This document shows, one piece after another, positions 1 through 64,000 of a DNA stretch of 64,000 nucleotides; position 1 is the stretch's first letter; each line of letters starts with the position of its first letter. The position numbers were made by a program, and so were the translations under genes. Location: the IMG/VR virus record IMGVR_UViG_2934563053_000002, positions 14,455 to 78,454 of that record, one strand, 5' to 3'. This DNA comes from a virus (lineage: Duplodnaviria > Caudoviricetes). The notes below the pieces were generated by a model. The model worked only from the letters and a program-made list of their open reading frames with translations, was not told the DNA's origin and did no database searches.

Positions 1-2
1 TC

Positions 3-875
3 GCCGAGCACGCCCATGCGGACGGCTCCGGCGCACACCCCTCTGTGCTCCGACTCCAGTACCGGACCGGCTACGACAGGGTGACCGTTCAGCGGGCACT
101 ACGCCGCCTCCAGGCGGGGAAGCTGATCAGTCCTATCGGCAGCGTCAGCGGCCGCACGGAGTGGCGACTGGCCTTGGACGCGCGCCGCCCTGCTTCCGAC
201 TGGCAGCAACTCGAAGACGGCGAGGACGCGGGCCGGGCGGCGGCGGCCGAGCGGAAGAGGAAGTCCCGAGCCAAGGCCGTCACGAACTCTGAGTCCGTGA
301 CCGTCACAGACGCAGAGTCTGTGACCGACGGGGATGTCACGAACTCTGAGTCCGTCCGTCACGCATCCGAAGTGCGTGACGTCACGAACTCTGAGTCCGG
401 ACGTCACGCACTCAACGCAGCCCTAACCATCAAGGAACCACCACCTCAACCACCAACAACCAAAAACACTTCTGAGCCTGGCGGCTCAGAAGGAGATTCC
501 CTCACCGATCCACTCGCCCTCGACAGCAGCGGCAACACCGCCCCCCAGCGCGACTACCGCCTCGACCAGTTCGGCGCGTTCTGGACCGTCTACCCCCGCA
601 GCAAGCAGATCGAGAAGGCCAAGCGCGCATGGCGCGACGCCATCGACCGCGGCGCCGACCCCGAACACCTCGTCGCTGCCGCCACCGCCTACGCCCACGA
701 ACGCAAGGACCAAGAGGCGAAGTTCACGCCCTACCCCGCCCGCTGGTTGGACGACGGCCGCTACGACGACGAGCCCGACCCCCAGCCCGCCAAGGGACGC
801 CACCTCCGCGCCGTCGGCGACTGGCAGCCCTTCCAGCCGCCCACCGACCACTCCGTCTACGAGAGCGGATTCTGA
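3..875 (+). CDS. Phage replication initiator (N-terminal HTH), 5'-truncated by window
   Basis: Frame open from base 3 (AEHAHADG..HPS..RL..RTG..TVQRALRRL); C-terminal FWTVYPR..KAKRAW..YPARWL motif; directly upstream of helicase loader. Confidence 0.8.
   Translation, partial: AEHAHADGSGAHPSVLRLQYRTGYDRVTVQRALRRLQAGKLISPIGSVSGRTEWRLALDARRPASDWQQLEDGEDAGRAAAAERKRKSRAKAVTNSESVTVTDAESVTDGDVTNSESVRHASEVRDVTNSESGRHALNAALTIKEPPPQPPTTKNTSEPGGSEGDSLTDPLALDSSGNTAPQRDYRLDQFGAFWTVYPRSKQIEKAKRAWRDAIDRGADPEHLVAAATAYAHERKDQEAKFTPYPARWLDDGRYDDEPDPQPAKGRHLRAVGDWQPFQPPTDHSVYESGF
279..475. repeat. Iteron-like array, probable replication origin
   Basis: About five 23-bp units GTCAC-N13-GTGAC (279, 303, 336, 358, 381; third and fifth imperfect), three sharing GTCACGAACTCTGAGTCCG, followed by an A-rich tract. 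Confidence 0.75.
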
Positions 876-1609
876 TGCCCGAGCCCGAGACCCTCGCCAA
901 CAAGCGCGGCAGCATGCTCGGCCGGCTCATGGCCGAGGCCGCCGCCCGCTGCCCCGACGCCGCCACCCTCGGCCCCCTCGACGCCGACGAGCCCACCCCC
1001 GACGAACCCGGCCACCCCGAGTACCACCGCCGCCAGCGCCGCGACTTCGCCCTCAAGCGCTGGCAGACCGCCGCGCCGTACCGGTACCGCGACGCCACCA
1101 CCACACACCCCCAGGTGATCGCCTGGGCCGACCGCGCCGTGAAGGACCTCCGCGACGCCGGGTTCCTCCTGCTGACCGGCCCCTTCGGCACCGGCAAAAC
1201 CCACAACGCCTACGGCGCCCTCCGTCGCATAGCCGAAGCCGGACCCGACCGCTACGAGATCATCGCGCTCACCGCCCCGGACATGTACGCCCTGCTCCGC
1301 CCCGGCGGCTCCGACCGCGGCGGCGAAGCCGAACTCAAGCGGCTCACCCGCGTACCGCTGCTCCTCCTCGACGACCTCGGCACCGAAAAGATCAGCGAGT
1401 GGACCGAGGAAGCCACCTACCGGCTCCTCAACGAGCGGTACAACGAATGCCGCCCCATGATCATCACGAGCAACCTGCCCCCGCACGACCCCAACGGGCC
1501 CGACCTCGTAGCGAAACTCGGCGAACGCATCACCTCCCGCCTCGCCCAGATGACCACCGTCATCCCCATGAACGGCAACGACCGACGCCGCGGGGGAGAC
1601 GCAGCATGA
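875..1609 (+). CDS. DnaC/IstB-like AAA+ helicase loader
   Basis: Walker A GPFGTGKT, Walker B LLLLDDLG, NERY..IITSN, RITSRL, NDRR. Confidence 0.9.
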   Translation: MPEPETLANKRGSMLGRLMAEAAARCPDAATLGPLDADEPTPDEPGHPEYHRRQRRDFALKRWQTAAPYRYRDATTTHPQVIAWADRAVKDLRDAGFLLLTGPFGTGKTHNAYGALRRIAEAGPDRYEIIALTAPDMYALLRPGGSDRGGEAELKRLTRVPLLLLDDLGTEKISEWTEEATYRLLNERYNECRPMIITSNLPPHDPNGPDLVAKLGERITSRLAQMTTVIPMNGNDRRRGGDAA

Positions 1610-1896
1610 ACCACGACGACCCCCGCATGGCCAACGTCGAATGCGGCATCGCCCGCCTCGGCTACCAGCACGGCAAGACCGGCATCGAGATCGCCGAACA
1701 GTGGATCGTCGCCCACCTCGACGCACTGCTCTCCGTCACCACCGGGCGGACCGCCGACCCGGCCGCCTTCCCCGACTTCGGCGACGGCTCGAAAGAGGAG
1801 ACCGCGCGCCGCATCGTCGCCCGCCTCCTCGACGCCGGCTGGCGCCCCGCCGACACCGAATGCCTCGACCTCCCAGCCGAAGGAGCCCCGCAATGA
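1606..1896 (+). CDS. Hypothetical phage protein
   Basis: ATGA overlap with both neighbours, GC3-rich codons. Confidence 0.7.
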   Translation: MNHDDPRMANVECGIARLGYQHGKTGIEIAEQWIVAHLDALLSVTTGRTADPAAFPDFGDGSKEETARRIVARLLDAGWRPADTECLDLPAEGAPQ

Positions 1897-2309
1897 AAGC
1901 CCTCACCATCCGCCAGCCCTGGGCCGACGCCATCACCCACGGCTCGAAGCGCGTCGAGAACCGCAGCTGGGAACTCCCGGCCAAGCACGTCGGCACCCGC
2001 ATCCTCATCCACGCCGGCCAGGGCTACGACCCGATGGGCCGCTTCATCATCGCGGACCACGACCTCGTCGCCTCCTGGCCCGACACCCGCGGCGCGATCA
2101 CCGCCGCCGCCACCCTGACCGGCTCCCACTGGTCGAAGGACGGCACATGCTGCCGACCGTGGGGCCAGGAAGTGTCCTACCACTGGCAGCTCGCCGACGT
2201 GGTCGCTCTCCCCGCCCCGGTGCCGTGCAAGGGCCGGCTCGGCTTCTGGACGCCGCCCGCCGAGGTCCTGGCCGCCGTCGAGCAGCAGCTCGCGGAGGTG
2301 TCCGCATGA
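1893..2309 (+). CDS. ASCH domain protein
   Basis: MKALTIRQPWA..I..GSKRVENRSW..ILIHAG..PVPCKGRLGFW. Confidence 0.9.
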   Translation: MKALTIRQPWADAITHGSKRVENRSWELPAKHVGTRILIHAGQGYDPMGRFIIADHDLVASWPDTRGAITAAATLTGSHWSKDGTCCRPWGQEVSYHWQLADVVALPAPVPCKGRLGFWTPPAEVLAAVEQQLAEVSA

Positions 2310-2578
2310 AGCGCAGCTTCGCCCGCCTCCTCGACGCACTCACCCACACCGGCCCCGGCTACAACCCGCCACACCAGCCCCGCCGCGGCGACGACATCGA
2401 CCGGTGGCTGAAAGCCCAGCGGGACGCGGCAGCCGACCACCCGGAGGCGTACCAGGCCGCGGACGGACTGCTCGACCTGTACCGGCTGCACGCCGACACC
2501 CGCACCCCGCTCACCGAACACGTCTGCGAGGGGCGGGTCATCGGCGACTGCGAGTGCTTCGAAGGCGGTGCCCGATGA
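2306..2578 (+). CDS. Hypothetical phage protein
   Basis: GGAGG RBS, ATGA overlaps. Confidence 0.7.
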   Translation: MKRSFARLLDALTHTGPGYNPPHQPRRGDDIDRWLKAQRDAAADHPEAYQAADGLLDLYRLHADTRTPLTEHVCEGRVIGDCECFEGGAR

Positions 2579-2778
2579 CCGGCCAGCACTCGCTCCGCGT
2601 CCGCCTCTACGGAGGCCGGTCTGTCCACGCCGCCCGCGAGCTGCCGATCTCCGGCGGCACCGAGACCGCCTGCGAGTACTTCATCGATGTTCTCGCCGCG
2701 AACCACTGGCTCGACGACGACACCGAGATCACCTGCCGCCGCTGCATCCACGCCATCAACCGAGAGGCCCAGCGATGA
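2575..2778 (+). CDS. Small Cys/His protein
   Basis: VHAA..TAC..ITCRRC; ATGA overlaps. Confidence 0.7.
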   Translation: MTGQHSLRVRLYGGRSVHAARELPISGGTETACEYFIDVLAANHWLDDDTEITCRRCIHAINREAQR

Positions 2779-3134
2779 CCGGCCAACTCCAGATCCCCGA
2801 GCCCACCCCCGGCACCATCAACGCCGCCGCCGGCGAACACGCCAAACAGACCGGCATGGCCCGCGCCGACCAGCTCGACCCCCACTGGGCCGACGCCTGC
2901 GACCAGCGCATAGCCAAGTTCGCCGCCCGCGGCATCCCCTTCCAAGCCGCCGACCTCGTCGCCGACGGCCTCGACGAACCCCCACACCCCAACTGCTGGG
3001 GCCCCCGCTTCCGCGCCGCCTCCCACGCCGGAGTCATCCGCTTCCACGGCTACGCCAAGTCGAAGCGCGCCACCGTCCACCGCTCCATCTGCCACGAGTG
3101 GATCGGCGCCGACACCGAGGAGCGTGCCGCGTGA
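2775..3134 (+). CDS. Hypothetical phage protein
   Basis: Overlapping junctions; PPHPNCWG motif. Confidence 0.7.
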   Translation: MTGQLQIPEPTPGTINAAAGEHAKQTGMARADQLDPHWADACDQRIAKFAARGIPFQAADLVADGLDEPPHPNCWGPRFRAASHAGVIRFHGYAKSKRATVHRSICHEWIGADTEERAA

Positions 3135-3739
3135 GCACCGACCGAGCACGACGCCGCACCATCACCTGCAACTCCTGCGGCCAAACCGCCGAACACCGCG
3201 GCCGCGGATACTGCGTCACCTGCTACACCCGCTGGGTCTACCACGGACGCCCAGCCAGCGGACCCCCGAACCCCGGCGAGCGCCCACGCAAGACCCCCAC
3301 CAAGCAGCACCGCCCCCTGCCCGCCTTCTGCAACCACGGCCACCGCCTCGACGACAGCAACCTGCGCTTCACCCCCGACGGCGTCCGCTACTGCCGAGCC
3401 TGCCGGTACGTCACCGACAAGACGTACACCGAGCGCCGGTTCACCAAGCGCCACGACAGCCACGACGTCATCCCCACCCGCGACGGCCGCCGCTACTGCC
3501 GCACCTGCAACCGCGGCGACCACGACATCGACGAGATGGCAGTGGAACGCGCCGCCTCCGGAGACCGCCCCGCCCGCGTCACCCCCGCCGAACTCGAAGC
3601 CGCAGTCATCCAACTCCGCCTGTACGGACTCACCTACGAGCTGATATCCGCCCGCACCGGATGCAGCCTCCGACAGGCATGGGGGATCTGCCACCGCAAC
3701 GGGCTCAGCAGCCCCCGGGCCACGAAGGAAGCGTCATGA
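3131..3739 (+). CDS. Multi-zinc-finger protein with C-terminal HTH
   Basis: Several CxxC pairs, CNHGH...YCRAC motif, C-terminal LTYELISARTGCSLRQAW. Confidence 0.7.
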   Translation: MSTDRARRRTITCNSCGQTAEHRGRGYCVTCYTRWVYHGRPASGPPNPGERPRKTPTKQHRPLPAFCNHGHRLDDSNLRFTPDGVRYCRACRYVTDKTYTERRFTKRHDSHDVIPTRDGRRYCRTCNRGDHDIDEMAVERAASGDRPARVTPAELEAAVIQLRLYGLTYELISARTGCSLRQAWGICHRNGLSSPRATKEAS

Positions 3740-4077
3740 GCCACTCCTGCACCCACTGGCGCAGCGACAACCCGCCCACGGCCGACGCAACACCAGCCAT
3801 CCCCCACCGGCCCATCCACCTGCCGACCAAGCCAACTGCATTCCGCGTGCACACCGAGAACGGCCGCACGCAGGACTGCACCCTGCATCCCGACGGCCGC
3901 ATGACCATGCTCACCTCGGGCCAGACCTGGACATCAGCACTCAGCTTCGACGAGATGCGAGAGCTGAACTGGGCGGGCGCGCGGATCGAATGGGACCCCG
4001 CGCCGCTGCCGGGAGCCCCGCCGGTCGCGGAGCAGCCGACCCAGATGGACATCGCCAGTCAGGGCGGCGTCTCGTGA
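3736..4077 (+). CDS. Hypothetical phage protein
   Basis: Overlapping junctions. Confidence 0.6.
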   Translation: MSHSCTHWRSDNPPTADATPAIPHRPIHLPTKPTAFRVHTENGRTQDCTLHPDGRMTMLTSGQTWTSALSFDEMRELNWAGARIEWDPAPLPGAPPVAEQPTQMDIASQGGVS

Positions 4078-4385
4078 CGCGCCGGCCGCACAGCGTCCCC
4101 ATGCCCGACGGGATCCGCGCCATGTCCCGCACCGGACAGCACCCCGCCCGCGCCGTCACTTGCCCCCACTGCGGCGCCCACGACCGCGCACCCTGCACCA
4201 CCCCGTCCCGCAGGCACCAGCTCACCGAGAACCCCGTCCACCACGCCCGCATCTCCGCGTGGGTCATCGCCACCGCCGTCTGCCCCGCCTGCCAAGTCGC
4301 CCCCGGAACCCCCTGCCGGGTCGGCGGCAGGGCCATCCCCGAACCCCACCCACAGCGCGTACAGGAAGCCGAGGTCACCACATGA
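4074..4385 (+). CDS. Zinc-finger domain protein
   Basis: Two CPxC.A....PC...H..R units. Confidence 0.7.
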   Translation: MTRRPHSVPMPDGIRAMSRTGQHPARAVTCPHCGAHDRAPCTTPSRRHQLTENPVHHARISAWVIATAVCPACQVAPGTPCRVGGRAIPEPHPQRVQEAEVTT

Positions 4386-4765
4386 CCAGCACCATGGAAT
4401 GGATCCGCCGCCAGTACGACGTCCCCGCCCGCCACCGGATGCGCATCGAATACGACGGCAAGCCCGCCACCATCACCGGCGCAGGCGGCGGCGGACACCT
4501 CCGCTTCCGCATCGACGGCGAGAAACGCATCACCACCGGCCACCCCTGCTACCGCATCGTCTACCCGGCCGTCCCCGAACCCACCCGACCGCGCGGCTGG
4601 TGCAAGCACTGCGGCAAGGACCGGGCCATGACCCGAGCCGGTGTCATGGGCAACCACCACTGGGGCGGACGCACCTGGTCCAAGCCCTGCCCCGGGTCCG
4701 GAAAGCCGCCGTGGAAGCCCGTCCGCAACCAGACCCACCCCGGCGAGCAGAGGACCACACCGTGA
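4382..4765 (+). CDS. Hypothetical phage protein
   Basis: WIRRQYDVPA..GMRI-like N-terminus; CxxC..H..C. Confidence 0.7.
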   Translation: MTSTMEWIRRQYDVPARHRMRIEYDGKPATITGAGGGGHLRFRIDGEKRITTGHPCYRIVYPAVPEPTRPRGWCKHCGKDRAMTRAGVMGNHHWGGRTWSKPCPGSGKPPWKPVRNQTHPGEQRTTP

Positions 4766-5154
4766 CCGCCCCGTACCGCGTACTCGTCACCGGCAGCCGC
4801 GACTGGCCCGCCTCCGCCGTGGTGTGGGCTGCGCTCAACAACGTCCGCGACGAAGCACTCATCACCGACCGGCCACTCGTCGTGGTCCACGGCGCCTGCC
4901 CGACCGGCGCCGACGCCCAAGCCCGCGACTGGTGCCTCACCGCCACCAGCTTCGTCAACGGCGTCACCGAGGAACAACACCCCGCCAACTGGCAGATCAA
5001 CGGGCGCCGGGCCGGGTTCATCCGCAACGCCCACATGGTCTACCTCGGCGCCGACCTCTGCCTCGCCTTCATCCGCAACGGCAGCCGCGGCGCCACCCAC
5101 ACCGCCGACCTCGCCGAGCAGGCCGGTATCCCCGTTAGGTGCTGGACCACATGA
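4762..5154 (+). CDS. SLOG family (DUF2493/YspA-like) protein
   Basis: RVLVTGSRDW, VVVHGACPTGAD, HPANW, AGFIRNAHMV, GSRGA. Confidence 0.85.
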   Translation: MTAPYRVLVTGSRDWPASAVVWAALNNVRDEALITDRPLVVVHGACPTGADAQARDWCLTATSFVNGVTEEQHPANWQINGRRAGFIRNAHMVYLGADLCLAFIRNGSRGATHTADLAEQAGIPVRCWTT

Positions 5155-5363
5155 CCACCGCCTACGACCGGCTCCTCGCCGAGGAGATACCCGTCCGCCC
5201 CGCACCCCCGCCGCACACACCCCAGCACACCCACCACCCCAGCGCCTGGACACCCGAGCAGCAGGCCCAGCACCGCGCCGACCTCCTCGCCGCACTCGAC
5301 GCACACCACGCCCACCACCGCGGCCGACACCTCGCAGCCGTACCCGAACAGGACGCCGCCTAA
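5151..5363 (+). CDS. Hypothetical protein
   Basis: ATGA overlap; WTPEQQAQHRADL motif. Confidence 0.6.
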   Translation: MTTAYDRLLAEEIPVRPAPPPHTPQHTHHPSAWTPEQQAQHRADLLAALDAHHAHHRGRHLAAVPEQDAA

Positions 5364-5716
5364 TGGCCCGCAGCCCCGCAAACCAGCCCGCACTCGGCGA
5401 CCGCCACCACCCCATCCCCACCACACCCGACACCGTCCCAGCCGGCTGCTGGTGGTTCACCGACCCCGACGGCGCCCTATCCCTCCTCCCCGGATGCATG
5501 GCCCGCATCCAAGACCCAGAAGCCGAATGCACATGCGACACCCTCGGCGCCCGCCTGGAACGCACCCAACGGAAGCTCAGAGAAGAGCGAGCCGAACGGC
5601 AGTACGCCGAGGCCTGGTACCAGGCCCTGCACGCCGCCCTCGACGCCCACCCCGCCGGACCAGAAATCCGAGCCGACGCGCGCAGCAGACGAGATGCAAC
5701 CCCCGCCCGACCGTAG
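5363..5716 (+). CDS. Hypothetical protein
   Basis: TAATG overlap; PGCM..CTC. Confidence 0.6.
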   Translation: MARSPANQPALGDRHHPIPTTPDTVPAGCWWFTDPDGALSLLPGCMARIQDPEAECTCDTLGARLERTQRKLREERAERQYAEAWYQALHAALDAHPAGPEIRADARSRRDATPARP

Positions 5717-5747
5717 ATCTCCGACAACCCCAGGCAGCGAGGACACC

Positions 5748-6470
5748 ATGCCAAACCCCTGCCCCACCCCGGACAAGGTCCGCTACGCCACCCGAGCCGG
5801 CGCCGAGCAAGGCGCCCACCGCGCCCGGCTCCACTTCGACGACACCGTCTACCCGTATGCGTGCTCGTGCACGTGGTGGCACCTGTCCAAGAACCAGCCC
5901 GAGTCCACCCCGAGCCCGGAGGACGCGAGCCGTGCCGCCATCGAGCGGGTAGCCGCTCTCCCCAGCATCGCCTTCCGGGAGATCGTCGCCAACGACGCAG
6001 CCGGGAAGGGAGACCGTGATGAGCGTGGGGCACTGCGCGCTCCGGTGAACTTGACCCGTTGGCGTCGGGCGCTTGGCGAACTGCTGCACGACGTGCAAGA
6101 GCAACTGACGTCGAGCCGCTGGAACAAGACGTTGGCCGCGCAGGACTGGCGGAAGCGGGCGACCGGCTACCAGGAGCAGCTGCTGCGACGGCAGGTGGAG
6201 TGCAAGCAGCTGCGGGCGGATGCGCACGCGGTGGGTGTGTCGAGCCGTGTGGCGTCGCGGCGGCGTGTGGTGGATGCGGCTCGGTTGTCGGGCGCTCCGG
6301 TGAAGGAGTTGCGGCGGCTGGCTGGCGAGATGGCGGTGGATCGGCTGATCGAGGCTCATCGGGGCGAGTTCGATGGACTGCTGGCTGAGGAGTACGCCGC
6401 GGTGGATCTGCCGCTGCCGGAGGGCGTCATGCAGCGGATGACGGAGGCGGAAGTGGGAGCGGCGTCGTGA
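5748..6470 (+). CDS. Hypothetical protein with N-terminal CPTPDK..Y.C.C.WWHL zinc-binding motif
   Basis: Motif and GAGGA RBS. Confidence 0.7.
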   Translation: MPNPCPTPDKVRYATRAGAEQGAHRARLHFDDTVYPYACSCTWWHLSKNQPESTPSPEDASRAAIERVAALPSIAFREIVANDAAGKGDRDERGALRAPVNLTRWRRALGELLHDVQEQLTSSRWNKTLAAQDWRKRATGYQEQLLRRQVECKQLRADAHAVGVSSRVASRRRVVDAARLSGAPVKELRRLAGEMAVDRLIEAHRGEFDGLLAEEYAAVDLPLPEGVMQRMTEAEVGAAS

Positions 6471-6919
6471 GCCTGCGCCTCGTGCCGGTCCGCTTCCGCC
6501 AGGCCCAAGCGTTCTGTGCGATGTGGCACCGGCACCATCCGGCGCCCCGCGGCATGGTCTTTGCCGTCGGTGTCGCCGATCAGCACGGTGTGCTTCGCGG
6601 TGTCGTTGTCGTCGGCCGGCCCGTCGCCCGGCACCTGGACAACGGGCAGACGCTGGAGGTCACCCGCACCGTCACGGACGGCACGGTCAATGCCAACTCG
6701 ATGCTGTACGGCGCGGCGACAAGGGCGGCATGGGCGCTGGGCTACACCCGGTTGATCACGTACACGCAGGCGGGAGAGAACGGTGCGAGCCTGCGCGCGG
6801 CCGGGTGGCGCGTGCTCGCTAAGCGGCCTGCCACCCCGGGCTGGGACCGGCCGTCCCGCCCGCGTGAGCCCCGCGGTACGGAGCACATGCCGCGAACGCT
6901 GTGGGAGGCCGCCTCATGA
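6467..6919 (+). CDS. XF1762 family (Mom-like GNAT fold) protein
   Basis: HRHH, GVVVVGRPVARHLD, LEVTR, NANSMLYGA, LITYT..ENGASLRAAGW. Confidence 0.8.
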   Translation: MSLRLVPVRFRQAQAFCAMWHRHHPAPRGMVFAVGVADQHGVLRGVVVVGRPVARHLDNGQTLEVTRTVTDGTVNANSMLYGAATRAAWALGYTRLITYTQAGENGASLRAAGWRVLAKRPATPGWDRPSRPREPRGTEHMPRTLWEAAS

Positions 6920-7188
6920 CGTCCCGCCGCTGTGCCGGTTGCGGGCGCGCGTTGCGGGATCCGGTGTCGGTCTCGGCCGGTATGGGTCCGGTGTGTCGGC
7001 GTGCGGTCCGCGGGCCGGAGCCGCTGCGGATGCATGAAGGGGTGGTTCCTGCGGTGTCCGGCCAGCTCGAACTACCGGGCTGCGGTGAACTGCCAGCCAC
7101 CTCCCCGCTCAACCACCGTCGTGTCCGCCGCCGCGGGCCGACCGTCGACCTGCCCGACATCGCCAACTACCCCGGAGGACTCTCATGA
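6916..7188 (+). CDS. DUF6011-like zinc-finger protein
   Basis: CAGCGRALRDPVS...GMGPVC. Confidence 0.75.
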   Translation: MTSRRCAGCGRALRDPVSVSAGMGPVCRRAVRGPEPLRMHEGVVPAVSGQLELPGCGELPATSPLNHRRVRRRGPTVDLPDIANYPGGLS

Positions 7189-7466
7189 CCGCCGTCCCAA
7201 CGGAGCCGTTCCTGTCCGTTGCCGTGCGCTGCTTCGTCGTCGGTGCTGTCGGCACTGCGGTGGTGAACGCGGTGTGGTGGCTGATGGCCGGTGGGCCGAT
7301 GCCGCCGTGGGCGTCGCTCGTCACGTCGATGGTGGTGATGGCTGCTGTTGGTCGGGTGGCTGCGTATCGGCGTGAGCGTGCGTGGCGGCGGGTGATCGCC
7401 GCCTATGACTTGCCGTCGTTCGGTGCGGATTGCGGGGACACGCCCGGTCGTCCGCCTGCTGTCTGA
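7185..7466 (+). CDS. Small membrane protein
   Basis: Two hydrophobic segments, GGAGG RBS. Confidence 0.6.
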   Translation: MTAVPTEPFLSVAVRCFVVGAVGTAVVNAVWWLMAGGPMPPWASLVTSMVVMAAVGRVAAYRRERAWRRVIAAYDLPSFGADCGDTPGRPPAV

Positions 7467-7521
7467 TCCCTTTCGTTTGCCCGGTCGCCGTGCGCGGCCG
7501 GGCCCACCCCCGGAGAACCTG

Positions 7522-8211
7522 ATGACCGAGCCCAACAGTGCTGCGCTCCTCGCTAGTAGCTGCGATGCCTGCCAGCACACTCTCAACTGGCACCGCAACG
7601 ACGTCGGCTGCACCGTCCCTCGCTGCGCTTGTGGACGCTTCCAGCCCAGCATCCCCGAGACGCCTGCTGTGCGCCCGCGGGACGGCCGTACAGGCGCTCC
7701 GGCGTCTCCGTGCCCGCCGGACGCCCCGAGCGGGCCGCAGACGGGCGCACAGGACCGCGAGGCCCCAACTCATCCCGCCCGCCTCCGCGCTGTGGTGCTG
7801 TCCGCTCTCGCCGGCTGCGGTGTGCAGGTGCCCGCCGCGCGTGCGCAGGCCGCTGCGGAGACCGTGCTCGTGCACCTGGCCGACGCGCAGCAGCCCGGCG
7901 GCGGCGCAGTCCGCGTCACCACCGGCAGCAGCGAACGCCGCGACCGGTACGCGGCAGCAGTCCGCCGCCTCCACGAGACCGGCGGCCTCTACGCCCTCGA
8001 CGCAGGCGAGGACACCCGCATCGCCGACGCCGTGACGCCCGTGGCCGACGCCGAGCAGCACGCGGTGTACCGGCTGCTCGCCGAGTCCCGCACCCGCGAA
8101 ACCCGCCTGCGGGACGCACTCCAGCGCATCGACTCCAACATCGCGAACGGCGGGGCATCCGACGGTCTCCTGATCCGCTCCATCCGAGACATCACAAGGA
8201 GTGCACTGTGA
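7522..8211 (+). CDS. Hypothetical protein
   Basis: GGAG RBS; N-terminal CxxCxH..H..C..CxC. Confidence 0.6.
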   Translation: MTEPNSAALLASSCDACQHTLNWHRNDVGCTVPRCACGRFQPSIPETPAVRPRDGRTGAPASPCPPDAPSGPQTGAQDREAPTHPARLRAVVLSALAGCGVQVPAARAQAAAETVLVHLADAQQPGGGAVRVTTGSSERRDRYAAAVRRLHETGGLYALDAGEDTRIADAVTPVADAEQHAVYRLLAESRTRETRLRDALQRIDSNIANGGASDGLLIRSIRDITRSAL

Positions 8212-8609
8212 CCACCGACGAACGACGCAAGCGGTTCCGCACGGCGGTGTACCAGGCCATCGAGCGAGGAGACGACCCCGCCGACGCCGCCAAGGCCGTA
8301 TCCGACCAGGCGCAGCACGAGACGGTGACACGCCTCCGCGACGAGCGTGACCGGGCCATCCGCATCGCCGTGGCCCTGGAGAACCAGCTCGCCGCCGTGC
8401 AGGAGTACGCGCGGCACAGCGACGACACCGCACCCCGCACCCGCGAAACCATCCTCCGCCTCACCGACGGCTACCAGCCCGACGCCAGCGCCCCACAGCA
8501 CCTCGCCCGCGGCAGCAACGCCGAGAAGTGCCCCGCATGCGTGAGCACCAGACGGTCGTATGTGCCCCTCCTCCTCTGCCCCGGACCCGACGACGGAGCC
8601 GCATCGTGA
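8208..8609 (+). CDS. Hypothetical protein
   Basis: AGGAG RBS, GTGA overlaps; NAEKCPAC..LLCPG. Confidence 0.6.
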   Translation: MTTDERRKRFRTAVYQAIERGDDPADAAKAVSDQAQHETVTRLRDERDRAIRIAVALENQLAAVQEYARHSDDTAPRTRETILRLTDGYQPDASAPQHLARGSNAEKCPACVSTRRSYVPLLLCPGPDDGAAS

Positions 8610-9055
8610 CCGTGTCCCGGGAACTAAGCGAAACCGAACTGGCAGTCCTCCGCAGAACCGCGGACGGCGACACCTACAGCGAGATCGGCCACCACATCAA
8701 CCTCACCACCAAGAGCGTGGCGAACGTAGCCACCCGCGTCATGCGCAAACTCGGCGCGGTCAGCATGCCCCACGCCGTCTACCTCGCCACCCGCACCGGA
8801 CTCCTCGACGCCCCCCTCGACAACCCCCTGACCGCCCGGCAGCTCGAAGCGCTCCTTTGGACCGCCCTCGGCTACACCGCGCAACACGCCGCCGACCACA
8901 TGGGCGTGTCCCTCGACACCGTCCGCTGGCTCCTCCGCACAACCCACCACCGGCTCGGCGCCCGCACCGCCACCCACGCCGTCGCCCTCGCCATGGCCGC
9001 CGGCCTCATCACCCCAGCCCACATCACCACCCGGCGACAGGAACACGCCGCATGA
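8606..9055 (+). CDS. Tandem LuxR-type HTH regulator (no receiver domain)
   Basis: Two LuxR HTH repeats: LSETELAVL..G.T..EIG..KLGA..HAV and LTARQLEAL..G....A..MGVSLDTV..RLGA..HAV. Confidence 0.85.
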   Translation: MTVSRELSETELAVLRRTADGDTYSEIGHHINLTTKSVANVATRVMRKLGAVSMPHAVYLATRTGLLDAPLDNPLTARQLEALLWTALGYTAQHAADHMGVSLDTVRWLLRTTHHRLGARTATHAVALAMAAGLITPAHITTRRQEHAA

Positions 9056-10152
9056 CCAGCACCCCGCTCGCCCAGACCCGGGTTGAGCCCAGCCGGGCTC
9101 TCATCCGCGCGCTGCAACACCAGATCGAGCAGCTCGCCGACAGCATCTCCGGCAAAAACGCCCACCGCACCGCAGCCGGCTGGGTGTACATGACCTGCGT
9201 CCACGCCTGGGCCGCCGACCACCACCTCATCGACGGCCGCCTCCACCGCGACGCGCAGCCCGCGCGGCAGCAGTTCCTCACCCAAGGCGGCACCAACCTC
9301 GCCTGGCTCACCTACGCCGTCGCCGACACCGCCGTCCACCCCTGCGCCTGGACACTCCTCGACCCCGCCTACGACAACCCCGTCCGCCACGCCTCACCCA
9401 GCGACACCGCCGCCAGCCGCCTACTCGACTGGTGGGCCGAGGACGCCCCCGCCCTCGCCTACCCCGTCGACACTGGGCCCGGCACGATCACCGGCTGGAT
9501 CCTCGGCGACCTCCTCCAACTCGTCACCGACGAACGCCGTCTCGCCCACGCCCTCGCCCAATCCCCCTGGTGGCTCGCCGACGGCATCCTCGACCGCACC
9601 CTCATCCCCGCCGCCCGCGACTTCCGCGACGAGACGCTCCGCCTGATAGACCCCACCTGCGGCACCGGCCACTTCCTCATACGCGCCATCGACATGCTCT
9701 GGGAGCTGCACACCACCGGCAGTCTCGCCCCGCGGCAGATGCGCATGGACGGCGTCACCAGCTGGACCCCCATACCCCCCGCCGAGGCGGCCCGCCGCAT
9801 CCTCGCCGGCGTCGACGGCATCGAACTCGACCCCATCACGGAGGCGGTGTGTCGCCTGCGCGTCACCGTCTACCTCGCGCACCTGCTGCACGAGGCCGGC
9901 GCCCTGCCCGGACCGCTGCGCCTGGACGCGATACCGCACCGGCTGATGCCCCGGATCAGCGTCGGCGACAGCCTCCTCGCGGGGAAGGTGTCCCGTGCCG
10001 AGTACGCCCGGCTGCGCCCTGCCCAAGCCCGCATCGTCAACCTCGGCACCGACGCACCCGCAGATGGCGAGGCTCCGGACGGGGAGACGGCCCCGATCCC
10101 CGTCGTGCTCCCCCAGGGCACCGAGCGCGAACAACTCGCGCTCTTCTCCTGA
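9052..10152 (+). CDS. PglX (BREX-2)-like N6-adenine methyltransferase N-terminal fragment, lacking catalytic NPPY
   Basis: Motif I LIDPTCGTGHFL, GIELDP, VGDSLL; upstream motifs resemble PglX (WVYMT..ADHHLI, LLDPAYDNP, ILGDLLQ, LAQSPWW..ILDRTL); no NPPY/DPPY. Confidence 0.7.
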   Translation: MTSTPLAQTRVEPSRALIRALQHQIEQLADSISGKNAHRTAAGWVYMTCVHAWAADHHLIDGRLHRDAQPARQQFLTQGGTNLAWLTYAVADTAVHPCAWTLLDPAYDNPVRHASPSDTAASRLLDWWAEDAPALAYPVDTGPGTITGWILGDLLQLVTDERRLAHALAQSPWWLADGILDRTLIPAARDFRDETLRLIDPTCGTGHFLIRAIDMLWELHTTGSLAPRQMRMDGVTSWTPIPPAEAARRILAGVDGIELDPITEAVCRLRVTVYLAHLLHEAGALPGPLRLDAIPHRLMPRISVGDSLLAGKVSRAEYARLRPAQARIVNLGTDAPADGEAPDGETAPIPVVLPQGTEREQLALFS

Positions 10153-10160
10153 CCCCCTCC

Positions 10161-10235
10161 GCCCGAGTCGCGCAACCGGAAGACGCACCCGCCTTAAAAG
10201 CGGACCCAGTGCCGGTTCGAATCCGGCCTCGGGCA
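10161..10235 (+). tRNA. tRNA-Leu, anticodon UAA (decodes TTA; bldA-equivalent), short variable loop, no encoded CCA
   Basis: Acceptor GCCCGAG/CTCGGGC with discriminator A; D arm GCG..GG..CGC; anticodon loop CT-TAA-AA (10193-10199); T arm GCCGG-TTCGAAT-CCGGC. Confidence 0.88.
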
Positions 10236-10263
10236 CAACCCACACGACGCTGAAGGGAACCCG

Positions 10264-10863
10264 ATGAACAACCCCGGCCCGAGCCCCGACTGCGGCGAGG
10301 GATGGGCCTTCGCCCGACGAGTACTCACCGACCCCGCCCGGCAGCGCGAGACGCTCGCCAGCCTCGACCGGGCTCTCGACGGCATCACGCCGACCCCTGT
10401 CCCCGACACCTTCCGCGCCCGCCAAGGAGCAGCCATGACCGACCCCACCGTGACCGACCTGCTGCGCGAGCTGTACGAGTACGCGGGGCACGGCTACCAC
10501 TGCGACAACGTGGCCCCCGAGACAGCCCAGACCTACGAGGAATGGCTGTCCGACACGGCCCACGACCGGCCCGCCGTAGCCGCCGCCAAACAGGCAGCGC
10601 GCGCCCAGCAGCCCCCGCCACCCGGTTCGACCCGCGAGCAGCTCCCCGACCACCTCCTCGCACTCATCGACGTGCCGCCGTACACCAGCACCGCATGTGA
10701 GACGGCCCACGAGTGCGAGCGCGTAGTCGACGTCCACACCGAGCACGCCGAGGAACTCCGGACAGCGGCGGCCGGCCAGCTTCACGACCGGTGCCGCCGT
10801 AACAACAAGTTCACCGGCGTCACCTGCGGCTGCGCCTGCCACCAGGCGAAGGAGCAGCCGTGA
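10264..10863 (+). CDS. Hypothetical protein (alternative start 10435)
   Basis: YTSTAC...CRRNNKFTG..C.C.CH; internal GGAG RBS. Confidence 0.6.
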   Translation: MNNPGPSPDCGEGWAFARRVLTDPARQRETLASLDRALDGITPTPVPDTFRARQGAAMTDPTVTDLLRELYEYAGHGYHCDNVAPETAQTYEEWLSDTAHDRPAVAAAKQAARAQQPPPPGSTREQLPDHLLALIDVPPYTSTACETAHECERVVDVHTEHAEELRTAAAGQLHDRCRRNNKFTGVTCGCACHQAKEQP

Positions 10864-11000
10864 CCCGCGTCTACCGGTGGCTGACCACCCCAGTCGCCGT
10901 GCCCCGCTGGGTACGCATCGGGGTCCTCACCGCATCCGCCTTGCAATGCGCCGCCTGGCTACTCCAAGGGGCGACCTGGGCCCTCGCCCACCTCACCCGC

Positions 11001-11043
11001 TGACCCCCTGCCCGGCCGTTGGGGTCGGCCGGGCAGGGGGTCA
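11001..11043. terminator. Perfect 18-bp hairpin ending the early operon
   Basis: TGACCCCCTGCCCGGCCG-7nt-CGGCCGGGCAGGGGGTCA. Confidence 0.75.
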
Positions 11044-11295
11044 CGGTTCAATAACGGAAGATTTGGCCGTGAGCGCGTGAAAGCGTAGGCAGCCCGTACT
11101 CAGAGCGTAGCCACAACACGCAACAGACCTCAGTTGGCCGAAGCCCTGACGCAGACCACCACGTCGAGCCCGCAGGCGAGCGATATGCTGCTCCTGCTTG
11201 ATCTCCCTCGCACCAACTTGCCGCCCAGCGCTGTAAGTCGGCGGCGGCGAGCCCCCGGCCAACCACCGGGAGGTTCACCGAGGGAGGGAGAGCAC

Positions 11296-11427
11296 ATGGA
11301 CGATGAAGAAATGGGCATGCCGCCGGAGCCGCCGTGGAGCAGCTTCGAGCGGTGGTCGATCATCCTCGCGATGTTAGGCGTGCTCATGGCAACCATCTCC
11401 GTGGTGGCGCAGTTCGCGATGCGGTAA
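11296..11427 (+). CDS. Small single-TM peptide containing a TTA codon
   Basis: GGAGGGAG RBS; 43 aa; hydrophobic WSIILAMLGVLMATISVVA; TTA at 11374; hairpin terminator at about 11515-11551. Confidence 0.6.
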   Translation: MDDEEMGMPPEPPWSSFERWSIILAMLGVLMATISVVAQFAMR

Positions 11428-11697
11428 CCCACCGCACGCCCGGGAGCGACCGACAGCCGCTGCACACGCAGCGAGCCCGGTCTCTTGATAGGCGACCGGG
11501 CCCGTGAACTGCAAGAAGGGCCTGTCCTGGTGCCCGCCAGGCGGGCCCTTCGCCATGCCCAGCGTTCAAGGACTGTGCTACCCGTACTTGCTCGCGAGCA
11601 TGTACCCAGACCATAGCACGGGCATTTGTGGGAATCATGAAAACAGTAAGCGAAAGCCGCAGGTCAGAACCACCGAACATCCCACCGGCTGGGCCGC

Positions 11698-13074
11698 TCA
11701 AGCTGGCAGGTTCCCGGCGAGGTACTCCATCGCGCGCTCATCCAGCTCTGCCGCACACCGCAACCCCCGAGCCCGGAACCGGCCCAAATCCCGCCGCATA
11801 CCCCGCACCGCCTTCACCGTCCGCGCCGACCGCACACCCTCCATGTGATCCAGGGCCTGATGCCACGTCGCGCACGCCTGCTCGATCCCACCCCGCTTGA
11901 GCTGCATCTCCGCACTCGCCACCAGATCGAGCGCCACGATCCGCGCATACGTCCCGGACGGCCGCGCGCCGGCCGCCCGGCCGTACTGCTCAGCCGCCGC
12001 CCGGTGATCGCCCAACGTCTCGTGGACCTTCGCCGCCCGCGAATACACCGACGCAGCCGGCGGCCCCCACGCCATACCCCAGAACGGCACCTCATCGCCA
12101 GGCGCGTCCTCCAGCATGCGACGCGCCCGCTCGGCCTCGACCAGTGCTGTGCGCCGCTGGCCGGACTTCGCCAGCGTGTGGGCGTGGACGATGCGGAACA
12201 GCGCCTCCGTCCGCGAGTCGACCCGCCCCTTGGCCCGGTTCAGTCCCGTCTCCGCCAGCCCAAGACAGTGCTCCGGCCGACGCAACTTCAGCCCCTGCAT
12301 CGCCATCGTCCGCATCACGAACCCGTCATGCCCGACCAGCCCGGACTCCTCGGCGAGCCTGAACGACTGAAGGTAGTACCGCTGCGCAACACCCTGCTGC
12401 CCGGCGTCATACGCCTTCCAGCCCAGCAGATGCACACCACGGGAAGCCGCAGACAGCATCTGCTGGCGCGCCTCCTCAGTGCGGAACCGGGCCCGGCACA
12501 ACGGCGCCACATCGTCCCGCAGATACTGCACGAGCGCCGTCCGACCGTGCTGCCCACCATGCCGCTCGTCCATATCCGAGAACATGCCGATCATGTCGCG
12601 GACCGCGGCGACCTCGACCATGCCGACAACAGTGCCGGAGCGCGCCGCGACCGTGCGCTCCGCGGCGTCTCTCACGGAGGCCAGCGGGAGAGCAGCGGCG
12701 GCCACCGAGTAGGCGGACGATGCGAGGAGGCGGCGTCGGTCCACTTCGTTCCTCCACAGCGGTAGCAGCACATCGATCGGATCGGGCCCCAACGTGAGTC
12801 CGACGTCCTCATCCTCCTCCGGCCAGTCGAGGCCGATATCGGCCGGGGCCAGCAGCCGGCCCAGCAGCCGAGACAAGGCCACCGCCAAGTACCGGGCCGT
12901 CATAGCCGACGGGAGGGTCCCGGCGACCCAGTGCGCGATCGCTGACTTGTTCGTCCGCAGATGGTCCCCGCACTCGGCAGCCACGGCGCGTACCGCGCGA
13001 GCCACCGCATCGTAGGGCAGACCGGACTCCTCAATGACGTCTCTGAGCTGGGTGTTCGGCTTCCGCGTGGTCAT
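11698..13074 (-). CDS. Large Streptomyces-type transcriptional regulator (N-terminal HTH, C-terminal TPR-like helices)
   Basis: RKPNTQL..LRTNKSAIAHW..G..P, DRRRLL, DERHGG, LGWKAYDAG..AQRYY. Confidence 0.85.
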   Translation of the reverse strand: MTTRKPNTQLRDVIEESGLPYDAVARAVRAVAAECGDHLRTNKSAIAHWVAGTLPSAMTARYLAVALSRLLGRLLAPADIGLDWPEEDEDVGLTLGPDPIDVLLPLWRNEVDRRRLLASSAYSVAAAALPLASVRDAAERTVAARSGTVVGMVEVAAVRDMIGMFSDMDERHGGQHGRTALVQYLRDDVAPLCRARFRTEEARQQMLSAASRGVHLLGWKAYDAGQQGVAQRYYLQSFRLAEESGLVGHDGFVMRTMAMQGLKLRRPEHCLGLAETGLNRAKGRVDSRTEALFRIVHAHTLAKSGQRRTALVEAERARRMLEDAPGDEVPFWGMAWGPPAASVYSRAAKVHETLGDHRAAAEQYGRAAGARPSGTYARIVALDLVASAEMQLKRGGIEQACATWHQALDHMEGVRSARTVKAVRGMRRDLGRFRARGLRCAAELDERAMEYLAGNLPA

Positions 13075-13204
13075 GCAGCTCCTGCCGTTAAACCGGATAA
13101 ACCACGTGCCCGCTCGTAACCGTACCCACGGACAGCCCACGGGAGTTCACTGTTCGTCAGGCCCCCGCACCAGCGGGTGGCGCAACCTCAGGGAGGGAAC
13201 ACCC

Positions 13205-13519
13205 ATGACGACCGCGATCACCCCCACCGCGCAAGCGGACCCGCTCGCCCCGCGCCTGCTGCCGGGCGTCGGCGCGCTGTCCCACTCGACTGCCGCCCCC
13301 AGCACGGGGGCAACCCGCCCGTTCGGGCTGACCTGCACCACACCCCTCGCCGGCAACGCCGCCGCCGCGTCCCTCGACGGCCTCACCTACGACCCGCAGC
13401 GCCAGGTCAACGTCCACCACGACGGTGCCCCTCTCTCCAGGGACGACCTGATGCTCCACGCCGGCACGAGCCAGAACACCCAGGCCGACCACCAGTGGTG
13501 GACCGACAAGGACCAGTGA
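13205..13519 (+). CDS. Graspetide (ATP-grasp-modified RiPP) precursor peptide
   Basis: GGGAGGGA RBS; leader motifs RPFG and YDPQRQ; Thr/Ser...Asp core TSQNTQADHQWWTDKDQ; directly upstream of ATP-grasp ligase. Confidence 0.88.
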   Translation: MTTAITPTAQADPLAPRLLPGVGALSHSTAAPSTGATRPFGLTCTTPLAGNAAAASLDGLTYDPQRQVNVHHDGAPLSRDDLMLHAGTSQNTQADHQWWTDKDQ

Positions 13520-13525
13520 TATCCG

Positions 13526-14494
13526 ATGCCTGCTTCTGTCGCGATCATCACCCGTGATCAGGACACAGCCGCCGACCTCGTCGTCCACGAACTACGCAAG
13601 CGCGACGCGGTCATCTACCGGTTCGACCTGGCCGACTTCCCCACCCGGATGACCCAGGCCGCCTACCTGATCCCCGGCCGCGCCCGCTGGACCGGAGCGC
13701 TCAAGGGGCAGCACCGCGACGTGGACCTCTCCGGACTGACAGCCGTCTGGTACCGCAAACCGTCCACCTTCCGGCTGCACCAGGGCATGTCTGCGACAGA
13801 GCAGGAGTGGGCGGCCACCGAAGCCCGAGCCGGCTTCGGTGGCCAGCTCGCCGCCCTCCCAGGCGTCCGCTGGATCAACCACCCGCACCGCAACGCCGAG
13901 GCCGACCACAAGCCGCTCCAGCTCGCCCGCGCCGACGCCTGCGGACTCGCCGTCCCCGAGTCGCTGCTGACCAACGACCCCGACGCAGCCCGCGCGTTCT
14001 GCCACGCGCACCACGACACCGGGGTGATCTACAAACCGCTGCATGGTGGCCCCGCAAACGAGAACGGCCAGCCAGTCGCCCTCTGGGCAACCAGCGTCAC
14101 CGCCGACGACATCACCGACGGAGTGGCCCGCAGCAGCCACCTCTTCCAGGCTCGGATCCCCTGCGCCTACGCGGTCCGACTCACCGTCGTCGGCGAGCAG
14201 ATGTTCGCTGTCCGTATCGACGCCCCCGAGGACTCCGCAGCCGTCGACTGGCGACAGGATCACGACCAGCTCCGCTACACCCCCATCGACGTGCCCGACG
14301 ATGTGGCCGCGGGGACGCGCCAACTCTTGCAGTCCTTCGGCCTCACCTACGCAGCCATCGACTGGGTCGTGACCCCCGACGGCCAGTGGACGTTTATCGG
14401 AGACCTGAACCCGAACGGGCAATGGGGCTGGATCCAGGCGCACACGGGCCTGCCGATCGCCGCTGCCATCGCCGACGAACTCGCCCGGGAGTAG
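13526..14494 (+). CDS. ATP-grasp ribosomal peptide maturase (graspetide synthetase)
   Basis: D.TADLVV, RFDLADFP, AVWYRKP, WINHP..AD.KPLQL, LLTNDP, IYKPL, HLFQ, DWRQD, DLNPNGQWGW. Confidence 0.93.
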   Translation: MPASVAIITRDQDTAADLVVHELRKRDAVIYRFDLADFPTRMTQAAYLIPGRARWTGALKGQHRDVDLSGLTAVWYRKPSTFRLHQGMSATEQEWAATEARAGFGGQLAALPGVRWINHPHRNAEADHKPLQLARADACGLAVPESLLTNDPDAARAFCHAHHDTGVIYKPLHGGPANENGQPVALWATSVTADDITDGVARSSHLFQARIPCAYAVRLTVVGEQMFAVRIDAPEDSAAVDWRQDHDQLRYTPIDVPDDVAAGTRQLLQSFGLTYAAIDWVVTPDGQWTFIGDLNPNGQWGWIQAHTGLPIAAAIADELARE

Positions 14495-14496
14495 CC

Positions 14497-15621
14497 GTGA
14501 CCATCGCCGCCGACCACTCCGAACAGTTGCGTCACCGCCTCGTCGACCAGCTCGTCGACCGCGGATACCTGCACGACTCCCGCTGGATTGCTGCGTTCCG
14601 CGCGGTACCGCGGGAAGCGTTCGTGACGCGATACAAGGTGCTCTCACCGGACGGCACCCACCAACACCACGACCTCGCCGACCCCGAACACCTCGACGAC
14701 GCCTTGGCCGTCGCGTACTCCGACGCGCCCCTCATCACGCAGACCGACGCGTGTGGCACGCCGACGTCGTCGAGTACGGCCCCCAGTCTGATGGCGCTCA
14801 TGCTCGAAGCCCTCCAGGCGGAGCCCGGCATGAGGGTGCTGGAGATCGGTACTGGTACCGGCTACAACGCGGCGTTGCTCTCACACGCTCTCGGGGCCGA
14901 GGCGGTCACCACAGTCGACATCGACCCAGCCCTCACAGCCGCGGCGGAGGAGGCGCTGCACCGAGTCGGCTACCGCCCAACGGTGGCCGGCCGAGTTGCA
15001 GGCCACCGGGAGCGGGGGCCGTATGACCGGCTGATCGCCACATGCGGAGTCGCACGAGTCCCCACGGCTTGGCTGGAGCAGTTGCGGCCCGGCGGTTTGG
15101 TCCTGGTTAACATCGGGTTCGGTCTCGTGCGCCTCACGGTCGGGGCCGACGGCACGGCGACCGGCAGGTTCCTGGACTACGCCAGCTTCATGCAGGCCCG
15201 CGAGGACACCGCCACCCAGGCGGCCACCGCTCGTGACGCACTCGCCCTCACCGACCGCTCCGCGCCCCGCACCGACGCTGTGTTCCCGGATTGCCTCGAC
15301 GAGCGGCCGTTCGTGTTCCTGCGCTCGGTGATGATGCCGGGCGTCCACCAGGTCGTCGAACATCTTCCGGACGGGCCGGAGTACGTCCTCGCGGATCACG
15401 CCAGCGGTTCATGGACACGGGCCCGACGGTGTGGCAGGGGCGCCGCTGTCGCTCAGGGCGGGCCGCGTCGGCTGTGGGATGAGCTGTGCAAGGTGGCCGC
15501 TTCCTGGAGTGCGCATCACCGGCCGCCGTTGTCTTCGTATGGACTGACCGTGTATCCGGACGGACGGCATGTGCTCTGGCTTGGCAGCCCAGATGGGCCG
15601 TCCTGGCCGCTGTCTGGCTGA
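14497..15621 (+). CDS. PIMT-like protein L-isoaspartyl O-methyltransferase of graspetide cluster
   Basis: AFRAVPRE.F, SSSTAPSLM..ML, VLEIGTGTGYNAALL, YDRLIATC, C-terminal QGGPRRLWD..YGLTV. Confidence 0.9.
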   Translation: MTIAADHSEQLRHRLVDQLVDRGYLHDSRWIAAFRAVPREAFVTRYKVLSPDGTHQHHDLADPEHLDDALAVAYSDAPLITQTDACGTPTSSSTAPSLMALMLEALQAEPGMRVLEIGTGTGYNAALLSHALGAEAVTTVDIDPALTAAAEEALHRVGYRPTVAGRVAGHRERGPYDRLIATCGVARVPTAWLEQLRPGGLVLVNIGFGLVRLTVGADGTATGRFLDYASFMQAREDTATQAATARDALALTDRSAPRTDAVFPDCLDERPFVFLRSVMMPGVHQVVEHLPDGPEYVLADHASGSWTRARRCGRGAAVAQGGPRRLWDELCKVAASWSAHHRPPLSSYGLTVYPDGRHVLWLGSPDGPSWPLSG

Positions 15622-15685
15622 CCGCATACGACGACGCCCCGCCCAACCGGGCGGGGCGCTCACACGTGGCGCGGGACGAGCGCGG

Positions 15686-15958
15686 TCACACGGCGGACGC
15701 CAACTGCTCCCACATCCACGGCGTGTGGGTGGTGTGGCGCCGCTGGCGTCCGCAGGTGCGACAGTGCGTCGGTCGCCAGCGCGCCTGCGGGGTGAAGGTG
15801 TGGAGCGGCTTGAGCCAGTGGCCTTCGGCTTGCAGGTGGTCGCCCCGGTGCTGGCCGCAGCGGTCGCAGATCCAGTAGCCGTCCGAGCCGTCTGGCTGGA
15901 CCGGGCCTTCACGGAACCAGTGGTCCGTGACCAACGGCCGGGCAGTCACGGCCGCCAC
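15686..15958 (-). CDS. Small Cys/His-rich protein
   Basis: CDRCGQH, CRTCG..H motifs. Confidence 0.5.
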   Translation of the reverse strand: MAAVTARPLVTDHWFREGPVQPDGSDGYWICDRCGQHRGDHLQAEGHWLKPLHTFTPQARWRPTHCRTCGRQRRHTTHTPWMWEQLASAV

Positions 15959-16356
15959 TCCTCGTAGTAGTCGGGGTGGTCCGCGTAAGCGGAGGCCAGA
16001 TCGCGGCAGGCGTCCCAGTAGGCGGCGCGAAGCGAGCTGAGGGACCGGGCGGGCTCCTTTTCCGCCTCGAACGTCTCACGGTCAAGCTGCATGTGTTCCT
16101 CGCACTTGCTCACGATTCGCCGCTTGGCGTCGACCTCGGCGAGGACCCGGGCCGGATCATGCCGGGCGATGTGGGTGGCGGCATAGGGCCAAGTGCGGCG
16201 GACGACACCCACGCCACTCGCTGCGCGGACCTCGCTACCGTCGGAGTCGGTCACGTTCCACGAAGCCCCGTGAGGTTCACGCGTGGCAGCGTGTTTCGCG
16301 GCCTGTGCGTCTTCGTCGAGCCGCTCCCGCAGGAACGCCACCAGGTCAACCGTCAT
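15946..16356 (-). CDS. DUF6221 family protein
   Basis: DLVAFLRERLDED...HIARHDPARVLAEVDAKRRI...LA..YADHPDY.EEWRP. Confidence 0.85.
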   Translation of the reverse strand: MTVDLVAFLRERLDEDAQAAKHAATREPHGASWNVTDSDGSEVRAASGVGVVRRTWPYAATHIARHDPARVLAEVDAKRRIVSKCEEHMQLDRETFEAEKEPARSLSSLRAAYWDACRDLASAYADHPDYYEEWRP

Positions 16357-16490
16357 CGGGCACCGCTCTCGTCATAGGAGGGGACGATCTCGCCGTCATC
16401 GCAGCACTCGGCGGTCTCGTCCTGGACTTCCTCACCGCACGAGTTGCACCACCAGTAGACCGGCTCCAGCTCCTCGCAGTCAGCCGTCAT
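16353..16490 (-). CDS. Small acidic Cys-rich protein (45 aa, below ORF-track cutoff)
   Basis: Manual translation MTADCEELEPVYWWCNSCGEEVQDETAECCDDGE...; overlaps both neighbours. Confidence 0.6.
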   Translation of the reverse strand: MTADCEELEPVYWWCNSCGEEVQDETAECCDDGEIVPSYDESGAR

Positions 16491-16803
16491 CCCGCTGCTC
16501 CTCTGCTTGACCCATGCGCGCGGGCCGATCCTTCCAGGCGCCGGAGTGGCCCCGCACGATGTCTTGCACCACGCCGGCCGACATGCCCAACCGCTCTGCG
16601 ATCTTCCTGATGGGGACAGGGGGAGTCTCGGCCCGCATCTCCAGCACCAGTTCGCGACGCTCCTTGTGCCACTCCTTGGTCTTCTTCGCCTGAAGTGCCA
16701 GCACCTGGTTGCGGGCGCGCACCCGCGCCTCTCGGTCCGGGATGCGGTCGACCTCGTTCAGGGCGTCTGACACCCGTTCTACCTCCTCGTCCGCGCCGTT
16801 CAC
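16480..16803 (-). CDS. Small HTH repressor
   Basis: GAGGAG RBS; PIRKIAERLGMSAGVVQDI; divergent from palindromic operator. Confidence 0.75.
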   Translation of the reverse strand: MNGADEEVERVSDALNEVDRIPDREARVRARNQVLALQAKKTKEWHKERRELVLEMRAETPPVPIRKIAERLGMSAGVVQDIVRGHSGAWKDRPARMGQAEEQRDDG

Positions 16804-16848
16804 GCCCGCTCCTCTCCGGGGTCCGGGAGGCGGTCCGCTCCGACTCGC

Positions 16849-16887
16849 TTGTATGGAGACCATACGCGGTGTACGGTCTCCATACAA
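16849..16887. promoter_or_regulatory. Palindromic operator pair
   Basis: TTGTATGGAGACC-13nt-GGTCTCCATACAA perfect inverted repeat in divergent intergenic region. Confidence 0.75.
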
Positions 16888-16992
16888 CGGAAGAGGGTTC
16901 CGCTCTCCATCCGTATGCACAACGGCCCCGGCCGGGCTCTCACACACCGGCCGGGGCCAGCCATCCACCTGCTCTGAACAGGACGGACAGCC

Positions 16993-17295
16993 ATGCCGGA
17001 TGCTATCGGCACCACCCAGCCCCCCGACAGTCCGACGCAACGCGTCGTCCAACTCCTCACCGCCACCCTCACCGGACTCGACGGCACGATCAGCCGCGCC
17101 GGTGGGCCCGGCGTCCTCGACGTGCCGCTGCTCCTCGGACTCCACGCCCGCCGTATCCACGGCAGCAACGGACCCGCCGTGAGCGACGACGTGGAGGCCG
17201 CCCTCCGCGTGATCGGCAACCCGCACGAGCCGACCAGCCCGCGCCTGCTGCGGCGCCGCATCCAGATCGCCCTCGACGAGGGAGTGACGCTGTGA
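16993..17295 (+). CDS. Hypothetical protein, first gene of spread-like operon
   Basis: AGGA RBS; MPDAIGTTQPP start; followed by coupled small ORFs 17292-17453 and 17453-17653. Confidence 0.6.
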   Translation: MPDAIGTTQPPDSPTQRVVQLLTATLTGLDGTISRAGGPGVLDVPLLLGLHARRIHGSNGPAVSDDVEAALRVIGNPHEPTSPRLLRRRIQIALDEGVTL

Positions 17296-17452
17296 GCCCG
17301 CTCGCCTGGAACACGCCGCCCGCCGCGCCGATCCGCGAGGACCGCATCGCCGCCGAGCCGGCCACCCTGGACCGCTGCCGCGAGGACTACACCGGCACCA
17401 CCGACGCCCGCCGCCGAGACGAGACGTCCACCGCGGAAGGGCAGGCCGCCTG

Positions 17453-17653
17453 ATGGCCCTCTTCCGCAGCGACCGCGAACTCGCCGACACCAAGTACAGC
17501 GGCAAGCAGTCCGCCTCCGACCGGGCCTCCGCCAAGCGGCGCGCCGACCACCGCAAGCCCGGCGGCAGCGCCGACCGTGCGCTCCGCGCCGGCCAGGACT
17601 GGGACGACGCCCAGCGGCACGCCGACATCCGCCGCAACCGCTGGCGCAGCTAA
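17453..17653 (+). CDS. Small basic protein
   Basis: TGATG overlap; SASDRA..RR..H...A.RAGQDW; hairpin follows. Confidence 0.6.
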   Translation: MALFRSDRELADTKYSGKQSASDRASAKRRADHRKPGGSADRALRAGQDWDDAQRHADIRRNRWRS

Positions 17654-17729
17654 CCCCCGAACCGGCCGGGCCCGCCTACCACCCCCAAGGCGGGCCCGGC
17701 CACTCCGACGACCACCAGAGGAGCACCAC

Positions 17730-17909
17730 ATGACCCTCAGCAAGCTCGCCGACCAGGTACAGAGCGCCGTGCGCCTCGGCGACGCCATCGGCAAGACCGA
17801 GGACGAGATCCACGCCGACGTCCACGCAATCGTCGGCCACCTCCCGCAGGCCGACCTCGACGCAATCCAGCGGATCGTCGCCGACGACGTCGCCCACACC
17901 TGGCGCTGA
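17730..17909 (+). CDS. Hypothetical protein
   Basis: GAGGAG RBS. Confidence 0.6.
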   Translation: MTLSKLADQVQSAVRLGDAIGKTEDEIHADVHAIVGHLPQADLDAIQRIVADDVAHTWR

Positions 17910-17993
17910 CCGGCTGCCCGCGGCGCCCGGCCCGACCCGGGCGCCAAGGAGAACCGGCCAGCCCCCACCCCACCAGCCACCCGGAGGAACCAC

Positions 17994-19106
17994 ATGCGCT
18001 CGCTCACCCGCGGGCAAACCGTCGTACTCACCGTCGCCGCCATCCCCATGGCCGCCGTCGGTATCGGCGGTGCCATCGGCACATACGCGAACGCCCGCAG
18101 CGTCCTCCACCGCAGCGAAACCGCCCTCGGCGTCGTCTCCGCCGGCGAAGGCGCCACCCTCGTGGCGGCGTTGGTCATGCTCGGCCTGACGATGCTCGGA
18201 CAGTCCGCCCCCATAACGATCCGTGCCGCGCTGTGGCTCCTCCCCGGCGCCGCCTCCGTCATGGGCCTCGCCATCGCCCCCAGCCCCCGGGAAGCGGTGG
18301 TGTTCGCCATCACGCCGCTCGCCATGACCGTCTCCGCCGAAGGGCTCGGACTCCTCGCCCGCCGCATCGTCGTGCACCACAGCGGTACGGACATGGAAGC
18401 GCAGCGCCGGAACGCCACGACCATGCGTCGAATCGCCTACCTCCAGGCCCGCGCCGAGAACCACCCGAACCCACGGGTACGGAAGCGGTCCGCGCTGGAG
18501 GCATGGCGGCTCATGTCCCGCGTCGGCGCGGGCGACACCGAACTCGGCTCAGGACTCATCTCGGTGCAGCGCCAGCGGCTCACCACTGGGGCGGACGCGG
18601 CTCTCAGCGCGATGCTCACCGGCTCACACCAGCCCACCCCCAGCGAGCCCCCGGCGCTGCCTGAGCCGAGTGAGCCGCCAGCTGAGCCGGACCATGAGCC
18701 CGCAGATGAGCCGGACTTCGACACCTTCGCCGACGGCGCGCTCCGCCTCGCCGCCCCCGAGCCCCGGCCCAAGCCACACCGGCCCGTCCTGCCCCCGCCC
18801 GATGCGGTCCTCACCCCGCTTGACCAGCACGTCTCACGTGAGCCCGTCGCGAGCCCGGCTGAGCCAGCACCCGACCTCACCACCGAGACACCCCACGAGC
18901 CCACGCCCGAGCCCACCGGTGAGCCCGAGCCCACCAGTGATCCGATCGAAGCTCAGGTCATCGAACTCACGAGCCGACTCCGCCGCGGCGACCGGCTCAC
19001 GAAAACCGCCGCCGCCGAACTCCTCGGCGTGAGCCCCGCCACCGCCGGCCGACGACTCAAGGCCGCCAAGGACCGGCTCACCGACGGCACCGGGATGTAC
19101 CTGTGA
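17994..19106 (+). CDS. SpdB/DUF2637-like membrane protein with C-terminal HTH
   Basis: Four TM segments (GIGGAIGTY.N, ALGVVSAGEG, AVVFAITPLAM...EG), Pro/Glu linker, LTKTAAAELLGVSPATAGRRL. Confidence 0.65.
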   Translation: MRSLTRGQTVVLTVAAIPMAAVGIGGAIGTYANARSVLHRSETALGVVSAGEGATLVAALVMLGLTMLGQSAPITIRAALWLLPGAASVMGLAIAPSPREAVVFAITPLAMTVSAEGLGLLARRIVVHHSGTDMEAQRRNATTMRRIAYLQARAENHPNPRVRKRSALEAWRLMSRVGAGDTELGSGLISVQRQRLTTGADAALSAMLTGSHQPTPSEPPALPEPSEPPAEPDHEPADEPDFDTFADGALRLAAPEPRPKPHRPVLPPPDAVLTPLDQHVSREPVASPAEPAPDLTTETPHEPTPEPTGEPEPTSDPIEAQVIELTSRLRRGDRLTKTAAAELLGVSPATAGRRLKAAKDRLTDGTGMYL

Positions 19107-19335
19107 GCCCCGCCGACACGCCGCCGCTGTCCGCCCCGGTCACCACCGTGCCCACCCGCTCCGGCACCCGCGCCGCGATACACCGCCACGACTACCACCA
19201 GCCCAGCCCCCGTGGCGGCTTCACCCGGCACGGCTACGCCTGGCGCTGCCCTACCTGCACCCACACCGCCACCGGCTACACCACCTACACCCCCGCCCAC
19301 ACCGACGCCTCCCACCACCACTGCCAGGAGCAGCC

Positions 19336-20016
19336 ATGACCACCGGCCTCTTCATCCTCGCCGCGGCCGTAGCGCTGCTGTGGCTCCACCCCCGTGACCG
19401 CCACCGGCCCGGCCCCGGAGCGTCCGCCACCGCCCGCGCCCGCCAACTACGCACCCCCCTCGTCCGTCTCGCCAGCCTGCTCGGTATCTCCACCCGCCGC
19501 GGCCGGGCCGCCGCCCGCTTCGAGGCGGGGGCCGTAGGCGAGCGCGCTACAGCCCGGCTCCTTGCCCCTCTGGTGGGGGAGGGGTGGTCCCTGCTCCATG
19601 ACAGGGCCCTGCCCGGCAGCCGCGCCAACGTGGACCACCTGGTCATCTCCCCGACGGGGGTGGTCCTCGTCCCGGACTCCAAGCGCTGGTCCGCCCGCTA
19701 CGAGCTGGCGGTGTGGGAGGGGCGGTTGTGGCACGGCGGGCGGGATGTCACCGACCGGCTCAACGGGCTCCGGCACGAGACCGCCGCCGTCGCCCGCCTC
19801 CTGGGCGTGCCGGTGGTGCCGCTGGTGGTGATGCACGGCGCCCCCCTGCCCGAGGCGGGCCTGCTGGTGGCCGGTATTCGCATCGTGCCTGCCAACCGTG
19901 CCGTCTCGGTGCTACGGCGTATCGGGGCCGCTCCCGGGCGGCAGAATGCTGCGCTGCTACGACGCCGCGCTGCCCGCCTGCTGCCGCCCTACCAGGAGAG
20001 GCCGGGGCATGGCTGA
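19336..20016 (+). CDS. Membrane-anchored NERD (nuclease-related) domain protein
   Basis: N-terminal TM; GAVGERATA, LHDRALPGSRANVDHLVISPTGV..DSK.W. Confidence 0.85.
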   Translation: MTTGLFILAAAVALLWLHPRDRHRPGPGASATARARQLRTPLVRLASLLGISTRRGRAAARFEAGAVGERATARLLAPLVGEGWSLLHDRALPGSRANVDHLVISPTGVVLVPDSKRWSARYELAVWEGRLWHGGRDVTDRLNGLRHETAAVARLLGVPVVPLVVMHGAPLPEAGLLVAGIRIVPANRAVSVLRRIGAAPGRQNAALLRRRAARLLPPYQERPGHG

Positions 20017-20737
20017 CGACCAGCAGCGGCCGTTCGCACCGCCCTCTGCGCCTCCGCTACCGCCTGCCCCGCCCGGCACGGATCCGGTGAGCGTGCCGCC
20101 ATGGCGCCGGCCCGCGCCCGCCCCCGAGCTCGCCGCACGCCACGACGACGGCTGGTGGGACCGGCTCTACGCCGACGACACCGACACCGGCCCCGCCGAG
20201 GACTGGTGGGACAAGCCCCTGGAACCCACGCCGGGGGTGCCGGGGGTGCCGCCTGTCCCGATCCCGCAGATGTGCACCCACCCCCAGCCGCACCCGGTCC
20301 ACGCCCAGCCCACCAACGAGCTGGTGGCCTACTGGTGCGCCGACTGCGGGACGCAGCTCGACGTCCCGGAACCGGCCCGCGAGCCCCGGCGGCGGCTGCC
20401 CGCCATCAAGACGGGCGCCGTCGACCAGCGGGCCGAGCAGGTCCGCCAGCACCTGCACGTCGAGCACCGCACCTGGGTCCTGCTCTACAACGGCAGCGCC
20501 GCTGGGCTCGGCTGGGCGTTCGGCCTGGTCGACCTGTTCGGCGGCTGGATCACCGGCTGCGGCCGCGACTACAGCGTCACCACCGCACTGCTCCTCGGCA
20601 GCGGCATCGTCGTCCTCCTCGGCCAGGTCCTCGACCGCCGCACCCGCGGCTGGTGGGGCCCGCTCCCGTGGATCTGCCGCGCCCCCCTCGCCTCCGCCGT
20701 ACTGGCCCTGGGCCTGTACGCGCCCGCCTCCCTCTGA
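20009..20737 (+). CDS. Membrane protein
   Basis: WWDRLY motif; LYNGSAAGLGW; three C-terminal TM segments. Confidence 0.7.
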   Translation: MADDQQRPFAPPSAPPLPPAPPGTDPVSVPPWRRPAPAPELAARHDDGWWDRLYADDTDTGPAEDWWDKPLEPTPGVPGVPPVPIPQMCTHPQPHPVHAQPTNELVAYWCADCGTQLDVPEPAREPRRRLPAIKTGAVDQRAEQVRQHLHVEHRTWVLLYNGSAAGLGWAFGLVDLFGGWITGCGRDYSVTTALLLGSGIVVLLGQVLDRRTRGWWGPLPWICRAPLASAVLALGLYAPASL

Positions 20738-20755
20738 GTCCTGGAGTCCTCCGTC

Positions 20756-21232
20756 ATGGTCACCACCGCAGCACCGGCTGCCCAGATCGCGCCGTCCCCG
20801 GGCCTGGGGCAGGGCGAGATCCTCGGCCACCTCGGCGCCGGCGGCGCCGCCCTGGTCGTCACCGTCGTGCTCGTCCTCGGCGTCAAGGCCGCAGGCAAGG
20901 GGAAGCCGTTGCCGTGGACGCTCGCGCTGTTCCTCGGCGCGCTCGCGGCCACCCTCTACGCCGCCGCGGGCGGCATCTGGTCCACCCCCGCCGATCTGCT
21001 CGGCACCCTGCTGGCTGCGCTCGGTGTCGGCGGCAGCGGCGGCCCCCTCGGCAACGTCGGCATGGGCGCCGCGGCCTGCTGCATCGCCGCCGTCCTGTAC
21101 TGGAAGAAGCTGACGTTGAAGCAGGTCGCCATCTGGGGCTTCGTCGCCGCCTACGTCGCGGGGCGTGCGGGCGGCATCTGGGGCGTCCTCGCCTCCGTCG
21201 TCGCCTCCTTCGCGAAGATCCTGGGGGTCTGA
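20756..21232 (+). CDS. Gly/Ala-rich multi-TM membrane protein
   Basis: Four or five hydrophobic segments, repeated AGGIW. Confidence 0.75.
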   Translation: MVTTAAPAAQIAPSPGLGQGEILGHLGAGGAALVVTVVLVLGVKAAGKGKPLPWTLALFLGALAATLYAAAGGIWSTPADLLGTLLAALGVGGSGGPLGNVGMGAAACCIAAVLYWKKLTLKQVAIWGFVAAYVAGRAGGIWGVLASVVASFAKILGV

Positions 21233-21945
21233 TGCCCGAGGAGAAGCCCCGCCCCGTGGCCCGAGCGCGGGAGGCCGCCCGCCCCTTCGTCCCCGGCCGG
21301 CACCTCGCTACGTCGCTGTGCTCGGGCAGCCGCGCCCTGCTCGAACGGGGCGCGGCCTGGATCGCCGCAGGCGACGGCACCCAGGGAAGCGCGACCCGCC
21401 TGGGTGGGGTAGCCGCGGGCGCGGTCGGCATCGTGCTCCTGGTCGACCAGCACCCGCCGATGATGACGCCGCTGACCGCGGCCTGGTGCGTCGCCGCGTG
21501 GACGCTGGCCCCCGCCCCCCGAAACGATCAAGACGAACCGGGGGAGCAGCCGGTCGAGGTCGTGCCACCGGCCGCGCACATCGTCGCCCGCGCCGTCCGC
21601 GAGATCACCGCCGACACCGGGCAGCGCGGCGCCCACCTCGACACCATCGCCGACGCCCTCCCCGGAGCCACGAAACAGACCGTTCGTCAGGCCCTCGACG
21701 CGGCCGGGATCACGGTCACCGAAGCGCTCAACTTGAAGGCGCCGGGGGGACGCCAGCGGAACCGCATGGGGGTCCTCGTCCGGGACCTCCCGGACGGGCT
21801 CGGGCAGCCCGACCCGACCCCCGCTCCCGGCCCGCCCGGCAGCCCCGACCGGGGCCCCGCCTACACCCCCGTCACACCCCACCCACAGCCAGGCGCAGCG
21901 CCCGCTCCCCACGCCCCGACCAGCCCCCGCCCCGGGGCCCGGTAG
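21232..21945 (+). CDS. Membrane protein with C-terminal winged-helix-like region
   Basis: Two TM segments (AAWCVAAW), then GAHLDTIA...TVRQALDAAGI..GV...DLP. Confidence 0.65.
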   Translation: MPEEKPRPVARAREAARPFVPGRHLATSLCSGSRALLERGAAWIAAGDGTQGSATRLGGVAAGAVGIVLLVDQHPPMMTPLTAAWCVAAWTLAPAPRNDQDEPGEQPVEVVPPAAHIVARAVREITADTGQRGAHLDTIADALPGATKQTVRQALDAAGITVTEALNLKAPGGRQRNRMGVLVRDLPDGLGQPDPTPAPGPPGSPDRGPAYTPVTPHPQPGAAPAPHAPTSPRPGAR

Positions 21946-22034
21946 CCCGGTAGGAACCGCAGGTCAGCCCGCTTCCTACCCGCCGCCTACCCAGTTCCTA
22001 CCTACCCGCCTACCGCCCCCGAGAGGACCCGCCG

Positions 22035-22271
22035 ATGGCCTACCAGTACCGGTGCGACGACTGCGGCACCACCGCAGAACCGGTGCACTCCCGCGCCGCC
22101 CTCGCCGCCGTGAAAGGCCGCCATCGGCAACTCGCCCACCACGGACTGCGGCCCGACGGCGAACACATCGACACCGTCGGCGTCCGCCAACGACTGTCCT
22201 GGCGCACCGGCTGCGGCTTCGCCGTCCTCGCCTGGATCGCCGTCCTCGACTGGATCATCCGCCACCTCTGA
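22035..22271 (+). CDS. Small zinc-finger/TM protein
   Basis: YRCDDC...H...H, C-terminal TM. Confidence 0.6.
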   Translation: MAYQYRCDDCGTTAEPVHSRAALAAVKGRHRQLAHHGLRPDGEHIDTVGVRQRLSWRTGCGFAVLAWIAVLDWIIRHL

Positions 22272-22472
22272 AGGAGACACCGATGCACGCCATCCGCGCG
22301 CTGGTCACCCGACTGATCCCGCCCACCTACTGCCCCGGCTGCGGCTGGTGGGTCCGCGCCTGCCCACACATGAACTGACGAGTACAACCAGACCCACACA
22401 GAGGCCACAAGACCCTCACGTACCCGACACACCCACCAGTACGATCCATCCTTCAACAACCAGGGGGGACCC

Positions 22473-23111
22473 ATGAACCCGCGCACAGCAACCTCCGCCG
22501 CTCTCATCGCCGCCGCGCTCCTCACCGCCACCGCCTGCGGCACCGACAACAACCGCGGCATCGCCGAACGGGCCCCGAAGAAACCCGCAGCCAACGCCGA
22601 GCAGGCCAACAAGGGCTGCGGCAAGGACAGCGACCTCTCACAGTCCGACTGGGAGGAGCTGTGCGGGCCGGGCGCCGTCGGCAACGGACAGGCGCCCGAC
22701 ACCGAGTTGAAGGTCGGCGACACCTTCAAGTACCCCGACGGTGTCCGCGCCACCATCAGCAGCATCAGCCAGCTGACCCAGTTCGGAGAGTTCGACGACC
22801 GGCCCAAGGCGAACCAGATCGCGTTCCGCGTCAGCCTCGACGTCAAGAACGACTCGAAGAAGCCAGTGCAGCTCGACGACTTCGCCATCGACGCCTCCGG
22901 TGCCACGAACGGCGGCAACGTGGAACTCTTCATGGTCGAGGCCGGAGCCAAGCAGCTGATGGGACGTGTGGCCCCCGGCGCCACGGCGAAGGGCACCAAC
23001 GAGTTCGCGATCACCAAGTCCAGCGGTCGACAGATTGTCGCCACGGTGTCCCGTATGGATGAGGACACCATCCTCGACGAGGACCCCAACTGGACCGGCC
23101 CGATTCGCTGA
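22473..23111 (+). CDS. Lipoprotein, DUF4352-like Ig fold
   Basis: Lipobox LTATAC; LKVGDT...V.LDVKNDSKKPV...VAPGATAKG. Confidence 0.75.
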   Translation: MNPRTATSAALIAAALLTATACGTDNNRGIAERAPKKPAANAEQANKGCGKDSDLSQSDWEELCGPGAVGNGQAPDTELKVGDTFKYPDGVRATISSISQLTQFGEFDDRPKANQIAFRVSLDVKNDSKKPVQLDDFAIDASGATNGGNVELFMVEAGAKQLMGRVAPGATAKGTNEFAITKSSGRQIVATVSRMDEDTILDEDPNWTGPIR

Positions 23112-23312
23112 CCGCTGCCCCCCACCGCGGCCCCGCTGCCACCCCCAGTGCGGCGGGGCCGCACCACGTCCAGAAGCAGTCAGCGCGCGGACCTAGCCAG
23201 CCGGCCGCCGACTCTGCCACGGTGGAGGTGCACCGCCTGGGGGGCCACCTCACACCGCGGGCCCTGCCGTCTCCCAAGTGGCGGCAGGGCCCGCGTCGTG
23301 CGTGCCGTCGAA

Positions 23313-23705
23313 CTACGGCCGCCACTCCATCTTGTAGCCGTCGTGATCCGCGTACAGGGCGGCCATGCGGCGCAGCGTGCCGCAGTCCTCACCATCCACC
23401 GCGCACACATAGCCTCCGTCCCCATCGGAATGCAACGCGTGTTCGGTGAGCAGCCACTCCAATAGGTCAACCTCCGCGAAGGTCCGCGTCGGATCGTGCC
23501 GCGCGATGTGGGTCAGCTCGTCCTCGTTGAGGCTGCTCGTCCTGTCGAGGTGCTCGGTACCGAGATCGACATAGACGTTGTCCTCGTCGCGTCGGAGTTC
23601 CCAGGTTGGCTTGGCCCACGGGGCGCCGGCCGGGCGCTCGGCGAACTCCTTGTCCTCGGCGACGCGTAGCCACAGGAAGTCGGTCAGGTCACGGTCCATG
23701 CTCAT
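23313..23705 (-). CDS. DUF6221 family protein (second copy)
   Basis: DLTDFL..RVAED...HIARHDP.R..AEVD...TLRRMA.LYADH.GY..EWRP. Confidence 0.85.
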   Translation of the reverse strand: MSMDRDLTDFLWLRVAEDKEFAERPAGAPWAKPTWELRRDEDNVYVDLGTEHLDRTSSLNEDELTHIARHDPTRTFAEVDLLEWLLTEHALHSDGDGGYVCAVDGEDCGTLRRMAALYADHDGYKMEWRP

Positions 23706-23884
23706 GTCCCTTCGGTCAGGTCGGGCCGCGCAGGGAGCTTGGCGCCCGGTCGACGGAGGTACCAGGCGACGAGGGCTTTGATGACGGCGGCCCGATCTCC
23801 TCCCGGTGCTTGGGCGGCGAGGTCTTTCCAGTCATCGTCGGAGATGCGCACCGACCTGTGTTTCGTCTTGGGCTTGTCTGGCAT
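23702..23884 (-). CDS. Ribbon-helix-helix repressor
   Basis: PKTKHRSVRISDDDW...DRAAVIKALVAWYL. Confidence 0.75.
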   Translation of the reverse strand: MPDKPKTKHRSVRISDDDWKDLAAQAPGGDRAAVIKALVAWYLRRPGAKLPARPDLTEGT

Positions 23885-23900
23885 GGGGGAACAGTATCGC

Positions 23901-23972
23901 GGTGTACGTACACATGGCCATGCTTGAACCCTTGCGGTGTACGTACAGCTTCCCCTATGGTGTACGTACACC
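23901..23972. promoter_or_regulatory. Three palindromic operators GGTGTACGTACA(C/G)
   Basis: Copies at 23901, 23936 and 23959 between divergent genes. Confidence 0.8.
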
Positions 23973-23990
23973 AACATCGAGGGGGACCCG

Positions 23991-24320
23991 ATGGACGCGA
24001 CGCACACGCACTGCCTTCGCTGCGGCCGGCTTCTTCGGTCCGTCGTCAGCCGGGCCCGCGGTTACGGCCGTACCTGCGCCGCTCGCGTTCGCCGGGCCGC
24101 CGCCGACCTCGCTGGGTTCAAGCCGCACCAGGTCGACGCGGCCCGCGAGCTGATCGAGGACGGGGCGATCGTCGCCATCCGCAACCAGGTGTTCCGTGCC
24201 GTGTCCACCGACGGCACCGCCACCTACCTGTGCCACCCCACGAACTGCGCCTGCCCCGCCGGGCTCGCGTCCCGCCGCTGCTACCACGTCCTCGCCGCAC
24301 GCCTGCTGCTCGCCGCCTGA
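23991..24320 (+). CDS. DUF6011-like plus SWIM zinc-finger protein
   Basis: CLRCGR.L...S..RGYGRTC; CACPAG....CYH. Confidence 0.75.
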   Translation: MDATHTHCLRCGRLLRSVVSRARGYGRTCAARVRRAAADLAGFKPHQVDAARELIEDGAIVAIRNQVFRAVSTDGTATYLCHPTNCACPAGLASRRCYHVLAARLLLAA

Positions 24321-24332
24321 AAGGGGACCGCC

Positions 24333-24524
24333 ATGAAGTTCGGGATCACCGTCCACCAGCTCGACGAGCGGGGCCGGATCGTGGACCTCGCTCTCTACGA
24401 GCAGGCGGCCGACGCGCCGTCGATGGAAGACCGGGTGACGGAGTTGCACCGGGAGTACCCGGCGCCGCACTTCCGCACGGACGTGGAATCCCTCAAGCCC
24501 CTCTTCCCCGGCGAGGGTTTCTGA
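24333..24524 (+). CDS. Hypothetical protein
   Basis: AGGGG RBS, codon bias. Confidence 0.55.
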   Translation: MKFGITVHQLDERGRIVDLALYEQAADAPSMEDRVTELHREYPAPHFRTDVESLKPLFPGEGF

Positions 24525-24604
24525 CCTGCTATCCGGGTCCGCTCCGCAGCCACCTGGCGGAGCGTGCCCCTACCGTCGACACCAACCACCAAAGGAGCGC
24601 CAGC

Positions 24605-24763
24605 ATGAGACTGGTCGACATCAAGAAGGACGGCACGACGACGGTCGAACTGACCGACGAAGAGGCGCACGCGATCCGCGACGTGCTGGGGCTGGCGCCG
24701 AGCACCGAGGCGTGGGGGCTTCACCGGCTCCTCTCCCACGCGCACGGCGACAAGGAGAACTGA
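24605..24763 (+). CDS. Hypothetical protein
   Basis: AGGAG RBS. Confidence 0.55.
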   Translation: MRLVDIKKDGTTTVELTDEEAHAIRDVLGLAPSTEAWGLHRLLSHAHGDKEN

Positions 24764-24765
24764 CC

Positions 24766-24987
24766 ATGCCGAAGTACACGGTGCCGCTCACCGGCTACGC
24801 GAACATCGCAGTCACCGTGGAGACCGACGAGACCGACCCCGAAGCGATCGCAGAACTCGCGCAAGAACAGGTCTACGTCTCCCTCTGCCACCAGTGCGGC
24901 GGTCACACCAACAGCTCGCTGGAGGTCGGTGACGAGTGGGAGGCCGTCCGGAGGGAGCACGGCACGCCCGAGGTCACCAAGGAGTGA
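24766..24987 (+). CDS. Hypothetical protein
   Basis: AGGAG RBS; SLCHQC motif. Confidence 0.6.
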   Translation: MPKYTVPLTGYANIAVTVETDETDPEAIAELAQEQVYVSLCHQCGGHTNSSLEVGDEWEAVRREHGTPEVTKE

Positions 24988-25202
24988 TCGTCACGGTTCG
25001 CTGAACGCCCCAGCCCCCTCACGCGGCTGGGGCTTCGCGCGCGCCATCCACCGCCCCGACCCCGGCAACACCTCACGCGGCAACAGACACGGCTCGATCT
25101 CCAGCGCCGCACACAACCGCTCCAGCGCAGCCTCACACACAGCCTCAGACTCCGCCTGCACCGTGAACGTCGGATCCATGCACAGCAGTCTGCCCCAGCC
25201 CG

Positions 25203-25676
25203 TCACCCAGCGGAGGCTTTCGCCTCATCCATGCCCATCTCCATCAACAGCGCCGACGAGCCGGCCACGATATCCGCCACATGCTTCGGGCACGGCGACC
25301 CTTCCATCCCCGCGTTCGGATCACCCTTGCACTCGTGCTTGGTGTAGTCGGTCGACGCCCGGTCGATCTTCTTGATGCGTTTCACCGTCCGCGGATACCG
25401 GTCCTTGGCCCCGTCGTCCAGCTCGTCGCGCAGCCGGTACACCGCGATCACGATGCCGGACAGGTAGTCGGCGCACTCTGTTGAGCCCACGTTCTCGCAC
25501 ACCGAGGTCGGTGCTTTGTCCTTCGCAGCTTGGATCTTCGGCTGCCACTTCTCGGACAGCGGCTTCCCCGACGGCCGCGAATCGGAGTCCGTCTTGGTCG
25601 CCTCGTCGCTGCTGCCGCATCCTGCCGCGGCCAGCAGCACCGCCGCCGAGCACGCTGCAATCACCGTGCGCTTCAT
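25203..25676 (-). CDS. Lipoprotein
   Basis: GAGGAGG RBS; MKRTV..LLAAAGC lipobox. Confidence 0.75.
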   Translation of the reverse strand: MKRTVIAACSAAVLLAAAGCGSSDEATKTDSDSRPSGKPLSEKWQPKIQAAKDKAPTSVCENVGSTECADYLSGIVIAVYRLRDELDDGAKDRYPRTVKRIKKIDRASTDYTKHECKGDPNAGMEGSPCPKHVADIVAGSSALLMEMGMDEAKASAG

Positions 25677-26020
25677 ACCCCGTCCCCTCCTCGAATGGGG
25701 TGACGGTACGACATGCACTGGCCGGCGGGGGAGGCGCCGGGCGGTTTCGGCGCCGCGCCAACTGTCAGCCCTTGCGCCATACTGGGGTGAGGAGCTGAAC
25801 CGTCCACCGTTGGCGGTGTAGGCGCCTTCCGCCTGGTGTGGGTGGCCCCGGCCACCTCCGATCGACACCGGGCCCACGTCTGCCGGGATCAGGTCGGAAC
25901 CAGGGAACTGGATCCTCCCGCACCACGCCGCGCCCGTCGGGATCAACGCCGCAGCGGGGATAGAGACCCCCGGAGACACGACGCCCCCGCCACCACGGCG
26001 GGGGCGTCGTCGTGTGAGGC

Positions 26021-26206
26021 TCACCTGCGGCGCCGCCTGGTCTTCGCGGCCTTGCGTGCCATACGCGACCGCGCCGCGTGCGCACGCCCCGCGTTCGAGA
26101 TGCGGGCCGCCCGGGTCTTCGACATGCCCTGCCGTCGCAACGCCCGGTACGTGTCCTGCCGGGACCGGTAGACGAACCCGTACCGGCCGCCCCGATCCGA
26201 GACCAT
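26021..26206 (-). CDS. Small very basic protein
   Basis: TYRALRRQGMSKTRAARISNA; ends RRRRR; hairpin at about 25976-26015 downstream. Confidence 0.7.
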   Translation of the reverse strand: MVSDRGGRYGFVYRSRQDTYRALRRQGMSKTRAARISNAGRAHAARSRMARKAAKTRRRRR

Positions 26207-26430
26207 CAGCGCCGGCCCTTCCCGCCGACAGCGATCGACGGGTACTTGCGGCGCACCGCGGCCCTTACCTTCGCGCGCTGTGCCGGCGTCCCGTGCTGCG
26301 CCACCCGCGCGAGCGCGTTCCGAGCCCGGGGCTTGGTGTCGATCGGATAGGCCCGCTTCCCGGGAATCGCGAACGACCTCTTCGGAAGGGAGCGGCGGCG
26401 TTTGGCGGTCATCTTCGGGGACTTCGGCAC
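26206..26430 (-). CDS. DUF6582-like small basic protein
   Basis: RRSLP..SFAIPGKRAYPID...ARNALARV.Q. Confidence 0.7.
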   Translation of the reverse strand: MPKSPKMTAKRRRSLPKRSFAIPGKRAYPIDTKPRARNALARVAQHGTPAQRAKVRAAVRRKYPSIAVGGKGRR

Positions 26431-26550
26431 GGCTGGTCACCTCGCCTCTCGTAGCCGCAGAAGTGCAAGAGCACCCCAACACCTCACGTTTCGCCTACGA
26501 TTCAAAGGTAAAACCGACCTTACGCCATGGGAACAGTGAACGGAGGAGCG

Positions 26551-27141
26551 ATGGTCAACGGCCCGCGCTCACACACCCGCACCGACCGCGCCGTCCGCGC
26601 CGACCGCGCCAGCATCATCTTCGACCTCCGCATCCAGGGCCTCACCTACAAGCAGATCGACGTCCTCACCCAGGCCCCGGACGGGCCCACGGGCGGGCAC
26701 CGTATCTCCTCCACCGTCGCCAAGGAGCTGGTGTACGAGGAGTCGGCTCGCCGCGTCGACCCGCGCGTGGACGCTTGGCGGGCGCTGGAGGCCGAACGGC
26801 TGGAGGCATCGCTGCGGCGCCTCGATGACCTGGCCGCGAAGGCATACGCCATCGTCGAGCGTGAGCACGCCTCCGTCTCGCAAGGCAAGGTCCTCGAAGT
26901 CATCGACGAGACCCCGGTGCTCCAGGCCCTGGACAAGCTCATCAAGATCGAGGAGCAGCGGCGGAAGATCTCGGAGTCCCTGCGCAAGCTGTTCGGAGCC
27001 GATGCGCCGCAGCAGTTCGAGGCGTCCATCACCGAGACCACGCAGCAGGACCTCGAACTCCGGCAGATGATCGACGAGGCCAAGGCCAAGGTCGCCGCGG
27101 AAGAAGCTGGCATCGTCGACCGCGGGCCCGACGAGGGCTGA
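26551..27141 (+). CDS. Terminase small subunit (putative)
   Basis: LRIQGLTYKQI HTH, RLDDL...KLFGADAP; directly before terL. Confidence 0.75.
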   Translation: MVNGPRSHTRTDRAVRADRASIIFDLRIQGLTYKQIDVLTQAPDGPTGGHRISSTVAKELVYEESARRVDPRVDAWRALEAERLEASLRRLDDLAAKAYAIVEREHASVSQGKVLEVIDETPVLQALDKLIKIEEQRRKISESLRKLFGADAPQQFEASITETTQQDLELRQMIDEAKAKVAAEEAGIVDRGPDEG

Positions 27142-27144
27142 CCC

Positions 27145-28698
27145 GTGACCGACACCGCGGCCCGCACCCGCGGCCAATACCTAGCCGGGCACACGGCCGA
27201 AACCTTCGACCTCCACGCCTACCTCGCACAGCACCCCGACCGGCTCCTGGAGGAGCCGGAAGGCCGCCGCGTGCTCACCCGCCTGGACCCGCTGCTGTTC
27301 GGGCTGCTCTACCTCCGCCACCACCTCAAGGACAGCGAAGGTGCGATCACGTTCTCCGACGCGCACCTCGACTGGTGCCGCGCCGCCCGCGACTGGGTCC
27401 GCCCCGTCACCGCGCCGGGCGCCGAGCGGGACGCGTGGGTCGCGCCGCGGAACACCGGCAAGAGCACATGGTGGTTCTTGATCCTGCCGATGTGGGCCGC
27501 CGCCCACGGACACGTGAAGTTCACCGCCGCGTTCGCCTCGTCGGCGACGCAGGCGGAGACACACCTCGGCACGTTCAAGCGGGAGGTCGACACCAACGCG
27601 GCGCTCCGCCGCGACTACCCCGAACTGTGCAAGCCCGCCAAGCGGCCCTCCGGTGCGAACGTCGGCGACACCCAGTCGATCTACATCGCGTCGTCGGGCT
27701 TCGTGTTCGCGGGCAAGGGCATCGACTCCAGCAACCTCGGCATGAAGGTCGGCGAGATCCGGCCCGACCTCATCCTGTGCGACGACATCGAACCGGACGA
27801 GGCGTCGTACTCGGTCGACTTGGCGGCGAAGCGGCGGTCGACGCTGATCGATTCGATCCTGCCGCTCAACGTGTATGCCCGGGTGGTCATCTCGGGCACC
27901 GTCACGATGCCGGGCAGCATCGTGCACCAGCTCGTGAAGCACGGCCGCGGCGTGGAGACCGCGGACTGGGTGCGGGAGGAGGGGTTCCGCGCGCACTACA
28001 GTGCGCCGATCGTGCGGCGGGACGATGGCACCGAGCGGTCACTGTGGCCGGCGAAGTGGCCGCTCGCCTACCTGAAGTCGATCGAGCACACGCGGTCGTT
28101 CGCGAAGAACTATGCCAACGACCCGCTCGGCTCCGACGGCGACCTGTGGACAGTGGACGACTTCCGCTACCCGGGCGCCGACGGGCCGGACCCGGTCACG
28201 CACATGATGCTCAGCATCGACCCCGCGGTCACCACGAAGAAGGGCTCGGACTTCACGGGGCTGGCCGTCGTGAGCTGGTCGGCGGAGCGGCGGCGCTGCA
28301 CGGTGTGGGACGCGCAGGCCGTGAAGATCCCACCCGGCCCCGCGTTGCGGGAGAAGGTGTTGGCCCTGCTCGACGAGTACCCGCAGATCGGTCTCGTCCT
28401 GGTGGAGGTCAACCAGGGCGGCGACGTCTGGCAGGCGATCTTGCATCACCTACCAGTGCGGTTGAAGACCATCGCGCAGGCCGAGAAGAAGTTCACCCGC
28501 GCCGAGGCCGTACTCAACGACTACCAGCGCGGAAGGGTCATCCACGCGCGGAAGCTCCGCGAGTTGGAGGAGCAGATGTGCGCCTTCCCCAAGGCCCCGC
28601 ATGACGACCTCGTCGATGCTGCCGGGTCGGGAGTGAGAAGATTCCTCCCCACCAAACCGAAGCAGGTTTCGAAGGCGTCAAGCGCCAGTTACCTTTGA
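27145..28698 (+). CDS. terL: Terminase large subunit
   Basis: APRNTGKST, RPDLILCDDIE, SIDPA..SDFTG, VEVNQGG, FP...HDDLVDA. Confidence 0.93.
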   Translation: MTDTAARTRGQYLAGHTAETFDLHAYLAQHPDRLLEEPEGRRVLTRLDPLLFGLLYLRHHLKDSEGAITFSDAHLDWCRAARDWVRPVTAPGAERDAWVAPRNTGKSTWWFLILPMWAAAHGHVKFTAAFASSATQAETHLGTFKREVDTNAALRRDYPELCKPAKRPSGANVGDTQSIYIASSGFVFAGKGIDSSNLGMKVGEIRPDLILCDDIEPDEASYSVDLAAKRRSTLIDSILPLNVYARVVISGTVTMPGSIVHQLVKHGRGVETADWVREEGFRAHYSAPIVRRDDGTERSLWPAKWPLAYLKSIEHTRSFAKNYANDPLGSDGDLWTVDDFRYPGADGPDPVTHMMLSIDPAVTTKKGSDFTGLAVVSWSAERRRCTVWDAQAVKIPPGPALREKVLALLDEYPQIGLVLVEVNQGGDVWQAILHHLPVRLKTIAQAEKKFTRAEAVLNDYQRGRVIHARKLRELEEQMCAFPKAPHDDLVDAAGSGVRRFLPTKPKQVSKASSASYL

Positions 28699-28746
28699 AT
28701 CGAAGGTCACGCGCTACTCTGGTGATACGACAGGAAGGCGGGGACC

Positions 28747-30297
28747 GTGGGCTCACCAGACCTCATGCACGGCATAGCCGAACTCGAAGCCGCTCGCGCC
28801 CCCTACGTCGAAGCCGAGAACATGTACCGCGGCACCGTCGAGGAGGTCTTCGCTTCCGCCCGCCTCCAACGCGCGCTGGAGCAGTCCGGCATCAACTTCC
28901 GGCTGAACTTCGCCAAGACCCCCGTCAACGCCGTCGTGGACCGCTTGGAGATCGCGTCGATCACCGGGACCGACGACGCACACACACGGCTGATCAGCCA
29001 GGTGTGGAAAGACAACGAACTAGACCTCGAAGCTCCAGACCTCCACCGGAAGGCGTGCTACTTCGGCGACGCCTACCTAATCGAAGTCCCAGTCGAGGAC
29101 GACAACGGCCAGGTCATCGGCGTCGAGATGCACTACAACTCGCCGCTCACCGTGCGGGCCATCTACTCGCAGGAGAACCCCCGCGTCGTCGACTACTACA
29201 TCAAGCACTGGACCGAGCGCACCAGCCTCGGCCAGATCCAGCGAGCCGAGCTGTACTACGACGACCGCACCGAACGCTGGACCACCAAGCCCGGCGCGAA
29301 AGGCGAGCAAGCGGCCGACTGGGTGCACTGGACCGCGGCCCCCGAGGACGACGAACCCGAGGACGAGGACTCGTGGACAATCCCGAACCCCCACGGGCAG
29401 ATGGTCTTCCACTTCCGCACCGAGCGCCCATTCGGAGTCCCCGAGCACTTCGACGCCTACGGCCCGCAGAACGCGATCAACAAGCTGGCCATCTCCCAGA
29501 TGTCGACCATCGACTTCCAGATCGCACCCCAGCGCTACGCCATCACGGACTCCGCCACCACCGACACCAGCGATGTGGAGCCCGGAGACTTCGACGACTT
29601 CCCCCCAGACGATGCCACCGACGGGCCCACCGACACCGGCGACGACTCCAGCCTCAAGGCCGGGCCTGGAGAAGTGTGGCTGCTCCGCGGCTATAAGGCG
29701 GTCGGCCAGCTCGACCCGGCGAAACCCGAGGTGTTCCTGAACCCGTTGACGTTCGAGGTCCGCGCCATGTCGCAGATCACCACCACCCCCCTGTACCTCT
29801 TCGACACCGAGGGCGGGCAGGAGATCAGCGGCGAGTCGCGGCGACAGAAGGACGCCGCGTTCGTCAAGAAGATCCGCAACCGGCAGATGTCGTTCGGCGC
29901 GACCTGGCGGGCAGTGTTCACCTTCGCGCTCAAGCTCCTCGGCTACCCCGACGCCACAGTCGACGTGCGCTGGGCGCCTGCCGCCACCGTCGAGGACAAG
30001 ACCGGGTGGGAGACCACCGGCCTCAAGGTCGAGAACGGAGTGCCCCGGCGGCAGGCTCTGCTGGAGGCGGGCTACCGGGAGGAGCAGGTCGACGACTGGC
30101 TTACTGGTGTGGACGAGGCCGAGCTGGAGCGCCGCGTCACGATCCTCGCCACTTTGGCGGACAGCGCCCAGAAGCTCGGCAGCGCGGCTGCGCTCGGCGT
30201 CGTCACCACCGGCCAGGTCCAGGGCTTGCTGGCCGGGGCGCTGTCCGATGTGGAGCTGCTGGCGCCGGAGACGGAGACGGAGACGGCTGATGCCTGA
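28747..30297 (+). CDS. Portal protein (SPP1 gp6-like)
   Basis: Position; NFAKTPVNAVVDRL, YFGDAYL, QNAINK, PQRY, SGESRR. Confidence 0.88.
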   Translation: MGSPDLMHGIAELEAARAPYVEAENMYRGTVEEVFASARLQRALEQSGINFRLNFAKTPVNAVVDRLEIASITGTDDAHTRLISQVWKDNELDLEAPDLHRKACYFGDAYLIEVPVEDDNGQVIGVEMHYNSPLTVRAIYSQENPRVVDYYIKHWTERTSLGQIQRAELYYDDRTERWTTKPGAKGEQAADWVHWTAAPEDDEPEDEDSWTIPNPHGQMVFHFRTERPFGVPEHFDAYGPQNAINKLAISQMSTIDFQIAPQRYAITDSATTDTSDVEPGDFDDFPPDDATDGPTDTGDDSSLKAGPGEVWLLRGYKAVGQLDPAKPEVFLNPLTFEVRAMSQITTTPLYLFDTEGGQEISGESRRQKDAAFVKKIRNRQMSFGATWRAVFTFALKLLGYPDATVDVRWAPAATVEDKTGWETTGLKVENGVPRRQALLEAGYREEQVDDWLTGVDEAELERRVTILATLADSAQKLGSAAALGVVTTGQVQGLLAGALSDVELLAPETETETADA

Positions 30298-31309
30298 CCC
30301 GCAGCAGCTCGCCGACCTCGCCCAAGGTCCGCACACCGCCGCCGTGCAGGAGCTGGAGGACGCCACCGCGCAGGCCGCAGTGGCGGACGCTGACGACCAG
30401 TTCGGCGACCTGGTGGTCAAGGCCCTGGCGGCGTGGACCGCGGCTTCCGCTGGGCTGGGCGCTGCCGCGGTGTCGGTCGAGGCGCTGCGTCGTCTTCTCG
30501 CCACGGTGCGGGCCGCGGTGCGCCGCATCCTCGCGCCGCTCGGGCCGCGTGCGCAGCGGGCCCTCGACGGCGCCCTGGGTGATGCGCTGCGGCTGGGCTC
30601 GGGCCAGCTCGCCGAGTTCACCCGGGAGGCGTCCGGCCGGCGCGCATCCACCCCGCCGGTGGGCAGGCCCGGCCGTGGCCTGCGCCAACTCGCCGACCGC
30701 GTGGAGACCATCGTCACCGAGCGGCGCGACCGGGCACTGGGCCTGCTGCACGCGCGGCGGGCCCGCACCTGGCAGGACATCCTCACCGGCATCGGGGCCG
30801 CCCGCGGCGCAGTGTCAGCGGTGCGGGCGCACGTGTCATGGGTCATCAACACCGCCGTCAACGAGGGCCTGGTCGCGGGTATCGCAGCGATCGGCGCGCA
30901 GAAACTGTGGCTGGCCGAGCGGGATGCTTGCACCGCCTGTCTGGCCTACGCGGGCCGTGTCATCGACGTGCGCGACACGTTCCCGGGCGGCCTGAACTGG
31001 GACCCCAACCAGCAGCGCGCGGGCGCCGACGAAATTGCCGGGCCGCCGCGGCATCCGAACTGCCGCTGCCGCCTCGTGCCGTGGCGTGACCGCTGGGCCG
31101 GCGGCGGCCAGTCGCTGCCGGACTTCCTCCACGGCCAGGCGGTCGACGCCCTCGCCAACGGCCGGGCCCGGCCCACCGAGTCCCGCGCCGCACGCATCCG
31201 AGCAGCCCGCGCACTCCTCGCCAGCACCGAACCCCTCACCGCAGCCCAGCGCCGCACCGCACGCCAGGCGGTACACCGCGGACGTTGGCCGCACCCCCGA
31301 GCCGCGTAG
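30290..31309 (+). CDS. Minor capsid / MuF-like head protein
   Basis: WLAERDAC..C, PPRHPNCRC. Confidence 0.85.
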   Translation: MPDPQQLADLAQGPHTAAVQELEDATAQAAVADADDQFGDLVVKALAAWTAASAGLGAAAVSVEALRRLLATVRAAVRRILAPLGPRAQRALDGALGDALRLGSGQLAEFTREASGRRASTPPVGRPGRGLRQLADRVETIVTERRDRALGLLHARRARTWQDILTGIGAARGAVSAVRAHVSWVINTAVNEGLVAGIAAIGAQKLWLAERDACTACLAYAGRVIDVRDTFPGGLNWDPNQQRAGADEIAGPPRHPNCRCRLVPWRDRWAGGGQSLPDFLHGQAVDALANGRARPTESRAARIRAARALLASTEPLTAAQRRTARQAVHRGRWPHPRAA

Positions 31310-31358
31310 CCCGCCGATGGGCCACGCACACACCCGCCACCCCCGTGATGGAGGAACC

Positions 31359-32111
31359 ATGGACAGCATCGAGCAGACCACCGGCATCAGCCTGCCCCCG
31401 GGCACGATCCTCGGGATCGTCGGCGGCCGGCCCGTGTACAACATCGCGGGCGGCGCCGACGACGACGGCTCCGGCATGGACATCGATGACGGCAGCACGG
31501 ACGACAGCGGCTACAGCAGCGACGACGACACGGACGACAGCTCGGACACCGACCCCGGCGACGACAGCGCAGCGGACGACACCGAGCCGGCGCCGAAGCC
31601 CAAGCCCCCCGCCGCGAAGAAGGACGAGCCCGAGTTCAAGCCGCCGACCGAGGCCGAGTGGCGCAAGACGCAGCAGGCGCTGAAGAAGGCCAACGAGGAC
31701 GGGAAGAGGCACCGGCTCCGCAACAAGGAGCTGGAGGAGAAGCAGCGGGAGAATGAGTCCGAGTCGGAGCGGGCCATACGGGAGGCGCGCGAGGAAGGCG
31801 AGAAGCGCTACCGTGCGCCGCTCGTCAAGGCCGCCGCCCGCGCCGCCCTCGCCGAGGCCGGGGTCAACGGCAGCGCGGAGCGCGTGCTGCGGCTGGTCGA
31901 CACGGACGGCCTGTCGGTCGACGACGACGGCGACGTCATCGGCCTCGACGCGGAGATCGACCGGGTCAAGCAGGAGTACCCCGAGTTCTTCCAGACGGCG
32001 AAGCCCAAGCCCAAGGCCCGGCCGACGGCGGCGGGTCGGGAGCCCGCGCCGGAGAAGCCCAAGTCCAGCGCCGAGATGCACGCGATGAAGGTGCTCCGCC
32101 GCGCTGGTTGA
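31359..32111 (+). CDS. Capsid scaffolding protein
   Basis: Acidic N-terminus, coiled coil, YPEFF; position before capsid gene. Confidence 0.85.
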   Translation: MDSIEQTTGISLPPGTILGIVGGRPVYNIAGGADDDGSGMDIDDGSTDDSGYSSDDDTDDSSDTDPGDDSAADDTEPAPKPKPPAAKKDEPEFKPPTEAEWRKTQQALKKANEDGKRHRLRNKELEEKQRENESESERAIREAREEGEKRYRAPLVKAAARAALAEAGVNGSAERVLRLVDTDGLSVDDDGDVIGLDAEIDRVKQEYPEFFQTAKPKPKARPTAAGREPAPEKPKSSAEMHAMKVLRRAG

Positions 32112-32247
32112 CAACCCGAGGTATATTCATCACTAGGTGAATTGATTCGGTGATCGAATCAGGACACCGCCCGATCTTGCGAAGGCGCCCGTGATGGGGC
32201 CCGAGCCTCAACCGCTTGTCCCCATCACACGCCCGCAGGAGGGCACC

Positions 32248-33165
32248 GTGGCACGCAACACCTTCGAGTCCTGGATCCCGGAAGAGTACGACTCCCAGGT
32301 CATCCAGCGCGTCACCCAGATGTCCGCGGTCGAGGCGCTCGCCTCCCCGGTACCGATGTCGTCCGACTCCAAGTCGATCCCGCGGTCCGCGGGCGTCGGC
32401 GTCAGCCTCGTCGACAAGGGCGGCGCCTACTCCGAGGACACGTCCTCCAACGACGACATCACCCTGACGGCCAAGAAGTTCGGCAAGGCCATCCGCATCG
32501 CCGAGGAGGACATCGACGACTCCCTCGCGAACATCATCTCGACCAAGCAGGTCGACTGGGCCACGTCATACGCCAAGTTCATCGACAACGCCACCCTGGC
32601 GGTCAACGCCGCGCCGGGCTCGGGCGTGCCGTTCACCTCGGTGTACTACCAGCTCACGCAGGCCGCCTCCGGTCTCGGGTACGGCGCCAACGACAACGTG
32701 ACCGTAGCCGCCTCTGCGGGCGTCACCTACGACGACCTGTCCGACGTGATGTCCGCCGTCGAGGGCGGCGACTACTTCGACCTGTCCCGCACCGTCGTCA
32801 TCGCGCACCCCTCCTTCCGCGGCACCCTGCGGAAGATCAAGGACGACCAGAGCATGCCCGTCTTCGTCCGCGGCCAGCAGGGCGACGCCGGCAGCCCCGA
32901 CACCCTGTTCGACCTGCCGGTCCAGTGGAGCCTCGGCGCGAAGGCACACGCCACCGCGACGGACGCACCCACGGGTGCACCGCTGCTGTTCGTCATCAAC
33001 CGCGACTTCCTCCGGCTCGGCATCCGGTCCGGCCCCGAGAGCATCTTCATCGACGGCCGCGACGGACTGTCCGCGCTGACGGACGAGTCGATCCTCAAGA
33101 TGCGCTCGCGCAGGGGCTTCGCCCTCGGCCACCCCAAGGCCGCGGCTGTCCTGGTCGGTGTCTGA
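32248..33165 (+). CDS. Major capsid protein (HK97 fold)
   Basis: WIPEEY..VIQ, ITLTAKKF, LRKIKD, TLFDLPV, RRGFAL; AGGAGG RBS. Confidence 0.9.
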   Translation: MARNTFESWIPEEYDSQVIQRVTQMSAVEALASPVPMSSDSKSIPRSAGVGVSLVDKGGAYSEDTSSNDDITLTAKKFGKAIRIAEEDIDDSLANIISTKQVDWATSYAKFIDNATLAVNAAPGSGVPFTSVYYQLTQAASGLGYGANDNVTVAASAGVTYDDLSDVMSAVEGGDYFDLSRTVVIAHPSFRGTLRKIKDDQSMPVFVRGQQGDAGSPDTLFDLPVQWSLGAKAHATATDAPTGAPLLFVINRDFLRLGIRSGPESIFIDGRDGLSALTDESILKMRSRRGFALGHPKAAAVLVGV

Positions 33166-33536
33166 TGGCGGCGGCGAAGAAGGCCGCCGCACAGCCTGCC
33201 CGTGACGACAAGCGGGAGACCCGGGCTGCGGAGGTCACCCGACGCAGCGCCGACGGCGCCACCGGCACCCGCCACGAGAAGACATTCGTCGTCGCCCGAC
33301 CCACCCTGCCCACGCAGGACGGACCCGAGCACGACGACAACAAGACGGCCTGCGTGCAAGAGGCCATCCAGCGCGGCCTCCACCCCCGCGGCGAGCCGCG
33401 CCTGGACGGCGTCGACGACCACGACGACGGCGTCACCAAGGCGTTCACCTACTCGGTGGAGGTCGTCCCGGCCGCTGTCGACAGCGAGCCGGAGCGCACC
33501 ACCACCCCGCGGACTGTCGTCGAGGGCGGCGACTGA
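33165..33536 (+). CDS. Hypothetical virion-associated protein
   Basis: TGATG overlaps within head operon. Confidence 0.65.
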   Translation: MAAAKKAAAQPARDDKRETRAAEVTRRSADGATGTRHEKTFVVARPTLPTQDGPEHDDNKTACVQEAIQRGLHPRGEPRLDGVDDHDDGVTKAFTYSVEVVPAAVDSEPERTTTPRTVVEGGD

Positions 33537-33985
33537 TGGCCGGCGCCTGGGCAACACCGCAGCAGGTCATCGACGTGACGGGTGTGTCGGTGACCGGACC
33601 GCAGCTTGCCCAGGCGCAGGCCAGCATCGAGATGTTCTGCAACCGGATCTACGACGACACCGAACGGATCAGGCCGCGGGACCTGCACTGGCTCGGCCAA
33701 GCCGTCGCCTACCAGGCGGCGTGGGAAGCCGGACAGTACGACCTCAACACGAGGCTCGACACGACGAACGTCCAGCAGGACGGCGTGGTAGCCACCCTCG
33801 ACACGCGCGCGGTGACCCTCGGCCCCCGGGCCAAGCAGGCGTTGCAGCGGGTGTCGTGGATGCGGTCCCGCACCGTGCACCTGCGCACCGCGTTCGAAGC
33901 GGGTGCCGGGCGAGGCACCAATCCGCTCGCCGACTCCTCAGACGACGACTACACCTGGCAGCCGATGGACGGGGGCGCGGCATGA
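33536..33985 (+). CDS. Head-tail adaptor (putative)
   Basis: WAT..V..VTG, AVAYQAAW, L.PRAK.AL; synteny. Confidence 0.7.
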   Translation: MAGAWATPQQVIDVTGVSVTGPQLAQAQASIEMFCNRIYDDTERIRPRDLHWLGQAVAYQAAWEAGQYDLNTRLDTTNVQQDGVVATLDTRAVTLGPRAKQALQRVSWMRSRTVHLRTAFEAGAGRGTNPLADSSDDDYTWQPMDGGAA

Positions 33986-34332
33986 TCCTCGCGACCACCA
34001 CCATCAGCGTCCTCGGCGGCACCAACACGGACGAGTTCGGCGACGAAACCGACGGCACCACTGTCCTGGCGTCGCGTATCCCCGCGTCGCTGATCGAAGC
34101 GACGAAGCAGACCTACGAGCCGGTGTCCGGCACACCGCGGATCATCCGCACCCACGCGGCCCGACTCCAGCCCGCCCTGATCCCCGACGGCGTGACGGTC
34201 GACGAGACCGTCCGGCTCCGGGACGACCAGACCGGCGAGACGTACATCGTCGTCGCCACCACCCGCAACGCCAACCCCGTCCTCGCGCAGCCGCTGCGCG
34301 TGGACCTGAAACGCACAGGACGAGCCGCCTGA
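33982..34332 (+). CDS. Head closure protein (putative)
   Basis: DEFGDE motif; synteny. Confidence 0.7.
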   Translation: MILATTTISVLGGTNTDEFGDETDGTTVLASRIPASLIEATKQTYEPVSGTPRIIRTHAARLQPALIPDGVTVDETVRLRDDQTGETYIVVATTRNANPVLAQPLRVDLKRTGRAA

Positions 34333-34433
34333 CGGCTCCGACATAGACCACCGCCCGACGGCACCTGCGGCCCGTAAACGGCCAGCCCGACGGCACCAGT
34401 ACGACCCCGCCGACGTAGAGGAGGTGCAGGGCC

Positions 34434-34808
34434 ATGAGCGTCACGTTCACGCTGACCGTCAACCCCGCGTGGCCGCAGGCCCTGCACAGCGAGATCGGCC
34501 GCTACCTCGACAAGCTCGCCGTCGCCATCGAGGCCGACGCCTCCCGCTACGCCGCAGTCAAGACCGGATACATGCGCGGCTCCCTGTACCGCGAGGTGGA
34601 CGGCCTGACCCTGCGCGTCGGCGTCCGCAACGTCGACTACTGGATGGCGCAGGAGTACGGCGCCGGCCCGCACATCATCCGCCCCGTCAACAAGAAGGCG
34701 TTGCACTGGCCGGGGGCGCAGCATCCGGTGGCGAAGGTCAACCACCCCGGCAACCCGCCCAGGCCGTTCCTTCGGCCGGCGCTCTACACGCGGCGGGGGG
34801 CGCTATGA
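34434..34808 (+). CDS. HK97 gp10-like neck protein
   Basis: VKTGYMRGS, EYGAGPH.I.P, VNHPG..PRPFLRPAL. Confidence 0.85.
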   Translation: MSVTFTLTVNPAWPQALHSEIGRYLDKLAVAIEADASRYAAVKTGYMRGSLYREVDGLTLRVGVRNVDYWMAQEYGAGPHIIRPVNKKALHWPGAQHPVAKVNHPGNPPRPFLRPALYTRRGAL

Positions 34809-35260
34809 CCACGGTGACCCCGCGCGCCAACTCGGAGTTGGTGGCAGTCGCCTGGCTTGGCTCGGCCGCCGGCATCGACCCGGGCCAGGTCGCCACCACC
34901 CTCCCATCCGATGCCAGCACATGGGCCGACGACGGGTTCCTTCAGGTGACGCCCGGCATCGGCGGCAGCATGCAGCTCCACTACGCGCTGCGCGAGCCCG
35001 TCGTCCAGGTCGAGGCATACGCGGTCAACGTCAACTCCGGCAAGCCCCCTTGGGGCAAGGCCGCGTCGCTGATGGAGGCCGTCGTTGCCGCGACCTACGA
35101 CGAGGCCGGTATGCAGCGCACCCTCACCCTCCGGCCCGGCTTCCCGCAGGCGCGGGTGCTCACCGCGCACCTGCTGACCGAGCCGCGCCGGATGCCGGAC
35201 GACGCCGCCTCATACGCGAGGTACGTCACCGACCTCGCCCTCCACTGGATCGAACTCTAG
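34805..35260 (+). CDS. Tail terminator (putative)
   Basis: P.VQVEAYA, RY..DL; synteny. Confidence 0.7.
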   Translation: MTTVTPRANSELVAVAWLGSAAGIDPGQVATTLPSDASTWADDGFLQVTPGIGGSMQLHYALREPVVQVEAYAVNVNSGKPPWGKAASLMEAVVAATYDEAGMQRTLTLRPGFPQARVLTAHLLTEPRRMPDDAASYARYVTDLALHWIEL

Positions 35261-35268
35261 GAGCCCGC

Positions 35269-35466
35269 ATGCCCAAGGTCCGCACCACGATGCAACCGCA
35301 CCTCGACATCGAGGTGTCCGACGCCGCCTACCTGGACCTCAAGCGCCAGGGCCTCCTCTTGGAGGAGCGCCCCTCGCGGGCGTCCGAGCCCACCACCTCT
35401 CCTGCCGCCGCACCGGCCAAGACCCCTCCCGCCCCCGCCCCCGCCGGTAAGAGCAGCAAGGAGTAG
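35269..35466 (+). CDS. Small hypothetical protein
   Basis: VRTTMQP...IEV...YLDLKRQGLL; AGGAG RBS. Confidence 0.65.
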   Translation: MPKVRTTMQPHLDIEVSDAAYLDLKRQGLLLEERPSRASEPTTSPAAAPAKTPPAPAPAGKSSKE

Positions 35467-35471
35467 TCACC

Positions 35472-36032
35472 ATGGCCGTAACCACGACGAATTTGATCCA
35501 AGGCCCGGCGACCCTGTATTTGGGGGATTTCGGTGCGACCGAGCCGGCCGACGCCGACGTCAACACCGCCCCCGCGGCCAGCGCGTTTCCGGACCTGGGC
35601 GGCACGCAGGACGGCGTGAAGCTGACGATCGACCAGACCTACAGCAACCTGGAGGTCGACCAGATCGTCGATGTGCCGGGTTCTCGCCTGACCGGCCGCA
35701 TGTTCACGATCGAGACGAACCTCGCGGAGCCGACGCTCCAGAACCTCAAGTACCTGCTGAACGACGGCACGTCGGCGTCGGGCGCGGGCTTCGAGTCGCT
35801 GGAGCCGATCTACGCGGACTCGGCGACGCAGCCGACGTACCGGGCTGTCCTGCTGGATGGGTGGGGCCCGGATCAGAAGCGGCGCCGGGTGATTCTCCGC
35901 AAGGTGCTGTCCAACGACAAGGTGGAGAGCACGTACAAGAAGGATGCGCAGACGCTGTTCACCGTGAAGTGGACCGGGTTCTACGTATCCGAGGGCATCG
36001 CCCCCTTCAAGGTCATCGACGAGAAGAGCTAG
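35472..36032 (+). CDS. Major tail (tube) protein
   Basis: NLIQGPA.LY, DLGGTQDGV, VDQ, T.LAE.TL.NL. Confidence 0.85.
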   Translation: MAVTTTNLIQGPATLYLGDFGATEPADADVNTAPAASAFPDLGGTQDGVKLTIDQTYSNLEVDQIVDVPGSRLTGRMFTIETNLAEPTLQNLKYLLNDGTSASGAGFESLEPIYADSATQPTYRAVLLDGWGPDQKRRRVILRKVLSNDKVESTYKKDAQTLFTVKWTGFYVSEGIAPFKVIDEKS

Positions 36033-36041
36033 GAGCCGACC

Positions 36042-36473
36042 GTGGCCACAACCCGCACGCCCCGCACCAAGAAGCCCGCCGACGAGACCGGGACCACCAC
36101 AGAGGTTCCGGCCGTCCCCGACTTCGCCACCACCAGCGAACCCCCCGAGGAGAAACGGCGCCCGCTGTTCTCCATCGACGGGGAGCAGTTCACCGTCCCC
36201 GAGGAGATCGGTCCCCGCATCGTCTACCTCGGTCTCGACCGGGTTCGTTCTGAGGGCGCGGTGCTCGCCACCATGTACCTCAACGAACTGGTCCTCGGCC
36301 GCGACCAGTACTCCCGACTCATGGGACACGTCGAGGCCCGGCGCCTCACCGACGCCCAGTTCGACCAGATCGGCGACATGATCTCCGACCTGTTCTTCAA
36401 GGCCGTGCGAGGAAAGAAGGAGGAGGGAAAAGACGAGACGACGGACTCGGACCAGGCTGGGGCCACTTCGTAG
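36042..36473 (+). CDS. Tail assembly chaperone (gpG-like)
   Basis: LFSIDGE.FTVP; between major tail and tape measure genes. Confidence 0.8.
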   Translation: MATTRTPRTKKPADETGTTTEVPAVPDFATTSEPPEEKRRPLFSIDGEQFTVPEEIGPRIVYLGLDRVRSEGAVLATMYLNELVLGRDQYSRLMGHVEARRLTDAQFDQIGDMISDLFFKAVRGKKEEGKDETTDSDQAGATS

Positions 36474-36835
36474 ACCAGCTCAGCGCCGCTGGCAAGGCCC
36501 TTAAGCCGCACTTGCTGGGCAGGTGGGGCCACTTCGTAGACCAGTTCGACGCACACGCATGGATGGCCGACCACCAGGACGACATCGACGCCGACTGGCT
36601 CGCGATCTACGGCATCGACCTCGACGCCCAGCACGTGCCCGCCCGCAGGTTCATCGCCCTCACTGACCGGCTCCCCGCCTACCAGTCCGCCATCGCAGCC
36701 CGCATAGCAGCAGAACAACAGGACCAGCAGCAAGAGCAGGCCCCCGCCTCCGCCGCACCGGACGCACCGCAAGAAGTCTCAGTCGAGGCCATGAACCTGA
36801 TCATGCCTGGGCTGATCGAAACGGTGGAGGTGTAA
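36042..36835 (+). CDS. Tail assembly chaperone -1 frameshift product (gpGT-like)
   Basis: Slippery G GGA AAA at 36425-36431; -1 frame open to TAA at 36835 (DIDAD..AIYGID...RLPAY). Confidence 0.75.
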
Positions 36836-36839
36836 CCGG

Positions 36840-39800
36840 ATGTCGTTCCTCGTCGCCGACGGACACGTCGAAGTCACCGCCAAGACGGGCGACGCCGAGC
36901 GCGACATCCGCAACCTCGTCACCCAGATGCAGGGCCTCGGCCCCGCAGCACAGGCAGCCTCCAACGGGTTGAAGGACCTCCGCAACCGGGCCGCTGCTGG
37001 GGGGGCCGCGCTCGGTGCCATGGGGCGGCAGGCCAAGGACGCGGAGAAGGCCCTCATCCGGCTCAAGGCGTCGGCCGGCGACATCCGGGTCAGTGCGACG
37101 CTGGCGGACGAGACCCGCACCGGCGTCACCGCAGTCAAAGCGGCGCTCCGCGACCTCAAGGCCGAATCCCCGGTGCGGCTGTCCGCCAGGATGGACGACG
37201 ACACCACCAGCAGCATCACCCGCGTCCGTGCCGCCATCCGCGACCTGAAGGCCGAGTCGCCGGTACGTCTCTCCGCGCGGCTGGAAGCGGAGAGCACCGC
37301 CAGCGTCGCCACGATGCGCGCCGCCATCCGGGCGCTGAAAGCGGAGTCCCCGATCCGCCTGGCTGCACGCGTGGAGACCGAGGGCACGGCAAGCGTCACC
37401 TCCCTGCGCGCAGCGATCCGCGACCTCAAAGCGCAGTCCCCGATCCGGCTGTCCGCCAGGCTGGACACCGAGGGGGCCGCCCGGGTCGCCGCCCTGCGCG
37501 CCGCTGTCCGTGATCTCAAGGCTCAGTCACCCATCCAGCTCACGGCCCGCGTGGACGACAGCACGGGCAGCAGTCTGGCCCGCGTGCTCGCCTCGGTCCG
37601 CTCCCTCAAAGGCGAGTCGCCGATCAGGCTGCGTACCGAGGTGGACAGCGACACTGCGGGCATCGCGGCGACACGGCGGGCGCTTCGCGATCTGCGGGCT
37701 GCGAGCCCTGTCCGTATCCGGGCGACCTTCGATGGGGACGGGGCGGCCATCGTCTCCACCGCCCGGGCGGTGGGCAGCCTCCGGGATCGGGCCGAGGCCA
37801 CCAGCCGCGCTCTGACCGCCCTCGCGACGCGGTCTGCCGCGGCTGCCGCCGCCCTGCACGCCGTGAAGGAAGCGGCGCAGGAGGCGGGCCGTGCGCTGCG
37901 GACTCTCCGTGGCAGGGCCCAGGCTGCCGCGGACGCGATGGGTAACCTGCGCACCAGCTCTGTTGCTGCGGCTGCCGCGCTCCGCGCCATCAACACCGCC
38001 ACCCGCAACGCCAATACGCGCCTCGGCACCCTCGGCGACAGCACCCGCACCCTGCGCCGAGACCTGGACGACCTCGACGGGAGCCTCACCCGCGTCGGCG
38101 GCAGCCTCAACGGGCTGCGGGGACGGCTGGGCAGCCTCAGCGGATCGAGTGGCCGCGTGAACCGCCTCTCGGCGGCGCTGCTCTCTCTGGCTACCGCGGC
38201 GATTCCGGTGGCGGCGTCGCTGGCTCCGATCGTGCCGCTGGCCCTGTCGGCGGGCACGGCGATGGGCGTGCTGGGTGTGGCGGCGGCCGGGCAGATCGTG
38301 CACCTCGCGCACGCCTCGGAGGCCGAGAGCAAGTACCAGGACGCCGTGAAGGAGCATGGCCGCACTTCGGCGGAGGCGGCGCAGGCGTCGGCCGACTACG
38401 CCCGCGTGGTCGAGCAGATGCCCGCCCCCACACGGCAGGCCGCCGCCGCGTTCAGTTCCCTCAAGGACCAGTACAAGAGCTGGTCGGATGCGCTGGCGGG
38501 CGACACCATGCCCGTCTTCACCCGCGGGTTGGAGACTCTGAGCGGCACGCTGCCGAAGATCTCGCCGCTGGCACGGACTGCGAGCGACGGCTTGCAGCGG
38601 CTCATCACGATCGCTGCCGGGGGAATCGAGAGCCCCGGCTTCGACCAGTTGATCAGCAAGGTGGACGCGTTGGCGGGGACGGCGCTGCGCCGGGCGACGG
38701 ACGGATTGTTGACGTTCATCCGTAGCGCGCAGACCGGCAGTGTCGGCGGCGGCGTGAGCAGCTTCATGGACTATGCGCGGGCCCACGGGCCGTTGGCCGG
38801 GGAGACCATGCGCAACCTGGGGCAGGTCCTCCTCAAGCTGCTGGAGGCGGCGTCGGACGTGGGCGTGGGCATGCTGACGGTGGTCAACGCGTTCGCGTCG
38901 CTGGCCAGCTCGGTGCCGACAGGACTGATCAGCAACCTGTTGCAGGTGTACGCCGCGTTCAAGCTGATCAAGCTGGCGGCTGTCGGTATGACCGCGGTCA
39001 ACGCGGGCGTCGCCGCGATGGTCACCCAGATCACGGCTATGCGCACGGCGGCGGCTGGGGCGGCGACCCGCATGGCGGGGCTGCGCGCAGCGATGGCGGC
39101 GATCCCCGCGGGTGGCCAGCTTGCTCTGGCTGCGGCTGCGGCGGCGGTGTTGACGGTCGGTGTCTCGAAGCTGATCAGCAAGATGGACGAGGCGCCGCCG
39201 AGCGCGGAGCGCCTGTCCCGGTCGATGATTGCGTTCGCGCGTAGCGGGAAGATCGGCGGCGAAGCAGCGAGAGTCTTCGGCAAGGACCTGGGCGGGTTCG
39301 GGGACGCGGTCGCCCGCATCGCTCACCCCGCGGTGACCGAGCGTCTGAAAGACGTGGGCCACGAACTCGTCACGTTGGGCTTCGGTACGGAGCACAGTCT
39401 CGACAAGGCGCAGAAGGCCACCAAGAGCGTCGACAAGGCGCTGGCTGACCTGGTGTCCAAGGGGCACTCCGACATCGCGGCGACGGCGTTCCAGCGGTAT
39501 GCGGCTGCCGCGGAGAAGGGCGGCACGTCGACCGCCAAGCTCCGTGGGATGCTGCCGAAGTACAAGGAGGCGCTGGCCAACGCGAAGGCCGAGCAGGAGC
39601 TGGTGGCCCAGAGCATGGGCCTGTTCGGTGCGCAGGCCCTCAAGACCAAGTCGAAGCTGGATGCGCAGAAGGCGTCGGCTGACGGGCTGCGGCAGGCGAT
39701 CCAGGCCCTCAACGACGTGAACCGCGCTGGGCTCGGCGGGATGATCGCGTTCGAGCAGGCCATTGACGACGCCGCCAAGGCAGCGAAGAAGTCCGCGGGC

Positions 39801-42077
39801 GCCCTGTCGATGACGCACGGCGAACTGGACTTGAACTCGCAGAAGGCGCGCGACGGGGCGTCGGCGCTGCAAGACCTGGCCACCAAGACGGACGAAGCTG
39901 CGGGGGCAGCCCGCGAGTCCGGGGCGTCGTGGCAGAAGATCAGCGGCATCTACCAGCGGGGCCGGGCGGCGTTCATGCAGTCGGCGCAGGCCATGGGCCT
40001 CACGAAGAAGGAGGCCAGCCAGCTCGCCGACCAGATGCTGAAGATCCCCAGCAGCAAGACGATGAAGGTCCGGATGGAGACGGAGGACGCGGTCCGCGGA
40101 CTGACGTCCGTGGTCAACGCGATCCGGAAGACCCCGGACCGGAAGTCGATCACGGTGAAGGCGCTGTCGGCGGGCGCGATTCTCGCGTTGCAGGATCTCG
40201 GCTTCAAGGTGAAGCGGCTGCCCAACGGCAGCTTCAAGGTGACGGCGAAGACCGGGGACGTGGGCAACAAGCTCGCCGCGGTGAAGAAACTGCGGGACGG
40301 GCTGCGGGACAAGACGATCACCCTGTCGGCGAAGGCGGTCAGCGCGCTCAAGGGCCTGGACTCCGTGATCGCGAAGATCAAGAAGACGCCCGGCAGCAAG
40401 ACCATTACCGTCAAGTCCCTCACCGGGACCGCGATCAGCGCACTGGAAGCCGTCGGTTTCAAGGTGAAGCGACTGCCCGACGGCCGCATCTCCGTGACCG
40501 CCAGCACCGGTTCGGCCCGCGCGAACATCGCCGCAGTTCAGTCGGCCCGTGACCGGCTCTCGTCGAAGTCCATCACGATTACGACGAACCGTGTCACAAA
40601 CATCATGACCAACTACATCACCCGCAAGCGCAGCGGCGGCACGTTCGCGCAGAACGGCTCCTACTGGCGCGCCTCGGGCGGTCTCGCTCCGGGCTTCGCG
40701 GATGGCGGTTCCACGAACACCATCGTCAGCGACATGCAGGTGTTCCCGGAAGGCGGCTTTGTCCGCGGCCCCGGCACCGGCCGGTCCGACAGCATCATGG
40801 CCATCTCGATGGCGGGCATGCCGTATCGGATCTCGAACACCGAGTACGTGATCCGTGCCGACTCGGTGGACAAGTACGGCGTGCGCATGCTCGACGCCAT
40901 CAACCAGGGCACGTTCGAGCTGCCGCGTTTCGCGTCCGGAGGGCAGGCCGCGAAGGACGCCCGCAGGCAGCTCACGTCGGACACGACGTTCACGTCGGCC
41001 GGGTCCATGGCCCGCTACAAGTACGTCGAGGTCGTCCACGATCTCGGGATGCCTGACTCGGTCGGGTCGATGGTCACCTCCATCAACACCTACCTGCGCA
41101 ACATCAAGGCCGCGTTCAGCGGTAGCACCGAGTCGCGGCTGGTGAGCCAGCTCAACCGCGTCGGCCCTGCCCTGTTCAACTACCAGCGGCAGATCGAAGA
41201 CGTGGACAAGCGCATGGAGGACGCCAAGAGCAGCCTGGAGAACCTGAAGGGCGAGTTCGACAACCTCCGCTCCTCGGTGAAGGGCAGCCTCGTCGCGTTC
41301 GGCAACATCACCAAGATCGGCAAGTGGGGCACCAGCCCGCAGACCCTCATCACCCAGTTGCAGCAGGACGCCGGGCGCACCGGCCAGTTCGCCAGCCAGC
41401 TCGACCAGCTACGGGCCATGGGCCTCGACCCGGCCATCCTCAAGGACATCGCCGAGGCCGGGCTGACCGGCGGCGGCATGGCCACCGCCACGAGCCTGCT
41501 ACGCGCCAGCCCCGAGCAGATCGCCGAGATCAACCGGTTGCAGAAGCAGCTCACCGACTCCGCCGACGCGGCCGGCCGCACCACCGCGGACGCCATGTAC
41601 GGCGCCGGGATCCGCGCAGGCGAGGGCCTCGTCGCCGGGCTGGAGGCGCAGCACGACAACATCCGCACCGCCATGATGAACATCGCCAAGAGCATGGAGG
41701 ACTCCATCAAGCGGGCGCTCGGGATCCGGTCCCCGGCCAAGCGGATGGAGCCCATCGGTGACTACGCGGCGCAGGGTGTCGAGGTGGGTTGGGCGCGCCG
41801 TATGGGCCGCGGCCGGACGCTCATCTCGCGCGCCGAGCCGGCCCGGATCAGCGCGCCCTCCAGCTCGGCGCTCCAGCCCGCACAGCCGGCGCCCGTACCC
41901 GCATCGGTGCCGGTGCCTGCGGGGGACTGCATCAAGGTCCAGAGCCTCACCGTCAACGTGTCCGGCACGTTCGACTTCGCCACACCGGCCGAGCGCCGTG
42001 CCGCAGCCAAGGCCCTGGTGCGGGACATGAACGACGAGCTGAGGGCCTACCAGCGGGAGAGGGCGGGGCGACGCTGA
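36840..42077 (+). CDS. Tape measure protein
   Basis: 1745 aa, Ala-rich; after chaperones; FADGG..GPGTGRSDSI motif; ALGIRSP. Confidence 0.93.
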   Translation: MSFLVADGHVEVTAKTGDAERDIRNLVTQMQGLGPAAQAASNGLKDLRNRAAAGGAALGAMGRQAKDAEKALIRLKASAGDIRVSATLADETRTGVTAVKAALRDLKAESPVRLSARMDDDTTSSITRVRAAIRDLKAESPVRLSARLEAESTASVATMRAAIRALKAESPIRLAARVETEGTASVTSLRAAIRDLKAQSPIRLSARLDTEGAARVAALRAAVRDLKAQSPIQLTARVDDSTGSSLARVLASVRSLKGESPIRLRTEVDSDTAGIAATRRALRDLRAASPVRIRATFDGDGAAIVSTARAVGSLRDRAEATSRALTALATRSAAAAAALHAVKEAAQEAGRALRTLRGRAQAAADAMGNLRTSSVAAAAALRAINTATRNANTRLGTLGDSTRTLRRDLDDLDGSLTRVGGSLNGLRGRLGSLSGSSGRVNRLSAALLSLATAAIPVAASLAPIVPLALSAGTAMGVLGVAAAGQIVHLAHASEAESKYQDAVKEHGRTSAEAAQASADYARVVEQMPAPTRQAAAAFSSLKDQYKSWSDALAGDTMPVFTRGLETLSGTLPKISPLARTASDGLQRLITIAAGGIESPGFDQLISKVDALAGTALRRATDGLLTFIRSAQTGSVGGGVSSFMDYARAHGPLAGETMRNLGQVLLKLLEAASDVGVGMLTVVNAFASLASSVPTGLISNLLQVYAAFKLIKLAAVGMTAVNAGVAAMVTQITAMRTAAAGAATRMAGLRAAMAAIPAGGQLALAAAAAAVLTVGVSKLISKMDEAPPSAERLSRSMIAFARSGKIGGEAARVFGKDLGGFGDAVARIAHPAVTERLKDVGHELVTLGFGTEHSLDKAQKATKSVDKALADLVSKGHSDIAATAFQRYAAAAEKGGTSTAKLRGMLPKYKEALANAKAEQELVAQSMGLFGAQALKTKSKLDAQKASADGLRQAIQALNDVNRAGLGGMIAFEQAIDDAAKAAKKSAGALSMTHGELDLNSQKARDGASALQDLATKTDEAAGAARESGASWQKISGIYQRGRAAFMQSAQAMGLTKKEASQLADQMLKIPSSKTMKVRMETEDAVRGLTSVVNAIRKTPDRKSITVKALSAGAILALQDLGFKVKRLPNGSFKVTAKTGDVGNKLAAVKKLRDGLRDKTITLSAKAVSALKGLDSVIAKIKKTPGSKTITVKSLTGTAISALEAVGFKVKRLPDGRISVTASTGSARANIAAVQSARDRLSSKSITITTNRVTNIMTNYITRKRSGGTFAQNGSYWRASGGLAPGFADGGSTNTIVSDMQVFPEGGFVRGPGTGRSDSIMAISMAGMPYRISNTEYVIRADSVDKYGVRMLDAINQGTFELPRFASGGQAAKDARRQLTSDTTFTSAGSMARYKYVEVVHDLGMPDSVGSMVTSINTYLRNIKAAFSGSTESRLVSQLNRVGPALFNYQRQIEDVDKRMEDAKSSLENLKGEFDNLRSSVKGSLVAFGNITKIGKWGTSPQTLITQLQQDAGRTGQFASQLDQLRAMGLDPAILKDIAEAGLTGGGMATATSLLRASPEQIAEINRLQKQLTDSADAAGRTTADAMYGAGIRAGEGLVAGLEAQHDNIRTAMMNIAKSMEDSIKRALGIRSPAKRMEPIGDYAAQGVEVGWARRMGRGRTLISRAEPARISAPSSSALQPAQPAPVPASVPVPAGDCIKVQSLTVNVSGTFDFATPAERRAAAKALVRDMNDELRAYQRERAGRR

Positions 42078-43279
42078 TGCCACAGGGAAACTACGGCGAT
42101 CTCATGGTCGGCCGGCTGTTGTTGCGGGAGACGTTCAAGGCGGCCGAGTCGTCCGGCGAGACGTCCCGCGGGCTCGACATCGAGGGGCAGGAGTCCAGCC
42201 CGCCGCGCACCCGGGACGAGGTGGTGTGGCGGCACGACAACCTCCTCGCCCTGGACCGGGCCTGCGTCATGCCGATCACGTTCACGGACAAGCCGGAACG
42301 CAACTGCTACGCGCGGGTGTCGACGCTGTCCGCGGACTACACCGAGTGGAGCGGCGACGTCGTCACCTCCGACTGGCGCCTCGGCCTCGACCGGTTGGGC
42401 TCGGAGACGGAGTCGGACTTGCAGAGCAGGTTGACGGGCGTGGCTCGGGCCAATGATCACGGCCTGTCTGGGGAGCGGTGGCATGCTCCGCCGATCGGCC
42501 ACTACGGCTACTACACCGGCACCTCCAACGCCACCGTCATGACGCGCACGGGCGCGGCCGGGGCGATGACCGTGTACCGCAGCATTCCGGCTGGGGCGTA
42601 TCCGCGGTGGGGCTGCGCGCCTACGGACTACCTGGCGGGCCGGGCGCGGCTCACCTCGGGCGGGGTGGAGTTGTGCGGTACGGAGCAGCGGCTCCCGGCG
42701 ACGGGCTGGGCGCTGTCGAACGACCTGGTCAACGTCACGGCGTCGGCGTCCGCGTCGCTGGATGTGCAGGCGTACACCGGCGGCGGCTGGCACTCCAAGG
42801 AGTGGAACGTCTCAGTCGCGGGCTCCGCATCGTCCATCGCCGGGTGGGATGGGGCGACGCTCCTGCGGAACGACCCCGAGCACGTCGTGCTGCGTCTCTT
42901 CCACAGCCTCGGGCCTGGCCGGGCGACCCTCGACCTCGCACTCCGCCGGGGCTCCCGCTTCGTGGAGTGCTACCTCCAGACCAGCACGAGCTCCACCCTC
43001 GCCGTGTACCGAGCGGGCGCAGAGGCAGGCACGGCCGGCACCGGGTATGTGGCCGCGACCGCGGACGACGCCGACGGCAACCGGTACGTGGTGGGTTCGG
43101 CCCGCTCACTCACGGCCCACGCCAGTGGCGGCATCCAGAAGGCTGCGGTCACCGCGCTCGACTTCTGGCTGGGCGTGGCCGCGGGCGGCGGCAGCGCGGT
43201 GTCCGGCGACGCGCCTGAGGACCTGCGCGACCAGTACATCGGCGCCCTGCCGGAGTCCACCTACTGCGTGAGGCGATGA
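42077..43279 (+). CDS. Minor tail / distal tail protein
   Basis: Overlap with tape measure stop; synteny. Confidence 0.7.
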   Translation: MPQGNYGDLMVGRLLLRETFKAAESSGETSRGLDIEGQESSPPRTRDEVVWRHDNLLALDRACVMPITFTDKPERNCYARVSTLSADYTEWSGDVVTSDWRLGLDRLGSETESDLQSRLTGVARANDHGLSGERWHAPPIGHYGYYTGTSNATVMTRTGAAGAMTVYRSIPAGAYPRWGCAPTDYLAGRARLTSGGVELCGTEQRLPATGWALSNDLVNVTASASASLDVQAYTGGGWHSKEWNVSVAGSASSIAGWDGATLLRNDPEHVVLRLFHSLGPGRATLDLALRRGSRFVECYLQTSTSSTLAVYRAGAEAGTAGTGYVAATADDADGNRYVVGSARSLTAHASGGIQKAAVTALDFWLGVAAGGGSAVSGDAPEDLRDQYIGALPESTYCVRR

Positions 43280-43280
43280 C

Positions 43281-46193
43281 GTGGCCATCACCGAGGTATT
43301 CGAGTCCTACGGAAGCTGGGATCTGCGGCTCAAGCCGACAGCTCCGCCGGAGCTGTGGGACCGCGTCCAGTACTTCGGGCACATTGCCGTCGTCCCGGGC
43401 CGCGTCGATCCCGTCCAGTACGGTGACAGCCTCCTCAACGCTGCCGCCTACGTCGGCGTCATCCGCCGCCGGGAGACCACCGGCGACGACCGCCGCACCA
43501 AGGTCGTCGAACAGGGCTACACCATCGGTGGCGTCGGCATGGAGGTGTGGCTCGGCGACGAAGACGACAAGGGCTCCGTCTTCGAGACGCCCGTGGACCT
43601 GGCCGACGCAACGTTCTCCGACGCGGTCCGGGCGCTGCTGCCCGCGTCCGGCGCGGTCACCGAGGGCACTCTGTACTCGGTGCCGGGCGACCCCGGCTAC
43701 GGCGGCCGGCACCACTACGAGACGCCCCGCACGGCCATCTCCTATGTGTGCGACACCGTCGGCTCCGCGGCCGGGGTGCGGGTGTCGCACCGCGTCAACG
43801 GGAACGGCACCCTGGATGCGGGCCCGGAGGCGGACCTGTACGTCACGGATCCGCGGTGTGTGATCTCGCGTATCCCCGCGGGTGTGGATGCCGGGGTGGA
43901 GTCGATCCCGGGCGGGTTCGCGGTGGCGCGGGACTCGGAGGACTACAGCACGCGGGTGGTGCTCCTCGCCGAGGGGGAGGGCGAGTCGATCGCGACGGCC
44001 AGCGCCGACCTGGATCCCGGGGAGATCCCGTACAAAGACATCCACGGGAACGCGCTGGCGATGACTCGCATGGTGTCGGAGTCGGACACCACGGTGGCCA
44101 ACGCAGATGCGCGGGCCGAGCTGGCGTTGGGGCAGTACACGACGACGCAGAACGAGCTGAAGGTCGAGACCGACAACTACTACATCGAGGGCAGCTTCAA
44201 CCCGGGTGACTACGTGTGGGCCTACGACCCGGACTCCGGCATCGTCGACACGTCGAACGAGCTGATCTTCCGCGGCGAGCGCATCAACCCCATGCGGTTG
44301 CAGGTGACGGAGAAGCAGTGGCCCGTGACCGCGGACTACACGGTCGCCTACCGGGCGCCGGACGGCTCCTGGTGGGACCTGACGGACCACATGGAGTGGG
44401 ACGGCTCGGAGACGGTCTACGCCACGATTGGTGACTTCGCCCGCTCGCTGACGGGTGCGGGCACGGAGCCGGTGGGGACGCGGCCCTCGTCGGACACCAG
44501 CACCCCCGCCGCGCCGCAGTTGGTCGAGCCGTTCGTGGGCTCGGCCTACCTCGACGCCCGTGGCTTCACGCGGGCTCGGGTCATCCTCGCCTGGCAGGCA
44601 CCCAACAACGAAGACGGCAGCACGGTCCTGGACGGGGATCACTTCGAGATCCGGTGGGCCATCGACACCGACATGATCTACCCGGCCACCTGGACGCAGG
44701 TCTCCCAGGTCCGGTGGATGGATCTCCAGATCTGGGCGCAGCCGTTCGCCGCGCCGGACGACGACTGGCAGACCATGTACGTCGCATGGGGCGAGTCCAC
44801 CGCGCAGCTTCAGGACCTGTCCCCGGGCGTCGGCTACGACGTGCAGATCCGCGCGGTCGACAAGGCGGGCAACATCGGCGCGTGGAGCCCGGTCACCACG
44901 TTCGTCGCGTCCGAGGACAACGTGCCGCCGTCGACGCCGGCGCCGCCGCAGGTGGCCGCGTCCCGGATCGCCGTGCAGGTGACGCACGAACTGGGCAAGT
45001 CGTCGGGCGGCACGTTCAACCTGGAGCGGGACCTCCACCACCTGGAGGTCCACGTCTCCTACGAGCCCGGCTTCACGCCGGACGAGACGACGCTGCTGAC
45101 GAAGGTCTCCGCTACCGCGGGGATGCTCCAGGGCCAGGTGCCGGTCGTCGTGACCGTGCAGGTGGAGGAGACGTCCGAGCGGTACGTGCGGGTCATCGCC
45201 GTGGACGAGACCGGCAACAAGAGTGGCCCGTCGGACGCCGCCTCGGCGACGGCTCTGCTGATCGACGATGCGCACATCTCCGACCTCACCGTCTCCAAGG
45301 TCACCGCGGGCACCATCACCGCGAGCTGGGTCCTCGCCGGGGAGATCAAGACCGCCGACAGCGGCGCCCGCGCCCGCATGTCGATGGACGGCTACGAGCT
45401 GTACAACGCAGGCGGCACACGCACGTTCTTCGCGGAGGCGGAGACCGGCAACGTCGAGATCATCGGACAGCTCGCGTCCGGCACGACCGGGCAGCGCATG
45501 GTCATCAACCCCATGGGCATCGCCGACCCGCAGATCCGCTTCTACCCGGTGACCGGCACCGAGTACGGGTTGATCCGCTCCTACAACAGCCTGGACGTGC
45601 CCGGCGACCCGAGCGTCATGATGCGCTCCGGCGCGGCCGACGACGGCACCTACGGCCTCTCGGTCTGCGCCTCCGACCGGGCGTTCATCGGGCAGCACAC
45701 CTACAACGTGTTCACCCAGCTGTGGGATCCGCAGGGCGGCTCCCTCTTCACCAACGCGGATTCCGCGCGGCTCTCCTATTACGACACGCTGGGCACGGAC
45801 GATTACGGCGGGGCCGTCTACCTCGATGCACAGCAGGCCACCATCGGTGTGCGGCAGGCTGATTTCGAGGAGGCGTTCATCGCGATCGACAACGTCTACG
45901 GCAGCATCACTGCGGTGGGTGAGATCGAGACCCGCGTCGACCCGCAGACGGCGCTGATCGTCGGCAACATGACTGTGTCCGGCGGCCCCTACACCAGCTT
46001 CATTCGCACCTACGGGCCGACGTATACGGGCATACCGCGGGTGATCCCTTACGTGTGGGACGGTGACGCGTCCGGGTCGACGATCCGTCCCCACATGCTC
46101 ACCGCGAACAGCAGCACTGGCTTCACGGGAACGTTCAGCGGCAACAGCACCAGCAGCTTCACCTGCTACTGGTGGGCCTGGAGGATCAACTGA
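43281..46193 (+). CDS. Minor tail (hub/tip) protein with FN3 domains
   Basis: LSPGVGYDVQIRAVDKAGN.GAWS, YVRVIAVDETGNKS, VSKVTAGTITA. Confidence 0.85.
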   Translation: MAITEVFESYGSWDLRLKPTAPPELWDRVQYFGHIAVVPGRVDPVQYGDSLLNAAAYVGVIRRRETTGDDRRTKVVEQGYTIGGVGMEVWLGDEDDKGSVFETPVDLADATFSDAVRALLPASGAVTEGTLYSVPGDPGYGGRHHYETPRTAISYVCDTVGSAAGVRVSHRVNGNGTLDAGPEADLYVTDPRCVISRIPAGVDAGVESIPGGFAVARDSEDYSTRVVLLAEGEGESIATASADLDPGEIPYKDIHGNALAMTRMVSESDTTVANADARAELALGQYTTTQNELKVETDNYYIEGSFNPGDYVWAYDPDSGIVDTSNELIFRGERINPMRLQVTEKQWPVTADYTVAYRAPDGSWWDLTDHMEWDGSETVYATIGDFARSLTGAGTEPVGTRPSSDTSTPAAPQLVEPFVGSAYLDARGFTRARVILAWQAPNNEDGSTVLDGDHFEIRWAIDTDMIYPATWTQVSQVRWMDLQIWAQPFAAPDDDWQTMYVAWGESTAQLQDLSPGVGYDVQIRAVDKAGNIGAWSPVTTFVASEDNVPPSTPAPPQVAASRIAVQVTHELGKSSGGTFNLERDLHHLEVHVSYEPGFTPDETTLLTKVSATAGMLQGQVPVVVTVQVEETSERYVRVIAVDETGNKSGPSDAASATALLIDDAHISDLTVSKVTAGTITASWVLAGEIKTADSGARARMSMDGYELYNAGGTRTFFAEAETGNVEIIGQLASGTTGQRMVINPMGIADPQIRFYPVTGTEYGLIRSYNSLDVPGDPSVMMRSGAADDGTYGLSVCASDRAFIGQHTYNVFTQLWDPQGGSLFTNADSARLSYYDTLGTDDYGGAVYLDAQQATIGVRQADFEEAFIAIDNVYGSITAVGEIETRVDPQTALIVGNMTVSGGPYTSFIRTYGPTYTGIPRVIPYVWDGDASGSTIRPHMLTANSSTGFTGTFSGNSTSSFTCYWWAWRIN

Positions 46194-46837
46194 TGGCAAG
46201 CGAGATCGCCGAGGACTGGACCATCACGGAGTCCGGGACGAAGGAGACCACGCACGGCACCGAGGTCTACCTCGTCAAGGAGGACAGCCTGGGTGAGAGG
46301 CAGTACCACAGCTTTCCGATGGAGACTCTGGAGTGGCGCGCCGCCGAGTACGGCATCGACCCGACGGACTTCGACACGCTGATCGACGTCATCGCCCACG
46401 AGCCCTACCTGGATGACCCGTCCGACCCGGCGGCCGTCCTCGCTGACCCGGCCACGGCCCGTGGCTTTGTGTCCCCGGCGGTCGAGCCCCGGGCCGGGAT
46501 CGCTCCGCTGGAGCTGGTGCCCACCACGCTGCTGAACGCGGAATCTGTCGAGCTTGCCCGCGGCGCGCACCTGGAGCGCATCGCCCACGTCAAGCAGACG
46601 CGGGCCCGCGTCACCCGCGGCAAGGCCAAGGCCAAGGGGAAGACCGCCGATCCGTGTGCCCCGGTGGCGGCGGCGTGGGCCGAGTTCATGGACCGTGGCG
46701 AGATCGACGCCAAGCGGGCCATCGTCGACCGCACCCGCCGCAAGGCCGCGGCCTCGGCGCGCCGCCGGGCAGACCGCGGCGAGACCGGACTCCCCAAGCG
46801 CGCCCGCACACCCCGGACACCCATGGAGACGCCGTGA
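46193..46837 (+). CDS. Hypothetical tail-module protein
   Basis: TLEWRAAEYGIDP; overlapping junctions. Confidence 0.65.
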   Translation: MASEIAEDWTITESGTKETTHGTEVYLVKEDSLGERQYHSFPMETLEWRAAEYGIDPTDFDTLIDVIAHEPYLDDPSDPAAVLADPATARGFVSPAVEPRAGIAPLELVPTTLLNAESVELARGAHLERIAHVKQTRARVTRGKAKAKGKTADPCAPVAAAWAEFMDRGEIDAKRAIVDRTRRKAAASARRRADRGETGLPKRARTPRTPMETP

Positions 46838-47829
46838 GCACCACCACCAGCAGACTCGCCCTGCACAAGCCCGAAGACGACGGGTCGGAGTACGTCAACG
46901 TCCAGACCGACCTCAACCAAAACCTGGACAAGATCGACGCCGCGGTCGGGTTCGGCGTCGTCACCTCCACCACCCGGCCGTCCTCGCCCTACCCGGGCAA
47001 ACCGATCCTGGAGTCGGACACCGGCCGCGCCTACATCCACAATGGCACCGTCCCGGCGTCCGCCGGCTGGGTCGAGATCCCCACCAGCGACGGCGAGTAC
47101 GACAGCGACCTCACGCTCGCCCCGGGCCGCAGCATCGCCCTCGGCGACAACAGCGCGACCGCGATGGTGGCGGTCGCGACCCCGGGCGCCAACGACGACG
47201 TGCTCAACCTCCAGGTCGAGGGCGACACACAGCCGCGACTCCTGATGGAGACATCGGGGGCGATGGCCTGGGGCCCCGGCGGATCCACGAACGTGGACGT
47301 CGCCCTCTACCGCACTTCCGCTGCGACGCTCACCCTGTCGGGCAACCTGCTCGTCACCGGCATCGGGCAGCGGTTGTTCGCCACCAAGACGGTGTCGCAG
47401 TTCCTGGCGTCGTCCACCACGCTCCAGAACGACGACCACCTGTCCCTCGCGGTGTCCGCGAACTCGACCTACACCTTCGACGTGCTGCTGTTCTCCTCGT
47501 CCGACGCGAACAGCGCAGGCGACCTGAAGGTGGGCTTCAGCTTCCCCAGCGGCGCGGAGTGTCACTTCGCCGGGTCCGGGCCCGTCACATCCCTGTCGTC
47601 CGGCACGTCGTCGTCGGCGGAGATGCAGGCCCGCCGAGAGGCCACCTCGGGCAGCTCGTCCATCAGCTACGGCGTGTCGACGACCAGCGTCGGTATCCGC
47701 CTGTCCGGGGTCCTCACCACGGCGGGTACCGGGGGCACGCTGCGGCTGATGTGGGCGCAGGACTCCAGCAGCTCGAACGTGACGTGGGTGTCGCTGGGGT
47801 CGTACATGGTGGCTACCCGCGTGGCTTAG
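46834..47829 (+). CDS. Tail fibre / receptor-binding protein
   Basis: T.RL.L.KP, N.N.DKID, TSTTRPSSP..G..I.E.DT; C-terminal beta domain (GTLRLMWAQ). Confidence 0.75.
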   Translation: MSTTTSRLALHKPEDDGSEYVNVQTDLNQNLDKIDAAVGFGVVTSTTRPSSPYPGKPILESDTGRAYIHNGTVPASAGWVEIPTSDGEYDSDLTLAPGRSIALGDNSATAMVAVATPGANDDVLNLQVEGDTQPRLLMETSGAMAWGPGGSTNVDVALYRTSAATLTLSGNLLVTGIGQRLFATKTVSQFLASSTTLQNDDHLSLAVSANSTYTFDVLLFSSSDANSAGDLKVGFSFPSGAECHFAGSGPVTSLSSGTSSSAEMQARREATSGSSSISYGVSTTSVGIRLSGVLTTAGTGGTLRLMWAQDSSSSNVTWVSLGSYMVATRVA

Positions 47830-48008
47830 TCGTCGGTGGTCGCCCTGCCGCCGAAGGTGCCCGGCGGCGGGCTCGGCTGCTCGCGGGCTGCCGCCACCTC
47901 CGCCTCCAGCTCGACGATCCGCGCTTCGAGGATCACCTTCTCCCAGGCGAGCCGGCCGACGGCGGCCTGCGCGGCGTCGAGGGCTTTCTCCATGCTGATC
48001 TGCGCCAT
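47826..48008 (-). CDS. Small coiled-coil protein
   Basis: TGATG overlap; LEARIVELE. Confidence 0.6.
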   Translation of the reverse strand: MAQISMEKALDAAQAAVGRLAWEKVILEARIVELEAEVAAAREQPSPPPGTFGGRATTDD

Positions 48009-48862
48009 CACGCCACCGCCTTGGTCGCGAGGTCCCGGTACCGGTCCAGCAGCCCGGAGTCCTGGAGGAACGGCCGCTGTGGGAAGAAGCTCCAGTGCGA
48101 CACGAGGGCGTTGCCCGCGAGGATGTTGGGCTGCCCGGTGACCCGGGGCCAATGCACGGTGTGGAAGTGCTCCTCCTCATCCGGCACGAGGACGCCCGGC
48201 GTATCGAGCGCAGCGTAATCCGCGCCGGCTGAGGCGAAGCAACTCACCGAGAACTGGTCGCCGAGCTTGATGGGAAAGTCCTGGTACATGTACAGGCTCT
48301 CGACGGTGCCTGCCGCGATGTGCTCCAGCAGCAGGGTGTGGAGCTTCACGGCGAATGGCCCGTTCGCCCAGCCGACTGGGTCCATGCAGTAGGGCGACAC
48401 CTCGCCCCATTCGCGGGGCACGATCCCACACTGTTGGAGATACCAGGAGACGAGGGCGTTGTTCCAGATGATCGGGAAGATGGCTTTCGAGTCGCCCATC
48501 TCGATCTTCTTGCGGACCAGAGTCTCGACCGTTCCGTCGTGCACGTACACCACGTCGTCATCGAACCGCACGTACACCGTGTCCGGGTCGACGAAGCTGC
48601 GGTAGGCGTAGCCGGTGGAGCGCTGCTTCGGCCCGGGGTGCCGCTGCGGGCGTTCCAGGATGCGGATCCAGTCGTGCTCGGCGGCAAGCTGCTCGCCGTA
48701 CATGCGGTCCGCGGCCTGCTTGTCCTCGTCGAGGTTCATGTAGAGGATCCACTCGTCGACGACGCCGGCGTCGTGGTCGCGGGCCATGTACCGGGCGAGG
48801 ATGCTCACGGTGGCTTCTCGGCCGAACGGAGTCCAGGCCACCACCCTCTTGTCGTCGATCAC
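48008..48862 (-). CDS. GT-A fold glycosyltransferase
   Basis: TPFGR, YVRFDDDVVYV (DxD), P.IWNN, FSVSCFA, DEE, VSHWSFFPQ. Confidence 0.75.
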   Translation of the reverse strand: MIDDKRVVAWTPFGREATVSILARYMARDHDAGVVDEWILYMNLDEDKQAADRMYGEQLAAEHDWIRILERPQRHPGPKQRSTGYAYRSFVDPDTVYVRFDDDVVYVHDGTVETLVRKKIEMGDSKAIFPIIWNNALVSWYLQQCGIVPREWGEVSPYCMDPVGWANGPFAVKLHTLLLEHIAAGTVESLYMYQDFPIKLGDQFSVSCFASAGADYAALDTPGVLVPDEEEHFHTVHWPRVTGQPNILAGNALVSHWSFFPQRPFLQDSGLLDRYRDLATKAVA

Positions 48863-49050
48863 GCTGCGGTCCTCTCTTCTGCAATCCACCACCACGCGGT
48901 GGGTTCGATGATCGGTTCGTCATCGGCCTGGTCGAACCACGAGTCGAGACAGACCTGGCACACCACGACCGTGTTTCCTGCCGCGGTGCGGATGAGGGCC
49001 ACGGGCTCGGTGCAGGACGCAAGTGCACAGTGGCAGGTGCTCACGTTCAC
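48859..49050 (-). CDS. Small Cys-rich protein
   Basis: CHC...C, CQVCLD.WFD.ADD; flanked by 19-bp direct repeats. Confidence 0.55.
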   Translation of the reverse strand: MNVSTCHCALASCTEPVALIRTAAGNTVVVCQVCLDSWFDQADDEPIIEPTAWWWIAEERTAA

Positions 49051-50060
49051 GCTGCGGTCCTCTCTCTGGCGGGCTGGAGCGCCTGCTGCCACTGCTGGTT
49101 GATGGCCTGGAGGATGGAGCCGGACGCCTCCGCGCGGGCGGCCATGCCGATGCGCTTGCGCAGCTCGGGGTCGTCGGCGAGCTGCTTGAGGTAGTGGCCC
49201 CACTGGTGCTCGCGGCGGACGAGGAACCCGGTCTCGCCGTGCCGGATCACGGCGCGGTAGGGCTCGATGTCGGACGCGATCAGCGGGATGCCGAGCGTCG
49301 AAGCCTCCAAGAACTTGGTCGGGTACTTGGCCTGGTTGAAGGCGGTGTCGCGGTACGGCGCGCACCAGATGTCGAAGCCGCTGACGGCCGCGAGGTAGCG
49401 GCCGAAGTCGCGCACCCAGCCGAGCGCGCCGAGCCCGGCGCCGCGGAGGCCCGTGGCGATGGCCTGCTGCGGGCTGATGCCGACGAGCCGCACCACCGTG
49501 CTGCCACCGGGCCGCGGATAGTGCACGATCCGGTTGAGCGCCCGCACCGCTTCGGGCAGCTCAGCCACGGTGGAGGCGGTGCCCGCCCATCCGACCTTGA
49601 GAACGTCGGGCTGGTAGTCGCGGGGCTCGCCGAGGTACTGGGCGGGCAAGCCGTTGGGGACGACGCGCACGTCCGGGTGGTAGTCGCGGAGCACGGCGGC
49701 GAGCGGCTCGGAGCAGCACGTCACCGTGTCCGCGGCGGCCAGGTTGTCGAGGAGCCCTTGCCGCATCTCGCGGCTCGACCACAGGGCGTAGGCCGTGCGG
49801 TTGGTGGGGTCGAGGTGGAGGTAGTCGTCGTCCAGGTCGAGGACTCTCCGGACGCCGTGCTCGCCCATCTGTCGCCAGGTGTGGGACGGGCCCGGCTTGG
49901 CAACGCGGCAGCCGACGACAGCGTCCAGCTGCTGCCAGTCGTCGGGCAGGCGCTGGCCGGCGGAGGTCTGGTGACCGAGCCACTGGAGGCTCATGGCGGG
50001 CATGACGGCTCGGTACATGCCGGAGCCGGCGTCGTCGGCGGACCAGTAGTGGACGCGCAC
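49047..50060 (-). CDS. GT-B fold (GT4-like) glycosyltransferase
   Basis: SGMYR..P, LDLDDD, ADTVT, VVPNG, VGWAG, FNQAK..TKFLE...GIPLIASD..PY. Confidence 0.88.
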   Translation of the reverse strand: MRVHYWSADDAGSGMYRAVMPAMSLQWLGHQTSAGQRLPDDWQQLDAVVGCRVAKPGPSHTWRQMGEHGVRRVLDLDDDYLHLDPTNRTAYALWSSREMRQGLLDNLAAADTVTCCSEPLAAVLRDYHPDVRVVPNGLPAQYLGEPRDYQPDVLKVGWAGTASTVAELPEAVRALNRIVHYPRPGGSTVVRLVGISPQQAIATGLRGAGLGALGWVRDFGRYLAAVSGFDIWCAPYRDTAFNQAKYPTKFLEASTLGIPLIASDIEPYRAVIRHGETGFLVRREHQWGHYLKQLADDPELRKRIGMAARAEASGSILQAINQQWQQALQPARERTAA

Positions 50061-50061
50061 G

Positions 50062-50409
50062 TCAGCCGTCGACGGGCTCGTAGGTGGCCGCGAAGATGTC
50101 GGGCTTGCAGGGGTAGACCTCGCCCTGTACGCCGGTGATGATCCAGTCTCCGGGGCAGACGGTGTGGCCGCCTTCGAGGGTGTCGATCCATCCGTGGTCG
50201 TGCCAGATCCGGCCGCACAGGTCGTGCGTGGTCTGTCCGTCGTACTCGGGCTCGGGGCGTCGGAAGTATCGGACGACGCGGCCTTCGCTGCGTTCCCCAG
50301 GCAGGATCTTGTGTTCGGGGGGTAGGGCGTCGTCGGGGTGGTCGCCGTTCTTCCACCACTGAATGGCTTCGATCTCGACGGGCTTCTTGCGGTAGCGGGC
50401 CATGGTCAT
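50062..50409 (-). CDS. Conserved phage protein (RKKPV..EAIQW family)
   Basis: YRKKPVEIEAIQW...TLEG...PGDWII.GVQGEVYPCKPDIF..TYE. Confidence 0.85.
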   Translation of the reverse strand: MTMARYRKKPVEIEAIQWWKNGDHPDDALPPEHKILPGERSEGRVVRYFRRPEPEYDGQTTHDLCGRIWHDHGWIDTLEGGHTVCPGDWIITGVQGEVYPCKPDIFAATYEPVDG

Positions 50410-50413
50410 CTCC

Positions 50414-51379
50414 TCACGCTGCCTGGAGCTGGTATCCGGGGAGCCAGTGCTCGGCGTAGTAGCGGACGGTGTTCCGGATGCCGTCAGCGAGCGGCACGAA
50501 CGAGTCGGCGCCGTGGTCGGCGCCGAGGACGTCGAGCGTCGAGGTGTCCGCGCGGACGACCGCGTTGGGCACCTCGCCGGGCCGCATGGGCAGATGCGTG
50601 ATGTCGACCGGGGCGCGGCCGGTCATCTCGGCGGCGGTGTCGGCGACGAGCCGCGCGATGTCGAGGACGGTGCAGGAGGTGGCCGGGCCGACCTCGATCG
50701 GCTGGGCGGGGGCGCCGTGGCACGCGGTGTGCTCCAGCGCGGCGACGAACACGCGGGCCACGTCCTCGACGTACACGCAGTCGGACACCTGGGTGCCGTC
50801 GCCGTATACCTCGATGGGGGTTCCGGTGAGGGCACGGCACGTGAACGCGGGCATGACCTTGCGCACCTTCGACGTGCCGTAGGGGGCGGCGACGCTCTGC
50901 CCGGGGCCGTAGGCGTTGACGGGCCGGACGATGGCGACCTGGCCGCCGTCGCGGTAGGCGTTGTACATGCGGGCCAGGTCTTCGGCGGCGCTCTTGGTGA
51001 TCGTGTAGCAGCCGGTTCCTTGGAGCCGCATGAAGTGGTTGCCCACTCCTGCGTAGACCGTGGGGATCCGGTACTGGGTGGCGGCTTCGAACACGTTCAG
51101 GCTGCCGATGATGTTCGTCTCGGCGGACGGGCGCGGGTTGCTGATGGTCTCTTGTGTGCCGAGGACGGCGGCGAGGTGGATGATGCCGTCGGCGTGGGCG
51201 GCGGCTTCGGTGACGGCGGTGGCGTCCCGCACGTCGCCGAGGAAGAACTCCTCGCCGTCGAGGAGTCCGCCGCGCCGGTCTTGGTGGTCCATGACGAGGA
51301 CGGTGTGGCCACGGGCGAGGAGCTGGTGGCGGATCCAGGTGGCTATGAAGCCGGAGCCTCCGGTTACGAGCACCTTCAT
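50414..51379 (-). CDS. NAD-dependent nucleotide-sugar epimerase/dehydratase (extended SDR)
   Basis: VLVTGGSGFI, IHLAA, YTITK (YxxxK), NAYGPGQ, YGDGTQ..D.VYVEDVA, RPGE. Confidence 0.92.
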   Translation of the reverse strand: MKVLVTGGSGFIATWIRHQLLARGHTVLVMDHQDRRGGLLDGEEFFLGDVRDATAVTEAAAHADGIIHLAAVLGTQETISNPRPSAETNIIGSLNVFEAATQYRIPTVYAGVGNHFMRLQGTGCYTITKSAAEDLARMYNAYRDGGQVAIVRPVNAYGPGQSVAAPYGTSKVRKVMPAFTCRALTGTPIEVYGDGTQVSDCVYVEDVARVFVAALEHTACHGAPAQPIEVGPATSCTVLDIARLVADTAAEMTGRAPVDITHLPMRPGEVPNAVVRADTSTLDVLGADHGADSFVPLADGIRNTVRYYAEHWLPGYQLQAA

Positions 51380-52005
51380 GCGGAGGTCTCCTTGGTGTCG
51401 GGCCTGTGGTCTGTCTCGTCGTAGATGACGACGTGGAACTGGTCGGGTAGGTCGTCGGGGTCGCCGCCTCGCATGCGGTGGATCTCCCGCAGGAGTGCCT
51501 TCACCTGGTTGCGGTAGGCAGCGGAGTCGTGCTCGGCGATGGCCGCTCGGATCTCTGCACCACGCACGCGAGCCTCGCCAGGGGACACGAACTCCATGGG
51601 GGCTGCGTCCTCGAACTCCGGGCCGACCTTGCACCATGCGCAGTTCAGCACCTTGTGGCCGCACGTGCTGACGTCCTTGTACACCTCGTGGTTGTCCCGA
51701 TCCGGGGCAGCGAGGTCGGCGTCGTCGAGGTCGCCTGCTGCGCCGATGGGCGAGGAAGTCACGGCGCCGCAGGGGCAGACGGCGTTCTGCTCGGGCTTGC
51801 CGTGTGTGACGGTGAACCAGCAGCCTGCCGGGTCGGTGTGCATGTCCCACCCGTGCTCGCATGAGGGGCACCGGTCGGTGGCGGTGGCCTCTTCGGTGGG
51901 CAGTGCTTCGCGGATGCGCCGGAGCGCGGTCTCAGCAGTCCATACCCGGTCGCGGAGTTTCTCGTCTTCGGTCTGCTCGGGTGACGGCTCGGCCATGTCT
52001 GCCAT
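51376..52005 (-). CDS. Hypothetical Cys-rich protein
   Basis: GGGAG RBS; overlaps epimerase start. Confidence 0.6.
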   Translation of the reverse strand: MADMAEPSPEQTEDEKLRDRVWTAETALRRIREALPTEEATATDRCPSCEHGWDMHTDPAGCWFTVTHGKPEQNAVCPCGAVTSSPIGAAGDLDDADLAAPDRDNHEVYKDVSTCGHKVLNCAWCKVGPEFEDAAPMEFVSPGEARVRGAEIRAAIAEHDSAAYRNQVKALLREIHRMRGGDPDDLPDQFHVVIYDETDHRPDTKETSA

Positions 52006-52186
52006 GTGTGGCTCCCGTGCGGGTGGGTGCGGGTTGAGGCGGCGGGGTCGGACCCGCACGGCCGAAGCCCCGCCGCCGGGTCAGGACCGTGACCCACCAC
52101 CACCATACCCCCGACGCCTTCGAATCGTAGGTTGATGGCTGGTGTTGGGCTACGATTCATAGGGATACCGGTGTCAGGAGACCCGC

Positions 52187-52678
52187 ATGCCCGTCCACAT
52201 CTGCTCACTCAAAAACGCCGAACCGCAGTCCATACCCAGCGGCGGCGGTTACCACGTCGTGCACTTCCCCTTCGGGAGCGGCGAGTCCTACGACGCCCAC
52301 GGCATGCACCAGATGATGCAGCCCGACAGCTTTCACATCACCAACTGGCGCACCGACGACCGCTCCGGACTGATCTGGCCCGCCGTCCACGGCTGGGGCG
52401 TCCTCACCGCGATGATCCAGTGGGAGTCCGGCAACTACTCGGAGCTGCGCGACCAGTACGTGCGTGACCCGCTCGGCTTCACCGCCAACCCGGCCGACAC
52501 CACCGCGACCGACCACCGGCCCCCGAGCCCTGGCATGCAGTGCTTCACCAAGCACCACGAGATCTTCGTGCACCCGGACGTGCCGCTCGCTCTGCGCGTC
52601 TCCCACAACGCCTCCGGGCCCCGGGATCTGGTGCTGGCCGAATTCAAGCTCGCCATCCACCCCGCAGAAGAGAGCTGA
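52187..52678 (+). CDS. Hypothetical protein preceding endolysin
   Basis: AGGAG RBS, strong codon bias. Confidence 0.7.
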   Translation: MPVHICSLKNAEPQSIPSGGGYHVVHFPFGSGESYDAHGMHQMMQPDSFHITNWRTDDRSGLIWPAVHGWGVLTAMIQWESGNYSELRDQYVRDPLGFTANPADTTATDHRPPSPGMQCFTKHHEIFVHPDVPLALRVSHNASGPRDLVLAEFKLAIHPAEES

Positions 52679-52683
52679 CCGCC

Positions 52684-53766
52684 ATGGCCAAGTCGGGACC
52701 ACAGAAATTCGCCGGGGCCTCCACCTCGTACTGGTACCAGAACCGGTACCCGGGCAACGCAATGGAGACCAACGTCATCGTCTGGCACAGCACGGAGGGC
52801 ACGTCCCTACCGTCGTACAGCGGTGGCGCCGTCGCCCCGAACCTGACTGCGAAGCCGGACTTCAAGAACCGTCGGCTGGTCTGGTACCAGCACTTCGACT
52901 TCGACGTCTCCGCGCGCGCCTTGGTCAACCGGTCCGGCGGGGTGCAGACCAACACCCTCAACGTCTGCCAGATCGAGGTCGTCGGCACCTGCGACCCGGG
53001 CACCCACGCGAAGTGGACGAAGGCCGGGTACGCGCACCTGTACATGCCGGACCTGCCCGACTGGGCGATACGCGACCTCGGGCAGTTCGCCGAGTGGGCG
53101 CATGACAAGCACGGCGTACCGCTGTCCTCCGACGTGACGTTCAAGGCATACCCCTCCAGCTACGGCGCCACCAACGTCCGGATGAGCTACTCCAAGTGGA
53201 CCAACTACCGCGGCCACTGCGGACACCAACACGTCCCGGAGAACCAACACGGCGACCCAGGTGCTTTCCCCATGGCGGCGATCCTCGCTGCGGCGAAGGG
53301 CGACGGGCCCGAGCCGGAGGCCCCGCCGGCGAGCGGCGGCGGCACGTACACAGTGAAGGCCGGGGACACCCTGTCGAGCATCGGCCGGGCGCTGGGTGTG
53401 CCGTGGCCGGACATCGCCAAGGCCAACGGGATCCGCACGCCGTACCGGATCCTGCCGGGCCAGACGCTCACCATCCCCGGCTCCGCCCCGGCCACCCCGT
53501 CCTACGAGCCGTACCCGGGCGCGAGCTTCTTCATGAACGGCTCCCGGCCGGCGCTCGGCAAGCGCAGCGCGATCTTTACGGAGATGGGCAAGCGCCTCGT
53601 CGCCGTCGGATGCAGCCACTACCGCGTCGGTCCCGGGCCCGTACTCGGGCAGGCCGACGTCGACTCCTACGAAGCGTGGCAGCGCAAGTGCGGCTACTCC
53701 GGAGCCGCAGCGACCTGGCCGCCCGGACGCACCACCTGGGACAAGCTCAAGGTCCCCCGCTCCTAA
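52684..53766 (+). CDS. Endolysin: amidase-2-like catalytic domain, LysM, peptidoglycan-binding domain
   Basis: VWHSTEG, QIEVVG, GHQHVPENQHGDPG; YTVKAGDTLSSI LysM; YEAWQRK.GYSG...PG.TTWDKL. Confidence 0.9.
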   Translation: MAKSGPQKFAGASTSYWYQNRYPGNAMETNVIVWHSTEGTSLPSYSGGAVAPNLTAKPDFKNRRLVWYQHFDFDVSARALVNRSGGVQTNTLNVCQIEVVGTCDPGTHAKWTKAGYAHLYMPDLPDWAIRDLGQFAEWAHDKHGVPLSSDVTFKAYPSSYGATNVRMSYSKWTNYRGHCGHQHVPENQHGDPGAFPMAAILAAAKGDGPEPEAPPASGGGTYTVKAGDTLSSIGRALGVPWPDIAKANGIRTPYRILPGQTLTIPGSAPATPSYEPYPGASFFMNGSRPALGKRSAIFTEMGKRLVAVGCSHYRVGPGPVLGQADVDSYEAWQRKCGYSGAAATWPPGRTTWDKLKVPRS

Positions 53767-53792
53767 CCCCACCAGCAGAAACGGATCCCCTC

Positions 53793-54140
53793 ATGAAACT
53801 GTTCGGACGCGAACCCGTCGTCGTACTCAACGCCCTGTCAGCCGCTCTCGGACTCGTCGTGTCCCTCGGCTTCACCAGCCTCACCGCCGAGCAGGCCGGC
53901 GCGATCGTCGGCGTCGCCACCGCGGTGCTCGGCGCCGTCGCCGCTGCCATGACCCGGCCGGTCGCACCGCAGGCGTTCACCACGGTCGTCGCGGCCGCGG
54001 CCACCCTGACCGCCACCTTCGGGTTCGAGGTGTCGCAGTCCACGATCGGCGCGGTCAACGGGCTGGTGCTCGCGGTCCTCACGCTGATGACCCGTCCCCA
54101 GGTCACTCCGTCGAAGCCGGACGCTCCGGCGAGTGCCTGA
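53793..54140 (+). CDS. Holin
   Basis: MKLFGREP, multi-TM, C-terminal R.QVTP; follows endolysin. Confidence 0.8.
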   Translation: MKLFGREPVVVLNALSAALGLVVSLGFTSLTAEQAGAIVGVATAVLGAVAAAMTRPVAPQAFTTVVAAAATLTATFGFEVSQSTIGAVNGLVLAVLTLMTRPQVTPSKPDAPASA

Positions 54141-54153
54141 GACGAGGTGACCT

Positions 54154-54501
54154 ATGGCTGACGAGCCGACGCTTGGCGAGGTGGTCCGTCGCCTGGAGGC
54201 CGTGCATGCAGACCTCAAGGAAGACGTCCGCAACGTCGGTGGCCGGCTCGACAGCAAGGTCTCCATCGAGCGGTACGACATCGAATGGCGCGCCCGCGAG
54301 GACGCCCTGCGTGGGATGAGCGAGCGGATCCGCGCCATCGAGGAGGCCCGCGATCAGGAACACAGACAGATGGACGCTGACCGCCGCGCCGCAGACGACC
54401 GCCGCCGGGCAGACAGGCGGCTGCTGTTCACTGCGCTGATCGCCCCGATCCTGTTGCTGCTGTTGCAGACCTACCTCGCCACCAGGGGGGCGGGCCAGTG
54501 A
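54154..54501 (+). CDS. Coiled-coil membrane protein of lysis cassette
   Basis: EPTLGEV.RRL, C-terminal TM. Confidence 0.7.
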   Translation: MADEPTLGEVVRRLEAVHADLKEDVRNVGGRLDSKVSIERYDIEWRAREDALRGMSERIRAIEEARDQEHRQMDADRRAADDRRRADRRLLFTALIAPILLLLLQTYLATRGAGQ

Positions 54502-55175
54502 GCACGCACCAGCATCCGGGGAAACGCCGCCGCCGCAACGACTTGCTGTACGCGGCCGTGGCGATGGTCGGTATCGGCGCGTTCGCGTGGGTGGTGTTCA
54601 CCCTCCAGCAGCTGGCGGGGGATCTGCGGCAGGCCAACGACGCCCGTGACGCCTTGGCCGCGCAGGTGGAGCAGCTCGGGGAGAAGCCCGTCGCCGGGCC
54701 GCCGGGGTCGCGTGGAGACGCCAGCGAGAGCAAGCCTGGGCCCCGCGGTCCCCGGGGCCCCGCAGGGGAGAGGGGAGACCGCGGGCCCAGCGGCAAGCCC
54801 GGCTCCGATGGCAAGCGCGGCAGTGCGGGTGATGCCGGGGACACGGGCAAGAAGGGCAAGGCGGGGAAGGAAGGCCCGCAGGGGGAGACTGGGCAGGAGG
54901 GCGCCCAGGGTGAGCCGGGCCCGCAGGGTCCGCAGGGGGAGCCTGGTGCGGCCGGACCCCGCGGCGAGCAGGGGCCCCGGGGTGAGCGAGGGGAGACCGG
55001 CCCGGCGCCGTCGTCCTGGACGTTCACGTATGGCGGCGTCAGCTACCGGTGCACGCCGGTGTCGGGTGGGTCGACGTCGTACTCGTGCAGCCCCTCGTCT
55101 CCGGATCCGGGTTCGGATGAGGGGCCGGCTCCGCAGGCGGCGGGGCTGGATCCGTGGCGGCGGACGTACCCGTAG
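54498..55175 (+). CDS. Membrane-anchored collagen-like protein
   Basis: TM, LAAQVEQLG.KPV.GPPG, about 30 Gly-X-Y triplets. Confidence 0.85.
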   Translation: MSTHQHPGKRRRRNDLLYAAVAMVGIGAFAWVVFTLQQLAGDLRQANDARDALAAQVEQLGEKPVAGPPGSRGDASESKPGPRGPRGPAGERGDRGPSGKPGSDGKRGSAGDAGDTGKKGKAGKEGPQGETGQEGAQGEPGPQGPQGEPGAAGPRGEQGPRGERGETGPAPSSWTFTYGGVSYRCTPVSGGSTSYSCSPSSPDPGSDEGPAPQAAGLDPWRRTYP

Positions 55176-55183
55176 GAGGGGTG

Positions 55184-55474
55184 ATGGCTGAGGCGGCGCG
55201 GCGCCCGCGCGGGAGTGACGTGACCATCGTGGTGGTGGTCGTGGTGGTGGCGGCTCTGGCTGCTCTGCTGGTGTGGCTGTCGGCCAGCAGCCAGGAGTTG
55301 CAGCAGGGGCAGCAGTCGGGTCGGGCGCAGCGGACGGATCAGCAGCAGTTGACGTGTGCGCTGTGGGCTGCGATGCGCAGCGATGTTCCGGGGGATCTGT
55401 CGGCGGAGGTTCGGGCGGCGGCGGATCGGATCTGTTCGGATGTGCCGACGCCTACGTCGTCGCCGTCTCGCTAG
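55184..55474 (+). CDS. Small membrane protein
   Basis: AGGAGG RBS; Val-rich TM. Confidence 0.6.
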   Translation: MAEAARRPRGSDVTIVVVVVVVAALAALLVWLSASSQELQQGQQSGRAQRTDQQQLTCALWAAMRSDVPGDLSAEVRAAADRICSDVPTPTSSPSR

Positions 55475-55485
55475 GAGGGGTTGTC

Positions 55486-56877
55486 ATGCCGCTGCCCGAG
55501 GGTGTTCCGACGTTCACGCTGGTGGGCGAGTTCGCGCCCCTGTCGCCTGGTGGAGGGGAGCGACAGGGGACGCTGGCGTTCACGCCGGTGCCGGCGGTGC
55601 TGGTGTCGACGGCGACTGACGCGATCCTGCTCGGCACCGAGAACGCCACGTTGGGCGCGTCGGGTGAGTTCTCGATCGAGCTGGTGGCGGAGGCCGACGA
55701 GGACTTCGTGTGGCGGGTGGACGAGACCATCACTGGGCAGCCGCCGCGGAGCTACACCATCGAGCCGGGTACCGCGGGGAGCACGGTGGCGCTGACGTCG
55801 GTCGCAGTAACCGACGTGTTGCCGGATGACTATGTGGTGGTGGCGGGCCCGCGGGGTCCGGCTGGTGCGGATGGCGCCCCGGGCACGGACGGGCTGGACG
55901 GTGCGCCGGGGGCTGATGGTCAGGATGGGGCACCGGGCGCGGACGGCGCGCCCGGAGCGTCGGCCTACGAGGTCGCGGTCGATGCCGGGTTCGTCGGCAC
56001 CGAGCAGCAGTGGCTCGACTCGCTCCAGACGGACGCGGAGGCGTACACGGATGCTGCGGTGGACGGTCGGCTGGAGAAGGCCGCGAACCTCGCCGACCTC
56101 ACCGACGCCGGCGCGGCCCGCAGCAGTCTCGGGCTGGGGGATGCCGCGACCCGCAGCGTCGGCACCGGGGCGGGCAGCGTGGCGGCTGGCGATGACGGCC
56201 GGTTCACGGATGCTCGCACCCCTACTGCGCATGCGGCGACTCACGCGAGTGGCGGGTCTGATGCGCTCGCGCCGGCGAGTATCGGTGCTCTGCCTGCGGC
56301 GGGCGGCACCATCAGCGGCAACCTCGCGGTCGAGGGTGTGGCGTTGGGGCAGGACACTCCGGCTGCGCATGGTGTGGCCGCGTGGTGCTATGACCCGGCT
56401 GCCGCGGTCAACTCGACGCAGCTCAGTGGCGGTGTGCTGTATCTGGTGCGGGTGGACATCGCTGCTGCGGTGACGGTGTCGTCGATCTACTGGTGGGTGG
56501 GGAATCCGGGGTCGTCGCCCACGTCGGGTCAGTGTCACGTCGGGTTGTACTCGTCGGCGGGGGCGCTGCTGGCGTCGGCGAACGTGGATGCTCTGATCTC
56601 GTCGGCTGCGTTGAAGACGACCACCATCGCCAGTCAGGGGTTGTCGGCTGGGGCGTTCTACTGGGTGGGGCTCCTGTTCAATGCGGCGGTGACGCCGGAG
56701 TTGACGCGCGGGTCGGGGTGGACGGGTGTGGCTGAGGCGGCGAATGTGGGGTTGTCGGCGGCGTCGTTGCGGTTCGCGACGAACGGGTCTGGGCGGACGG
56801 TGCTGCCGTCCTCGTTCGATCCGTCGTCGAATGTGGGGGCGAACATCGCTGGCCCGTGGGTGGCTGTGGGTGCGTGA
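55486..56877 (+). CDS. Tail-fibre-like protein with short collagen stretch
   Basis: GADGAP repeats, GASAYEVAV..GF.GTE.QWL.SL, NLADL..AR.SLGLGDAAT, HAATHA.GGSD. Confidence 0.75.
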   Translation: MPLPEGVPTFTLVGEFAPLSPGGGERQGTLAFTPVPAVLVSTATDAILLGTENATLGASGEFSIELVAEADEDFVWRVDETITGQPPRSYTIEPGTAGSTVALTSVAVTDVLPDDYVVVAGPRGPAGADGAPGTDGLDGAPGADGQDGAPGADGAPGASAYEVAVDAGFVGTEQQWLDSLQTDAEAYTDAAVDGRLEKAANLADLTDAGAARSSLGLGDAATRSVGTGAGSVAAGDDGRFTDARTPTAHAATHASGGSDALAPASIGALPAAGGTISGNLAVEGVALGQDTPAAHGVAAWCYDPAAAVNSTQLSGGVLYLVRVDIAAAVTVSSIYWWVGNPGSSPTSGQCHVGLYSSAGALLASANVDALISSAALKTTTIASQGLSAGAFYWVGLLFNAAVTPELTRGSGWTGVAEAANVGLSAASLRFATNGSGRTVLPSSFDPSSNVGANIAGPWVAVGA

Positions 56878-56895
56878 AGGGGGAGCCGCATGGCT

Positions 56896-56927
56896 GAGCC
56901 CCGCTGCCTTCAGGCGGCGGGGCTCTT
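56896..56927 (+). terminator. Hairpin terminator after late operon
   Basis: GAGCCCCGCTGCC-TTCA-GGCGGCGGGGCTC-TT. Confidence 0.7.
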
Positions 56928-56945
56928 CGCTGTGTGCGGGTCGGG

Positions 56946-57155
56946 TCAGGCGCTGTCGCCGTCCCAGTTCCACACCGGGGCCATGGGGTCGCCCTCGGGT
57001 GGGGAGTACCAGGCCCGGCCGCCCGGCCCCCAGGTGCCGTGATCGCACATGTGGGCGACGCCGGTAGCGCGCATCTCTGCCGTCCATCCGCTCACGGGCA
57101 TGTGGTGCCCGTCCATGGGGCCGCCGCGAAGTTCCACGGTCTCCTCGTGGGTCAT
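56946..57155 (-). CDS. Small hypothetical protein
   Basis: ELRGGPMDG...GPGGRAWY...W.WDGD. Confidence 0.6.
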   Translation of the reverse strand: MTHEETVELRGGPMDGHHMPVSGWTAEMRATGVAHMCDHGTWGPGGRAWYSPPEGDPMAPVWNWDGDSA

Positions 57156-57318
57156 GCCGGGAGCATGGCACATCATGGGGGCGGCGCGGGCGGGGTTGGG
57201 CCAGCGCCGACTGTCACCGTCTCCTGTCAGACTGGGTGCATCACATCCATCATGCTGGCTGCATGTGGACGGACGGCCCCGCTACAGCGCAGCGGGGCCG
57301 TGACCGTGAGGAGGACCG

Positions 57319-57531
57319 GTGGCCTATTACGCTCACTTCTGGCGCGACTTCGAGGAATGCCGCCTGCCGTTCGACATGGTGGACGATGCCGTGGACTACC
57401 TGCGTAAGGGGTCCGACGCGAGCACGCTGTCTGTGATTGATGTGCTGGACGAGCACGGGACCGTGGTGCTGGAGGACGACTCGCTGAGTGACGCGTTCAG
57501 GTCTTCGAGGCTGAGAGCGGCAAGCGTGTGA
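57319..57531 (+). CDS. Small hypothetical protein
   Basis: GAGGAGG RBS. Confidence 0.55.
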   Translation: MAYYAHFWRDFEECRLPFDMVDDAVDYLRKGSDASTLSVIDVLDEHGTVVLEDDSLSDAFRSSRLRAASV

Positions 57532-57569
57532 GCAGCGACCTGGTGGCGTTCCTGGTGGCGCGTCGCTAG
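57528..57569 (+). pseudogene. Truncated DUF6221-like 5' remnant
   Basis: MSSDLVAFLVARR* resembles N-terminus MTVDLVAFLRERL of 15946-16356. Confidence 0.5.
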
Positions 57570-57794
57570 CCCTGCGCTGCGTGCCGGTGCGGACCCCTGC
57601 TGCTGCGCTGCGCGGCCCGCCACGCGGCCCAGAGCTGGTCGAGTTCTGCGAGCGCCTCCGGCGTCCACACCGTGCGCCCAGCCACGAACCGGCGGATCAC
57701 CTCATTCGCCGCACGCTCCGCATCACCACACGAACACGAACGCGCGACCTCGTCCCCCACCATGCCCGCCAGTCTACGGAGCAGCACTGACGAG

Positions 57795-58013
57795 TCACGA
57801 CCCGCGCGGCCCCCACTCCCACGCCCCGCCACCGCGCCACTCGATCAGGTCGGAGTCGTCGAGCCGCACGTCAGCCCGCTCCAAGCCGACGCTCTCCAGT
57901 AGGTCGAGGAGGTCCATCACGTTGTGGGCGGTACCGAGGATCTGCCCGCGGGCGACGACCCGCCTGCCACCCTCGGCGTCCGGGCCGTGAACGACCACCG
58001 GTGCAGCAGTCAT
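57795..58013 (-). CDS. Small conserved Streptomyces-type protein
   Basis: PVVVH....GGRRV...ILG.A...DL...L..GL...IEWRGGG...W; GGAGG RBS. Confidence 0.7.
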   Translation of the reverse strand: MTAAPVVVHGPDAEGGRRVVARGQILGTAHNVMDLLDLLESVGLERADVRLDDSDLIEWRGGGAWEWGPRGS

Positions 58014-58139
58014 ACCTCCAGCCTGCGACAGACTGGCCAAGCATGCACCCGCAGAGTACTCGTCTCTCTCAGTAGGCGAAGAGTTACGGCCTTACCCCAT
58101 ATCCTGACAGTGTCGAGCTGTGCAGAGAGGGGCAAGGCC

Positions 58140-59384
58140 GTGTCTCAAGATGGTACCCCGGACCCTTACACCGAGCCGCTGGCATTCGGCCAACGGATGC
58201 AACTTCTCCGCGAACGACGGGGCATCCCGCGTACCGTGCTCGCCGGCCTACTCGGCATGTCACCGAGCTGGGTCAAGGCCATCGAGACCGGGCGGCTCCA
58301 GACTCCGAAACTCCCCATGCTCCTGCGCATCGCTGAGATCCTCCGTGTGCGGTCCCTATCCGAACTGACAGGGGACCAGCGCACAGACGTAGACCTGTTC
58401 ACCGGCCCTGGGCACGCACGCCTGCCCGCAGTGGCTGCGGCGGTAGATCGCTTCCCTCTGAACGCTGGACGTGAGGCGCCTCCGCGAGACCATGTTGCGG
58501 CCAGGCTGGCCCAGGCATGGACAGCCCGGCACAAGGCTGCGAACCATCGAGACGTCATCGGTGCGCTGTTGCCCGATCTGATCCGAGACGCTCAGCTTGC
58601 TGTGCGACAGGCGGACACGGCCGCTGACCGACGCGCGGCACAGGCCGTACTGTCCGAGGTGTACTGCCTGGCGCAGTTCTTCGTCGCCTATCAGCCTGAT
58701 CCGGCCCTCCTGTGGCGCGTCGCCGAGCGAGGCATGGTCGCTGCGCAAGAGTCCGAGGACCCGCATGCCATCGGAGTCGCCGCGTGGCTCACGGCTCAAG
58801 CCCACCGCGACTCCGCCCACTTCGATGCGGCGGACGACGTCACCATGGCCACCCTGGAGTACCTCGCGCCAGTTCTCCCGGACGCCGACCCTCGCGTACT
58901 TGCCATCACGGGAGCCCTGGAGTTCGAAGCGGGGTACACGGCAGCGCGGCGAGGCGACACCGGCTCGGCATGGGGATGGTGGGACAAAGCGCGAGCGAAA
59001 GCAGATCGCCTCCCCGATGGGTACTACCACCCGGTCACGTCTTTCTCCCGGCCCATCATGGGTGCCCATGCGCTGACGGTTGCTGTGGAACTGCATGCAG
59101 GTGGGGAGAGTGTGCGGCAGGCTGCCGCTGCGGACGCGACGACGATCCCTTCTCGTCCTCGACGATCACGGCACCGCATTGAAGAGGCCCGCGGCTACCA
59201 GTTGGACGGGCAGCCGGAAGCCGCGTTGGCCACGCTGGACAAGGCGTTTCAGGCGGCTCCGGAGACGATCCGCTACAACGGGTACGCGCGGCGAATCGTC
59301 CTTGAGGAGACGGAAGCGAAGAGCCCGGATCGTCGCCGCAGGGCCTCCGAACTCGCGGTGAAGATCGGCGTCCTGGCTGTCTGA
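58140..59384 (+). CDS. XRE-family HTH regulator with C-terminal helical/TPR-like domain
   Basis: GQR...LRERRG..R.VLAGLLGMS.SWVKAIETGR; LLPDLIRDA; RRSRH.IEEAR; APE. Confidence 0.88.
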   Translation: MSQDGTPDPYTEPLAFGQRMQLLRERRGIPRTVLAGLLGMSPSWVKAIETGRLQTPKLPMLLRIAEILRVRSLSELTGDQRTDVDLFTGPGHARLPAVAAAVDRFPLNAGREAPPRDHVAARLAQAWTARHKAANHRDVIGALLPDLIRDAQLAVRQADTAADRRAAQAVLSEVYCLAQFFVAYQPDPALLWRVAERGMVAAQESEDPHAIGVAAWLTAQAHRDSAHFDAADDVTMATLEYLAPVLPDADPRVLAITGALEFEAGYTAARRGDTGSAWGWWDKARAKADRLPDGYYHPVTSFSRPIMGAHALTVAVELHAGGESVRQAAAADATTIPSRPRRSRHRIEEARGYQLDGQPEAALATLDKAFQAAPETIRYNGYARRIVLEETEAKSPDRRRRASELAVKIGVLAV

Positions 59385-59398
59385 GCGTCACTCGTATG

Positions 59399-59423
59399 GA
59401 GGGGGCACATTCTGTGCCCCCTC
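59399..59423. promoter_or_regulatory. Perfect palindrome after XRE gene (operator or terminator)
   Basis: GAGGGGGCACA-TTC-TGTGCCCCCTC. Confidence 0.55.
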
Positions 59424-59482
59424 TCGCCTTTCGCGGCCCCTACCTTCGGTGACTACCTGATCACGAACGTTGAGGGGTCGTC

Positions 59483-59782
59483 ATGGAGGCCGGGCAACAA
59501 GGCACTTCACGCTACGCGCGCGGTAACTACGTGGCGGATGAGGCCACGCGGCGGACCATGCCGTCGGAACCCGCGTGGGTGGGACGGGTGCAGCTCGTCT
59601 CCACAGGGCCCCCGCTGCGGTACGTCCTGGTGACCGCGACCGGCTACGAGTGGCGGACCGACCCCGGCGACATGCGCCCTGCCACCGCCGAGGAACGCGA
59701 CGAGTACGACGCCGCGCTGGAGCACAGGCTCCGCGGGCTGCGTGAACTCGGACGCCGTCTGACGGGGAGCCGCCGCGCATGA
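59483..59782 (+). CDS. Hypothetical protein
   Basis: G.YV.D...VGRV...GYEW...MRPAT.EE; GAGGGG RBS. Confidence 0.6.
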   Translation: MEAGQQGTSRYARGNYVADEATRRTMPSEPAWVGRVQLVSTGPPLRYVLVTATGYEWRTDPGDMRPATAEERDEYDAALEHRLRGLRELGRRLTGSRRA

Positions 59783-60080
59783 GCGCCCTGAAGATCCGCG
59801 TCTCCCGCGACGGCGGCCGAACCTGGAGCAGGCAGCGCACACTCCGCGGCGCCGAGCGTTGCCCCGTCACCTCGACGTGGCCGCCCTGCGCATGTCCGCG
59901 CTGCCGAGGGGGCGCCCGTAATGCCGGCTGATCCCGCGACGTCCACGGCCCGCCGCGGTGCCTGGTACGGCACCTGCCCCCGCTGCTCCCGGCCGCTGAC
60001 GCTGACCAGCAGCAGCGACGAGAAGGGCCGCGTCGTCAGCATCCGCTGCCGCGAGTGCGACGCCCAGAAGGACAAGCCCC

Positions 60081-60476
60081 GTGCCTGACAACCCCGACAG
60101 CCCCGTCCAGTCCCTGCGCCGCCAGTTGCGCGAGCACCTGCACCGGCACGGACGCCGCAGCCTCGGCTCGCCGTTCCTCAACGCCTTATGGAACCTGACG
60201 GGCCCCGGCCCGCGGGCCGACTGCCTGCGGCGCGTCGCCTGGCACGCCCGCCACCAGAAACTGACCTGGCCGGCCAGCCGCGGCACCCGCTACGCAGCCG
60301 ACCTCCAACAGGCCGCACGACTCCACAGCGATCTCGGCGCGTTCGTGGTGCCGCTGGACAGCCTGCCCGAGGACAGCGGGCAGCAGTTGGAGGCCGCCCT
60401 GGTCCTCCTCGCCGCCTGCCCCGACCGCCGCGCCGCACTGCCTGTCGAGATCGCCCAGCCGGGAGACACCACATGA
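60081..60476 (+). CDS. Hypothetical protein containing a TTA codon
   Basis: AAGGA RBS; TTA at 60186. Confidence 0.5.
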   Translation: MPDNPDSPVQSLRRQLREHLHRHGRRSLGSPFLNALWNLTGPGPRADCLRRVAWHARHQKLTWPASRGTRYAADLQQAARLHSDLGAFVVPLDSLPEDSGQQLEAALVLLAACPDRRAALPVEIAQPGDTT

Positions 60477-60805
60477 CCGTGACCAGCGTCGACCCGGACT
60501 GCGAGTACGTGCCGTGCGTCTACTGCCAGCAGTACCGGGACCAGATCACCAGCGCCCAGCACCAAGGCGAGACCGCGCTGGAGGCCGTGCTCCACGAGGT
60601 GCTGCACCTCCACTGGCAGGAGAAGCACGCCGGTCCGCGGCGGCTCCACGCCGCACCTGACTCCCGTCCCGGCCGGAGCGACAGCCAGATCACGGACTCC
60701 GTGGCGGACCGGTCGGGACGGGTCTCCAGCTCCGACGAGAGAGAGGAGCCGGAAGTCCCCGCCACCAGGCAGGCCGACACGCGCGGCGTCCACTCCATCG
60801 CGTGA
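60473..60805 (+). CDS. Hypothetical protein
   Basis: ATGA overlap; CVYC...H...H. Confidence 0.5.
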   Translation: MTVTSVDPDCEYVPCVYCQQYRDQITSAQHQGETALEAVLHEVLHLHWQEKHAGPRRLHAAPDSRPGRSDSQITDSVADRSGRVSSSDEREEPEVPATRQADTRGVHSIA

Positions 60806-61023
60806 CGGCCGCAGCCCGGAGGCGGGTCCCCGAGAAAACCAGCAGGAGGAGGAGCACCATGCATGCGCTGATCCTGTCCGCCGATCCCGAGGACGACGAG
60901 CCTACCCAACCGGCCGAAGACGCCGACTGCGGCAGCGGCCAAGGCTGCGGCGGCGACCGGTAACAACTCGATACGCGGGGCGCTCTGTTCGCCGGGGCGC
61001 CCCGCCCGATCAGGAAGGCCAGC

Positions 61024-61371
61024 ATGCACTGGCACGCCTACACCTACACCGGGGGCCAGTGGCCCAAGGACAGCGAGGCCCGCAACGTCCAGGCCGCGGT
61101 GCCACCGAACGTGGTCAGCCACTGGTTCCGGAAGCCGCAGTCCATGCGGGCCGGCACGTTCACCGACGCGAGCGAGGTGGTCGCGTGGCTGGACAAGGAG
61201 GTGCGTGCCGCACCGCCCTCGGAGGTGGAGGGGAAGCTGGAGTATCTCCGGGACTGCGTGGATCGGGGTGCTGACGGCTATGCGGGGTATTACTGGCGCG
61301 GGCAGGTCGTGGTGCGGTGCGCACTGGTGTGTCCACGCGATGGTGAGCGTTGCCCGGATCCGCCCCGATGA
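61024..61371 (+). CDS. Hypothetical protein
   Basis: MHWHAY...PP....HWFRKP; AGGAAGG RBS. Confidence 0.65.
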   Translation: MHWHAYTYTGGQWPKDSEARNVQAAVPPNVVSHWFRKPQSMRAGTFTDASEVVAWLDKEVRAAPPSEVEGKLEYLRDCVDRGADGYAGYYWRGQVVVRCALVCPRDGERCPDPPR

Positions 61372-61415
61372 CTGCCCTGGCCGGTCGTGCCTCCCCCGTC
61401 GCGGGCGGCCAGGGC

Positions 61416-61649
61416 TCACTCCCGCACGAGGTCGGCGAGGGGTACGCCGATCGCGCCGGCGATGCGCAGCAGCCAGGACAGGCGCGCGTCGGTGGTGCCG
61501 GCCTCGATGCGTTGGAGGGTGATGCGGTCGACTCCGGCGCGGTCGACGAGGTCGAGCTGGGTGAGGTTGGCCCGCATGCGTTCGTGCTGGACACGGCGGC
61601 CGATGGCGCGTTGGCGCTCTCGGATCGGGTCGTGTTGGGGGGCGGGCAC
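61416..61649 (-). CDS. Small XRE-family HTH regulator
   Basis: IGRRV..ER...NLTQ.DL..RAGVDR.TLQRIE.G...L..LLRIA.AIGV. Confidence 0.85.
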   Translation of the reverse strand: MPAPQHDPIRERQRAIGRRVQHERMRANLTQLDLVDRAGVDRITLQRIEAGTTDARLSWLLRIAGAIGVPLADLVRE

Positions 61650-61682
61650 CCGGCCAGCGTTGACGGAAGATGATCACTAGTC

Positions 61683-61700
61683 AGCATCTGCACAGATGCT
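61683..61700. promoter_or_regulatory. Palindromic operator upstream of small XRE gene
   Basis: AGCATCTG-CA-CAGATGCT in an AT-rich patch. Confidence 0.55.
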
Positions 61701-61907
61701 TTATATGATCTTGTCAAGGTTGTCGGCAGGCAACCACCCGAACGAATGACAGTTCGAGCGTGGGGGTTGCTGGCATATGCACCCACGGGTATCGGTGGAT
61801 GGTCGCCCAGGCGGCCCGCCGGGCCTACGTATGGAGGCGTGGAGCCCGGCGGGCGGGCCCCGCCCCGCCCCTTGGCCAGGGGCGGGGCGGGCGCCGTAAC
61901 TCTGTTG

Positions 61908-62132
61908 TCAGGCGGCAGCGCGACCGGAGAGCAGGTCGACGAGACTTGCGGTCACCACACGGTAGGCGCGGCCGAACCGCAGCACCTCCACCGGCGCGGA
62001 GTCCGCCGCGATCTGAGCCCGCAGGTGCGAAGCGGAGATCCCGATCGCCGTAGCCGCTTCGCTGACGCTGACTGTGGCCGGCCACCGCTCGACTTCGCGG
62101 AGGGTCGGGCGGCGGGTCACTCGGCTTGGCAT
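61908..62132 (-). CDS. Excisionase-like DNA-binding protein
   Basis: WPATVSVSEAATAIGIS......I.....PVEVLRFGR.YRV.TASL..LL. Confidence 0.8.
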   Translation of the reverse strand: MPSRVTRRPTLREVERWPATVSVSEAATAIGISASHLRAQIAADSAPVEVLRFGRAYRVVTASLVDLLSGRAAA

Positions 62133-62356
62133 GTGTCCTCCTCGGTGATGCCGAGGGCGTCGGCCCAGCGGAGAGCATTGGCGGCGCTGGGGACCGAGGC
62201 GCCGGTCTCCCAGCGGTGGATGGTGGAGCGGCTGATGCCGATCGAGTCGGCGACGTCCTGGAGGGACAGGTGCCGGGCGGCGCGGTGTCGGCGCGCTTCG
62301 CCCTTGGTGATGAGCGTGCGGGCGGTGGTGATCCGCTGGAGTTCGGCGGGCGTCAT
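62117..62356 (-). CDS. XRE/Cro-like HTH protein
   Basis: GEARRHR...LSLQDVA..IGISRSTIHRWETG..VP. Confidence 0.85.
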   Translation of the reverse strand: MTPAELQRITTARTLITKGEARRHRAARHLSLQDVADSIGISRSTIHRWETGASVPSAANALRWADALGITEEDTCQAE

Positions 62357-62602
62357 GCGTTCGAGAGTGGCAGTCCCGCGTATGTCCCGCTACTGTTCCG
62401 CCGGAATTCGGTACGGGAATTCACCCGCAATCTTTCAGTATCTTTCTGGGCCTTTCTAATTCTGGCTCCCGTGATTGTTCCCCGAGCGTTGCGCCCGGCT
62501 GGAAGGGTCGGAAAGAATGACGACTGCGCACGCGTGGCCAGCAGTTGAAGCCCGCAGCGGCGTCAGACACCGCACACCACCACCGCACCACGAGGGCACT
62601 CC

Positions 62603-64000
62603 ATGGCCGACCCGATCAAGAAAATCACCCTGCGAGACGGCAGCACCCGCTGGCGATTCGTCGTCGACGCCGGAGTAACGCCGGAGGGAAAACGCAAGCA
62701 GATCACCGGCACGAAGGACACGAAAGCCGAAGCCGTCGCCGAGCGCGCCCGCATCGTCCACCAGCGCACCGCCGGCACCCTCGTCGTCCCCTCGAAGATG
62801 ACCGTCGACGAACTCCTCGACACCTGGCTCAAGACCGCCACCCGCGATGTCGAGGAGGGCACGGCCACCAACTACGACAACGCCATCCGCCCCATCCGTC
62901 GCAGGCTCGGGCACATGCGGGTGCAACAGCTCACGGAGGAGGACGTCGAAGCGTTCATCGACTGGATGGTCACCGAGGGCAGGCAGCGCGGCGGCAAGCC
63001 GGGCACTGGCCTGAGTGTCCGCTCCGCACGGTTGTCCCTCGGTCGGCTGAGGTCGGCCCTCACTCTGGCGGTGCGCCGCGGCATCGTGGTGCGGAACGTG
63101 GCCGAGCACGTGAGGGTTTCCCGGGAGGCGCAGCGCAAGGCCGCGTCTGTCACCAAGACCCGCGGCGCGCCGTGGGATCAGGACGAGGTGCGGCAGTTCC
63201 TCGCGGGCATCGTCAACCACCGGCTGTGCGGCCCGATGATGTTGGCGTTCATCGCGGAGCGGCCGGCTGAGGTGTGCGGCACCCGGTGGGCAGAGGATGT
63301 CGACCTCGACGCGGGCACGATCGCCGTGGGCGACAACACCCGCACCATCGTCTACGACCGCACCCTGGAGAAGGGCAAGCGCAACAAGGTCGTCGAGAAG
63401 ACAGCCAAGACCGAAGCCGGCCGCCGTGCCCTGCCCCTGCCCATCCCCGTACTCCGGGCGCTCTCGGTGGCTCGCACGGTCCAGGCGCAGGAGAAGGAGT
63501 ATGCGGGCCGCGGCTACGAGGACAGCGGCTACGTCCTCGTCGACGAGTTGGGGAGGCCGTTCAAGACGGACAAGCTGCGGCGCGAGGCGTACAAGTTGAT
63601 GGATGCGACGGGCGTGCGGCGGGTGCGGCTGTATGACGCGCGGCACGCGGTCCTCACGTGGATGGCGAACAACGGCGTGCCCGACACCGTCGTCTCCGCG
63701 TGGGCCGGGCACACCGACCTGTCGTTCACGAAGCGGGTGTATGTGCACTCCGACCCGCACAGTCTCCGGGCCGGGTCGGAGAAGCTGGGGGAGCTGCTGG
63801 CGAGTCCGGAGCCGCGGGTGCCGGATCTGCCGGCGCCGCGGGCGGACGCGGAGCGGGTGGAGTGGTCGCCGGGTGGGCGGCGGTTGCGGACGCACTGCCG
63901 CCACGGGCACGAGTACACGCCGGAGAACACCTACATCGCTCCGGGGACCGGGTACCGGCAGTGCCGGGCGTGCCGGAGCGGCAACCAGCAGTCGGGGTAG
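62603..64000 (+). CDS. int: Tyrosine integrase with C-terminal Cys/His zinc-binding extension
   Basis: Arm-binding N-terminus (GKRKQ); catalytic ERPAEV, AKTEAG, RLYDARH, WAGH...VY; tail [14 protein letters not shown]...CRAC. Confidence 0.92.

Follow-up and report, generated by a model that had tools for sequence, protein, structure and literature searches.

Among described proteins, the closest to the one reported here is PglX, the large methyltransferase (MTase) of the BREX-2 (Pgl) system, represented by the NCBIfam model NF033451 and by SCO6627 of Streptomyces coelicolor. In the S. coelicolor protein the catalytic NPPY motif occupies aa 378-381, and PglX and PglZ have been described as interacting genetically in the same organism (PMC4365076). 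It has been proposed that other BREX components contact BrxX through its N-terminal domain, and the same article presents a dispute over which DNA, that of the host or that of the phage, BREX-2/Pgl marks (PMC12839542). For BREX-1, the C-terminal region of PglX has been implicated in coupling to restriction (PMC13326643).

Within the window, by which we mean the whole 64,000-nucleotide stretch of DNA that was analysed, we identified a gene, P0001, whose product has the N-terminal helical domain of BREX-2 PglX and homologous SAM motifs X, I, II and III. The short family to which it belongs has the same taxonomic range as BREX-2 PglX, Actinomycetota. Unlike PglX, the protein lacks the base-flipping NPPY, the later catalytic core, the target-recognition domain (TRD), the C-terminal region and pgl neighbours (no PglZ was found); motif I is followed by two insertions specific to the family, and a QLxLF tail has been added. 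Our preferred reading, to which we give a probability of roughly 0.35, is that P0001 is a catalytically dead PglX mimic that is carried by mobile elements and would poison BREX-2/Pgl, probably while docked on the host's sliding clamp. The gene is carried by actinobacterial prophages and probably by conjugative elements too.

The features of the locus are listed in Table 1. P0001 encodes 366 aa followed by a stop codon, with no internal stops, and its GC content at codon positions 1, 2 and 3 is 0.73, 0.52 and 0.91, respectively, the last being close to the GC3 of 0.925 in the terminase gene. The TGA of the upstream reading frame overlaps the ATG of P0001 as ATGA. The reading frame and the normal codon bias described in the original prediction were borne out, and the overlap would allow the translational coupling put forward there.

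Table 1. Features of P0001 and its immediate surroundings, numbered from the first letter of the window.
Feature	Position	Strand	Description
Upstream gene	8528..9055	+	175 aa; two LuxR/GerE-type (sigma region-4-like) HTH domains
PglX-N-like gene P0001	9052..10152	+	N-terminal helical domain, SAM-binding half, disordered tail
Helical N-terminal domain, aa 14-190	9091..9621	+	Shares homology with the bundle of helices at the N terminus of PglX/BrxX
SAM-binding half, aa 191-312	9622..9987	+	Class-I MTase strands 1-3: motifs I, II (GIELDP) and III (VGDSLL)
Helices specific to the family ('EYA.L.P..A.IVNLG', to ~aa 335) followed by the linker, aa 313-360	9988..10131	+	Defined from alignments
QLALF, aa 361-365	10132..10146	+	Beta-sliding-clamp-binding-like pentapeptide; consensus QL[S/D]LF
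tRNA, anticodon UAA (Leu)	10161..10236	+	76 nt, short variable loop; ARAGORN
Downstream ORF	10264..10863	+	199 aa; Cys-rich C-terminus, same reading phase as P0001, GC3 0.875

The window holds a terminase, a portal, a major head protein, a tape measure and an integrase, which places the gene in a phage context, and the genes upstream of P0001 on the same strand include those for RecT, an exonuclease and a DnaC-like loader. Early expression we infer solely from this gene position. The product of the gene immediately upstream matches Pfam GerE in two stretches (E 9.7e-17), HTH_23 and Sigma70_r4, as well as phrog_3282 'sigma factor' (E 6.6e-22); this double-HTH neighbour is not kept beside distant members of the short PglX-like family. 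On the other side, 9 nt past the stop codon of P0001, begins the tRNA that reads TTA, a rare codon in Streptomyces, which is also matched by Rfam RF00005 (49 bits, 10161-10235). The order of gene and then tRNA recurs in L003, L019 (two copies) and L077; the tRNA is a mere neighbour, with no functional link implied. The downstream ORF gave no match in Pfam and PHROG searches and is kept only in the closest relative (87% match, L002/L003 only). The idea that the tRNA interrupts a once longer gene was rejected because distant relatives stop at the same place without any tRNA; the downstream ORF is in phase but has no MTase similarity. A promoter and terminator scan of positions 6000-11800 returned nothing scoring above shuffled sequence.

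We also searched the complete 78,454-bp provirus record for partners. A PglZ domain (PF08665), an Eco57I-type catalytic domain and a DnaN domain were not found in it, nor was a second PglX-profile match, the genome search returning the same single partial match. The earlier statement that no other pgl gene is present is upheld for PglZ and for a second PglX-like gene.

The likeness to the PglX N terminus put forward in the original prediction proved to be real and specific. The PADLOC PglX model PDLC02529 matched P0001 with an E-value of 1.2e-31 (aa 32-317 on profile positions 56-328 of 1189), and NCBIfam BREX_2_MTaseX (NF033451) with 1.9e-29 (aa 35-317 on 54-324 of 1185), the latter at 102.1 bits against a curated cut-off of 400 bits and short of end-to-end coverage. 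PglX models of other BREX types gave weaker matches (1e-4 for BREX-1, 8e-5 for BREX-6 and 1e-4 or worse for BREX-5), and Pfam is nearly blind to the protein, its MmeI_Mtase match (E 0.013) lying below the cut-off. A phmmer search of the whole library with P0001 recovered 10 representatives of its own family at E<=1e-30; the next tier, starting at E 2e-18, consisted of full-length PglX proteins of ~1150-1440 aa, with ~35-40% identity to P0001 across the matched stretch.

On the PglX profile, P0001 accounts for the initial ~27% and stops where NPPY would stand. Motif I (DPTCGTGHF, aa 200-208, nt 9649-9675) and VGDSLL (aa 304-309, nt 9961-9978) are in place, the protein ends soon after the latter, and the pattern [ND]PP[YFW] of catalytic motif IV is absent from the entire P0001, all as had been described from the sequence. 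An NPPY-type motif is present in 10 of 10 full-length PglX proteins checked, and in the seven in which both motifs were found it sits 47-65 aa past GDSL/GDAL. P0001 ends 61 aa beyond GDSL, the residues there do not align with the NPPY block, and alignments with full-length PglX stop at GDSLL. The target-recognition and C-terminal domains of PglX are likewise missing from a protein that stops at aa 366. Instead of a complete class-I MTase core (motifs I-VIII), P0001 has three strands with motifs X and I-III only, which excludes an ordinary active orphan MTase with a divergent motif IV. Forty-two columns are at least 80% conserved with an identical residue in the short family and in full-length PglX (N-terminal domain and motifs X, I, II and III), 22 of them within the N-terminal helical domain. 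Another 41 positions are conserved only within the family; in PglX the corresponding sites either vary or are fixed for another residue, as with GDLLQ versus GDLYQ and D260 versus N, and this may point to an interface and a function that have diverged.

The AF2 model of P0001 is a compact fold (pLDDT 91.4, pTM 0.88). Its helices at residues 15-190 are mostly predicted with pLDDT >90 and enclose a motif X-like AQSPWW in which Q170 and P172 are conserved. The predicted strands lie at 198-200, 254-258 and 301-304, while motif IV and strands 4-7 are absent; across 103 sequences D200, P201, G204 and G206 are invariant and D260 and D306 are conserved in at least 90%. VIA structural alignment with BrxX (9ewz_C) gave a Z-score of 12.5 over 278 residues (model 7..353 on chain 1..534). 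PglX (8q56_A) aligned to the model with Z 12.2, and CamA-SAH (7lt5_A) with Z 14.3 and an rmsd of 2.7 over 137 residues. Beyond aa ~340 the pLDDT drops from 95 to 53-45 and it is below 50 at 352-366, indicating a disordered tail; the preceding linker is rich in Pro, Ala and Gly, and its length and sequence vary among relatives.

Proteins of this kind recur widely. We found 108 same-length relatives (~310-480 aa, 43-73% identical) in Actinomycetota, to which all named matches are confined, and 12 of the loci come from IMG/VR viral records. NPPY is absent in 107 of the 108. An HK97 capsid was detected in 6 of 10 relative-bearing IMG/VR records and TerL in 1 of 5 probed, giving a hallmark in 7 of 10 overall. 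Eight pairs had dN/dS values of 0.27-0.45, which indicates purifying selection; a value of 0.79 for the OWN-L004 pair lies at saturating divergence and is not relied upon. Together, the 108 relatives and the purifying selection exclude a truncation unique to this genome and caused by decay, and the description of P0001 as a catalytically truncated, PglX-specific look-alike on a prophage is upheld. Among INPHARED phage genomes there was no megablast match to positions 7000-12000 of the window and no tblastn match to P0001 at the thresholds used.

Across 18 loci no neighbour is conserved, and only the PglX-like family itself is common to all. The upstream neighbours of seven distant loci had no PHROG match and no partner gene emerged from them; no conserved adjoining gene ties the family to known anti-defence loci. 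Some loci have RecT, YqaJ and DUF5131 nearby and others DUF4192, DUF2637, NlpC/P60, WhiB and DprA. It is probable that the family is also found on conjugative-element-like loci, beyond phages.

A quick, midpoint-rooted tree joins P0001 to a truncated form of ~396 aa, the two being set off from full-length PglX by a long branch; with a midpoint root only, the tree does not prove the direction of evolution, and P0114, P0164, P0192 and L030 were left out of it, their pair of motifs having been missed by the motif-based trimming. A separate branch (SH-aLRT 99) holds element-borne PglX-like MTases of ~435 aa without a TRD (L021-L061, mostly from Streptomyces), which share the N-terminal domain and motifs I-III at 26-34% identity. 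Unlike P0001, these retain NPPY together with the whole of the catalytic core as far as the 'DTSGAYIPGHGTPT' block, and some of them (L026, L050) have Q..LF-like tails resembling those of the P0001 family. The forms thus make up a graded series, from the full core (~435 aa) through the NPPY-bearing ~396 aa to the 366 aa of P0001. A search for longer proteins found no fused longer forms of the short family, only two PglX at E ~1e-13. Capture from PglX had been proposed for P0001; a recent capture of a host pglX is at odds with the ~35-40% identity, the long branch and the 41 family-specific positions.

The C-terminal pentapeptide was missed in the original prediction, and it changes the likely mechanism. 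QL(S/D)LF is the consensus of the clamp-binding motif (CBM), QLDLF is the strongest binder, and CBMs often lie in C-terminal tails (PMC11139829). Strict QL.LF occurs within the last 30-40 aa of 32 of the 108 relatives against 0.06 expected from shuffled tails, and the relaxed form Q..[LMI][FL] in 60 against 2.7; QLDLF is the form in 17 of the 32 strict cases. One or other of these motifs ends 10 of the 12 relatives on viral contigs. Neither is present in 36 of the 108, some of which may be fragmentary calls, and a different terminal motif, FPLxDFxW, was found in 12, so that in some relatives the tail may have a partner other than the clamp. A sister form of ~396 aa (L019, P0086, P0113, L077) is cut elsewhere, after NPPY, and has the same QLxLF end. 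P0001 combines what is seen in CBM clients: a QL[S/D]LF-like motif, a disordered terminus, and a motif kept in homologues while its flanks vary. In Pol II and Pol IV as well as Pol III alpha, too, a pentapeptide ends a disordered C-terminal tail, and no methyltransferase-like protein is among the clamp clients named in the relevant part of PMC11139829. Judged by its sequence, the tail probably docks P0001 on the host sliding clamp.

How such a protein might act on BREX-2 can be outlined as follows. The tail would dock P0001 on the host DnaN sliding clamp, and hence on the replicating DNA of the element; there the PglX-like body would compete with host PglX for PglZ, PglY or PglW (subunit poisoning), and the BREX-2 complex would then be unable to mark or restrict the element's DNA. 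P0001 is a mobile-element gene for a homologue of a defence subunit whose active part is missing, the combination expected of subunit mimicry. The conservation of its SAM-contact residues suggests that the partner-binding conformation would be the SAM-bound one. The alternative role of a SAM sink, also raised in the original prediction, is implausible because stoichiometric binding cannot drain a metabolite pool in the way that the enzymatic T3 SAM lyase does. The PglX C-terminal region implicated in BREX-1 is absent from P0001, which speaks against subunit poisoning. In its complete form, with a dedicated and anciently diverged 'dead PglX' riding the replication clamp and poisoning BREX-2/Pgl at the replication fork, the proposal is unlikely to hold in every part.

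Host genomes offer a further comparison. A full-length BREX-2 PglX was found in 5 of 15 host genomes carrying the gene, one of the five being in four frame pieces, and the base rate among sampled Streptomycetaceae genomes was 67 of 401 (binomial p 0.09), a rate taken from one family and set against hosts of another family mix. There is no clear enrichment of co-residence with BREX-2.

A different account, possible yet on balance doubtful, takes P0001 to be a clamp-tethered accessory for replication, recombination or gene regulation of the element, or else a protein that blocks the host's clamp clients, in either case with no relation to BREX; its PglX-like body would be a scaffold, perhaps a SAM sensor, inherited from element-borne short PglX-like MTases. 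It draws on the replication and recombination genes around the family (RecT, the exonuclease and the DnaC-like loader here; RecT, YqaJ and helicase elsewhere), on the 41 family-specific positions, and on a QLxLF tail that is kept across two truncation points and resembled by the tails of some NPPY-intact, TRD-less ~435-aa MTases. Mobile elements that use the beta-clamp are already represented by IS transposases (PMC4549789) and by MuC of phage Mu (10.1101/2025.01.04.631326). Yet no conserved replication partner adjoins the gene, and the account leaves unexplained the conserved PglX N-terminal domain, the SAM-contact residues among the 42 shared columns and the best profile being specific to BREX-2. 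P0001 might instead be the SAM-binding half of a split MTase, complemented in trans by a partner from the element or the host that supplies motifs IV-VIII and DNA recognition for protective or epigenetic methylation. The invariant or nearly invariant SAM motifs X, I, II and III and the graded series of lengths would suit such an enzyme, which we nevertheless think improbable: the provirus record has neither an Eco57I-type catalytic domain nor a second PglX-profile match, no neighbour is conserved in the 18 loci, fused longer forms were not found, and, as indirect evidence, the confident AF2 fold is predicted to be closed instead of leaving half a sheet exposed.

Prophages commonly carry defence morons, and P0001 could benefit the lysogen through defence or superinfection exclusion, for example by redirecting or activating host BREX-2 against incoming DNA. 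Its prophage or island location and the intact-looking host PglX co-resident in 4-5 of 15 genomes are consistent with this role; the chances of it seem slight given that 10 of 15 hosts have no BREX-2 PglX, that P0001 has no effector domain, and that the gene has its place in the replication-module block and not, as a moron would, beside the attachment site or the lysis genes. That P0001 is a functionless fragment of a decaying pglX is suggested by its ending at the NPPY site after just the first ~27% of the profile, but this reading is effectively refuted by same-length relatives down to 43% identity, by the dN/dS values, and by the GC3 of 0.91, the confident fold and the conserved added tail motif.

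The preferred reading, a dead PglX mimic directed at BREX-2, touches on two open questions, namely the way in which BREX halts phage replication and the role of PglX's universally conserved N-terminal domain. P0001 is a ready-made natural probe for both, joining that domain and the SAM-binding half to a probable clamp tether. If it does inhibit Pgl, its binding partner would identify the docking site of PglX, and the clamp motif would place the conflict at replicating DNA; should the complete proposal hold, the protein would also offer a handle on the N-terminal domain as an assembly interface and on BREX acting close to, or at, the replisome. Should P0001 not act against BREX, it would still represent, as a SAM-binding half-methyltransferase with predicted clamp recruitment in over 100 mobile-element lineages, a type of clamp client that has not been described. 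The literature searched contained no account of such a protein, and the supplementary lists of BREX papers may hold truncated PglX homologues.

Described anti-BREX factors include T7 Ocr, a DNA mimic that binds PglX (PMC7261183), the T3 SAM lyase, an enzyme (10.1101/2023.02.27.530186), and OrbA of ICP1, which binds BrxC (PMC11580459). In the PglX/SAM axis BREX has a proven weak point, and P0001 would target the same system. It is unlike all three in sequence and principle, being neither a DNA mimic, nor an enzyme, nor a small inhibitor. As these sources present them, the known cases all concern BREX-1; P0001, if the complete proposal is correct, would be the first anti-BREX-2 factor and, among anti-BREX proteins, the first to derive from a subunit of BREX itself. 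Its nearest conceptual counterparts are viral cas genes acting as anti-CRISPRs, in which a partial or inactive defence component is copied by a mobile element (10.1101/2023.06.24.545427), and AcrIB4, a proposed replacement of Cas11 by 'subunit poisoning' (10.1101/2025.06.06.658234). P0001 differs from these, as they are described there, in a presumed target that is BREX-2 rather than CRISPR and in a clamp-like tail without a counterpart, and it would extend the principle of a viral copy of a defence subunit serving as inhibitor from CRISPR to BREX.

By sequence and computation, the 366-aa protein P0001 is a homologue of the N-terminus of PglX, the BREX-2 (Pgl) methyltransferase, from which the catalytic and DNA-recognition parts are absent, and it is under purifying selection. 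Pfam is nearly blind to it (MmeI_Mtase, E 0.013). We found that residues 32-317 match positions 56-328 of the 1189-position PADLOC PglX profile PDLC02529 (E 1.2e-31), and residues 35-317 match 54-324 of 1185 in the NCBIfam BREX-2 PglX equivalog NF033451 (E 1.9e-29); the score of 102 bits lies far under the 400-bit cut-off of the latter because the match spans just a quarter of that model. The BREX-1, -5 and -6 PglX models reached only ~1e-4. An exhaustive phmmer search with P0001 against 1.84 billion representatives gave 460 matches at E<=1e-3. The ten at E<=1e-30 are its own family, and the next, from E ~1e-18 and worse, are PglX proteins of ~1150-1440 aa aligned over residues ~65-340, plus PglX fragments. 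P0001 and full-length PglX share the colinear blocks AWV..T..V....ED..L, HPA...L.D, L..(F/W)W, GDL(Y/L)Q.L....R...AL.Q(T/S)P.(F/W) and ..ILD.TL.PA, together with motif I (DP(T/A)CG(S/T)GHF), motif II (G(V/I)(D/E)(I/L)(N/D)P) and motif III (GDSLL). The PglX N-terminal likeness noted in the original prediction is therefore real and specific to BREX-2.

In the alignment, this likeness ends at motif III. Full-length PglX has VVGNPPY 47-65 residues past motif III (seven proteins with both motifs), and the NPPY of S. coelicolor PglX is placed at residues 378-381 in an excerpt of PMC4365076. P0001 has no (N/D)PP(Y/F/W) anywhere and terminates 61 residues past GDSL, which bears out the claim that it lacks an NPPY-type catalytic motif and ends soon after GDSLL. 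On score, NPPY, target-recognition domain (TRD) and operon P0001 falls outside PglX, and it does not qualify as an active orphan methyltransferase either.

An AlphaFold2 model from a 103-sequence alignment (pLDDT 91.4, pTM 0.88) has a helical domain (aa 15-190), three strands with helices (aa 198-200, 254-258 and 301-304), two short helices (aa 315-328) and a tail from aa 352 with pLDDT below 50. The best Foldseek matches in the PDB were MmeI, DrdV, Salmonella PglX (8c45, 8q56) and E. coli BrxX (9ewz). With VIA-align, BrxX 9ewz_C aligned over 278 residues at Z 12.5 (model 7-353, chain 1-534); CamA-SAH superposed on the SAM-binding half with Z 14.3 and rmsd 2.7 Å over 137 residues. When 52 members of the short family (P0001 and its same-length relatives) were compared by column with 39 full-length PglX N-termini, 42 columns held the same residue at no less than 80% conservation, 22 of them in motif X and the rest of the helical domain, 20 in motifs I-III. 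A further 41 columns, at least 90% conserved in the short family, were unlike the PglX majority; differences include L155 (Y in 100% of PglX), G148 (T 100%), T205 (S 100%), D260 (N 100%) and A52 (R 100%). By these columns, P0001 retains the PglX scaffold and SAM contacts, with systematic divergence at some PglX-invariant sites.

We identified 108 relatives of P0001 among proteins of 201-641 aa, nearly all of 310-480 aa and 43-73% identical, with named sources in Streptomyces, Streptosporangium, Actinomadura and Sphaerisporangium. An NPPY-like motif occurs in one (library protein P0086) and a GDSL-type motif III in 99. Proteins of 642-2000 aa included no fused long forms, just two PglX at E ~1e-13. 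In the ESM Atlas the P0001 cluster is a 'hypothetical protein' group of 92 members. Short-family members were also found at 18 loci (46-88% identity, one genome per species) in Streptomyces, Spongiactinospora, Plantactinospora, Sphaerisporangium, Streptosporangium, Rugosimonospora, Glycomyces, Micromonospora, Phytohabitans, Dactylosporangium, Wenjunlia and MAGs, and at 12 IMG/VR loci (43-88%). Nei-Gojobori dN/dS was 0.27-0.45 for eight pairs at 65-89% amino-acid identity and 0.79 for a ninth, saturated pair; the real constraint is probably stronger than measured, because strong GC3 bias depresses dS. Same-length truncated homologues thus recur under purifying selection.

The closest relative (88%) is in S. 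qinglanensis, in an element that is also an IMG/VR provirus, with synteny on both sides. Across the 18 loci no neighbour is shared beyond the short family itself, and distant loci are without synteny. Near Streptomyces/Streptosporangiales-type loci are YqaJ exonuclease, RecT, DUF5131, an intein-bearing RNA ligase and a helicase; near Micromonosporaceae-type loci are DUF4192, WhiB, DprA, a ComM-like ATPase, NlpC/P60, DUF2637 and prepilin peptidase, presumably a conjugative-element-like set. Seven of ten further IMG/VR records with a member had a phage hallmark by capsid or terminase probe: an HK97 capsid gene above cut-off in six, and terminase phrog_38 in one of the five probed for it, a record with no capsid match.

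Besides its location on mobile elements, the family is marked by a disordered region with a conserved tail that resembles a clamp motif. GDSLL is followed by a conserved EYA.L.P..A.IVNLG and a Pro/Ala-rich stretch varying in length and sequence, beyond which QLxLF very often stands within a few residues of the C-terminus. Among the 108 relatives, the final 30 aa contained strict QL.LF in 32 (0.06 expected from shuffled tails), Q[LMIVPA].[LM]F in 46 (0.28) and relaxed Q..[LMI][FL] in 60 (2.7); 12 more have the alternative FPLxDFxW, and 36 have neither. The strict tails comprise 17 QLDLF, 6 QLGLF, 3 QLSLF, 3 QLALF, 2 QLLLF and 1 QLPLF, and those of the 12 viral-contig members were strict in five, relaxed in five and absent in two. 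According to excerpts of PMC11139829, QL(S/D)LF is the consensus of the bacterial beta-clamp (DnaN)-binding motif, QLDLF binds most strongly among the peptides, and disordered C-terminal tails are a frequent site of such motifs. P0001 has the sequence features of a putative clamp client.

A sister group of ~392-403 aa (loci L019, L077 and L078, proteins P0086 and P0113), 47% identical to P0001, keeps ANPPY and the next helix, ends before Q.T.NSFMKREFG and then has the same linker; the tail is relaxed in L078 and strict QLxLF in the others. Because this group keeps both NPPY and the same tail, what survives across the two different truncation points is the tail, not a complete catalytic core. 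A quick ML tree built on the ~310 N-terminal residues held in common (48 rows, rooted at the midpoint only) placed the 366-aa, 396-aa, ~435-aa and full-length PglX groups each on one side of a branch, the first two as sisters (SH-aLRT 100, branch length ~1). The ~435-aa proteins (loci L021-L061, mostly Streptomyces) have a PglX-like N-terminal domain and a complete NPPY core without a TRD, and could be clamp-tethered, TRD-less adenine methyltransferases of mobile elements. Of 401 sampled Streptomycetaceae genomes, 6 gave matches of this type. Their core reaches the DTSGAYIPGHGTPT block (for example L037 7902-9236, L030, L046 and L027), some have Q..LF-like tails (L026, L050), and in L028 the open frame is continuous with upstream PAPS-reductase-like sequence.

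The source record (78,454 bp), of which the window spans bases 14455-78454, is a provirus per IMG/VR, 87% complete by CheckV. It contains no PglZ domain, no Eco57I-type catalytic methyltransferase domain and no DnaN domain. Upstream of P0001 on the same strand are RecT, an exonuclease, a DpdA-like queuine tRNA-ribosyltransferase homologue, a DnaC-like loader and an HNH protein. Given the structural genes and the RecT/exonuclease/DnaC-like set, the P0001 gene belongs to the block for replication and recombination in a siphovirus-like prophage, a position that suggests early expression; a promoter and terminator scan around the gene found nothing. Its ATG overlaps the upstream stop as ATGA, with AGGA a few bases 5', and its codon-position GC (0.73/0.52/0.91; terminase GC3 0.925) is what genuine genes show in this sequence of 70% GC. 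The DpdA-like homologue suggests that the phage has 7-deazaguanine DNA modification, another anti-restriction device. The RimK-like, glycosyltransferase and epimerase products may alter the lysogen cell surface. The record may break off within the integrase gene or immediately after it; residues ~421-462 of the integrase also match HNH endonuclease families.

Features of the provirus and of related elements (window positions unless a locus is named)
Feature	Position	Strand	Remark
DpdA-like queuine tRNA-ribosyltransferase homologue	L066 (record bases before the window) 11504-12625		phrog_1279, E 2e-85
Upstream ORF, 175 aa	8528-9055	+	two LuxR/GerE (sigma region-4-like) HTH units
PglX-like gene (P0001)	9052-10152	+	open frame, 366 codons + TGA
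tRNA, anticodon UAA, 76 nt	10161-10236	+	ARAGORN; Rfam tRNA 49 bits
199-aa ORF	10264-10863	+	same reading phase as P0001 gene; Cys/His-rich C-terminus
TPR/HTH regulator	11698-13140		divergent; TTA at codon 8
RimK-like ATP-grasp protein	13526-14494	+	phrog_2599; likely moron
Large terminase	27145-28698		structural gene
Portal	28747-30297		structural gene
Major head protein	32191-33165		structural gene
Tape measure	36840-42077		structural gene
Glycosyltransferase and nucleotide-sugar epimerase	49047-50060, 50414-51664	-	beyond tail genes; likely morons
Integrase	62603-64000	+	extends to record end
UAA tRNA, L003	9125-9199
UAA tRNAs, L019	9139-9218, 9248-9321
UAA tRNA, L077	11144-11220

The UAA tRNA begins nine bases 3' of the P0001 stop. 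Such a tRNA directly follows the PglX-like gene in four Streptomycetaceae-type elements (this one, L003, L019 and L077), two of them with a PglX-like protein only 46-47% identical; a scan of 25 other loci found no further case. The anticodon reads TTA, the rare bldA-dependent codon of Streptomyces, and by rough gene calls the record has five TTA codons, including that in the regulator. At 74-80 nt, these tRNAs are too short for the long variable arm that tRNA-Leu normally has. The sole family match of the 199-aa ORF is a weak one to DpdE (E 0.0095), and the ORF is kept only in the closest relative.

Full-length PglX was found in 5 of 15 host genomes with a short-family gene (one in four frame pieces), compared with 67 of 401 sampled Streptomycetaceae genomes (p 0.09, the base rate coming from one family only), which is no clear enrichment and weighs neither for nor against the decoy reading. 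In host genome G417 (contig 5, ~3003123-3006656), which also carries a short-family member, the full-length BREX-2 pglX is split over four successive profile matches in differing frames (2-155, 148-225, 224-306 and 304-1183). This pglX seems to be disrupted precisely in its N-terminal region.

PMC12839542 likens the helical bundle at the BrxX/PglX N-terminus to the N-terminal domain of M.EcoKI, describes it as conserved in BREX-1/5/6 as well as BREX-2, and proposes that it serves other BREX components as an interface. Excerpted sources report that BrxB, BrxC, PglX and PglZ co-purify, unstably (PMC13326643), that PglX is toxic without PglZ in S. coelicolor (PMC4365076), and that BREX defence needs SAM (T3 SAM lyase preprint). 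Tentatively, at a probability of about 35%, we propose subunit poisoning: P0001, perhaps in a conformation with SAM bound, would rival host PglX in binding the partners of the latter, and DnaN would concentrate P0001 on replicating DNA.

The main rival, which we hold somewhat less probable, is a clamp-tethered protein for the element's own replication or regulation, in which the PglX-like body is an inherited scaffold. A split methyltransferase is unlikely, and a factor benefiting the lysogen slightly more so. Decay of pglX is very improbable, as the 108 relatives, purifying selection and confident fold speak otherwise. The remaining probability belongs to something else.

The anatomy and conservation of the P0001 family are solid and unusual, and subunit poisoning is a candidate function. 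From what their sources partly describe, Ocr, SAM lyase, OrbA and an archaeal virion protein directed against type V BREX all work otherwise than proposed for P0001. Among the known anti-BREX factors surfacing in literature searches, none addresses BREX-2 in the excerpts concerned. A full-text search of main texts found no description of a PglX-derived inhibitor or of the short family, and 'truncated' has 0 occurrences in the main text of the broad BREX survey PMC12839542. The nearest concept, judging from excerpts, is that of viral copies of Cas subunits as anti-CRISPRs (10.1101/2023.06.24.545427), together with the like AcrIB4/Cas11 proposal (10.1101/2025.06.06.658234). Potentially, P0001 is a defence-subunit mimic of this kind on mobile elements, with a putative clamp tether that would be unprecedented.

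Follow-up and report, generated by a model that had tools for sequence, protein, structure and literature searches.

UUA is the rarest codon of Streptomyces and is normally read solely by the developmental tRNA bldA. This tRNA is a textbook developmental switch, and the argument built on it rests on bldA being the only UUA decoder. The bldA tRNA has been reported to be temporally regulated (PMC10732093, PMC13350457, PMC4255298), and the relevant passages of the papers searched describe it as not fully active in young vegetative hyphae. Previously, UUA codons in the terminase of Streptomyces phage Hau3 have been proposed to act as a sensor of the host state (PMC10732093), and our searches of that paper's text found no mention of a phage-borne tRNA. 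Furthermore, tRNA-dependent lysogeny is established in mycobacteriophages, including a tRNA-Leu-CAA case in phage Gaia (PMC10865867). In the article texts covered by our literature search, supplementary lists aside, neither a tRNA of the bldA type carried by a phage nor a second one in a host came up; a single related remark concerns tRNA-Leu(TAG) with a short loop, from a cluster of mycobacterial tRNA genes (PMC6582537). As for charging, the long arm is characteristic of tRNA-Leu, yet it is no identity element for E. coli LeuRS. A73, A15-U48, G18G19, A20a and the D/T tertiary pairs are required by that enzyme. It can do without the anticodon and without the long variable arm, and a truncated tRNALeu that has neither arm is still charged (PMC9976931).

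The present study concerns a tRNA gene in a window of 64,000 nucleotides, the whole stretch of DNA that was analysed, taken from a provirus record of 78,454 bp in which it is the sole tRNA found. The virus record encodes terminase, portal, capsid, tape measure, endolysin, holin and tyrosine integrase; with structural, lysis and integrase genes all present, the term prophage used in the initial annotation is apt. The phage is a temperate siphophage of Streptomyces type, and the gene lies in its region for replication and DNA modification. ARAGORN called it as tRNA-Leu(taa) at 10161-10236 on the + strand, and the Rfam model RF00005 matched 10161-10235 over its full length (1-71) with 49 bits (gathering score 29, E 1.9e-7). 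This score is at the bottom of the range for the tRNAs of the host of a sister prophage in S. qinglanensis (49-76 bits).

The gene (10161..10235, + strand) specifies a tRNA(UAA) of 75 nt with a short (type-I) variable loop. Its acceptor stem is GCCCGAG/CUCGGGC, the discriminator A stands at 10235, and the anticodon loop CUUAAAA holds the anticodon UAA at 10195-10197. The initial annotation had described a complete cloverleaf with anticodon TAA and discriminator A, on which ARAGORN and Rfam agree, and it had proposed ARAGORN as a check; the 6-nt variable loop and the C-A mismatch at the top of the anticodon stem that it noted were read directly as CCCAGU and C27.A43. A second non-pair, C13.A22 in the D stem, was absent from that annotation; such a non-pair is usual in leucine tRNAs. 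The mismatch C27.A43 together with the 6-nt loop could reduce the activity of the tRNA. Folded by itself, the sequence has a minimum free energy structure other than the cloverleaf (z -2.55). The gene encodes no CCA, the bases directly 3' being CAA. A prophage of a Streptomyces-type host thus bears a genuine tRNA with anticodon UAA, as had been claimed.

Whether this tRNA is "bldA-equivalent", as had also been claimed, depends on what is meant. It shares with bldA the anticodon UAA, the discriminator A, an acceptor strand beginning GCCCG and likely the same host genus, and its T arm and 3' acceptor are 90-96% identical to the canonical bldA of several Streptomyces. The equivalence therefore holds for the anticodon; it does not extend to orthology. 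The phage tRNA has 75 nt and a 6-nt loop, whereas bldA has 83-87 nt and a long arm (87 nt for the canonical bldA of the sister lysogen). In its D arm the phage tRNA follows the general leucine type, with G18G19; the D loop of bldA has AAUGCAGA. Position 38 is A in the phage tRNA and C in bldA (host loop CUUAAAC), and the phage gene sits in a prophage, whereas bldA sits at the chromosomal bldA locus. Its body differs from that of the sister lysogen's bldA (L079) and from the canonical bldA of L129, L131, L134 and L136.

The long (type-II) variable arm of bacterial tRNA-Leu is thus missing; this is no sign of decay, since the leucine D arm and the LeuRS identity elements are present and are conserved in relatives. 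The tRNA carries U8, A14, A15-U48, G18G19, A20a, A73, C2-G71 and the T loop UUCGAAU, U48 being the final base of the variable loop. Its D arm is leucine-type with a 3-bp stem (UC GCG C AACCGGAAGA CGC), with G18G19 in register and A20a in place. When the acceptor, D and T arms were scored by raw identity against 59 host tRNAs, the result did not discriminate (Arg 39, Leu 37-38), and a D-arm signature, AA..GG..AGAC, was used instead. In the sister host this signature occurs in 6/7 unique leucine tRNAs and in 0/47 unique non-leucine tRNAs; in viral loci it was found in 3 of 612 unique non-leucine tRNAs.

Comparison with related genes indicates that the tRNA is under selection. Across 28 distinct relatives, all stem cells pair (532/532) and 13 of 19 pairs show changes on both sides, that is, compensatory changes; none of 500 shuffles scored as high as observed, and slid controls paired in 31-46% of cells. 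U8, A14 and G18G19 are invariant in these relatives, and A15, U48 and A73 are kept in at least 90% (A73 in 26/28). Short tRNA(UAA) calls were dropped if fewer than 11 of the 12 pairs in the acceptor and T stems could form, which removed six (L276, L015, L016, L021, L023 and L062), and the alignment (A1) omits the second-family loci L135, L025, L138 and L132 and all loci below 64% GC. Because the LeuRS elements are present and pairing with compensatory changes is kept in the 28 relatives, the gene is probably a leucine-accepting, selected tRNA and not a pseudogene. Judged from its sequence, we consider it very likely that it is functional and accepts leucine; such a working leucine tRNA would read UUA and possibly also UUG by wobble.

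This tRNA has relatives in Mycobacterium phage Kykar, in further high-GC proviruses and in 7 of the 401 Streptomyces genomes searched, three of these 7 being chromosomal. In those 401 species genomes, the pattern CTTAAAN{14,19}GGTTCGA gave 20 matches in 19 genomes, about as many as its reversed control; ARAGORN confirmed 13 of the matches, and these alone were counted, the remaining 7 not being tRNAs. Short tRNA(UAA) genes are present in 12/401 of the genomes. The three genomes with a chromosomal short tRNA(UAA) are among these 12; in two of them it stands within about 1.1 kb of bldA, and the FAD-monooxygenase genes that adjoin the chromosomal tRNAs have no TTA. In IMG/VR, 57 contigs of 34-73% GC carry a short-armed tRNA(UAA) gene whose D arm is leucine-type. 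An IMG/VR scan neutral to arm length gave 115 long-armed and 2 short genes among the matches listed (at least 117 loci), and so we do not claim that phage tRNA-Leu(UAA) is mostly short. The 'tRNA-Leu(ctc)' of Streptomyces phage Keanu is tRNA-Glu(CTC) by ARAGORN and is no relative. The DNA of 9000-12000 had no match among 50,697 phage records.

The tRNA lies within a run of 20 co-oriented genes (contig 14355 to 25317). The stop TGA of the upstream gene is at 10150-10152 and the tRNA starts at 10161, so that the spacer is exactly 8 nt, as first noted. That gene (9052..10152, + strand) encodes a 366-aa protein like the N-terminal part of PglX, and its earlier description as PglX-like agrees with PADLOC (PglX, E 1.2e-31) and with the NCBIfam BREX-2 PglX profile (102 bits, far under the cut-off of 400, over profile positions 54-324 of 1185); a full-length PglX has about 1,200 aa. 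Taking motif I to be SAM-binding and motif IV (NPPY/F/W) to be catalytic, the protein has the motif I DPTCGTGHF, and no [ND]PP[YFW] was seen in its sequence. It had no Pfam or PHROG match. The PglX-like family is directly upstream of the tRNA also in L303, L279, L267 and the S. qinglanensis prophage. A LuxR/GerE-type HTH (sigma-region-4-like) regulator precedes it in the same run (8606..9055, + strand; Pfam GerE 5.3e-17; PHROG 3282 'sigma factor'), and this regulator family is directly upstream of the tRNA in L273 and L288.

Downstream, the first gene (10264..10863, + strand) encodes a 199-aa protein with no assigned function, 78/199 residues of which are matched in the sister prophage. About 760 nt downstream of the tRNA stands a GC-rich hairpin with an 18-bp perfect core stem (10997..11046, + strand; -49.6 kcal/mol, z -5.67, 0/200 shuffles as good), which may act as a terminator and at which the transcription unit holding the tRNA probably ends. 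No promoter-like site was found in 8000-13600. The 20-gene co-oriented run, the 8-nt spacer and the want of a promoter-like site argue for expression of the tRNA with the lytic genes rather than in the lysogen. The orientation of the tRNA is that of its immediate neighbours in this phage and, where a neighbour is called, in each of the 22 high-GC viral loci compared. In a different group of phages it comes two genes after an amidase gene, which probably encodes the endolysin, and this points to a late region there; the position of the tRNA is thus not always early, and it recurs in unrelated gene contexts.

The initial annotation judged the phage's demand for the codon small after noticing two in-frame TTA codons, and it called for a full census. 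In 114 predicted genes with 22,722 codons, we found two credible TTA codons (0.09 per 1000), the same two. The first (60186-60188) is codon 36 of 60081..60476 (+ strand), which encodes a 131-aa protein with no assigned function beside the immunity/integrase region. The second (11374-11376) is codon 27 of a 43-codon ORF (11296..11427, + strand) with a hydrophobic, possibly membrane-spanning stretch; its strong Shine-Dalgarno sequence suggests that this ORF, which had no family match, is a real gene. One further in-frame TTA, at 13088 in a graspetide precursor gene, is probably non-coding, being upstream of the likely start ATG 13206 with its Shine-Dalgarno. The terminase of this phage has no TTA.

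These values are about the level of the host flanks, where TTA is 1 in 7,681 codons. The 22 related tRNA-bearing loci have 4 TTA in 57,948 codons and 3.0 TTG per 1000; TTG stands at 6.1 per 1000 in the phage, 5.9 in the sister prophage, and 4.8 and 2.1 in small host samples. We therefore find bulk codon compensation for UUA/UUG unsupported: in the 22 related loci neither TTA nor TTG is enriched, their TTG value falling inside the range of the host samples. Codon 36 of the gene at 60081-60476 is TTA in both tRNA-carrying prophages, this one and the sister, and is TCA, TTG, CTA, GTA, GTG or GTC in all 8 other homologues; one of the TTA-free homologues is in a provirus rated 96% complete and without the tRNA. 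This co-occurrence is weak evidence, since the two prophages are close and effectively one event and since the position varies (L, S, V). Furthermore, a single synonymous substitution would suffice to make the tRNA unnecessary. The ESM Atlas had no usable match for this protein, and an AlphaFold2 model from a 9-sequence alignment had a mean pLDDT of 46.5 and was not used.

The initial annotation had suggested three possible roles, namely turning on host TTA genes, releasing phage TTA genes from developmental timing and replacing a tRNA cut by host defence, all of which stay conjectural. We favor the explanation that the phage supplies its own UUA decoder, independent of bldA, with a probability of about 0.45. 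In this scenario, the tRNA would be transcribed with its neighbors in a polycistronic RNA, from which host RNase P and 3' processing enzymes would excise it. Since no CCA is encoded, the CCA end would be added by the host CCA-adding enzyme. Host LeuRS would then charge the tRNA, the essential elements being present and the long arm alone missing. Once the phage genes are on, the TTA genes (60081-60476, perhaps 11296-11427) could be translated in any developmental state of the host. A more far-reaching reading would make the loss of the long arm an adaptation and not decay: phages and a few Streptomyces chromosomes would keep a slimmed-down type-I tRNA-Leu(UAA), still charged by LeuRS but free of what holds bldA back in young hyphae, and infection or lysogeny would uncouple UUA decoding from development. 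We regard this as unlikely. In such a case bldA could be held back by slow processing, by modification or by a factor recognising its body.

The very small TTA demand of the phage makes a target outside the phage conceivable. The tRNA might mainly serve host TTA mRNAs, such as those of adpA and regulators of secondary metabolism, in infected or lysogenic hyphae, and so shift development for the benefit of the phage. The TTA of streptomycete adpA is conserved (PMC4255298). An NsdA-family developmental regulator is encoded 1.5 kb downstream of the tRNA (377 bits, cut-off 75), and an NsdA-like gene is also near the tRNA in L295. However, the sister prophage has the tRNA and lacks the NsdA/graspetide cassette. 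Moreover, no separate promoter is evident for the tRNA, and a replication/DNA-modification run would normally be repressed in a lysogen. Since the context argues for lytic expression, reprogramming by a resident prophage becomes less likely; any gain for a lytic phage from host developmental genes is hypothetical. Taken together, we hold such host reprogramming to be an improbable explanation of the gene.

It is decidedly doubtful that the tRNA is a spare against host defence. Here, a short-armed tRNA would replace or outlast a host UUA/UUG tRNA hit by a nuclease or modifier, being insensitive through the lack of the long arm and through A38. Anticodon-loop changes have been proposed to let phage tRNAs escape anticodon nucleases (PMC10264068), and the loop CUUAAAA does differ from the CUUAAAC of host bldA. 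The recurrence of the short-armed leucine-type tRNA(UAA) in the 57 IMG/VR contigs and the adjoining PglX-like, possibly counter-defence, gene would fit as well. However, the bldA-like C38 is kept in 9/28 relatives, and PADLOC, run on 8 neighbouring proteins, matched nothing besides PglX. No nuclease against tRNA-Leu(UAA) or long variable arms was found in our analyses or in the literature searched, and the loss of a tRNA for a codon used about 0.1 per 1000 would hardly halt phage translation.

The homology to the sister prophage fails just downstream of the tRNA. Together with the negligible codon demand and a single-sequence fold other than the cloverleaf (albeit with the z value above), this break could mean that the tRNA-like gene was acquired by recombination, flags the junction of a mosaic and has not been under selection for decoding. 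Such a passenger or relic would not be expected to keep every stem paired through compensatory changes in 28 relatives, to hold its tertiary and identity nucleotides invariant or nearly so, and to recur in unrelated gene contexts. We therefore consider this very unlikely.

Integration can be read from the sister prophage, the att sites of our phage being outside its trimmed record. The provirus record has at its right end a tyrosine integrase (62603..64000, + strand; Pfam, PHROG) that is 97.8% identical to the integrase of the sister prophage, and the latter is separated from tRNA-Pro(GGG) by 114 nt. The sister prophage, of roughly 89 kb, is bounded by a direct repeat of the 3' end of tRNA-Pro(GGG), perfect over 46 bp. 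In that lysogen the call for tRNA-Pro is intact, as is bldA, which is on a different contig. As this host already has a canonical bldA, the phage tRNA is an extra UUA decoder. Therefore, although such tRNA-dependent lysogeny is known in mycobacteriophages, although a tyrosine integrase is present and although the T arm and 3' acceptor resemble bldA closely, there is next to no chance that the phage integrates into and destroys bldA and compensates with its own copy: the sister attB is of another isotype, the 46-bp core rebuilds the target, and bldA is untouched.

The preferred explanation, a phage-supplied UUA decoder, bears on how bldA is understood, for with this prophage UUA has a second decoder, which differs from bldA in structure and is apparently under selection. 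If it is active, bldA-mutant phenotypes, predictions of TTA-based regulation and the heterologous expression of TTA-containing clusters could depend on prophage content. An active tRNA would also be a natural bacterial-type leucine tRNA without the long arm, matching a LeuRS that does not need the arm. If, further, the short arm is an adaptation, prophages could suppress bldA phenotypes and switch on silent TTA-gated clusters. Should the tRNA serve no more than one or two codons of the phage, it would be a phage tRNA of the ordinary kind.

Among the known systems, human mitochondrial tRNA-Leu(UUR) also has the anticodon UAA; it is organellar, unrelated in sequence and relaxed in its core, and shows merely that such a tRNA is chargeable. 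It is charged by mitochondrial LeuRS without a long arm, its main identity elements being A14 and A73 (PMC9976931). Fionnbharth and Gaia resemble our phage as temperate actinophages with a tyrosine integrase and a single tRNA gene; unlike in these phages, the attB of the sister prophage is tRNA-Pro(GGG), rebuilt via the 46-bp core, so that both defining features of their lysogeny fail. With Hau3 our phage shares a tie between phage gene expression and the availability of the UUA tRNA in Streptomyces. In the Hau3 proposal, the absence of the host tRNA triggers bypassing, whereas here the phage itself supplies the tRNA and its terminase is TTA-free.

The closest counterpart is the tRNA-Leu(UAA) of Mycobacterium phage Kykar (MG962370, gene 27), which likewise has 75 nt and a short variable loop and comes from a high-GC actinophage. 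Both are high-GC phages carrying a tRNA for a very rare A/U-rich codon, and the two tRNAs have about 75% identity over 88% of the query. The Kykar gene is among minor tail genes, on the opposite strand, and its D stem is GCC/GGC. Unlike for Kykar, the cognate host tRNA in Streptomyces is a developmental regulator, and the phage copy described here may thus have a regulatory meaning.

The prophage tRNA(UAA) is best read as phage-supplied, functional, leucine-accepting and short-armed. ARAGORN calls it tRNA-Leu(taa) at 10161-10236 (+), the sole tRNA of the window, and a tRNA search of the whole 78,454-bp record around the window found no second one. The Rfam tRNA model aligns over its full length to 10161-10235, scoring 49 bits (E 1.9e-7) against a gathering score of 29. 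The gene has an acceptor stem GCCCGAG/CUCGGGC, U8, C9 and A26, a D arm GCG-C-AACCGGAAGA-CGC in which C13.A22 is a non-pair, an anticodon stem CCCGC/GCGGA with mismatched C27.A43, an anticodon loop CUUAAAA (anticodon at 10195-10197), a 6-nt variable loop CCCAGU, a T arm GCCGG-UUCGAAU-CCGGC and discriminator A. The gene encodes no CCA, its 3' end being followed directly by CAA; on the other side, the upstream stop codon at 10150-10152 leaves an 8-nt spacer. The initial annotation had described anticodon TAA, discriminator A, a 6-nt variable loop, a C-A mismatch atop the anticodon stem and an 8-nt gap, and had proposed ARAGORN as a check; every element of its description is right, and the finding is real.

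Raw identity to host tRNAs leaves the isotype undecided (Arg 39, Leu 37-38), and the D arm decides. Counted among unique tRNAs, the leucine D-arm signature AA-N(1-4)-GG-N(1-2)-AGAC occurs in 6/7 host leucine tRNAs, the exception being bldA itself (the host UUA-reading developmental tRNA), in 0/47 host non-leucine tRNAs and in 3/612 non-leucine tRNAs of viral loci. The anticodon loop of the prophage tRNA carries A36A37A38, a motif also used by MiaA; host bldA has C38. The review by Giege and Eriani (PMC9976931) gives A36A37A38 with prior i6A37 modification as a determinant of TrmL methylation. It also states that E. coli LeuRS requires A73, an A15-U48 pair, G18G19, A20a and D/T-loop tertiary pairs, that the anticodon and long variable arm are dispensable for this enzyme, that tRNALeu variants lacking both of these remain chargeable, and that human mt-tRNALeu(UUR), which has no long arm, is charged all the same. 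U8, A14, A15, G18G19, A20a, U48, UUCGAAU, A73 and C2-G71 are all present in the prophage tRNA(UAA). The sole leucine feature missing is the dispensable long arm, and charging is predicted.

The virus record has both ends at gene boundaries, and a GC3-based gene call gave 114 genes. The prophage is temperate, siphovirus-like and 70% GC. Pfam and PHROGs matches identify a DnaC-like loader (875-1609), a LuxR/sigma-like regulator (8606-9055), a terminase (27145), a portal (28747), a capsid (32191), a tape measure (36840-42077), an endolysin (52684), a holin (53793), two XRE-type regulators, two minus-strand DUF6221 genes inside plus-strand gene runs (15946-16356 and 23313-23705) and a tyrosine integrase (62603-64000), and a Mom-like DNA-modification protein lies at 6467-6919 (PHROG 1384, E 2.1e-36). 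A C-terminal stretch of the integrase, residues ~421-462, matches PHROG HNH-endonuclease families (E 1.4e-12). The tRNA(UAA) sits between genes 43 and 44, within 20 successive genes that share one orientation and often overlap, and a promoter search found no sigma-70-like promoter in 8000-13600. A 47-codon ORF (10860-11003) is followed by a hairpin at 10997-11046 (-49.6 kcal/mol, z -5.67) whose GC-rich core stem pairs perfectly over 18 bp, with no T tract evident after it. Further downstream, a cassette at 11698-15621, missing from a sister prophage in Streptomyces qinglanensis, encodes an NsdA-family TPR regulator (11698-13074, minus strand; 377 bits, cut-off 75), a putative ATP-grasp-modified RiPP precursor (likely 13206-13519; TIGR04186, 30.5 bits vs 25), an ATP-grasp maturase (13526-14494; TIGR04187, 396 bits vs 350) and a PCMT-type methyltransferase (14497-15621; TIGR04188, 342 bits, cut-off 380). 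Taken together, the cassette is a graspetide-type gene cluster with a developmental-regulator homologue, carried within the prophage.

The protein encoded directly upstream of the tRNA (9052-10152) has 366 amino acids and no Pfam or PHROG match. Calling it PglX-like, as the initial annotation did, is fair, given PADLOC PglX (E 1.2e-31) and NCBIfam BREX-2 PglX (102 bits), yet both matches are confined to the N-terminal quarter of the models. It carries the SAM-binding motif DPTCGTGHF. We reject a true PglX: the NCBIfam score falls below the cut-off of 400, and no NPPY-type motif is visible in the protein sequence. The family adjoins the tRNA in several proviruses, and rather than acting as an enzyme, the protein may counter Pgl/BREX defence as a decoy or inhibitor.

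Codon demand is small. A census of the 114 predicted genes (22,722 codons) counted 140 TTG codons and an in-frame TTA at each of two positions, 13088 and 60186. The first of these TTA codons precedes what is likely the genuine start codon of the graspetide precursor (ATG 13206, itself preceded by GGGAGGGAA) and is probably non-coding. The TTA at 11374 falls within a 43-codon ORF (11296-11427) that the gene caller skipped and whose Shine-Dalgarno sequence is comparably strong. The credible count is therefore two, at 11374 and 60186, as first reported. TTA and TTG frequencies were 2 in 21,843 codons and 6.1 per 1000 in this record, 2 in 21,445 and 5.9 in the sister prophage, 1 in 7,681 and 4.8 in the sister host flanks, 0 in 4,731 and 2.1 in eight other Streptomyces loci, and 4 in 57,948 and 3.0 in 22 related tRNA-bearing loci. 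These counts do not support bulk compensation for UUA or UUG. Codon 36 of the gene at 60081-60476 is TTA in both prophages and TCA, TTG, CTA, GTA, GTG or GTC (three times) in eight other homologues, one of which sits in a provirus rated 96% complete and lacking the tRNA. This pattern fits a TTA tied to the presence of the tRNA, but in effect it represents a single evolutionary event.

Most likely, the tRNA would make UUA decoding independent of host bldA during phage gene expression, a role that we infer. Host reprogramming by the phage tRNA is possible, although expression in the lysogen is disfavoured by the gene's position inside a repressible gene run. An anti-defence role is likewise possible, but neither our analysis nor our literature search found a tRNA-Leu(UAA) nuclease.

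Tested on the sister prophage, tRNA-dependent lysogeny as described in PMC10865867 fails on both defining features, namely an attB in a host tRNA of the same isotype and a short core that leaves the host tRNA unrebuilt; the att sites of our own prophage lie outside the trimmed record. The sister prophage (NZ_FOGO01000007.1, S. qinglanensis CGMCC 4.6825), a close relative found via the PglX-like protein (88% identity), carries the same tRNA, 93% identical to ours, directly downstream of that gene. Both prophages share an early region, mostly at 85-100% amino-acid identity; the structural genes and the 10.9-15.6 kb cassette are not common to them. The integrase of the sister prophage, 97.8% identical to ours, is separated by 114 nt from tRNA-Pro(GGG), whose 3' end recurs as a perfect 46-bp direct repeat bounding the ~89 kb prophage; tRNA-Pro and bldA are both intact. 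Among the 59 tRNAs retrieved from this host are a canonical, long-armed bldA of 87 nt with loop CUUAAAC (locus L079) and the prophage copy (L084). Thus, the phage tRNA is an addition, not a replacement.

Relatives came from two IMG/VR pattern scans and a search of 401 Streptomyces genomes, which yielded short tRNA(UAA) genes in large number. A leucine-type D arm followed by CTTAAA and a short spacer matched 57 IMG/VR contigs, 54 of which ARAGORN called tRNA(taa) of 73-79 nt (loci 34-73% GC); among these, each of the 21 fetched loci of 65% GC or more had no other tRNA. An arm-neutral scan returned 115 long-armed genes among the 117 matches listed, so that short arms are recurrent in viral tRNA(UAA) but not established as a rule. 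Other leucine isoacceptors in the viral loci, a sample biased by selection for short tRNA(UAA), are often at most 80 nt as well (short vs long: caa 16 vs 7, tag 19 vs 12, gag 4 vs 5, aag 4 vs 1, cag 2 vs 2). In our locus and the 22 high-GC viral loci shown, the immediate neighbours of the tRNA, where called, all run in its direction. The PglX-like family lies directly upstream in four loci (ours, L303, L279 and L267) and the LuxR/sigma-like family in two; a further phage group has the tRNA two genes after that for an amidase, a probable endolysin.

Among the Streptomyces genomes (G numbers), a loose pattern gave 20 matches in 19 of 401, and only ARAGORN-confirmed matches were counted because a reversed control matched at a similar rate; 13 loci in 12 genomes remained. 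The leucine-D-arm family occurs in seven (G001, G018, G090, G101, G203 twice, G246 and G263). A second family (73-76 nt, anticodon UAA) with an ordinary AGCUCAGUGGCAGAGC D arm, not leucine-type, occurs in four (L331 in G334, L336 in G336, L345 in G218, L328 in G082) and in IMG/VR locus L025; in three genomes it lies ~0.4 kb from tRNA-Ile(UAU), which reads another very rare codon. A third type occurs in one genome. Chromosomal short tRNAs with loop CUUAAAC (L129 in G101, L131 in G090, L130 in G018) lie directly upstream of an FAD-binding monooxygenase gene that contains no TTA. Canonical bldA lies 0.3 kb (G101) and 1.1 kb (G090) upstream, giving two side-by-side UUA-reading tRNA genes, with no phage genes in these 3-kb loci. 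Separately, 'tRNA-Leu(ctc)' of Streptomyces phage Keanu (gene 42; L326, MT723933.1 30937-31009) is tRNA-Glu(CTC) by ARAGORN; the annotation is probably a slip, Glu being what the anticodon implies.

The prophage tRNA was aligned with 27 distinct high-GC relatives having a leucine-type D arm, on a specified cloverleaf. Standard pairs filled 532/532 stem cells, 13 of 19 pairs had both-sided changes, and none of 500 shuffles equalled any of the observed measures; slid controls paired in 31-46% of cells. U8, A14, G18 and G19 are invariant, and A15, U48 and A73 are each kept in at least 90% of the aligned sequences. Such stem pairing, covariation and conservation rule out a decaying pseudogene, and the covariation speaks against a neutral relic free of selection.

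In main texts, our literature search returned no description of a UUA-reading tRNA in Streptomyces that is phage-borne or additional to bldA, nor of leucine tRNAs with short arms as a class that recurs, a single remark in PMC6582537 aside. Phage tRNAs that read rare host codons are a known kind of element, and one of this architecture is already on record: the isolated Mycobacterium phage Kykar also carries a 75-nt short-looped tRNA-Leu(UAA), annotated plainly as tRNA-Leu.

What the first reader, a model, noticed from the sequence alone, without database searches (positions are those of the whole stretch)
11698..15621. Complete graspetide (likely aspartimidylated) RiPP cluster with divergent regulator inside the prophage
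Seen: precursor (RPFG and YDPxRQ leader; core ...AGTSQNTQADHQWWTDKDQ), ATP-grasp ligase and PIMT-like methyltransferase in one operon, divergent from a 458-aa HTH plus TPR-like regulator. The shared intergenic region has TAAACC-GGA-TAAACC (about 13089-13103) and hairpins bound the unit. No protease or exporter is present. Established: this trio makes Thr/Ser-Asp ester-crosslinked graspetides with an aspartimide (fuscimiditide/amycolimiditide type), whose biological role is largely unknown. Inference: a phage-borne modified peptide that stays intracellular or is released by lysis could be the ligand of the neighbouring regulator (a lysis-lysogeny or spread signal), or an anti-defence or exclusion effector.
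Basis: partly seen in the sequence, partly recalled or inferred. Interest (0 to 1): 0.8.

Follow-up and report, generated by a model that had tools for sequence, protein, structure and literature searches.

The report
Phage-borne graspimiditide cassette with portable regulator
A Streptomyces-type prophage carries a complete three-gene set for a small cross-linked peptide of a known family whose purpose nobody knows, placed under a mobile regulator that elsewhere controls quite different gene clusters, so the phage offers a handle on what these peptides are for.

Summary
Window 13205-15621 (+) encodes a precursor (TIGR04186), an ATP-grasp maturase (TIGR04187, above cut-off) and a PIMT-like methyltransferase (TIGR04188-like). 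This is a graspimiditide, or group-13 graspetide, cassette. It faces a 458-aa NsdA-family HTH+TPR regulator (11698-13074, -). The cassette lies well inside an IMG/VR provirus, between replication genes and virion genes.

New here:
- The core is a small type with conserved T88/T92, D95-H96 and D101/D103. I predict two esters and an Asp-His aspartimide.
- Related cassettes sit in at least 19 provirus records, scattered over the enzyme tree.
- The TAAACC-GGA-TAAACC repeat is the regulator's own conserved tandem element, not a cassette feature.
- Orthologues of this regulator (58-75% identical, 11 loci) never sit beside an ATP-grasp. They face radical-SAM, KASIII-type and lasso+PIMT clusters instead.

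The regulator is therefore a portable cluster-situated regulator. The reading that the peptide is its ligand has no comparative support. The chemistry is a known kind. I found no report of phage carriage in the literature I searched, but this scan noted it earlier on other DNA (e1-5941459). The biological role remains open.

The parts
10997..11045 (.). Strong GC-rich hairpin (perfect 18-nt arms) after the last early-operon gene (10264-10863). It marks the left edge of the mixed-orientation island.
   Evidence: the repeat finder. Strand folding: -49.6 kcal/mol, z -7.1, 0 of 200 shuffles fold as well.
11046..11697 (.). About 650-nt stretch downstream of the regulator with no confident gene. Unexplained.
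   Evidence: No ORF passes the GC3 codon-position filter. No Rfam match. No DNA homology to the flanks of the regulator's orthologues.
11698..13074 (-). NsdA-family regulator, 458 aa: N-terminal lambda-repressor-like HTH (about res 8-80), a low-confidence linker (85-128), and a TPR-like superhelix (126-458).
   Evidence: NF053720 1.3e-112. phrog_10886 2.7e-69, full length. AF2 model pLDDT 85.9. TPR matches. The N-domain model's top hits are all Cro/C1-type HTH domains, at weak E of 0.5-2.
13088..13103 (-). Tandem direct repeat GGTTTATCC-GGTTTAA on the regulator's strand (equal to TTAAACCGGATAAACC on +), 15-30 nt upstream of the regulator's ATG. Probable operator.
   Evidence: Conserved in position, with both units changing together, in 10 orthologue loci: GGTATATCGGGTATAC, and GGTATCACGGGTATCAC in L133. 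9-nt-period repeats also occur in distant family members L040, L073, L137 and phage Ponzi. Only exact site in the window.
13118..13152 (-). Two conserved boxes of the regulator's 5' region: GGTACGGTT (13118-13126) and CAGTGAAC (13145-13152). Promoter-like (inferred).
   Evidence: Conserved columns in the alignment of 11 upstream regions. The sigma-70 consensus scan found no site here.
13205..13519 (+). Precursor peptide, 104 aa. The leader has RPFG, YDPxxQ and DGxP. The core is about res 85-104, HAGTSQNTQADHQWWTDKDQ. Predicted ester donors are T88 and T92, acceptors D101 and D103, and the aspartimide site is D95-H96.
   Evidence: TIGR04186 5e-8. Alignment of 10 relatives: invariant G41, G59, Y62, D63, G74, P76, D95, D101; near-invariant Q67, T92. 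Cores of 89 loci. The cross-link assignment is inferred, not shown.
13526..14494 (+). ATP-grasp ribosomal peptide maturase (graspetide synthetase), 322 aa.
   Evidence: TIGR04187 9.5e-119, above cut-off. Pfam MvdD pre-ATP-grasp domain. Closest solved relatives are 9bou and MdnC 5ig9.
14491..15621 (+). PIMT-like O-methyltransferase with a C-terminal extension, 376 aa. GTGTG SAM motif at res 120. The C-terminal motif reads WSAHHRP where relatives have WxxxGxP.
   Evidence: PCMT 7.3e-30. TIGR04188 full length, 342.5 bits, below the cut-off of 380. phrog_13505 8.9e-86. Motif check against 86 homologues.
15633..15660 (.). GC-rich hairpin (10-bp perfect stem) 12 nt after the methyltransferase stop, between convergent genes. 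Probable bidirectional terminator.
   Evidence: -27.6 kcal/mol (+) and -28.9 kcal/mol (-), z -5.1 and -4.2.

Best explanation
This is an intact graspimiditide (group-13 graspetide) cassette carried as accessory cargo by a temperate actinophage. It is joined to a portable NsdA-family cluster-situated regulator.

Proposed working, with the status of each step:
1. The regulator (HTH+TPR) binds the tandem repeat GGTTTAT-CC-GGTTTAA in the 130-nt shared control region. That site lies in its own 5' leader and about 100 nt upstream of the precursor's start. It would thereby autoregulate and gate the divergent operon. (Inferred.)
2. The ATP-grasp recognises the conserved leader (RPFG, YDPxxQ, DGxP). 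It esterifies Thr side chains to Asp side chains, most likely T92-D101 and T88-D103, giving a small two-ester stem-loop. (The enzyme family is shown. The residues are inferred from conservation.)
3. The PIMT-like enzyme methylates the invariant loop Asp95, which cyclises onto His96 to give an aspartimide. (Inferred by homology. An Asp-His site is predicted in the literature for some clusters but not yet demonstrated in a graspimiditide.)
4. There is no dedicated protease or exporter, and the precursor has no signal peptide. Trimming would be by host proteases, and the peptide would stay inside the cell or be released at lysis. (Inferred.)

The biological role is open. My split is about one third a lysogen-benefiting product, about one third an intracellular phage-host or phage-phage effector, about one fifth hitch-hiking cargo, and under one tenth a signal sensed by the regulator.
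For: Family assignment of all four genes.

Phage location:
- The window is part of a provirus record, with phage genes on both sides.

Recurrence in viruses:
- 19 of 24 IMG/VR loci carry an ATP-grasp at 39% identity or more. 16 of those 19 have the methyltransferase next door.
- I annotated 8 loci. All 8 have phage or mobile-element genes within 10 kb: tail and lysis genes in L014, L016 and L026, tail genes in L017, and replication or recombination genes in L018, L019, L021 and L012.
- On a quick maximum-likelihood tree of 95 ligases, the 20 viral rows need 14 label changes, at least 12 of them forced.

Regulator linkage:
- A strong NsdA-like hit lies within 10 kb in 17 of 80 genomic loci, and is upstream and divergent in 14 of the 80.
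- Those 14 loci cover at least 8 different core types.
- The family has 20-47 matches per genome. By my own arithmetic, chance adjacency within 3 kb is therefore about 1%.

Portability of the regulator:
- Orthologues are found in 16 of 151 Streptomyces genomes, one each. The tally includes one genome flagged unpublished, G134.
- In the 11 loci examined the divergent cargo differs each time. It is radical SAM + Amdase + PfkB; FAA hydrolase + acetaldehyde dehydrogenase + DmpG-like + KASIII; lasso cyclase + B-protease + PCMT; rSAM-SPASM; or B12-rSAM.
- DNA homology to the window covers only 11715 to about 13165.

Operator: the repeat is conserved and evolves in concert.

Core: D95 and D101 are invariant and T92 nearly so. 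The residue after D95 is H, N, M or G in relatives.

Literature: the graspimiditide core is described as a Thr/Ser stem, a loop with Asp-Xaa, and an Asp/Glu stem. His is listed among predicted n+1 residues (bioRxiv 10.1101/2023.06.21.545981, section 5 read; review PMC13001092, passages).
Against: - Nothing here shows expression, modification or DNA binding. No RNA run was available.
- The methyltransferase scores below TIGR04188's curated cut-off, and its WxxxGxP motif has His in place of Gly.
- Donor spacing (3 residues) and acceptor spacing (1 residue) are unequal. This differs from the equal spacing reported for fuscimiditide and amycolimiditide, so the ester map may be wrong.
- Most regulator-linked loci have a small HATPase_c_2 gene between regulator and precursor, and the window lacks it. 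Regulation here may therefore differ.
- The closest cassette relatives lack this regulator, so the pairing could be recent and not yet functional.
- The consensus promoter scan found no sigma-70-type site.
Confidence: 0.72

Rival explanations
1. Arbitrium-like reading: the modified peptide is the ligand of the TPR regulator and reports phage density or lysis, steering lysis-lysogeny or spread.
For: - The regulator has the HTH+TPR architecture of RRNPP receptors.
- RRNPP proteins are among the structural matches: phage phi105 Rap 8rte_B at Z 17.6, NprR at 14.2, PlcR at 13.2.
- The peptide gene is adjacent and divergent.
- NsdA-like regulators recur next to graspimiditide cassettes.
- 3 of the 11 orthologue loci, plus the window, lie within 7 kb of a PIMT-type methyltransferase. 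The PCMT family has only 2-13 genes per genome.
Against: - Orthologues 58-75% identical face cargo with unrelated chemistry.
- Unrelated eukaryotic TPR proteins score as high or higher (TSK/BRU1 at Z 19.6, APPBP2 at 19.4), so the fold match is generic.
- The precursor has no signal peptide or RR motif in any of the 10 relatives, and there is no exporter or importer.
- The phage has separate lysogeny modules: ImmA plus a divergent gene at the left end, and XRE genes plus an integrase at the right end.
- Other phage cassettes pair with GntR or XRE regulators.
Confidence: 0.06
2. The regulator is not dedicated to the cassette. It is a phage-carried NsdA-type regulator that manipulates host development or other phage genes, and its adjacency to the peptide operon is incidental.
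For: - NsdA-like regulators occur in isolated temperate phages without any ATP-grasp (SV1 gp24, Tubberson/SoJo gp25, Ponzi gp1, Raleigh, ToastyFinz, Vondra), in an accessory slot.
- Their conserved divergent partner is a small HATPase_c_2 protein, not a RiPP gene.
- A second, imperfect tandem repeat lies in another intergenic region at 19277-19291.
- NsdA of S. coelicolor is a pleiotropic repressor of differentiation and antibiotic production (recalled, and named 'transcriptional repressor NsdA' in NCBIfam).
Against: - The divergent arrangement recurs in 14 of 80 loci, against about 1% expected.
- The conserved repeat lies inside the 130-nt region that must also hold the precursor's promoter.
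- Orthologues are consistently divergent from a biosynthetic operon.
Confidence: 0.15
3. The cassette is host DNA wrongly included in the provirus call, or a separate element nested in the prophage, and is not packaged phage cargo.
For: - IMG/VR provirus borders are approximate. In several other records the cassette lies at the very edge (L008, L012, L013, L014, L022-L024).
- The island has mixed gene orientation and is bounded by strong hairpins.
- L012=L034 sits among transposases and a plasmid-like replication initiator.
Against: - Here the cassette is about 26-30 kb into a 78-kb record.
- Phage early and replication genes lie to the left, and phage-family genes (phrog_6326/DUF6221, phrog_16651, NERD, terminase onward) lie to the right.
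- No integrase or transposase flanks the island.
- L026, L021 and L017 show the same kind of cassette between bona fide phage genes.
Confidence: 0.04

Closest known systems
Graspimiditides / group-13 graspetides: fuscimiditide (ThfA/B/M), amycolimiditide (AmdA/B/M), albusimiditide (GsaA/B/M), SsfA
   Same: - Same three-gene logic: precursor, ATP-grasp, PIMT-like methyltransferase with a C-terminal extension.
- No protease or exporter.
- Actinomycete origin.
- Core with a Thr/Ser donor stem, a loop carrying a conserved Asp-Xaa, and an Asp acceptor stem.
   Different: - It is carried on a prophage.
- The core is short (about 20 aa), with probably two esters and unequal donor and acceptor spacing.
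- The predicted aspartimide site is Asp-His, whereas all four characterised members have Asp-Gly.
- The methyltransferase motif is WSAHHRP instead of WxxxGxP.
- It is paired with an NsdA-family regulator. The papers I searched do not contain the word 'regulator' or 'phage'.
NsdA family TPR-like regulators of Streptomyces (NCBIfam NF053720; NsdA, NsdB)
   Same: Full-length profile match far above the cut-off. The family has many paralogues, 20-47 matches per genome.
   Different: - Only weak matches to the NsdA and NsdB equivalog models themselves: 71.5 and 75.2 bits against cut-offs of 830 and 700.
- This orthologue group is patchy (16 of 151 genomes) and sits next to varied small biosynthetic clusters.
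- A copy on a phage facing a RiPP operon has not been described in what I searched.
RRNPP peptide-sensing regulators, including phage arbitrium AimR-AimP and phage Rap-Phr
   Same: HTH+TPR architecture. A small peptide gene lies next to the receptor gene. Both occur on temperate phages.
   Different: - No sequence-family membership.
- The structural similarity is no better than to generic TPR proteins.
- The peptide is a 104-aa leader-core RiPP precursor without an export signal.
- The peptide is predicted to be cross-linked, not a short linear secreted peptide.
- Orthologous regulators occur without any such peptide.
Accessory slot of SV1-like and Austintatiousvirus Streptomyces phages (SV1 gp24-26; PapayaSalad gp24-29; Alderaan gp33-37)
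   Same: A divergent 'regulator | small cargo operon' module carried by temperate actinophages.
- SV1 and Tubberson carry an NsdA-like regulator (about 31% identical).
- PapayaSalad and Alderaan carry a homologous methyltransferase (38-39% identical, full length).
- Provirus L026 combines both with a full cassette in that same slot.
   Different: - Those isolated phages have no ATP-grasp.
- Their slot lies between the lysis genes and the integrase, whereas here the module lies between the early and late genes.
- The regulator in PapayaSalad and Alderaan is XRE-type and not detectably related.

Membership tests
Graspimiditide (group-13 graspetide) gene cluster | ATP-grasp maturase of the SAV_5884 / TIGR04187 type | tested here: met
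   396.2 bits against a cut-off of 350, full length. Sits in a 99%-supported clade of such ligases.
Graspimiditide (group-13 graspetide) gene cluster | Precursor of the TIGR04186 type, with a C-terminal core made of a Thr/Ser-rich stem, a loop with a conserved Asp-Xaa, and an Asp/Glu-rich stem | tested here: met
   32.9 bits against a cut-off of 25. T88, T92, D95-H96, D101 and D103 are conserved across 10 relatives. The layout matches that described.
Graspimiditide (group-13 graspetide) gene cluster | PIMT-homologous O-methyltransferase with a C-terminal extension carrying WxxxGxP, encoded next to the ligase | tested here: inconclusive
   - Full-length TIGR04188 match at 3.4e-102, but 342.5 bits is below the cut-off of 380.
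- The GxGxG motif is present.
- The C-terminal motif reads WSAHHRP (W and P kept, G replaced by H), whereas 75 of 86 homologues have WxxxGxP.
Graspimiditide (group-13 graspetide) gene cluster | Omega-ester cross-links and an aspartimide actually formed on the peptide | not testable with these tools
   Needs expression and mass spectrometry.
NsdA family TPR-like regulators (NF053720) | Full-length match to the family profile; N-terminal DNA-binding domain plus TPR-like domain | tested here: met
   - 377.5 bits against a cut-off of 75, covering positions 1-432 of 432.
- AF2 model with a TPR-like superhelix at 126-458.
- The top hits of the N-domain model are all lambda-repressor-like HTH domains, at weak E-values.
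RRNPP / arbitrium-type peptide-receptor pair | Receptor belongs to an RRNPP sequence family | tested here: not met
   - No RRNPP family among the Pfam, NCBIfam or PHROG hits.
- phmmer against PDB sequences finds no RRNPP chain at E up to 1.
RRNPP / arbitrium-type peptide-receptor pair | Receptor fold specifically like RRNPP TPR domains | tested here: inconclusive
   phi105 Rap at Z 17.6, NprR at 14.2 and PlcR at 13.2, but unrelated TPR proteins reach Z 19.6 and 19.4.
RRNPP / arbitrium-type peptide-receptor pair | Adjacent propeptide with an export signal, matured to a short linear peptide | tested here: not met
   - No hydrophobic N-terminal stretch (maximum Kyte-Doolittle value over 12 residues is 1.21) and no RR motif in any of the 10 relatives.
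- The peptide matches a RiPP precursor profile.
Temperate tailed phage (provirus) | Hallmark genes on both sides of the feature within one record | tested here: met
   Replication initiator, DnaC-like, TerL, portal, major head, tape measure, endolysin, holin and integrase genes. IMG/VR provirus record with 87% estimated completeness.

The most novel reading that the evidence does not exclude
NsdA-like HTH-TPR proteins are a large, undescribed class of actinomycete and actinophage sensor-regulators. Each would recognise its own tandem 9-nt repeat. In this orthologue group, the TPR domain would sense an aspartimide- or isoaspartate-bearing RiPP, or its precursor. On this reading the phage-borne graspimiditide and its regulator form a self-sensing circuit, a cross-linked-peptide counterpart of arbitrium, that couples phage or host decisions to accumulation of the peptide. 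The hint in favour is that 3 of the 11 orthologue loci, plus the window, lie beside PIMT-type methyltransferases.
Probability: 0.07. Interest if true: 0.9.

Novelty: new variant of a known kind. Interest (0 to 1): 0.55.

Why it matters
Graspimiditides number over a thousand predicted clusters, four have been characterised chemically, and none has a known role. The 2026 review names the link to biological function as the main open problem.

A cassette that temperate phages have picked up repeatedly, and that sits in a small genome that can be deleted and induced, makes that question testable with ordinary phage genetics: lysogen fitness, induction, superinfection and host development.

The regulator result also stands on its own. 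It gives a candidate operator rule (tandem 9-nt repeats that co-vary between paralogues) for a family with dozens of copies per Streptomyces genome. It also shows one orthologue group acting as a plug-in switch for different small biosynthetic clusters, which could help in activating silent clusters.

Tried and rejected
- The look-up of sequencing runs listed no RNA holder, only one DNA run that may be the source.
- Single-protein scans of IMG/VR with the ligase and the regulator found nothing usable. A neighbouring phage gene found only a 37% relative.
- No close relative of the phage backbone was found in INPHARED. TerL is at most 53% identical, and megablast of window 1-25000 gave no match. 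A with-and-without-island comparison was therefore not possible.
- The metagenome scan gave only short contigs. L141 has too little upstream sequence to judge. L142 has about 840 nt upstream of its precursor with no regulator hit.
- The sigma-70 consensus scan found no promoter. The one terminator-like site lies inside the regulator's coding sequence.
- Rfam found only the tRNA.
- PapayaSalad's 407-aa regulator is not detectably related to the window's regulator by BLASTP.
- Foldseek and VIA-align cannot separate RRNPP proteins from generic TPR folds.
- 'Not in print' rests on these searches:
  - graspetide+aspartimide
  - graspetide+prophage (3 papers)
  - graspetide+phage (22 papers, of which only 17 titles and abstract openings were seen)
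  - NsdA+Streptomyces+TPR
  - graspimiditide (7 papers)
  - RiPP/phage-encoded/BGC/prophage
  - term look-ups inside six papers
  
  bioRxiv supplements, including the lists of graspimiditide clusters, could not be seen and may hold loci that lie in prophages.

Full report
**What is there.**
- On the minus strand, 11698-13074 encodes a 458-aa protein. It matches NCBIfam NF053720, the NsdA family of TPR-like regulators, over the full profile (E 1.3e-112, 377.5 bits, cut-off 75). It also matches phrog_10886 'transcriptional regulator'.
- On the plus strand follows a 104-aa precursor at 13205-13519, behind a GGGAGGG ribosome-binding site. It matches TIGR04186 at 32.9 bits against a cut-off of 25.
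- Next is a 322-aa ATP-grasp at 13526-14494. It matches TIGR04187 at 396.2 bits against a cut-off of 350, and Pfam's MvdD pre-ATP-grasp domain.
- Last is a 376-aa PIMT-like methyltransferase at 14491-15621, whose GTG start overlaps the ligase stop. It matches Pfam PCMT at 7.3e-30. It matches TIGR04188 over its full length at 3.4e-102, but 342.5 bits is below that model's cut-off of 380.
- The closest solved relatives are graspetide ligases (9bou, MdnC 5ig9) and Thermotoga PIMT 1dl5.

**It is inside a phage.**
The window is bases 14455-78454 of a 78,454-bp IMG/VR provirus record, with an estimated completeness of 87%.
- Upstream of the window lie an ImmA/IrrE-type peptidase gene and a plus-strand early operon with GerE, PAPS-reductase-like, RecT-like, DpdA and two WhiB genes.
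- Inside the window, replication-initiator, DnaC-like, Mom-like and sigma/GerE genes precede the region.
- Terminase, portal, scaffold, major head, connector, tape-measure, tail, endolysin, holin and integrase genes follow it.
- The cassette belongs to a mixed-orientation island: regulator on minus, cassette on plus, then four small minus-strand genes.
- Strong hairpins mark 10997-11045 (-49.6 kcal/mol, z -7.1) and 15633-15660 (-27.6 kcal/mol, z -5.1).
- About 650 nt between the first hairpin and the regulator's stop hold no recognisable gene.

**The peptide.**
I recovered precursor-like ORFs upstream of the ligase in 89 of 104 related loci, then aligned the ten closest.
- The leader has invariant G41 (RPFG), G59, Y62, D63 (YDP), G74 and P76, with Q67 nearly invariant.
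- In the core, D95 and D101 are invariant and T92 nearly so. T88 and D103 are conserved in most sequences.
- The shared pattern is T-x3-T-x2-D-[H/N/M/G]-x-x-W-x-D-x-D.
- The literature describes graspimiditide cores as a Thr/Ser donor stem, a loop with the first conserved Asp-Xaa as the aspartimide site, and an Asp/Glu acceptor stem. It lists His among predicted, not yet demonstrated, n+1 residues. All four characterised members have Asp-Gly (bioRxiv 10.1101/2023.06.21.545981, section 5 read; review PMC13001092, passages).
- I therefore predict a small stem-loop with esters T92-D101 and T88-D103 and an aspartimide at D95-H96. This is an inference. The unequal spacing of donors (3 residues) and acceptors (1 residue) differs from the characterised examples.
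- The methyltransferase keeps the GTGTG SAM motif. At the conserved C-terminal WxxxGxP position, present in 75 of 86 homologues, it reads WSAHHRP.
- None of the ten precursors has a hydrophobic N-terminal stretch or a twin-arginine motif, and no protease or exporter is nearby. The peptide is therefore likely to stay in the cell or be released at lysis.

**How common on phages.**
- Among isolated phages (INPHARED), no Streptomyces phage carries such a ligase. The only two records with a match are a faecal phage contig and a Leptospira phage.
- Five S. venezuelae phages (Alderaan, PapayaSalad, Bioscum, Ididsumtinwong, Austintatious) carry a homologous methyltransferase at 37-45% identity. In four of them the match covers 93-96% of the protein; in Austintatious it covers 58%. 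It lies next to small ORFs and a divergent XRE-type regulator, in the slot between the lysis genes and the integrase or repressor.
- In IMG/VR, a profile scan gave 24 loci. 19 have ligases at 39% identity or more, and 16 of those 19 have the methyltransferase adjacent.
- I annotated eight of them:
  - L026 is an SV1-like prophage ordered endolysin, holin-like genes, NsdA-like regulator (minus), then HATPase_c_2, one unknown gene, precursor, ligase, methyltransferase, and then the integrase.
  - L014 and L016 place the cassette beside the lysis genes.
  - L017 places it beside head-tail genes.
  - L018, L019 and L021 place it among replication or recombination genes.
  - L012 (the same locus as L034) sits in a transposase-rich element with a plasmid-like replication initiator.
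- In species-representative genomes the family is abundant. At least 570 stretches matched and 80 were kept, and 71 of those 80 have the methyltransferase adjacent.
- On a quick maximum-likelihood tree of 95 ligases, the 20 provirus rows need 14 label changes, at least 12 of them forced by well-supported branches. The window sits in a 99%-supported six-row clade with Pseudonocardiaceae loci and two other proviruses. The careful search did not finish, and 'genome' rows may also lie in prophages, because two provirus rows are identical to genome rows.
- Phage carriage therefore looks recurrent and polyphyletic.

**The regulator.**
- An AlphaFold model from 26 sequences (pLDDT 85.9, pTM 0.74) shows a helical N-domain (8-80), a low-confidence linker, and a TPR-like superhelix at 126-458.
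- The N-domain modelled alone (pLDDT 82.4) matches only lambda-repressor/Cro-C1-type HTH domains, at weak E-values of 0.5-2.
- The TPR part matches many TPR proteins. RRNPP members score well (phi105 Rap Z 17.6, NprR 14.2, PlcR 13.2), but no better than unrelated eukaryotic TPR proteins at Z 19.6 and 19.4.
- NsdA-family genes are numerous, with 20-47 matches in each of five actinomycete genomes.
- Even so, a strong family member lies within 10 kb of the ligase in 17 of 80 genomic loci and 3 of 19 viral loci. It is upstream and divergent in 14 of the 80, across at least eight different core types. By my own arithmetic, chance would give about 1% within 3 kb.
- In most of these loci a small HATPase_c_2 (anti-sigma-kinase-like) gene lies between regulator and precursor. 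The same regulator-HATPase_c_2 pair occurs in phages SV1 and Tubberson without any RiPP genes.
- The window lacks that gene, so the regulator faces the precursor directly across 130 nt. L081, with a related core, appears similar.

**The regulator is portable, and the repeat belongs to it.**
- The window's regulator has hundreds of close relatives. The 119 best listed are 69-89% identical.
- It is nevertheless present in only 16 of 151 Streptomyces genomes searched, once each. The tally includes one genome flagged unpublished, G134.
- I fetched 11 of these loci. None has a ligase or precursor within about 9 kb (tblastn).
- The operon divergent from the regulator differs between loci:
  - radical SAM + Amdase + PfkB (L130, L138)
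  - FAA hydrolase + acetaldehyde dehydrogenase + DmpG-like aldolase + KASIII (L129, L131, L136)
  - asparagine-synthase-like lasso cyclase + transglutaminase-like protease + PCMT methyltransferase, which is a lassimiditide-like trio (L132, L135)
  - rSAM-SPASM + an ATPase (L139, which also has a methyltransferase homologue 6.7 kb away)
  - B12-radical SAM (L137)
  - unknown genes (L133, L134)
- Nucleotide homology to the window covers only 11715 to about 13126-13165, which is the regulator and its 5' region.
- In that 5' region, a tandem direct repeat lies 15-30 nt before the ATG in all ten aligned orthologues. It reads GGTATATCGGGTATAC in most, GGTATCACGGGTATCAC in L133, and GGTTTATCCGGTTTAA in the window.
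- Both repeat units change together. Two further boxes, CAGT(C/G)AAC and GGTAC(G/C)GT, are conserved upstream.
- More distant family members also have 9-nt-period repeats there: L040 GCGTTTA x2, L073 CTTGAAA x2, phage Ponzi TGAAAG x2 and L137 CGGTATA x2.
- I read this as the regulator's own operator in its leader, flanked by promoter-like boxes. Because the same 130 nt must hold the precursor's promoter, occupancy there should also affect the cassette. Binding has not been shown.

The peptide-as-ligand model loses its comparative basis.
- Near-identical regulators serve unrelated chemistry.
- The cassette's closest relatives lack this regulator (L033, L034/L012, L014, L142) or use a GntR/UTRA regulator (L019). 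Other phage cassettes use XRE types.
- The phage has separate lysogeny modules.
- One hint keeps a small probability alive. 3 of the 11 orthologue loci, plus the window, lie within 7 kb of a PIMT-type methyltransferase, although such genes number only 2-13 per genome. Two of the three loci are the same cluster type, so independent events are few.

**Comparison with what is known, and novelty.**
- By profile, gene order and core layout this is a member of the graspimiditide family. Only the methyltransferase criterion is borderline.
- It is not an RRNPP system by sequence, and its peptide lacks the defining export signal.
- None of the graspimiditide, imiditide or pamtide papers I opened contains 'phage' or 'regulator'.
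- The preprint on phage-borne biosynthetic clusters contains neither 'ATP-grasp' nor 'graspetide'.
- My literature searches found no report of phage-carried graspetides. Supplementary cluster lists could not be read.
- This scan had already noted a phage-carried graspimiditide cassette on other DNA (e1-5941459), so phage carriage is not new to the scan.
- What this window adds:
  - a second, independent phage context, between early and late genes
  - evidence that carriage is recurrent
  - a core subtype with a predicted Asp-His site
  - the identification of the neighbour as a portable cluster-situated regulator with a conserved, co-varying tandem operator

**Verdict.**
I class it as a new variant of a known kind, of moderate interest, mainly as an experimental route to the unknown function of aspartimidylated graspetides and to the NsdA-like regulator family.

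Noticed in passing
window 10161-10236 (+): The phage carries a tRNA-Leu with anticodon UAA, the rare bldA-type tRNA of Streptomyces, just left of the island. None of the 69 genes I called in the window (15,866 codons) contains a TTA codon, so the tRNA may serve host TTA-containing genes rather than the phage's own.
   Followed up: partly
L002:4810-6149 (phage PapayaSalad) and L001:4747-6149 (phage Alderaan): Isolated S. venezuelae phages carry a graspimiditide-type methyltransferase without a ligase. It is preceded by a 48-69-aa Gly/Ser/Asp-rich ORF ending ...SSDGSGP(S/A)K(K), which resembles the loop part of graspimiditide cores. This is probably an imiditide/pamtide-like cassette. I did not find it mentioned in the pamtide or imiditide papers.
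   Followed up: partly
L132:5135-8925 and L135:5260-8948 (Streptomyces genomes G111, G076): Orthologues of the window's regulator (about 63-73% identical) face a lasso-cyclase / transglutaminase-like protease / PCMT-methyltransferase trio. This is a lassimiditide-like cluster, and a second aspartimide-type RiPP class under the same regulator group.
   Followed up: partly
L004 (SV1 gp24-25), L005 (Tubberson gp25-26), L026:6320-8222, L021:4878-7342, L080, L095, L076: NsdA-like regulators are repeatedly paired, divergently, with a small HATPase_c_2 (anti-sigma-kinase-like) protein, both in isolated temperate phages and in chromosomes. This looks like a conserved two-gene regulatory module of unknown function.
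   Followed up: partly
window 19277-19291 (+): A second tandem repeat with the same 9-nt period, TACACC-ACC-TACACC, lies in the intergenic region about 45 nt before the NERD-domain gene (19336-20016). Given 0.24 matches expected by chance, it may be nothing, or it may be a second site for an NsdA-like protein.
   Followed up: no
window 11046-11697: About 650 nt between the big hairpin and the regulator's stop have no gene with proper codon bias, no Rfam match and no homology to the flanks of the regulator's orthologues.
   Followed up: no
L112:11630-12625, L112:3842-4723 and window 6467-6919: The phage encodes a DpdA-like protein (7-deazaguanine DNA modification), a PAPS-reductase-domain protein and a Mom-like protein. 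This suggests that its DNA is chemically modified.
   Followed up: no
window 15946-16356 (-) and 23313-23705 (-): Two diverged DUF6221 / phrog_6326 paralogues, both on the minus strand in an otherwise plus-strand phage. One lies directly after the cassette.
   Followed up: no
window 62603-64000 (+): The tyrosine-integrase ORF carries an HNH-endonuclease-like C-terminal stretch and runs off the end of the record, so the right border of the provirus is not contained in the record.
   Followed up: no
L003:3791-5656 (Saccharomonospora phage PIS 136): A PIMT-like methyltransferase, annotated in two pieces, lies directly after an HTH_31 (WhiJ-like) gene and a DUF397 (BldB-like) gene. This is another regulator-plus-methyltransferase pairing on an actinophage.
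   Followed up: no
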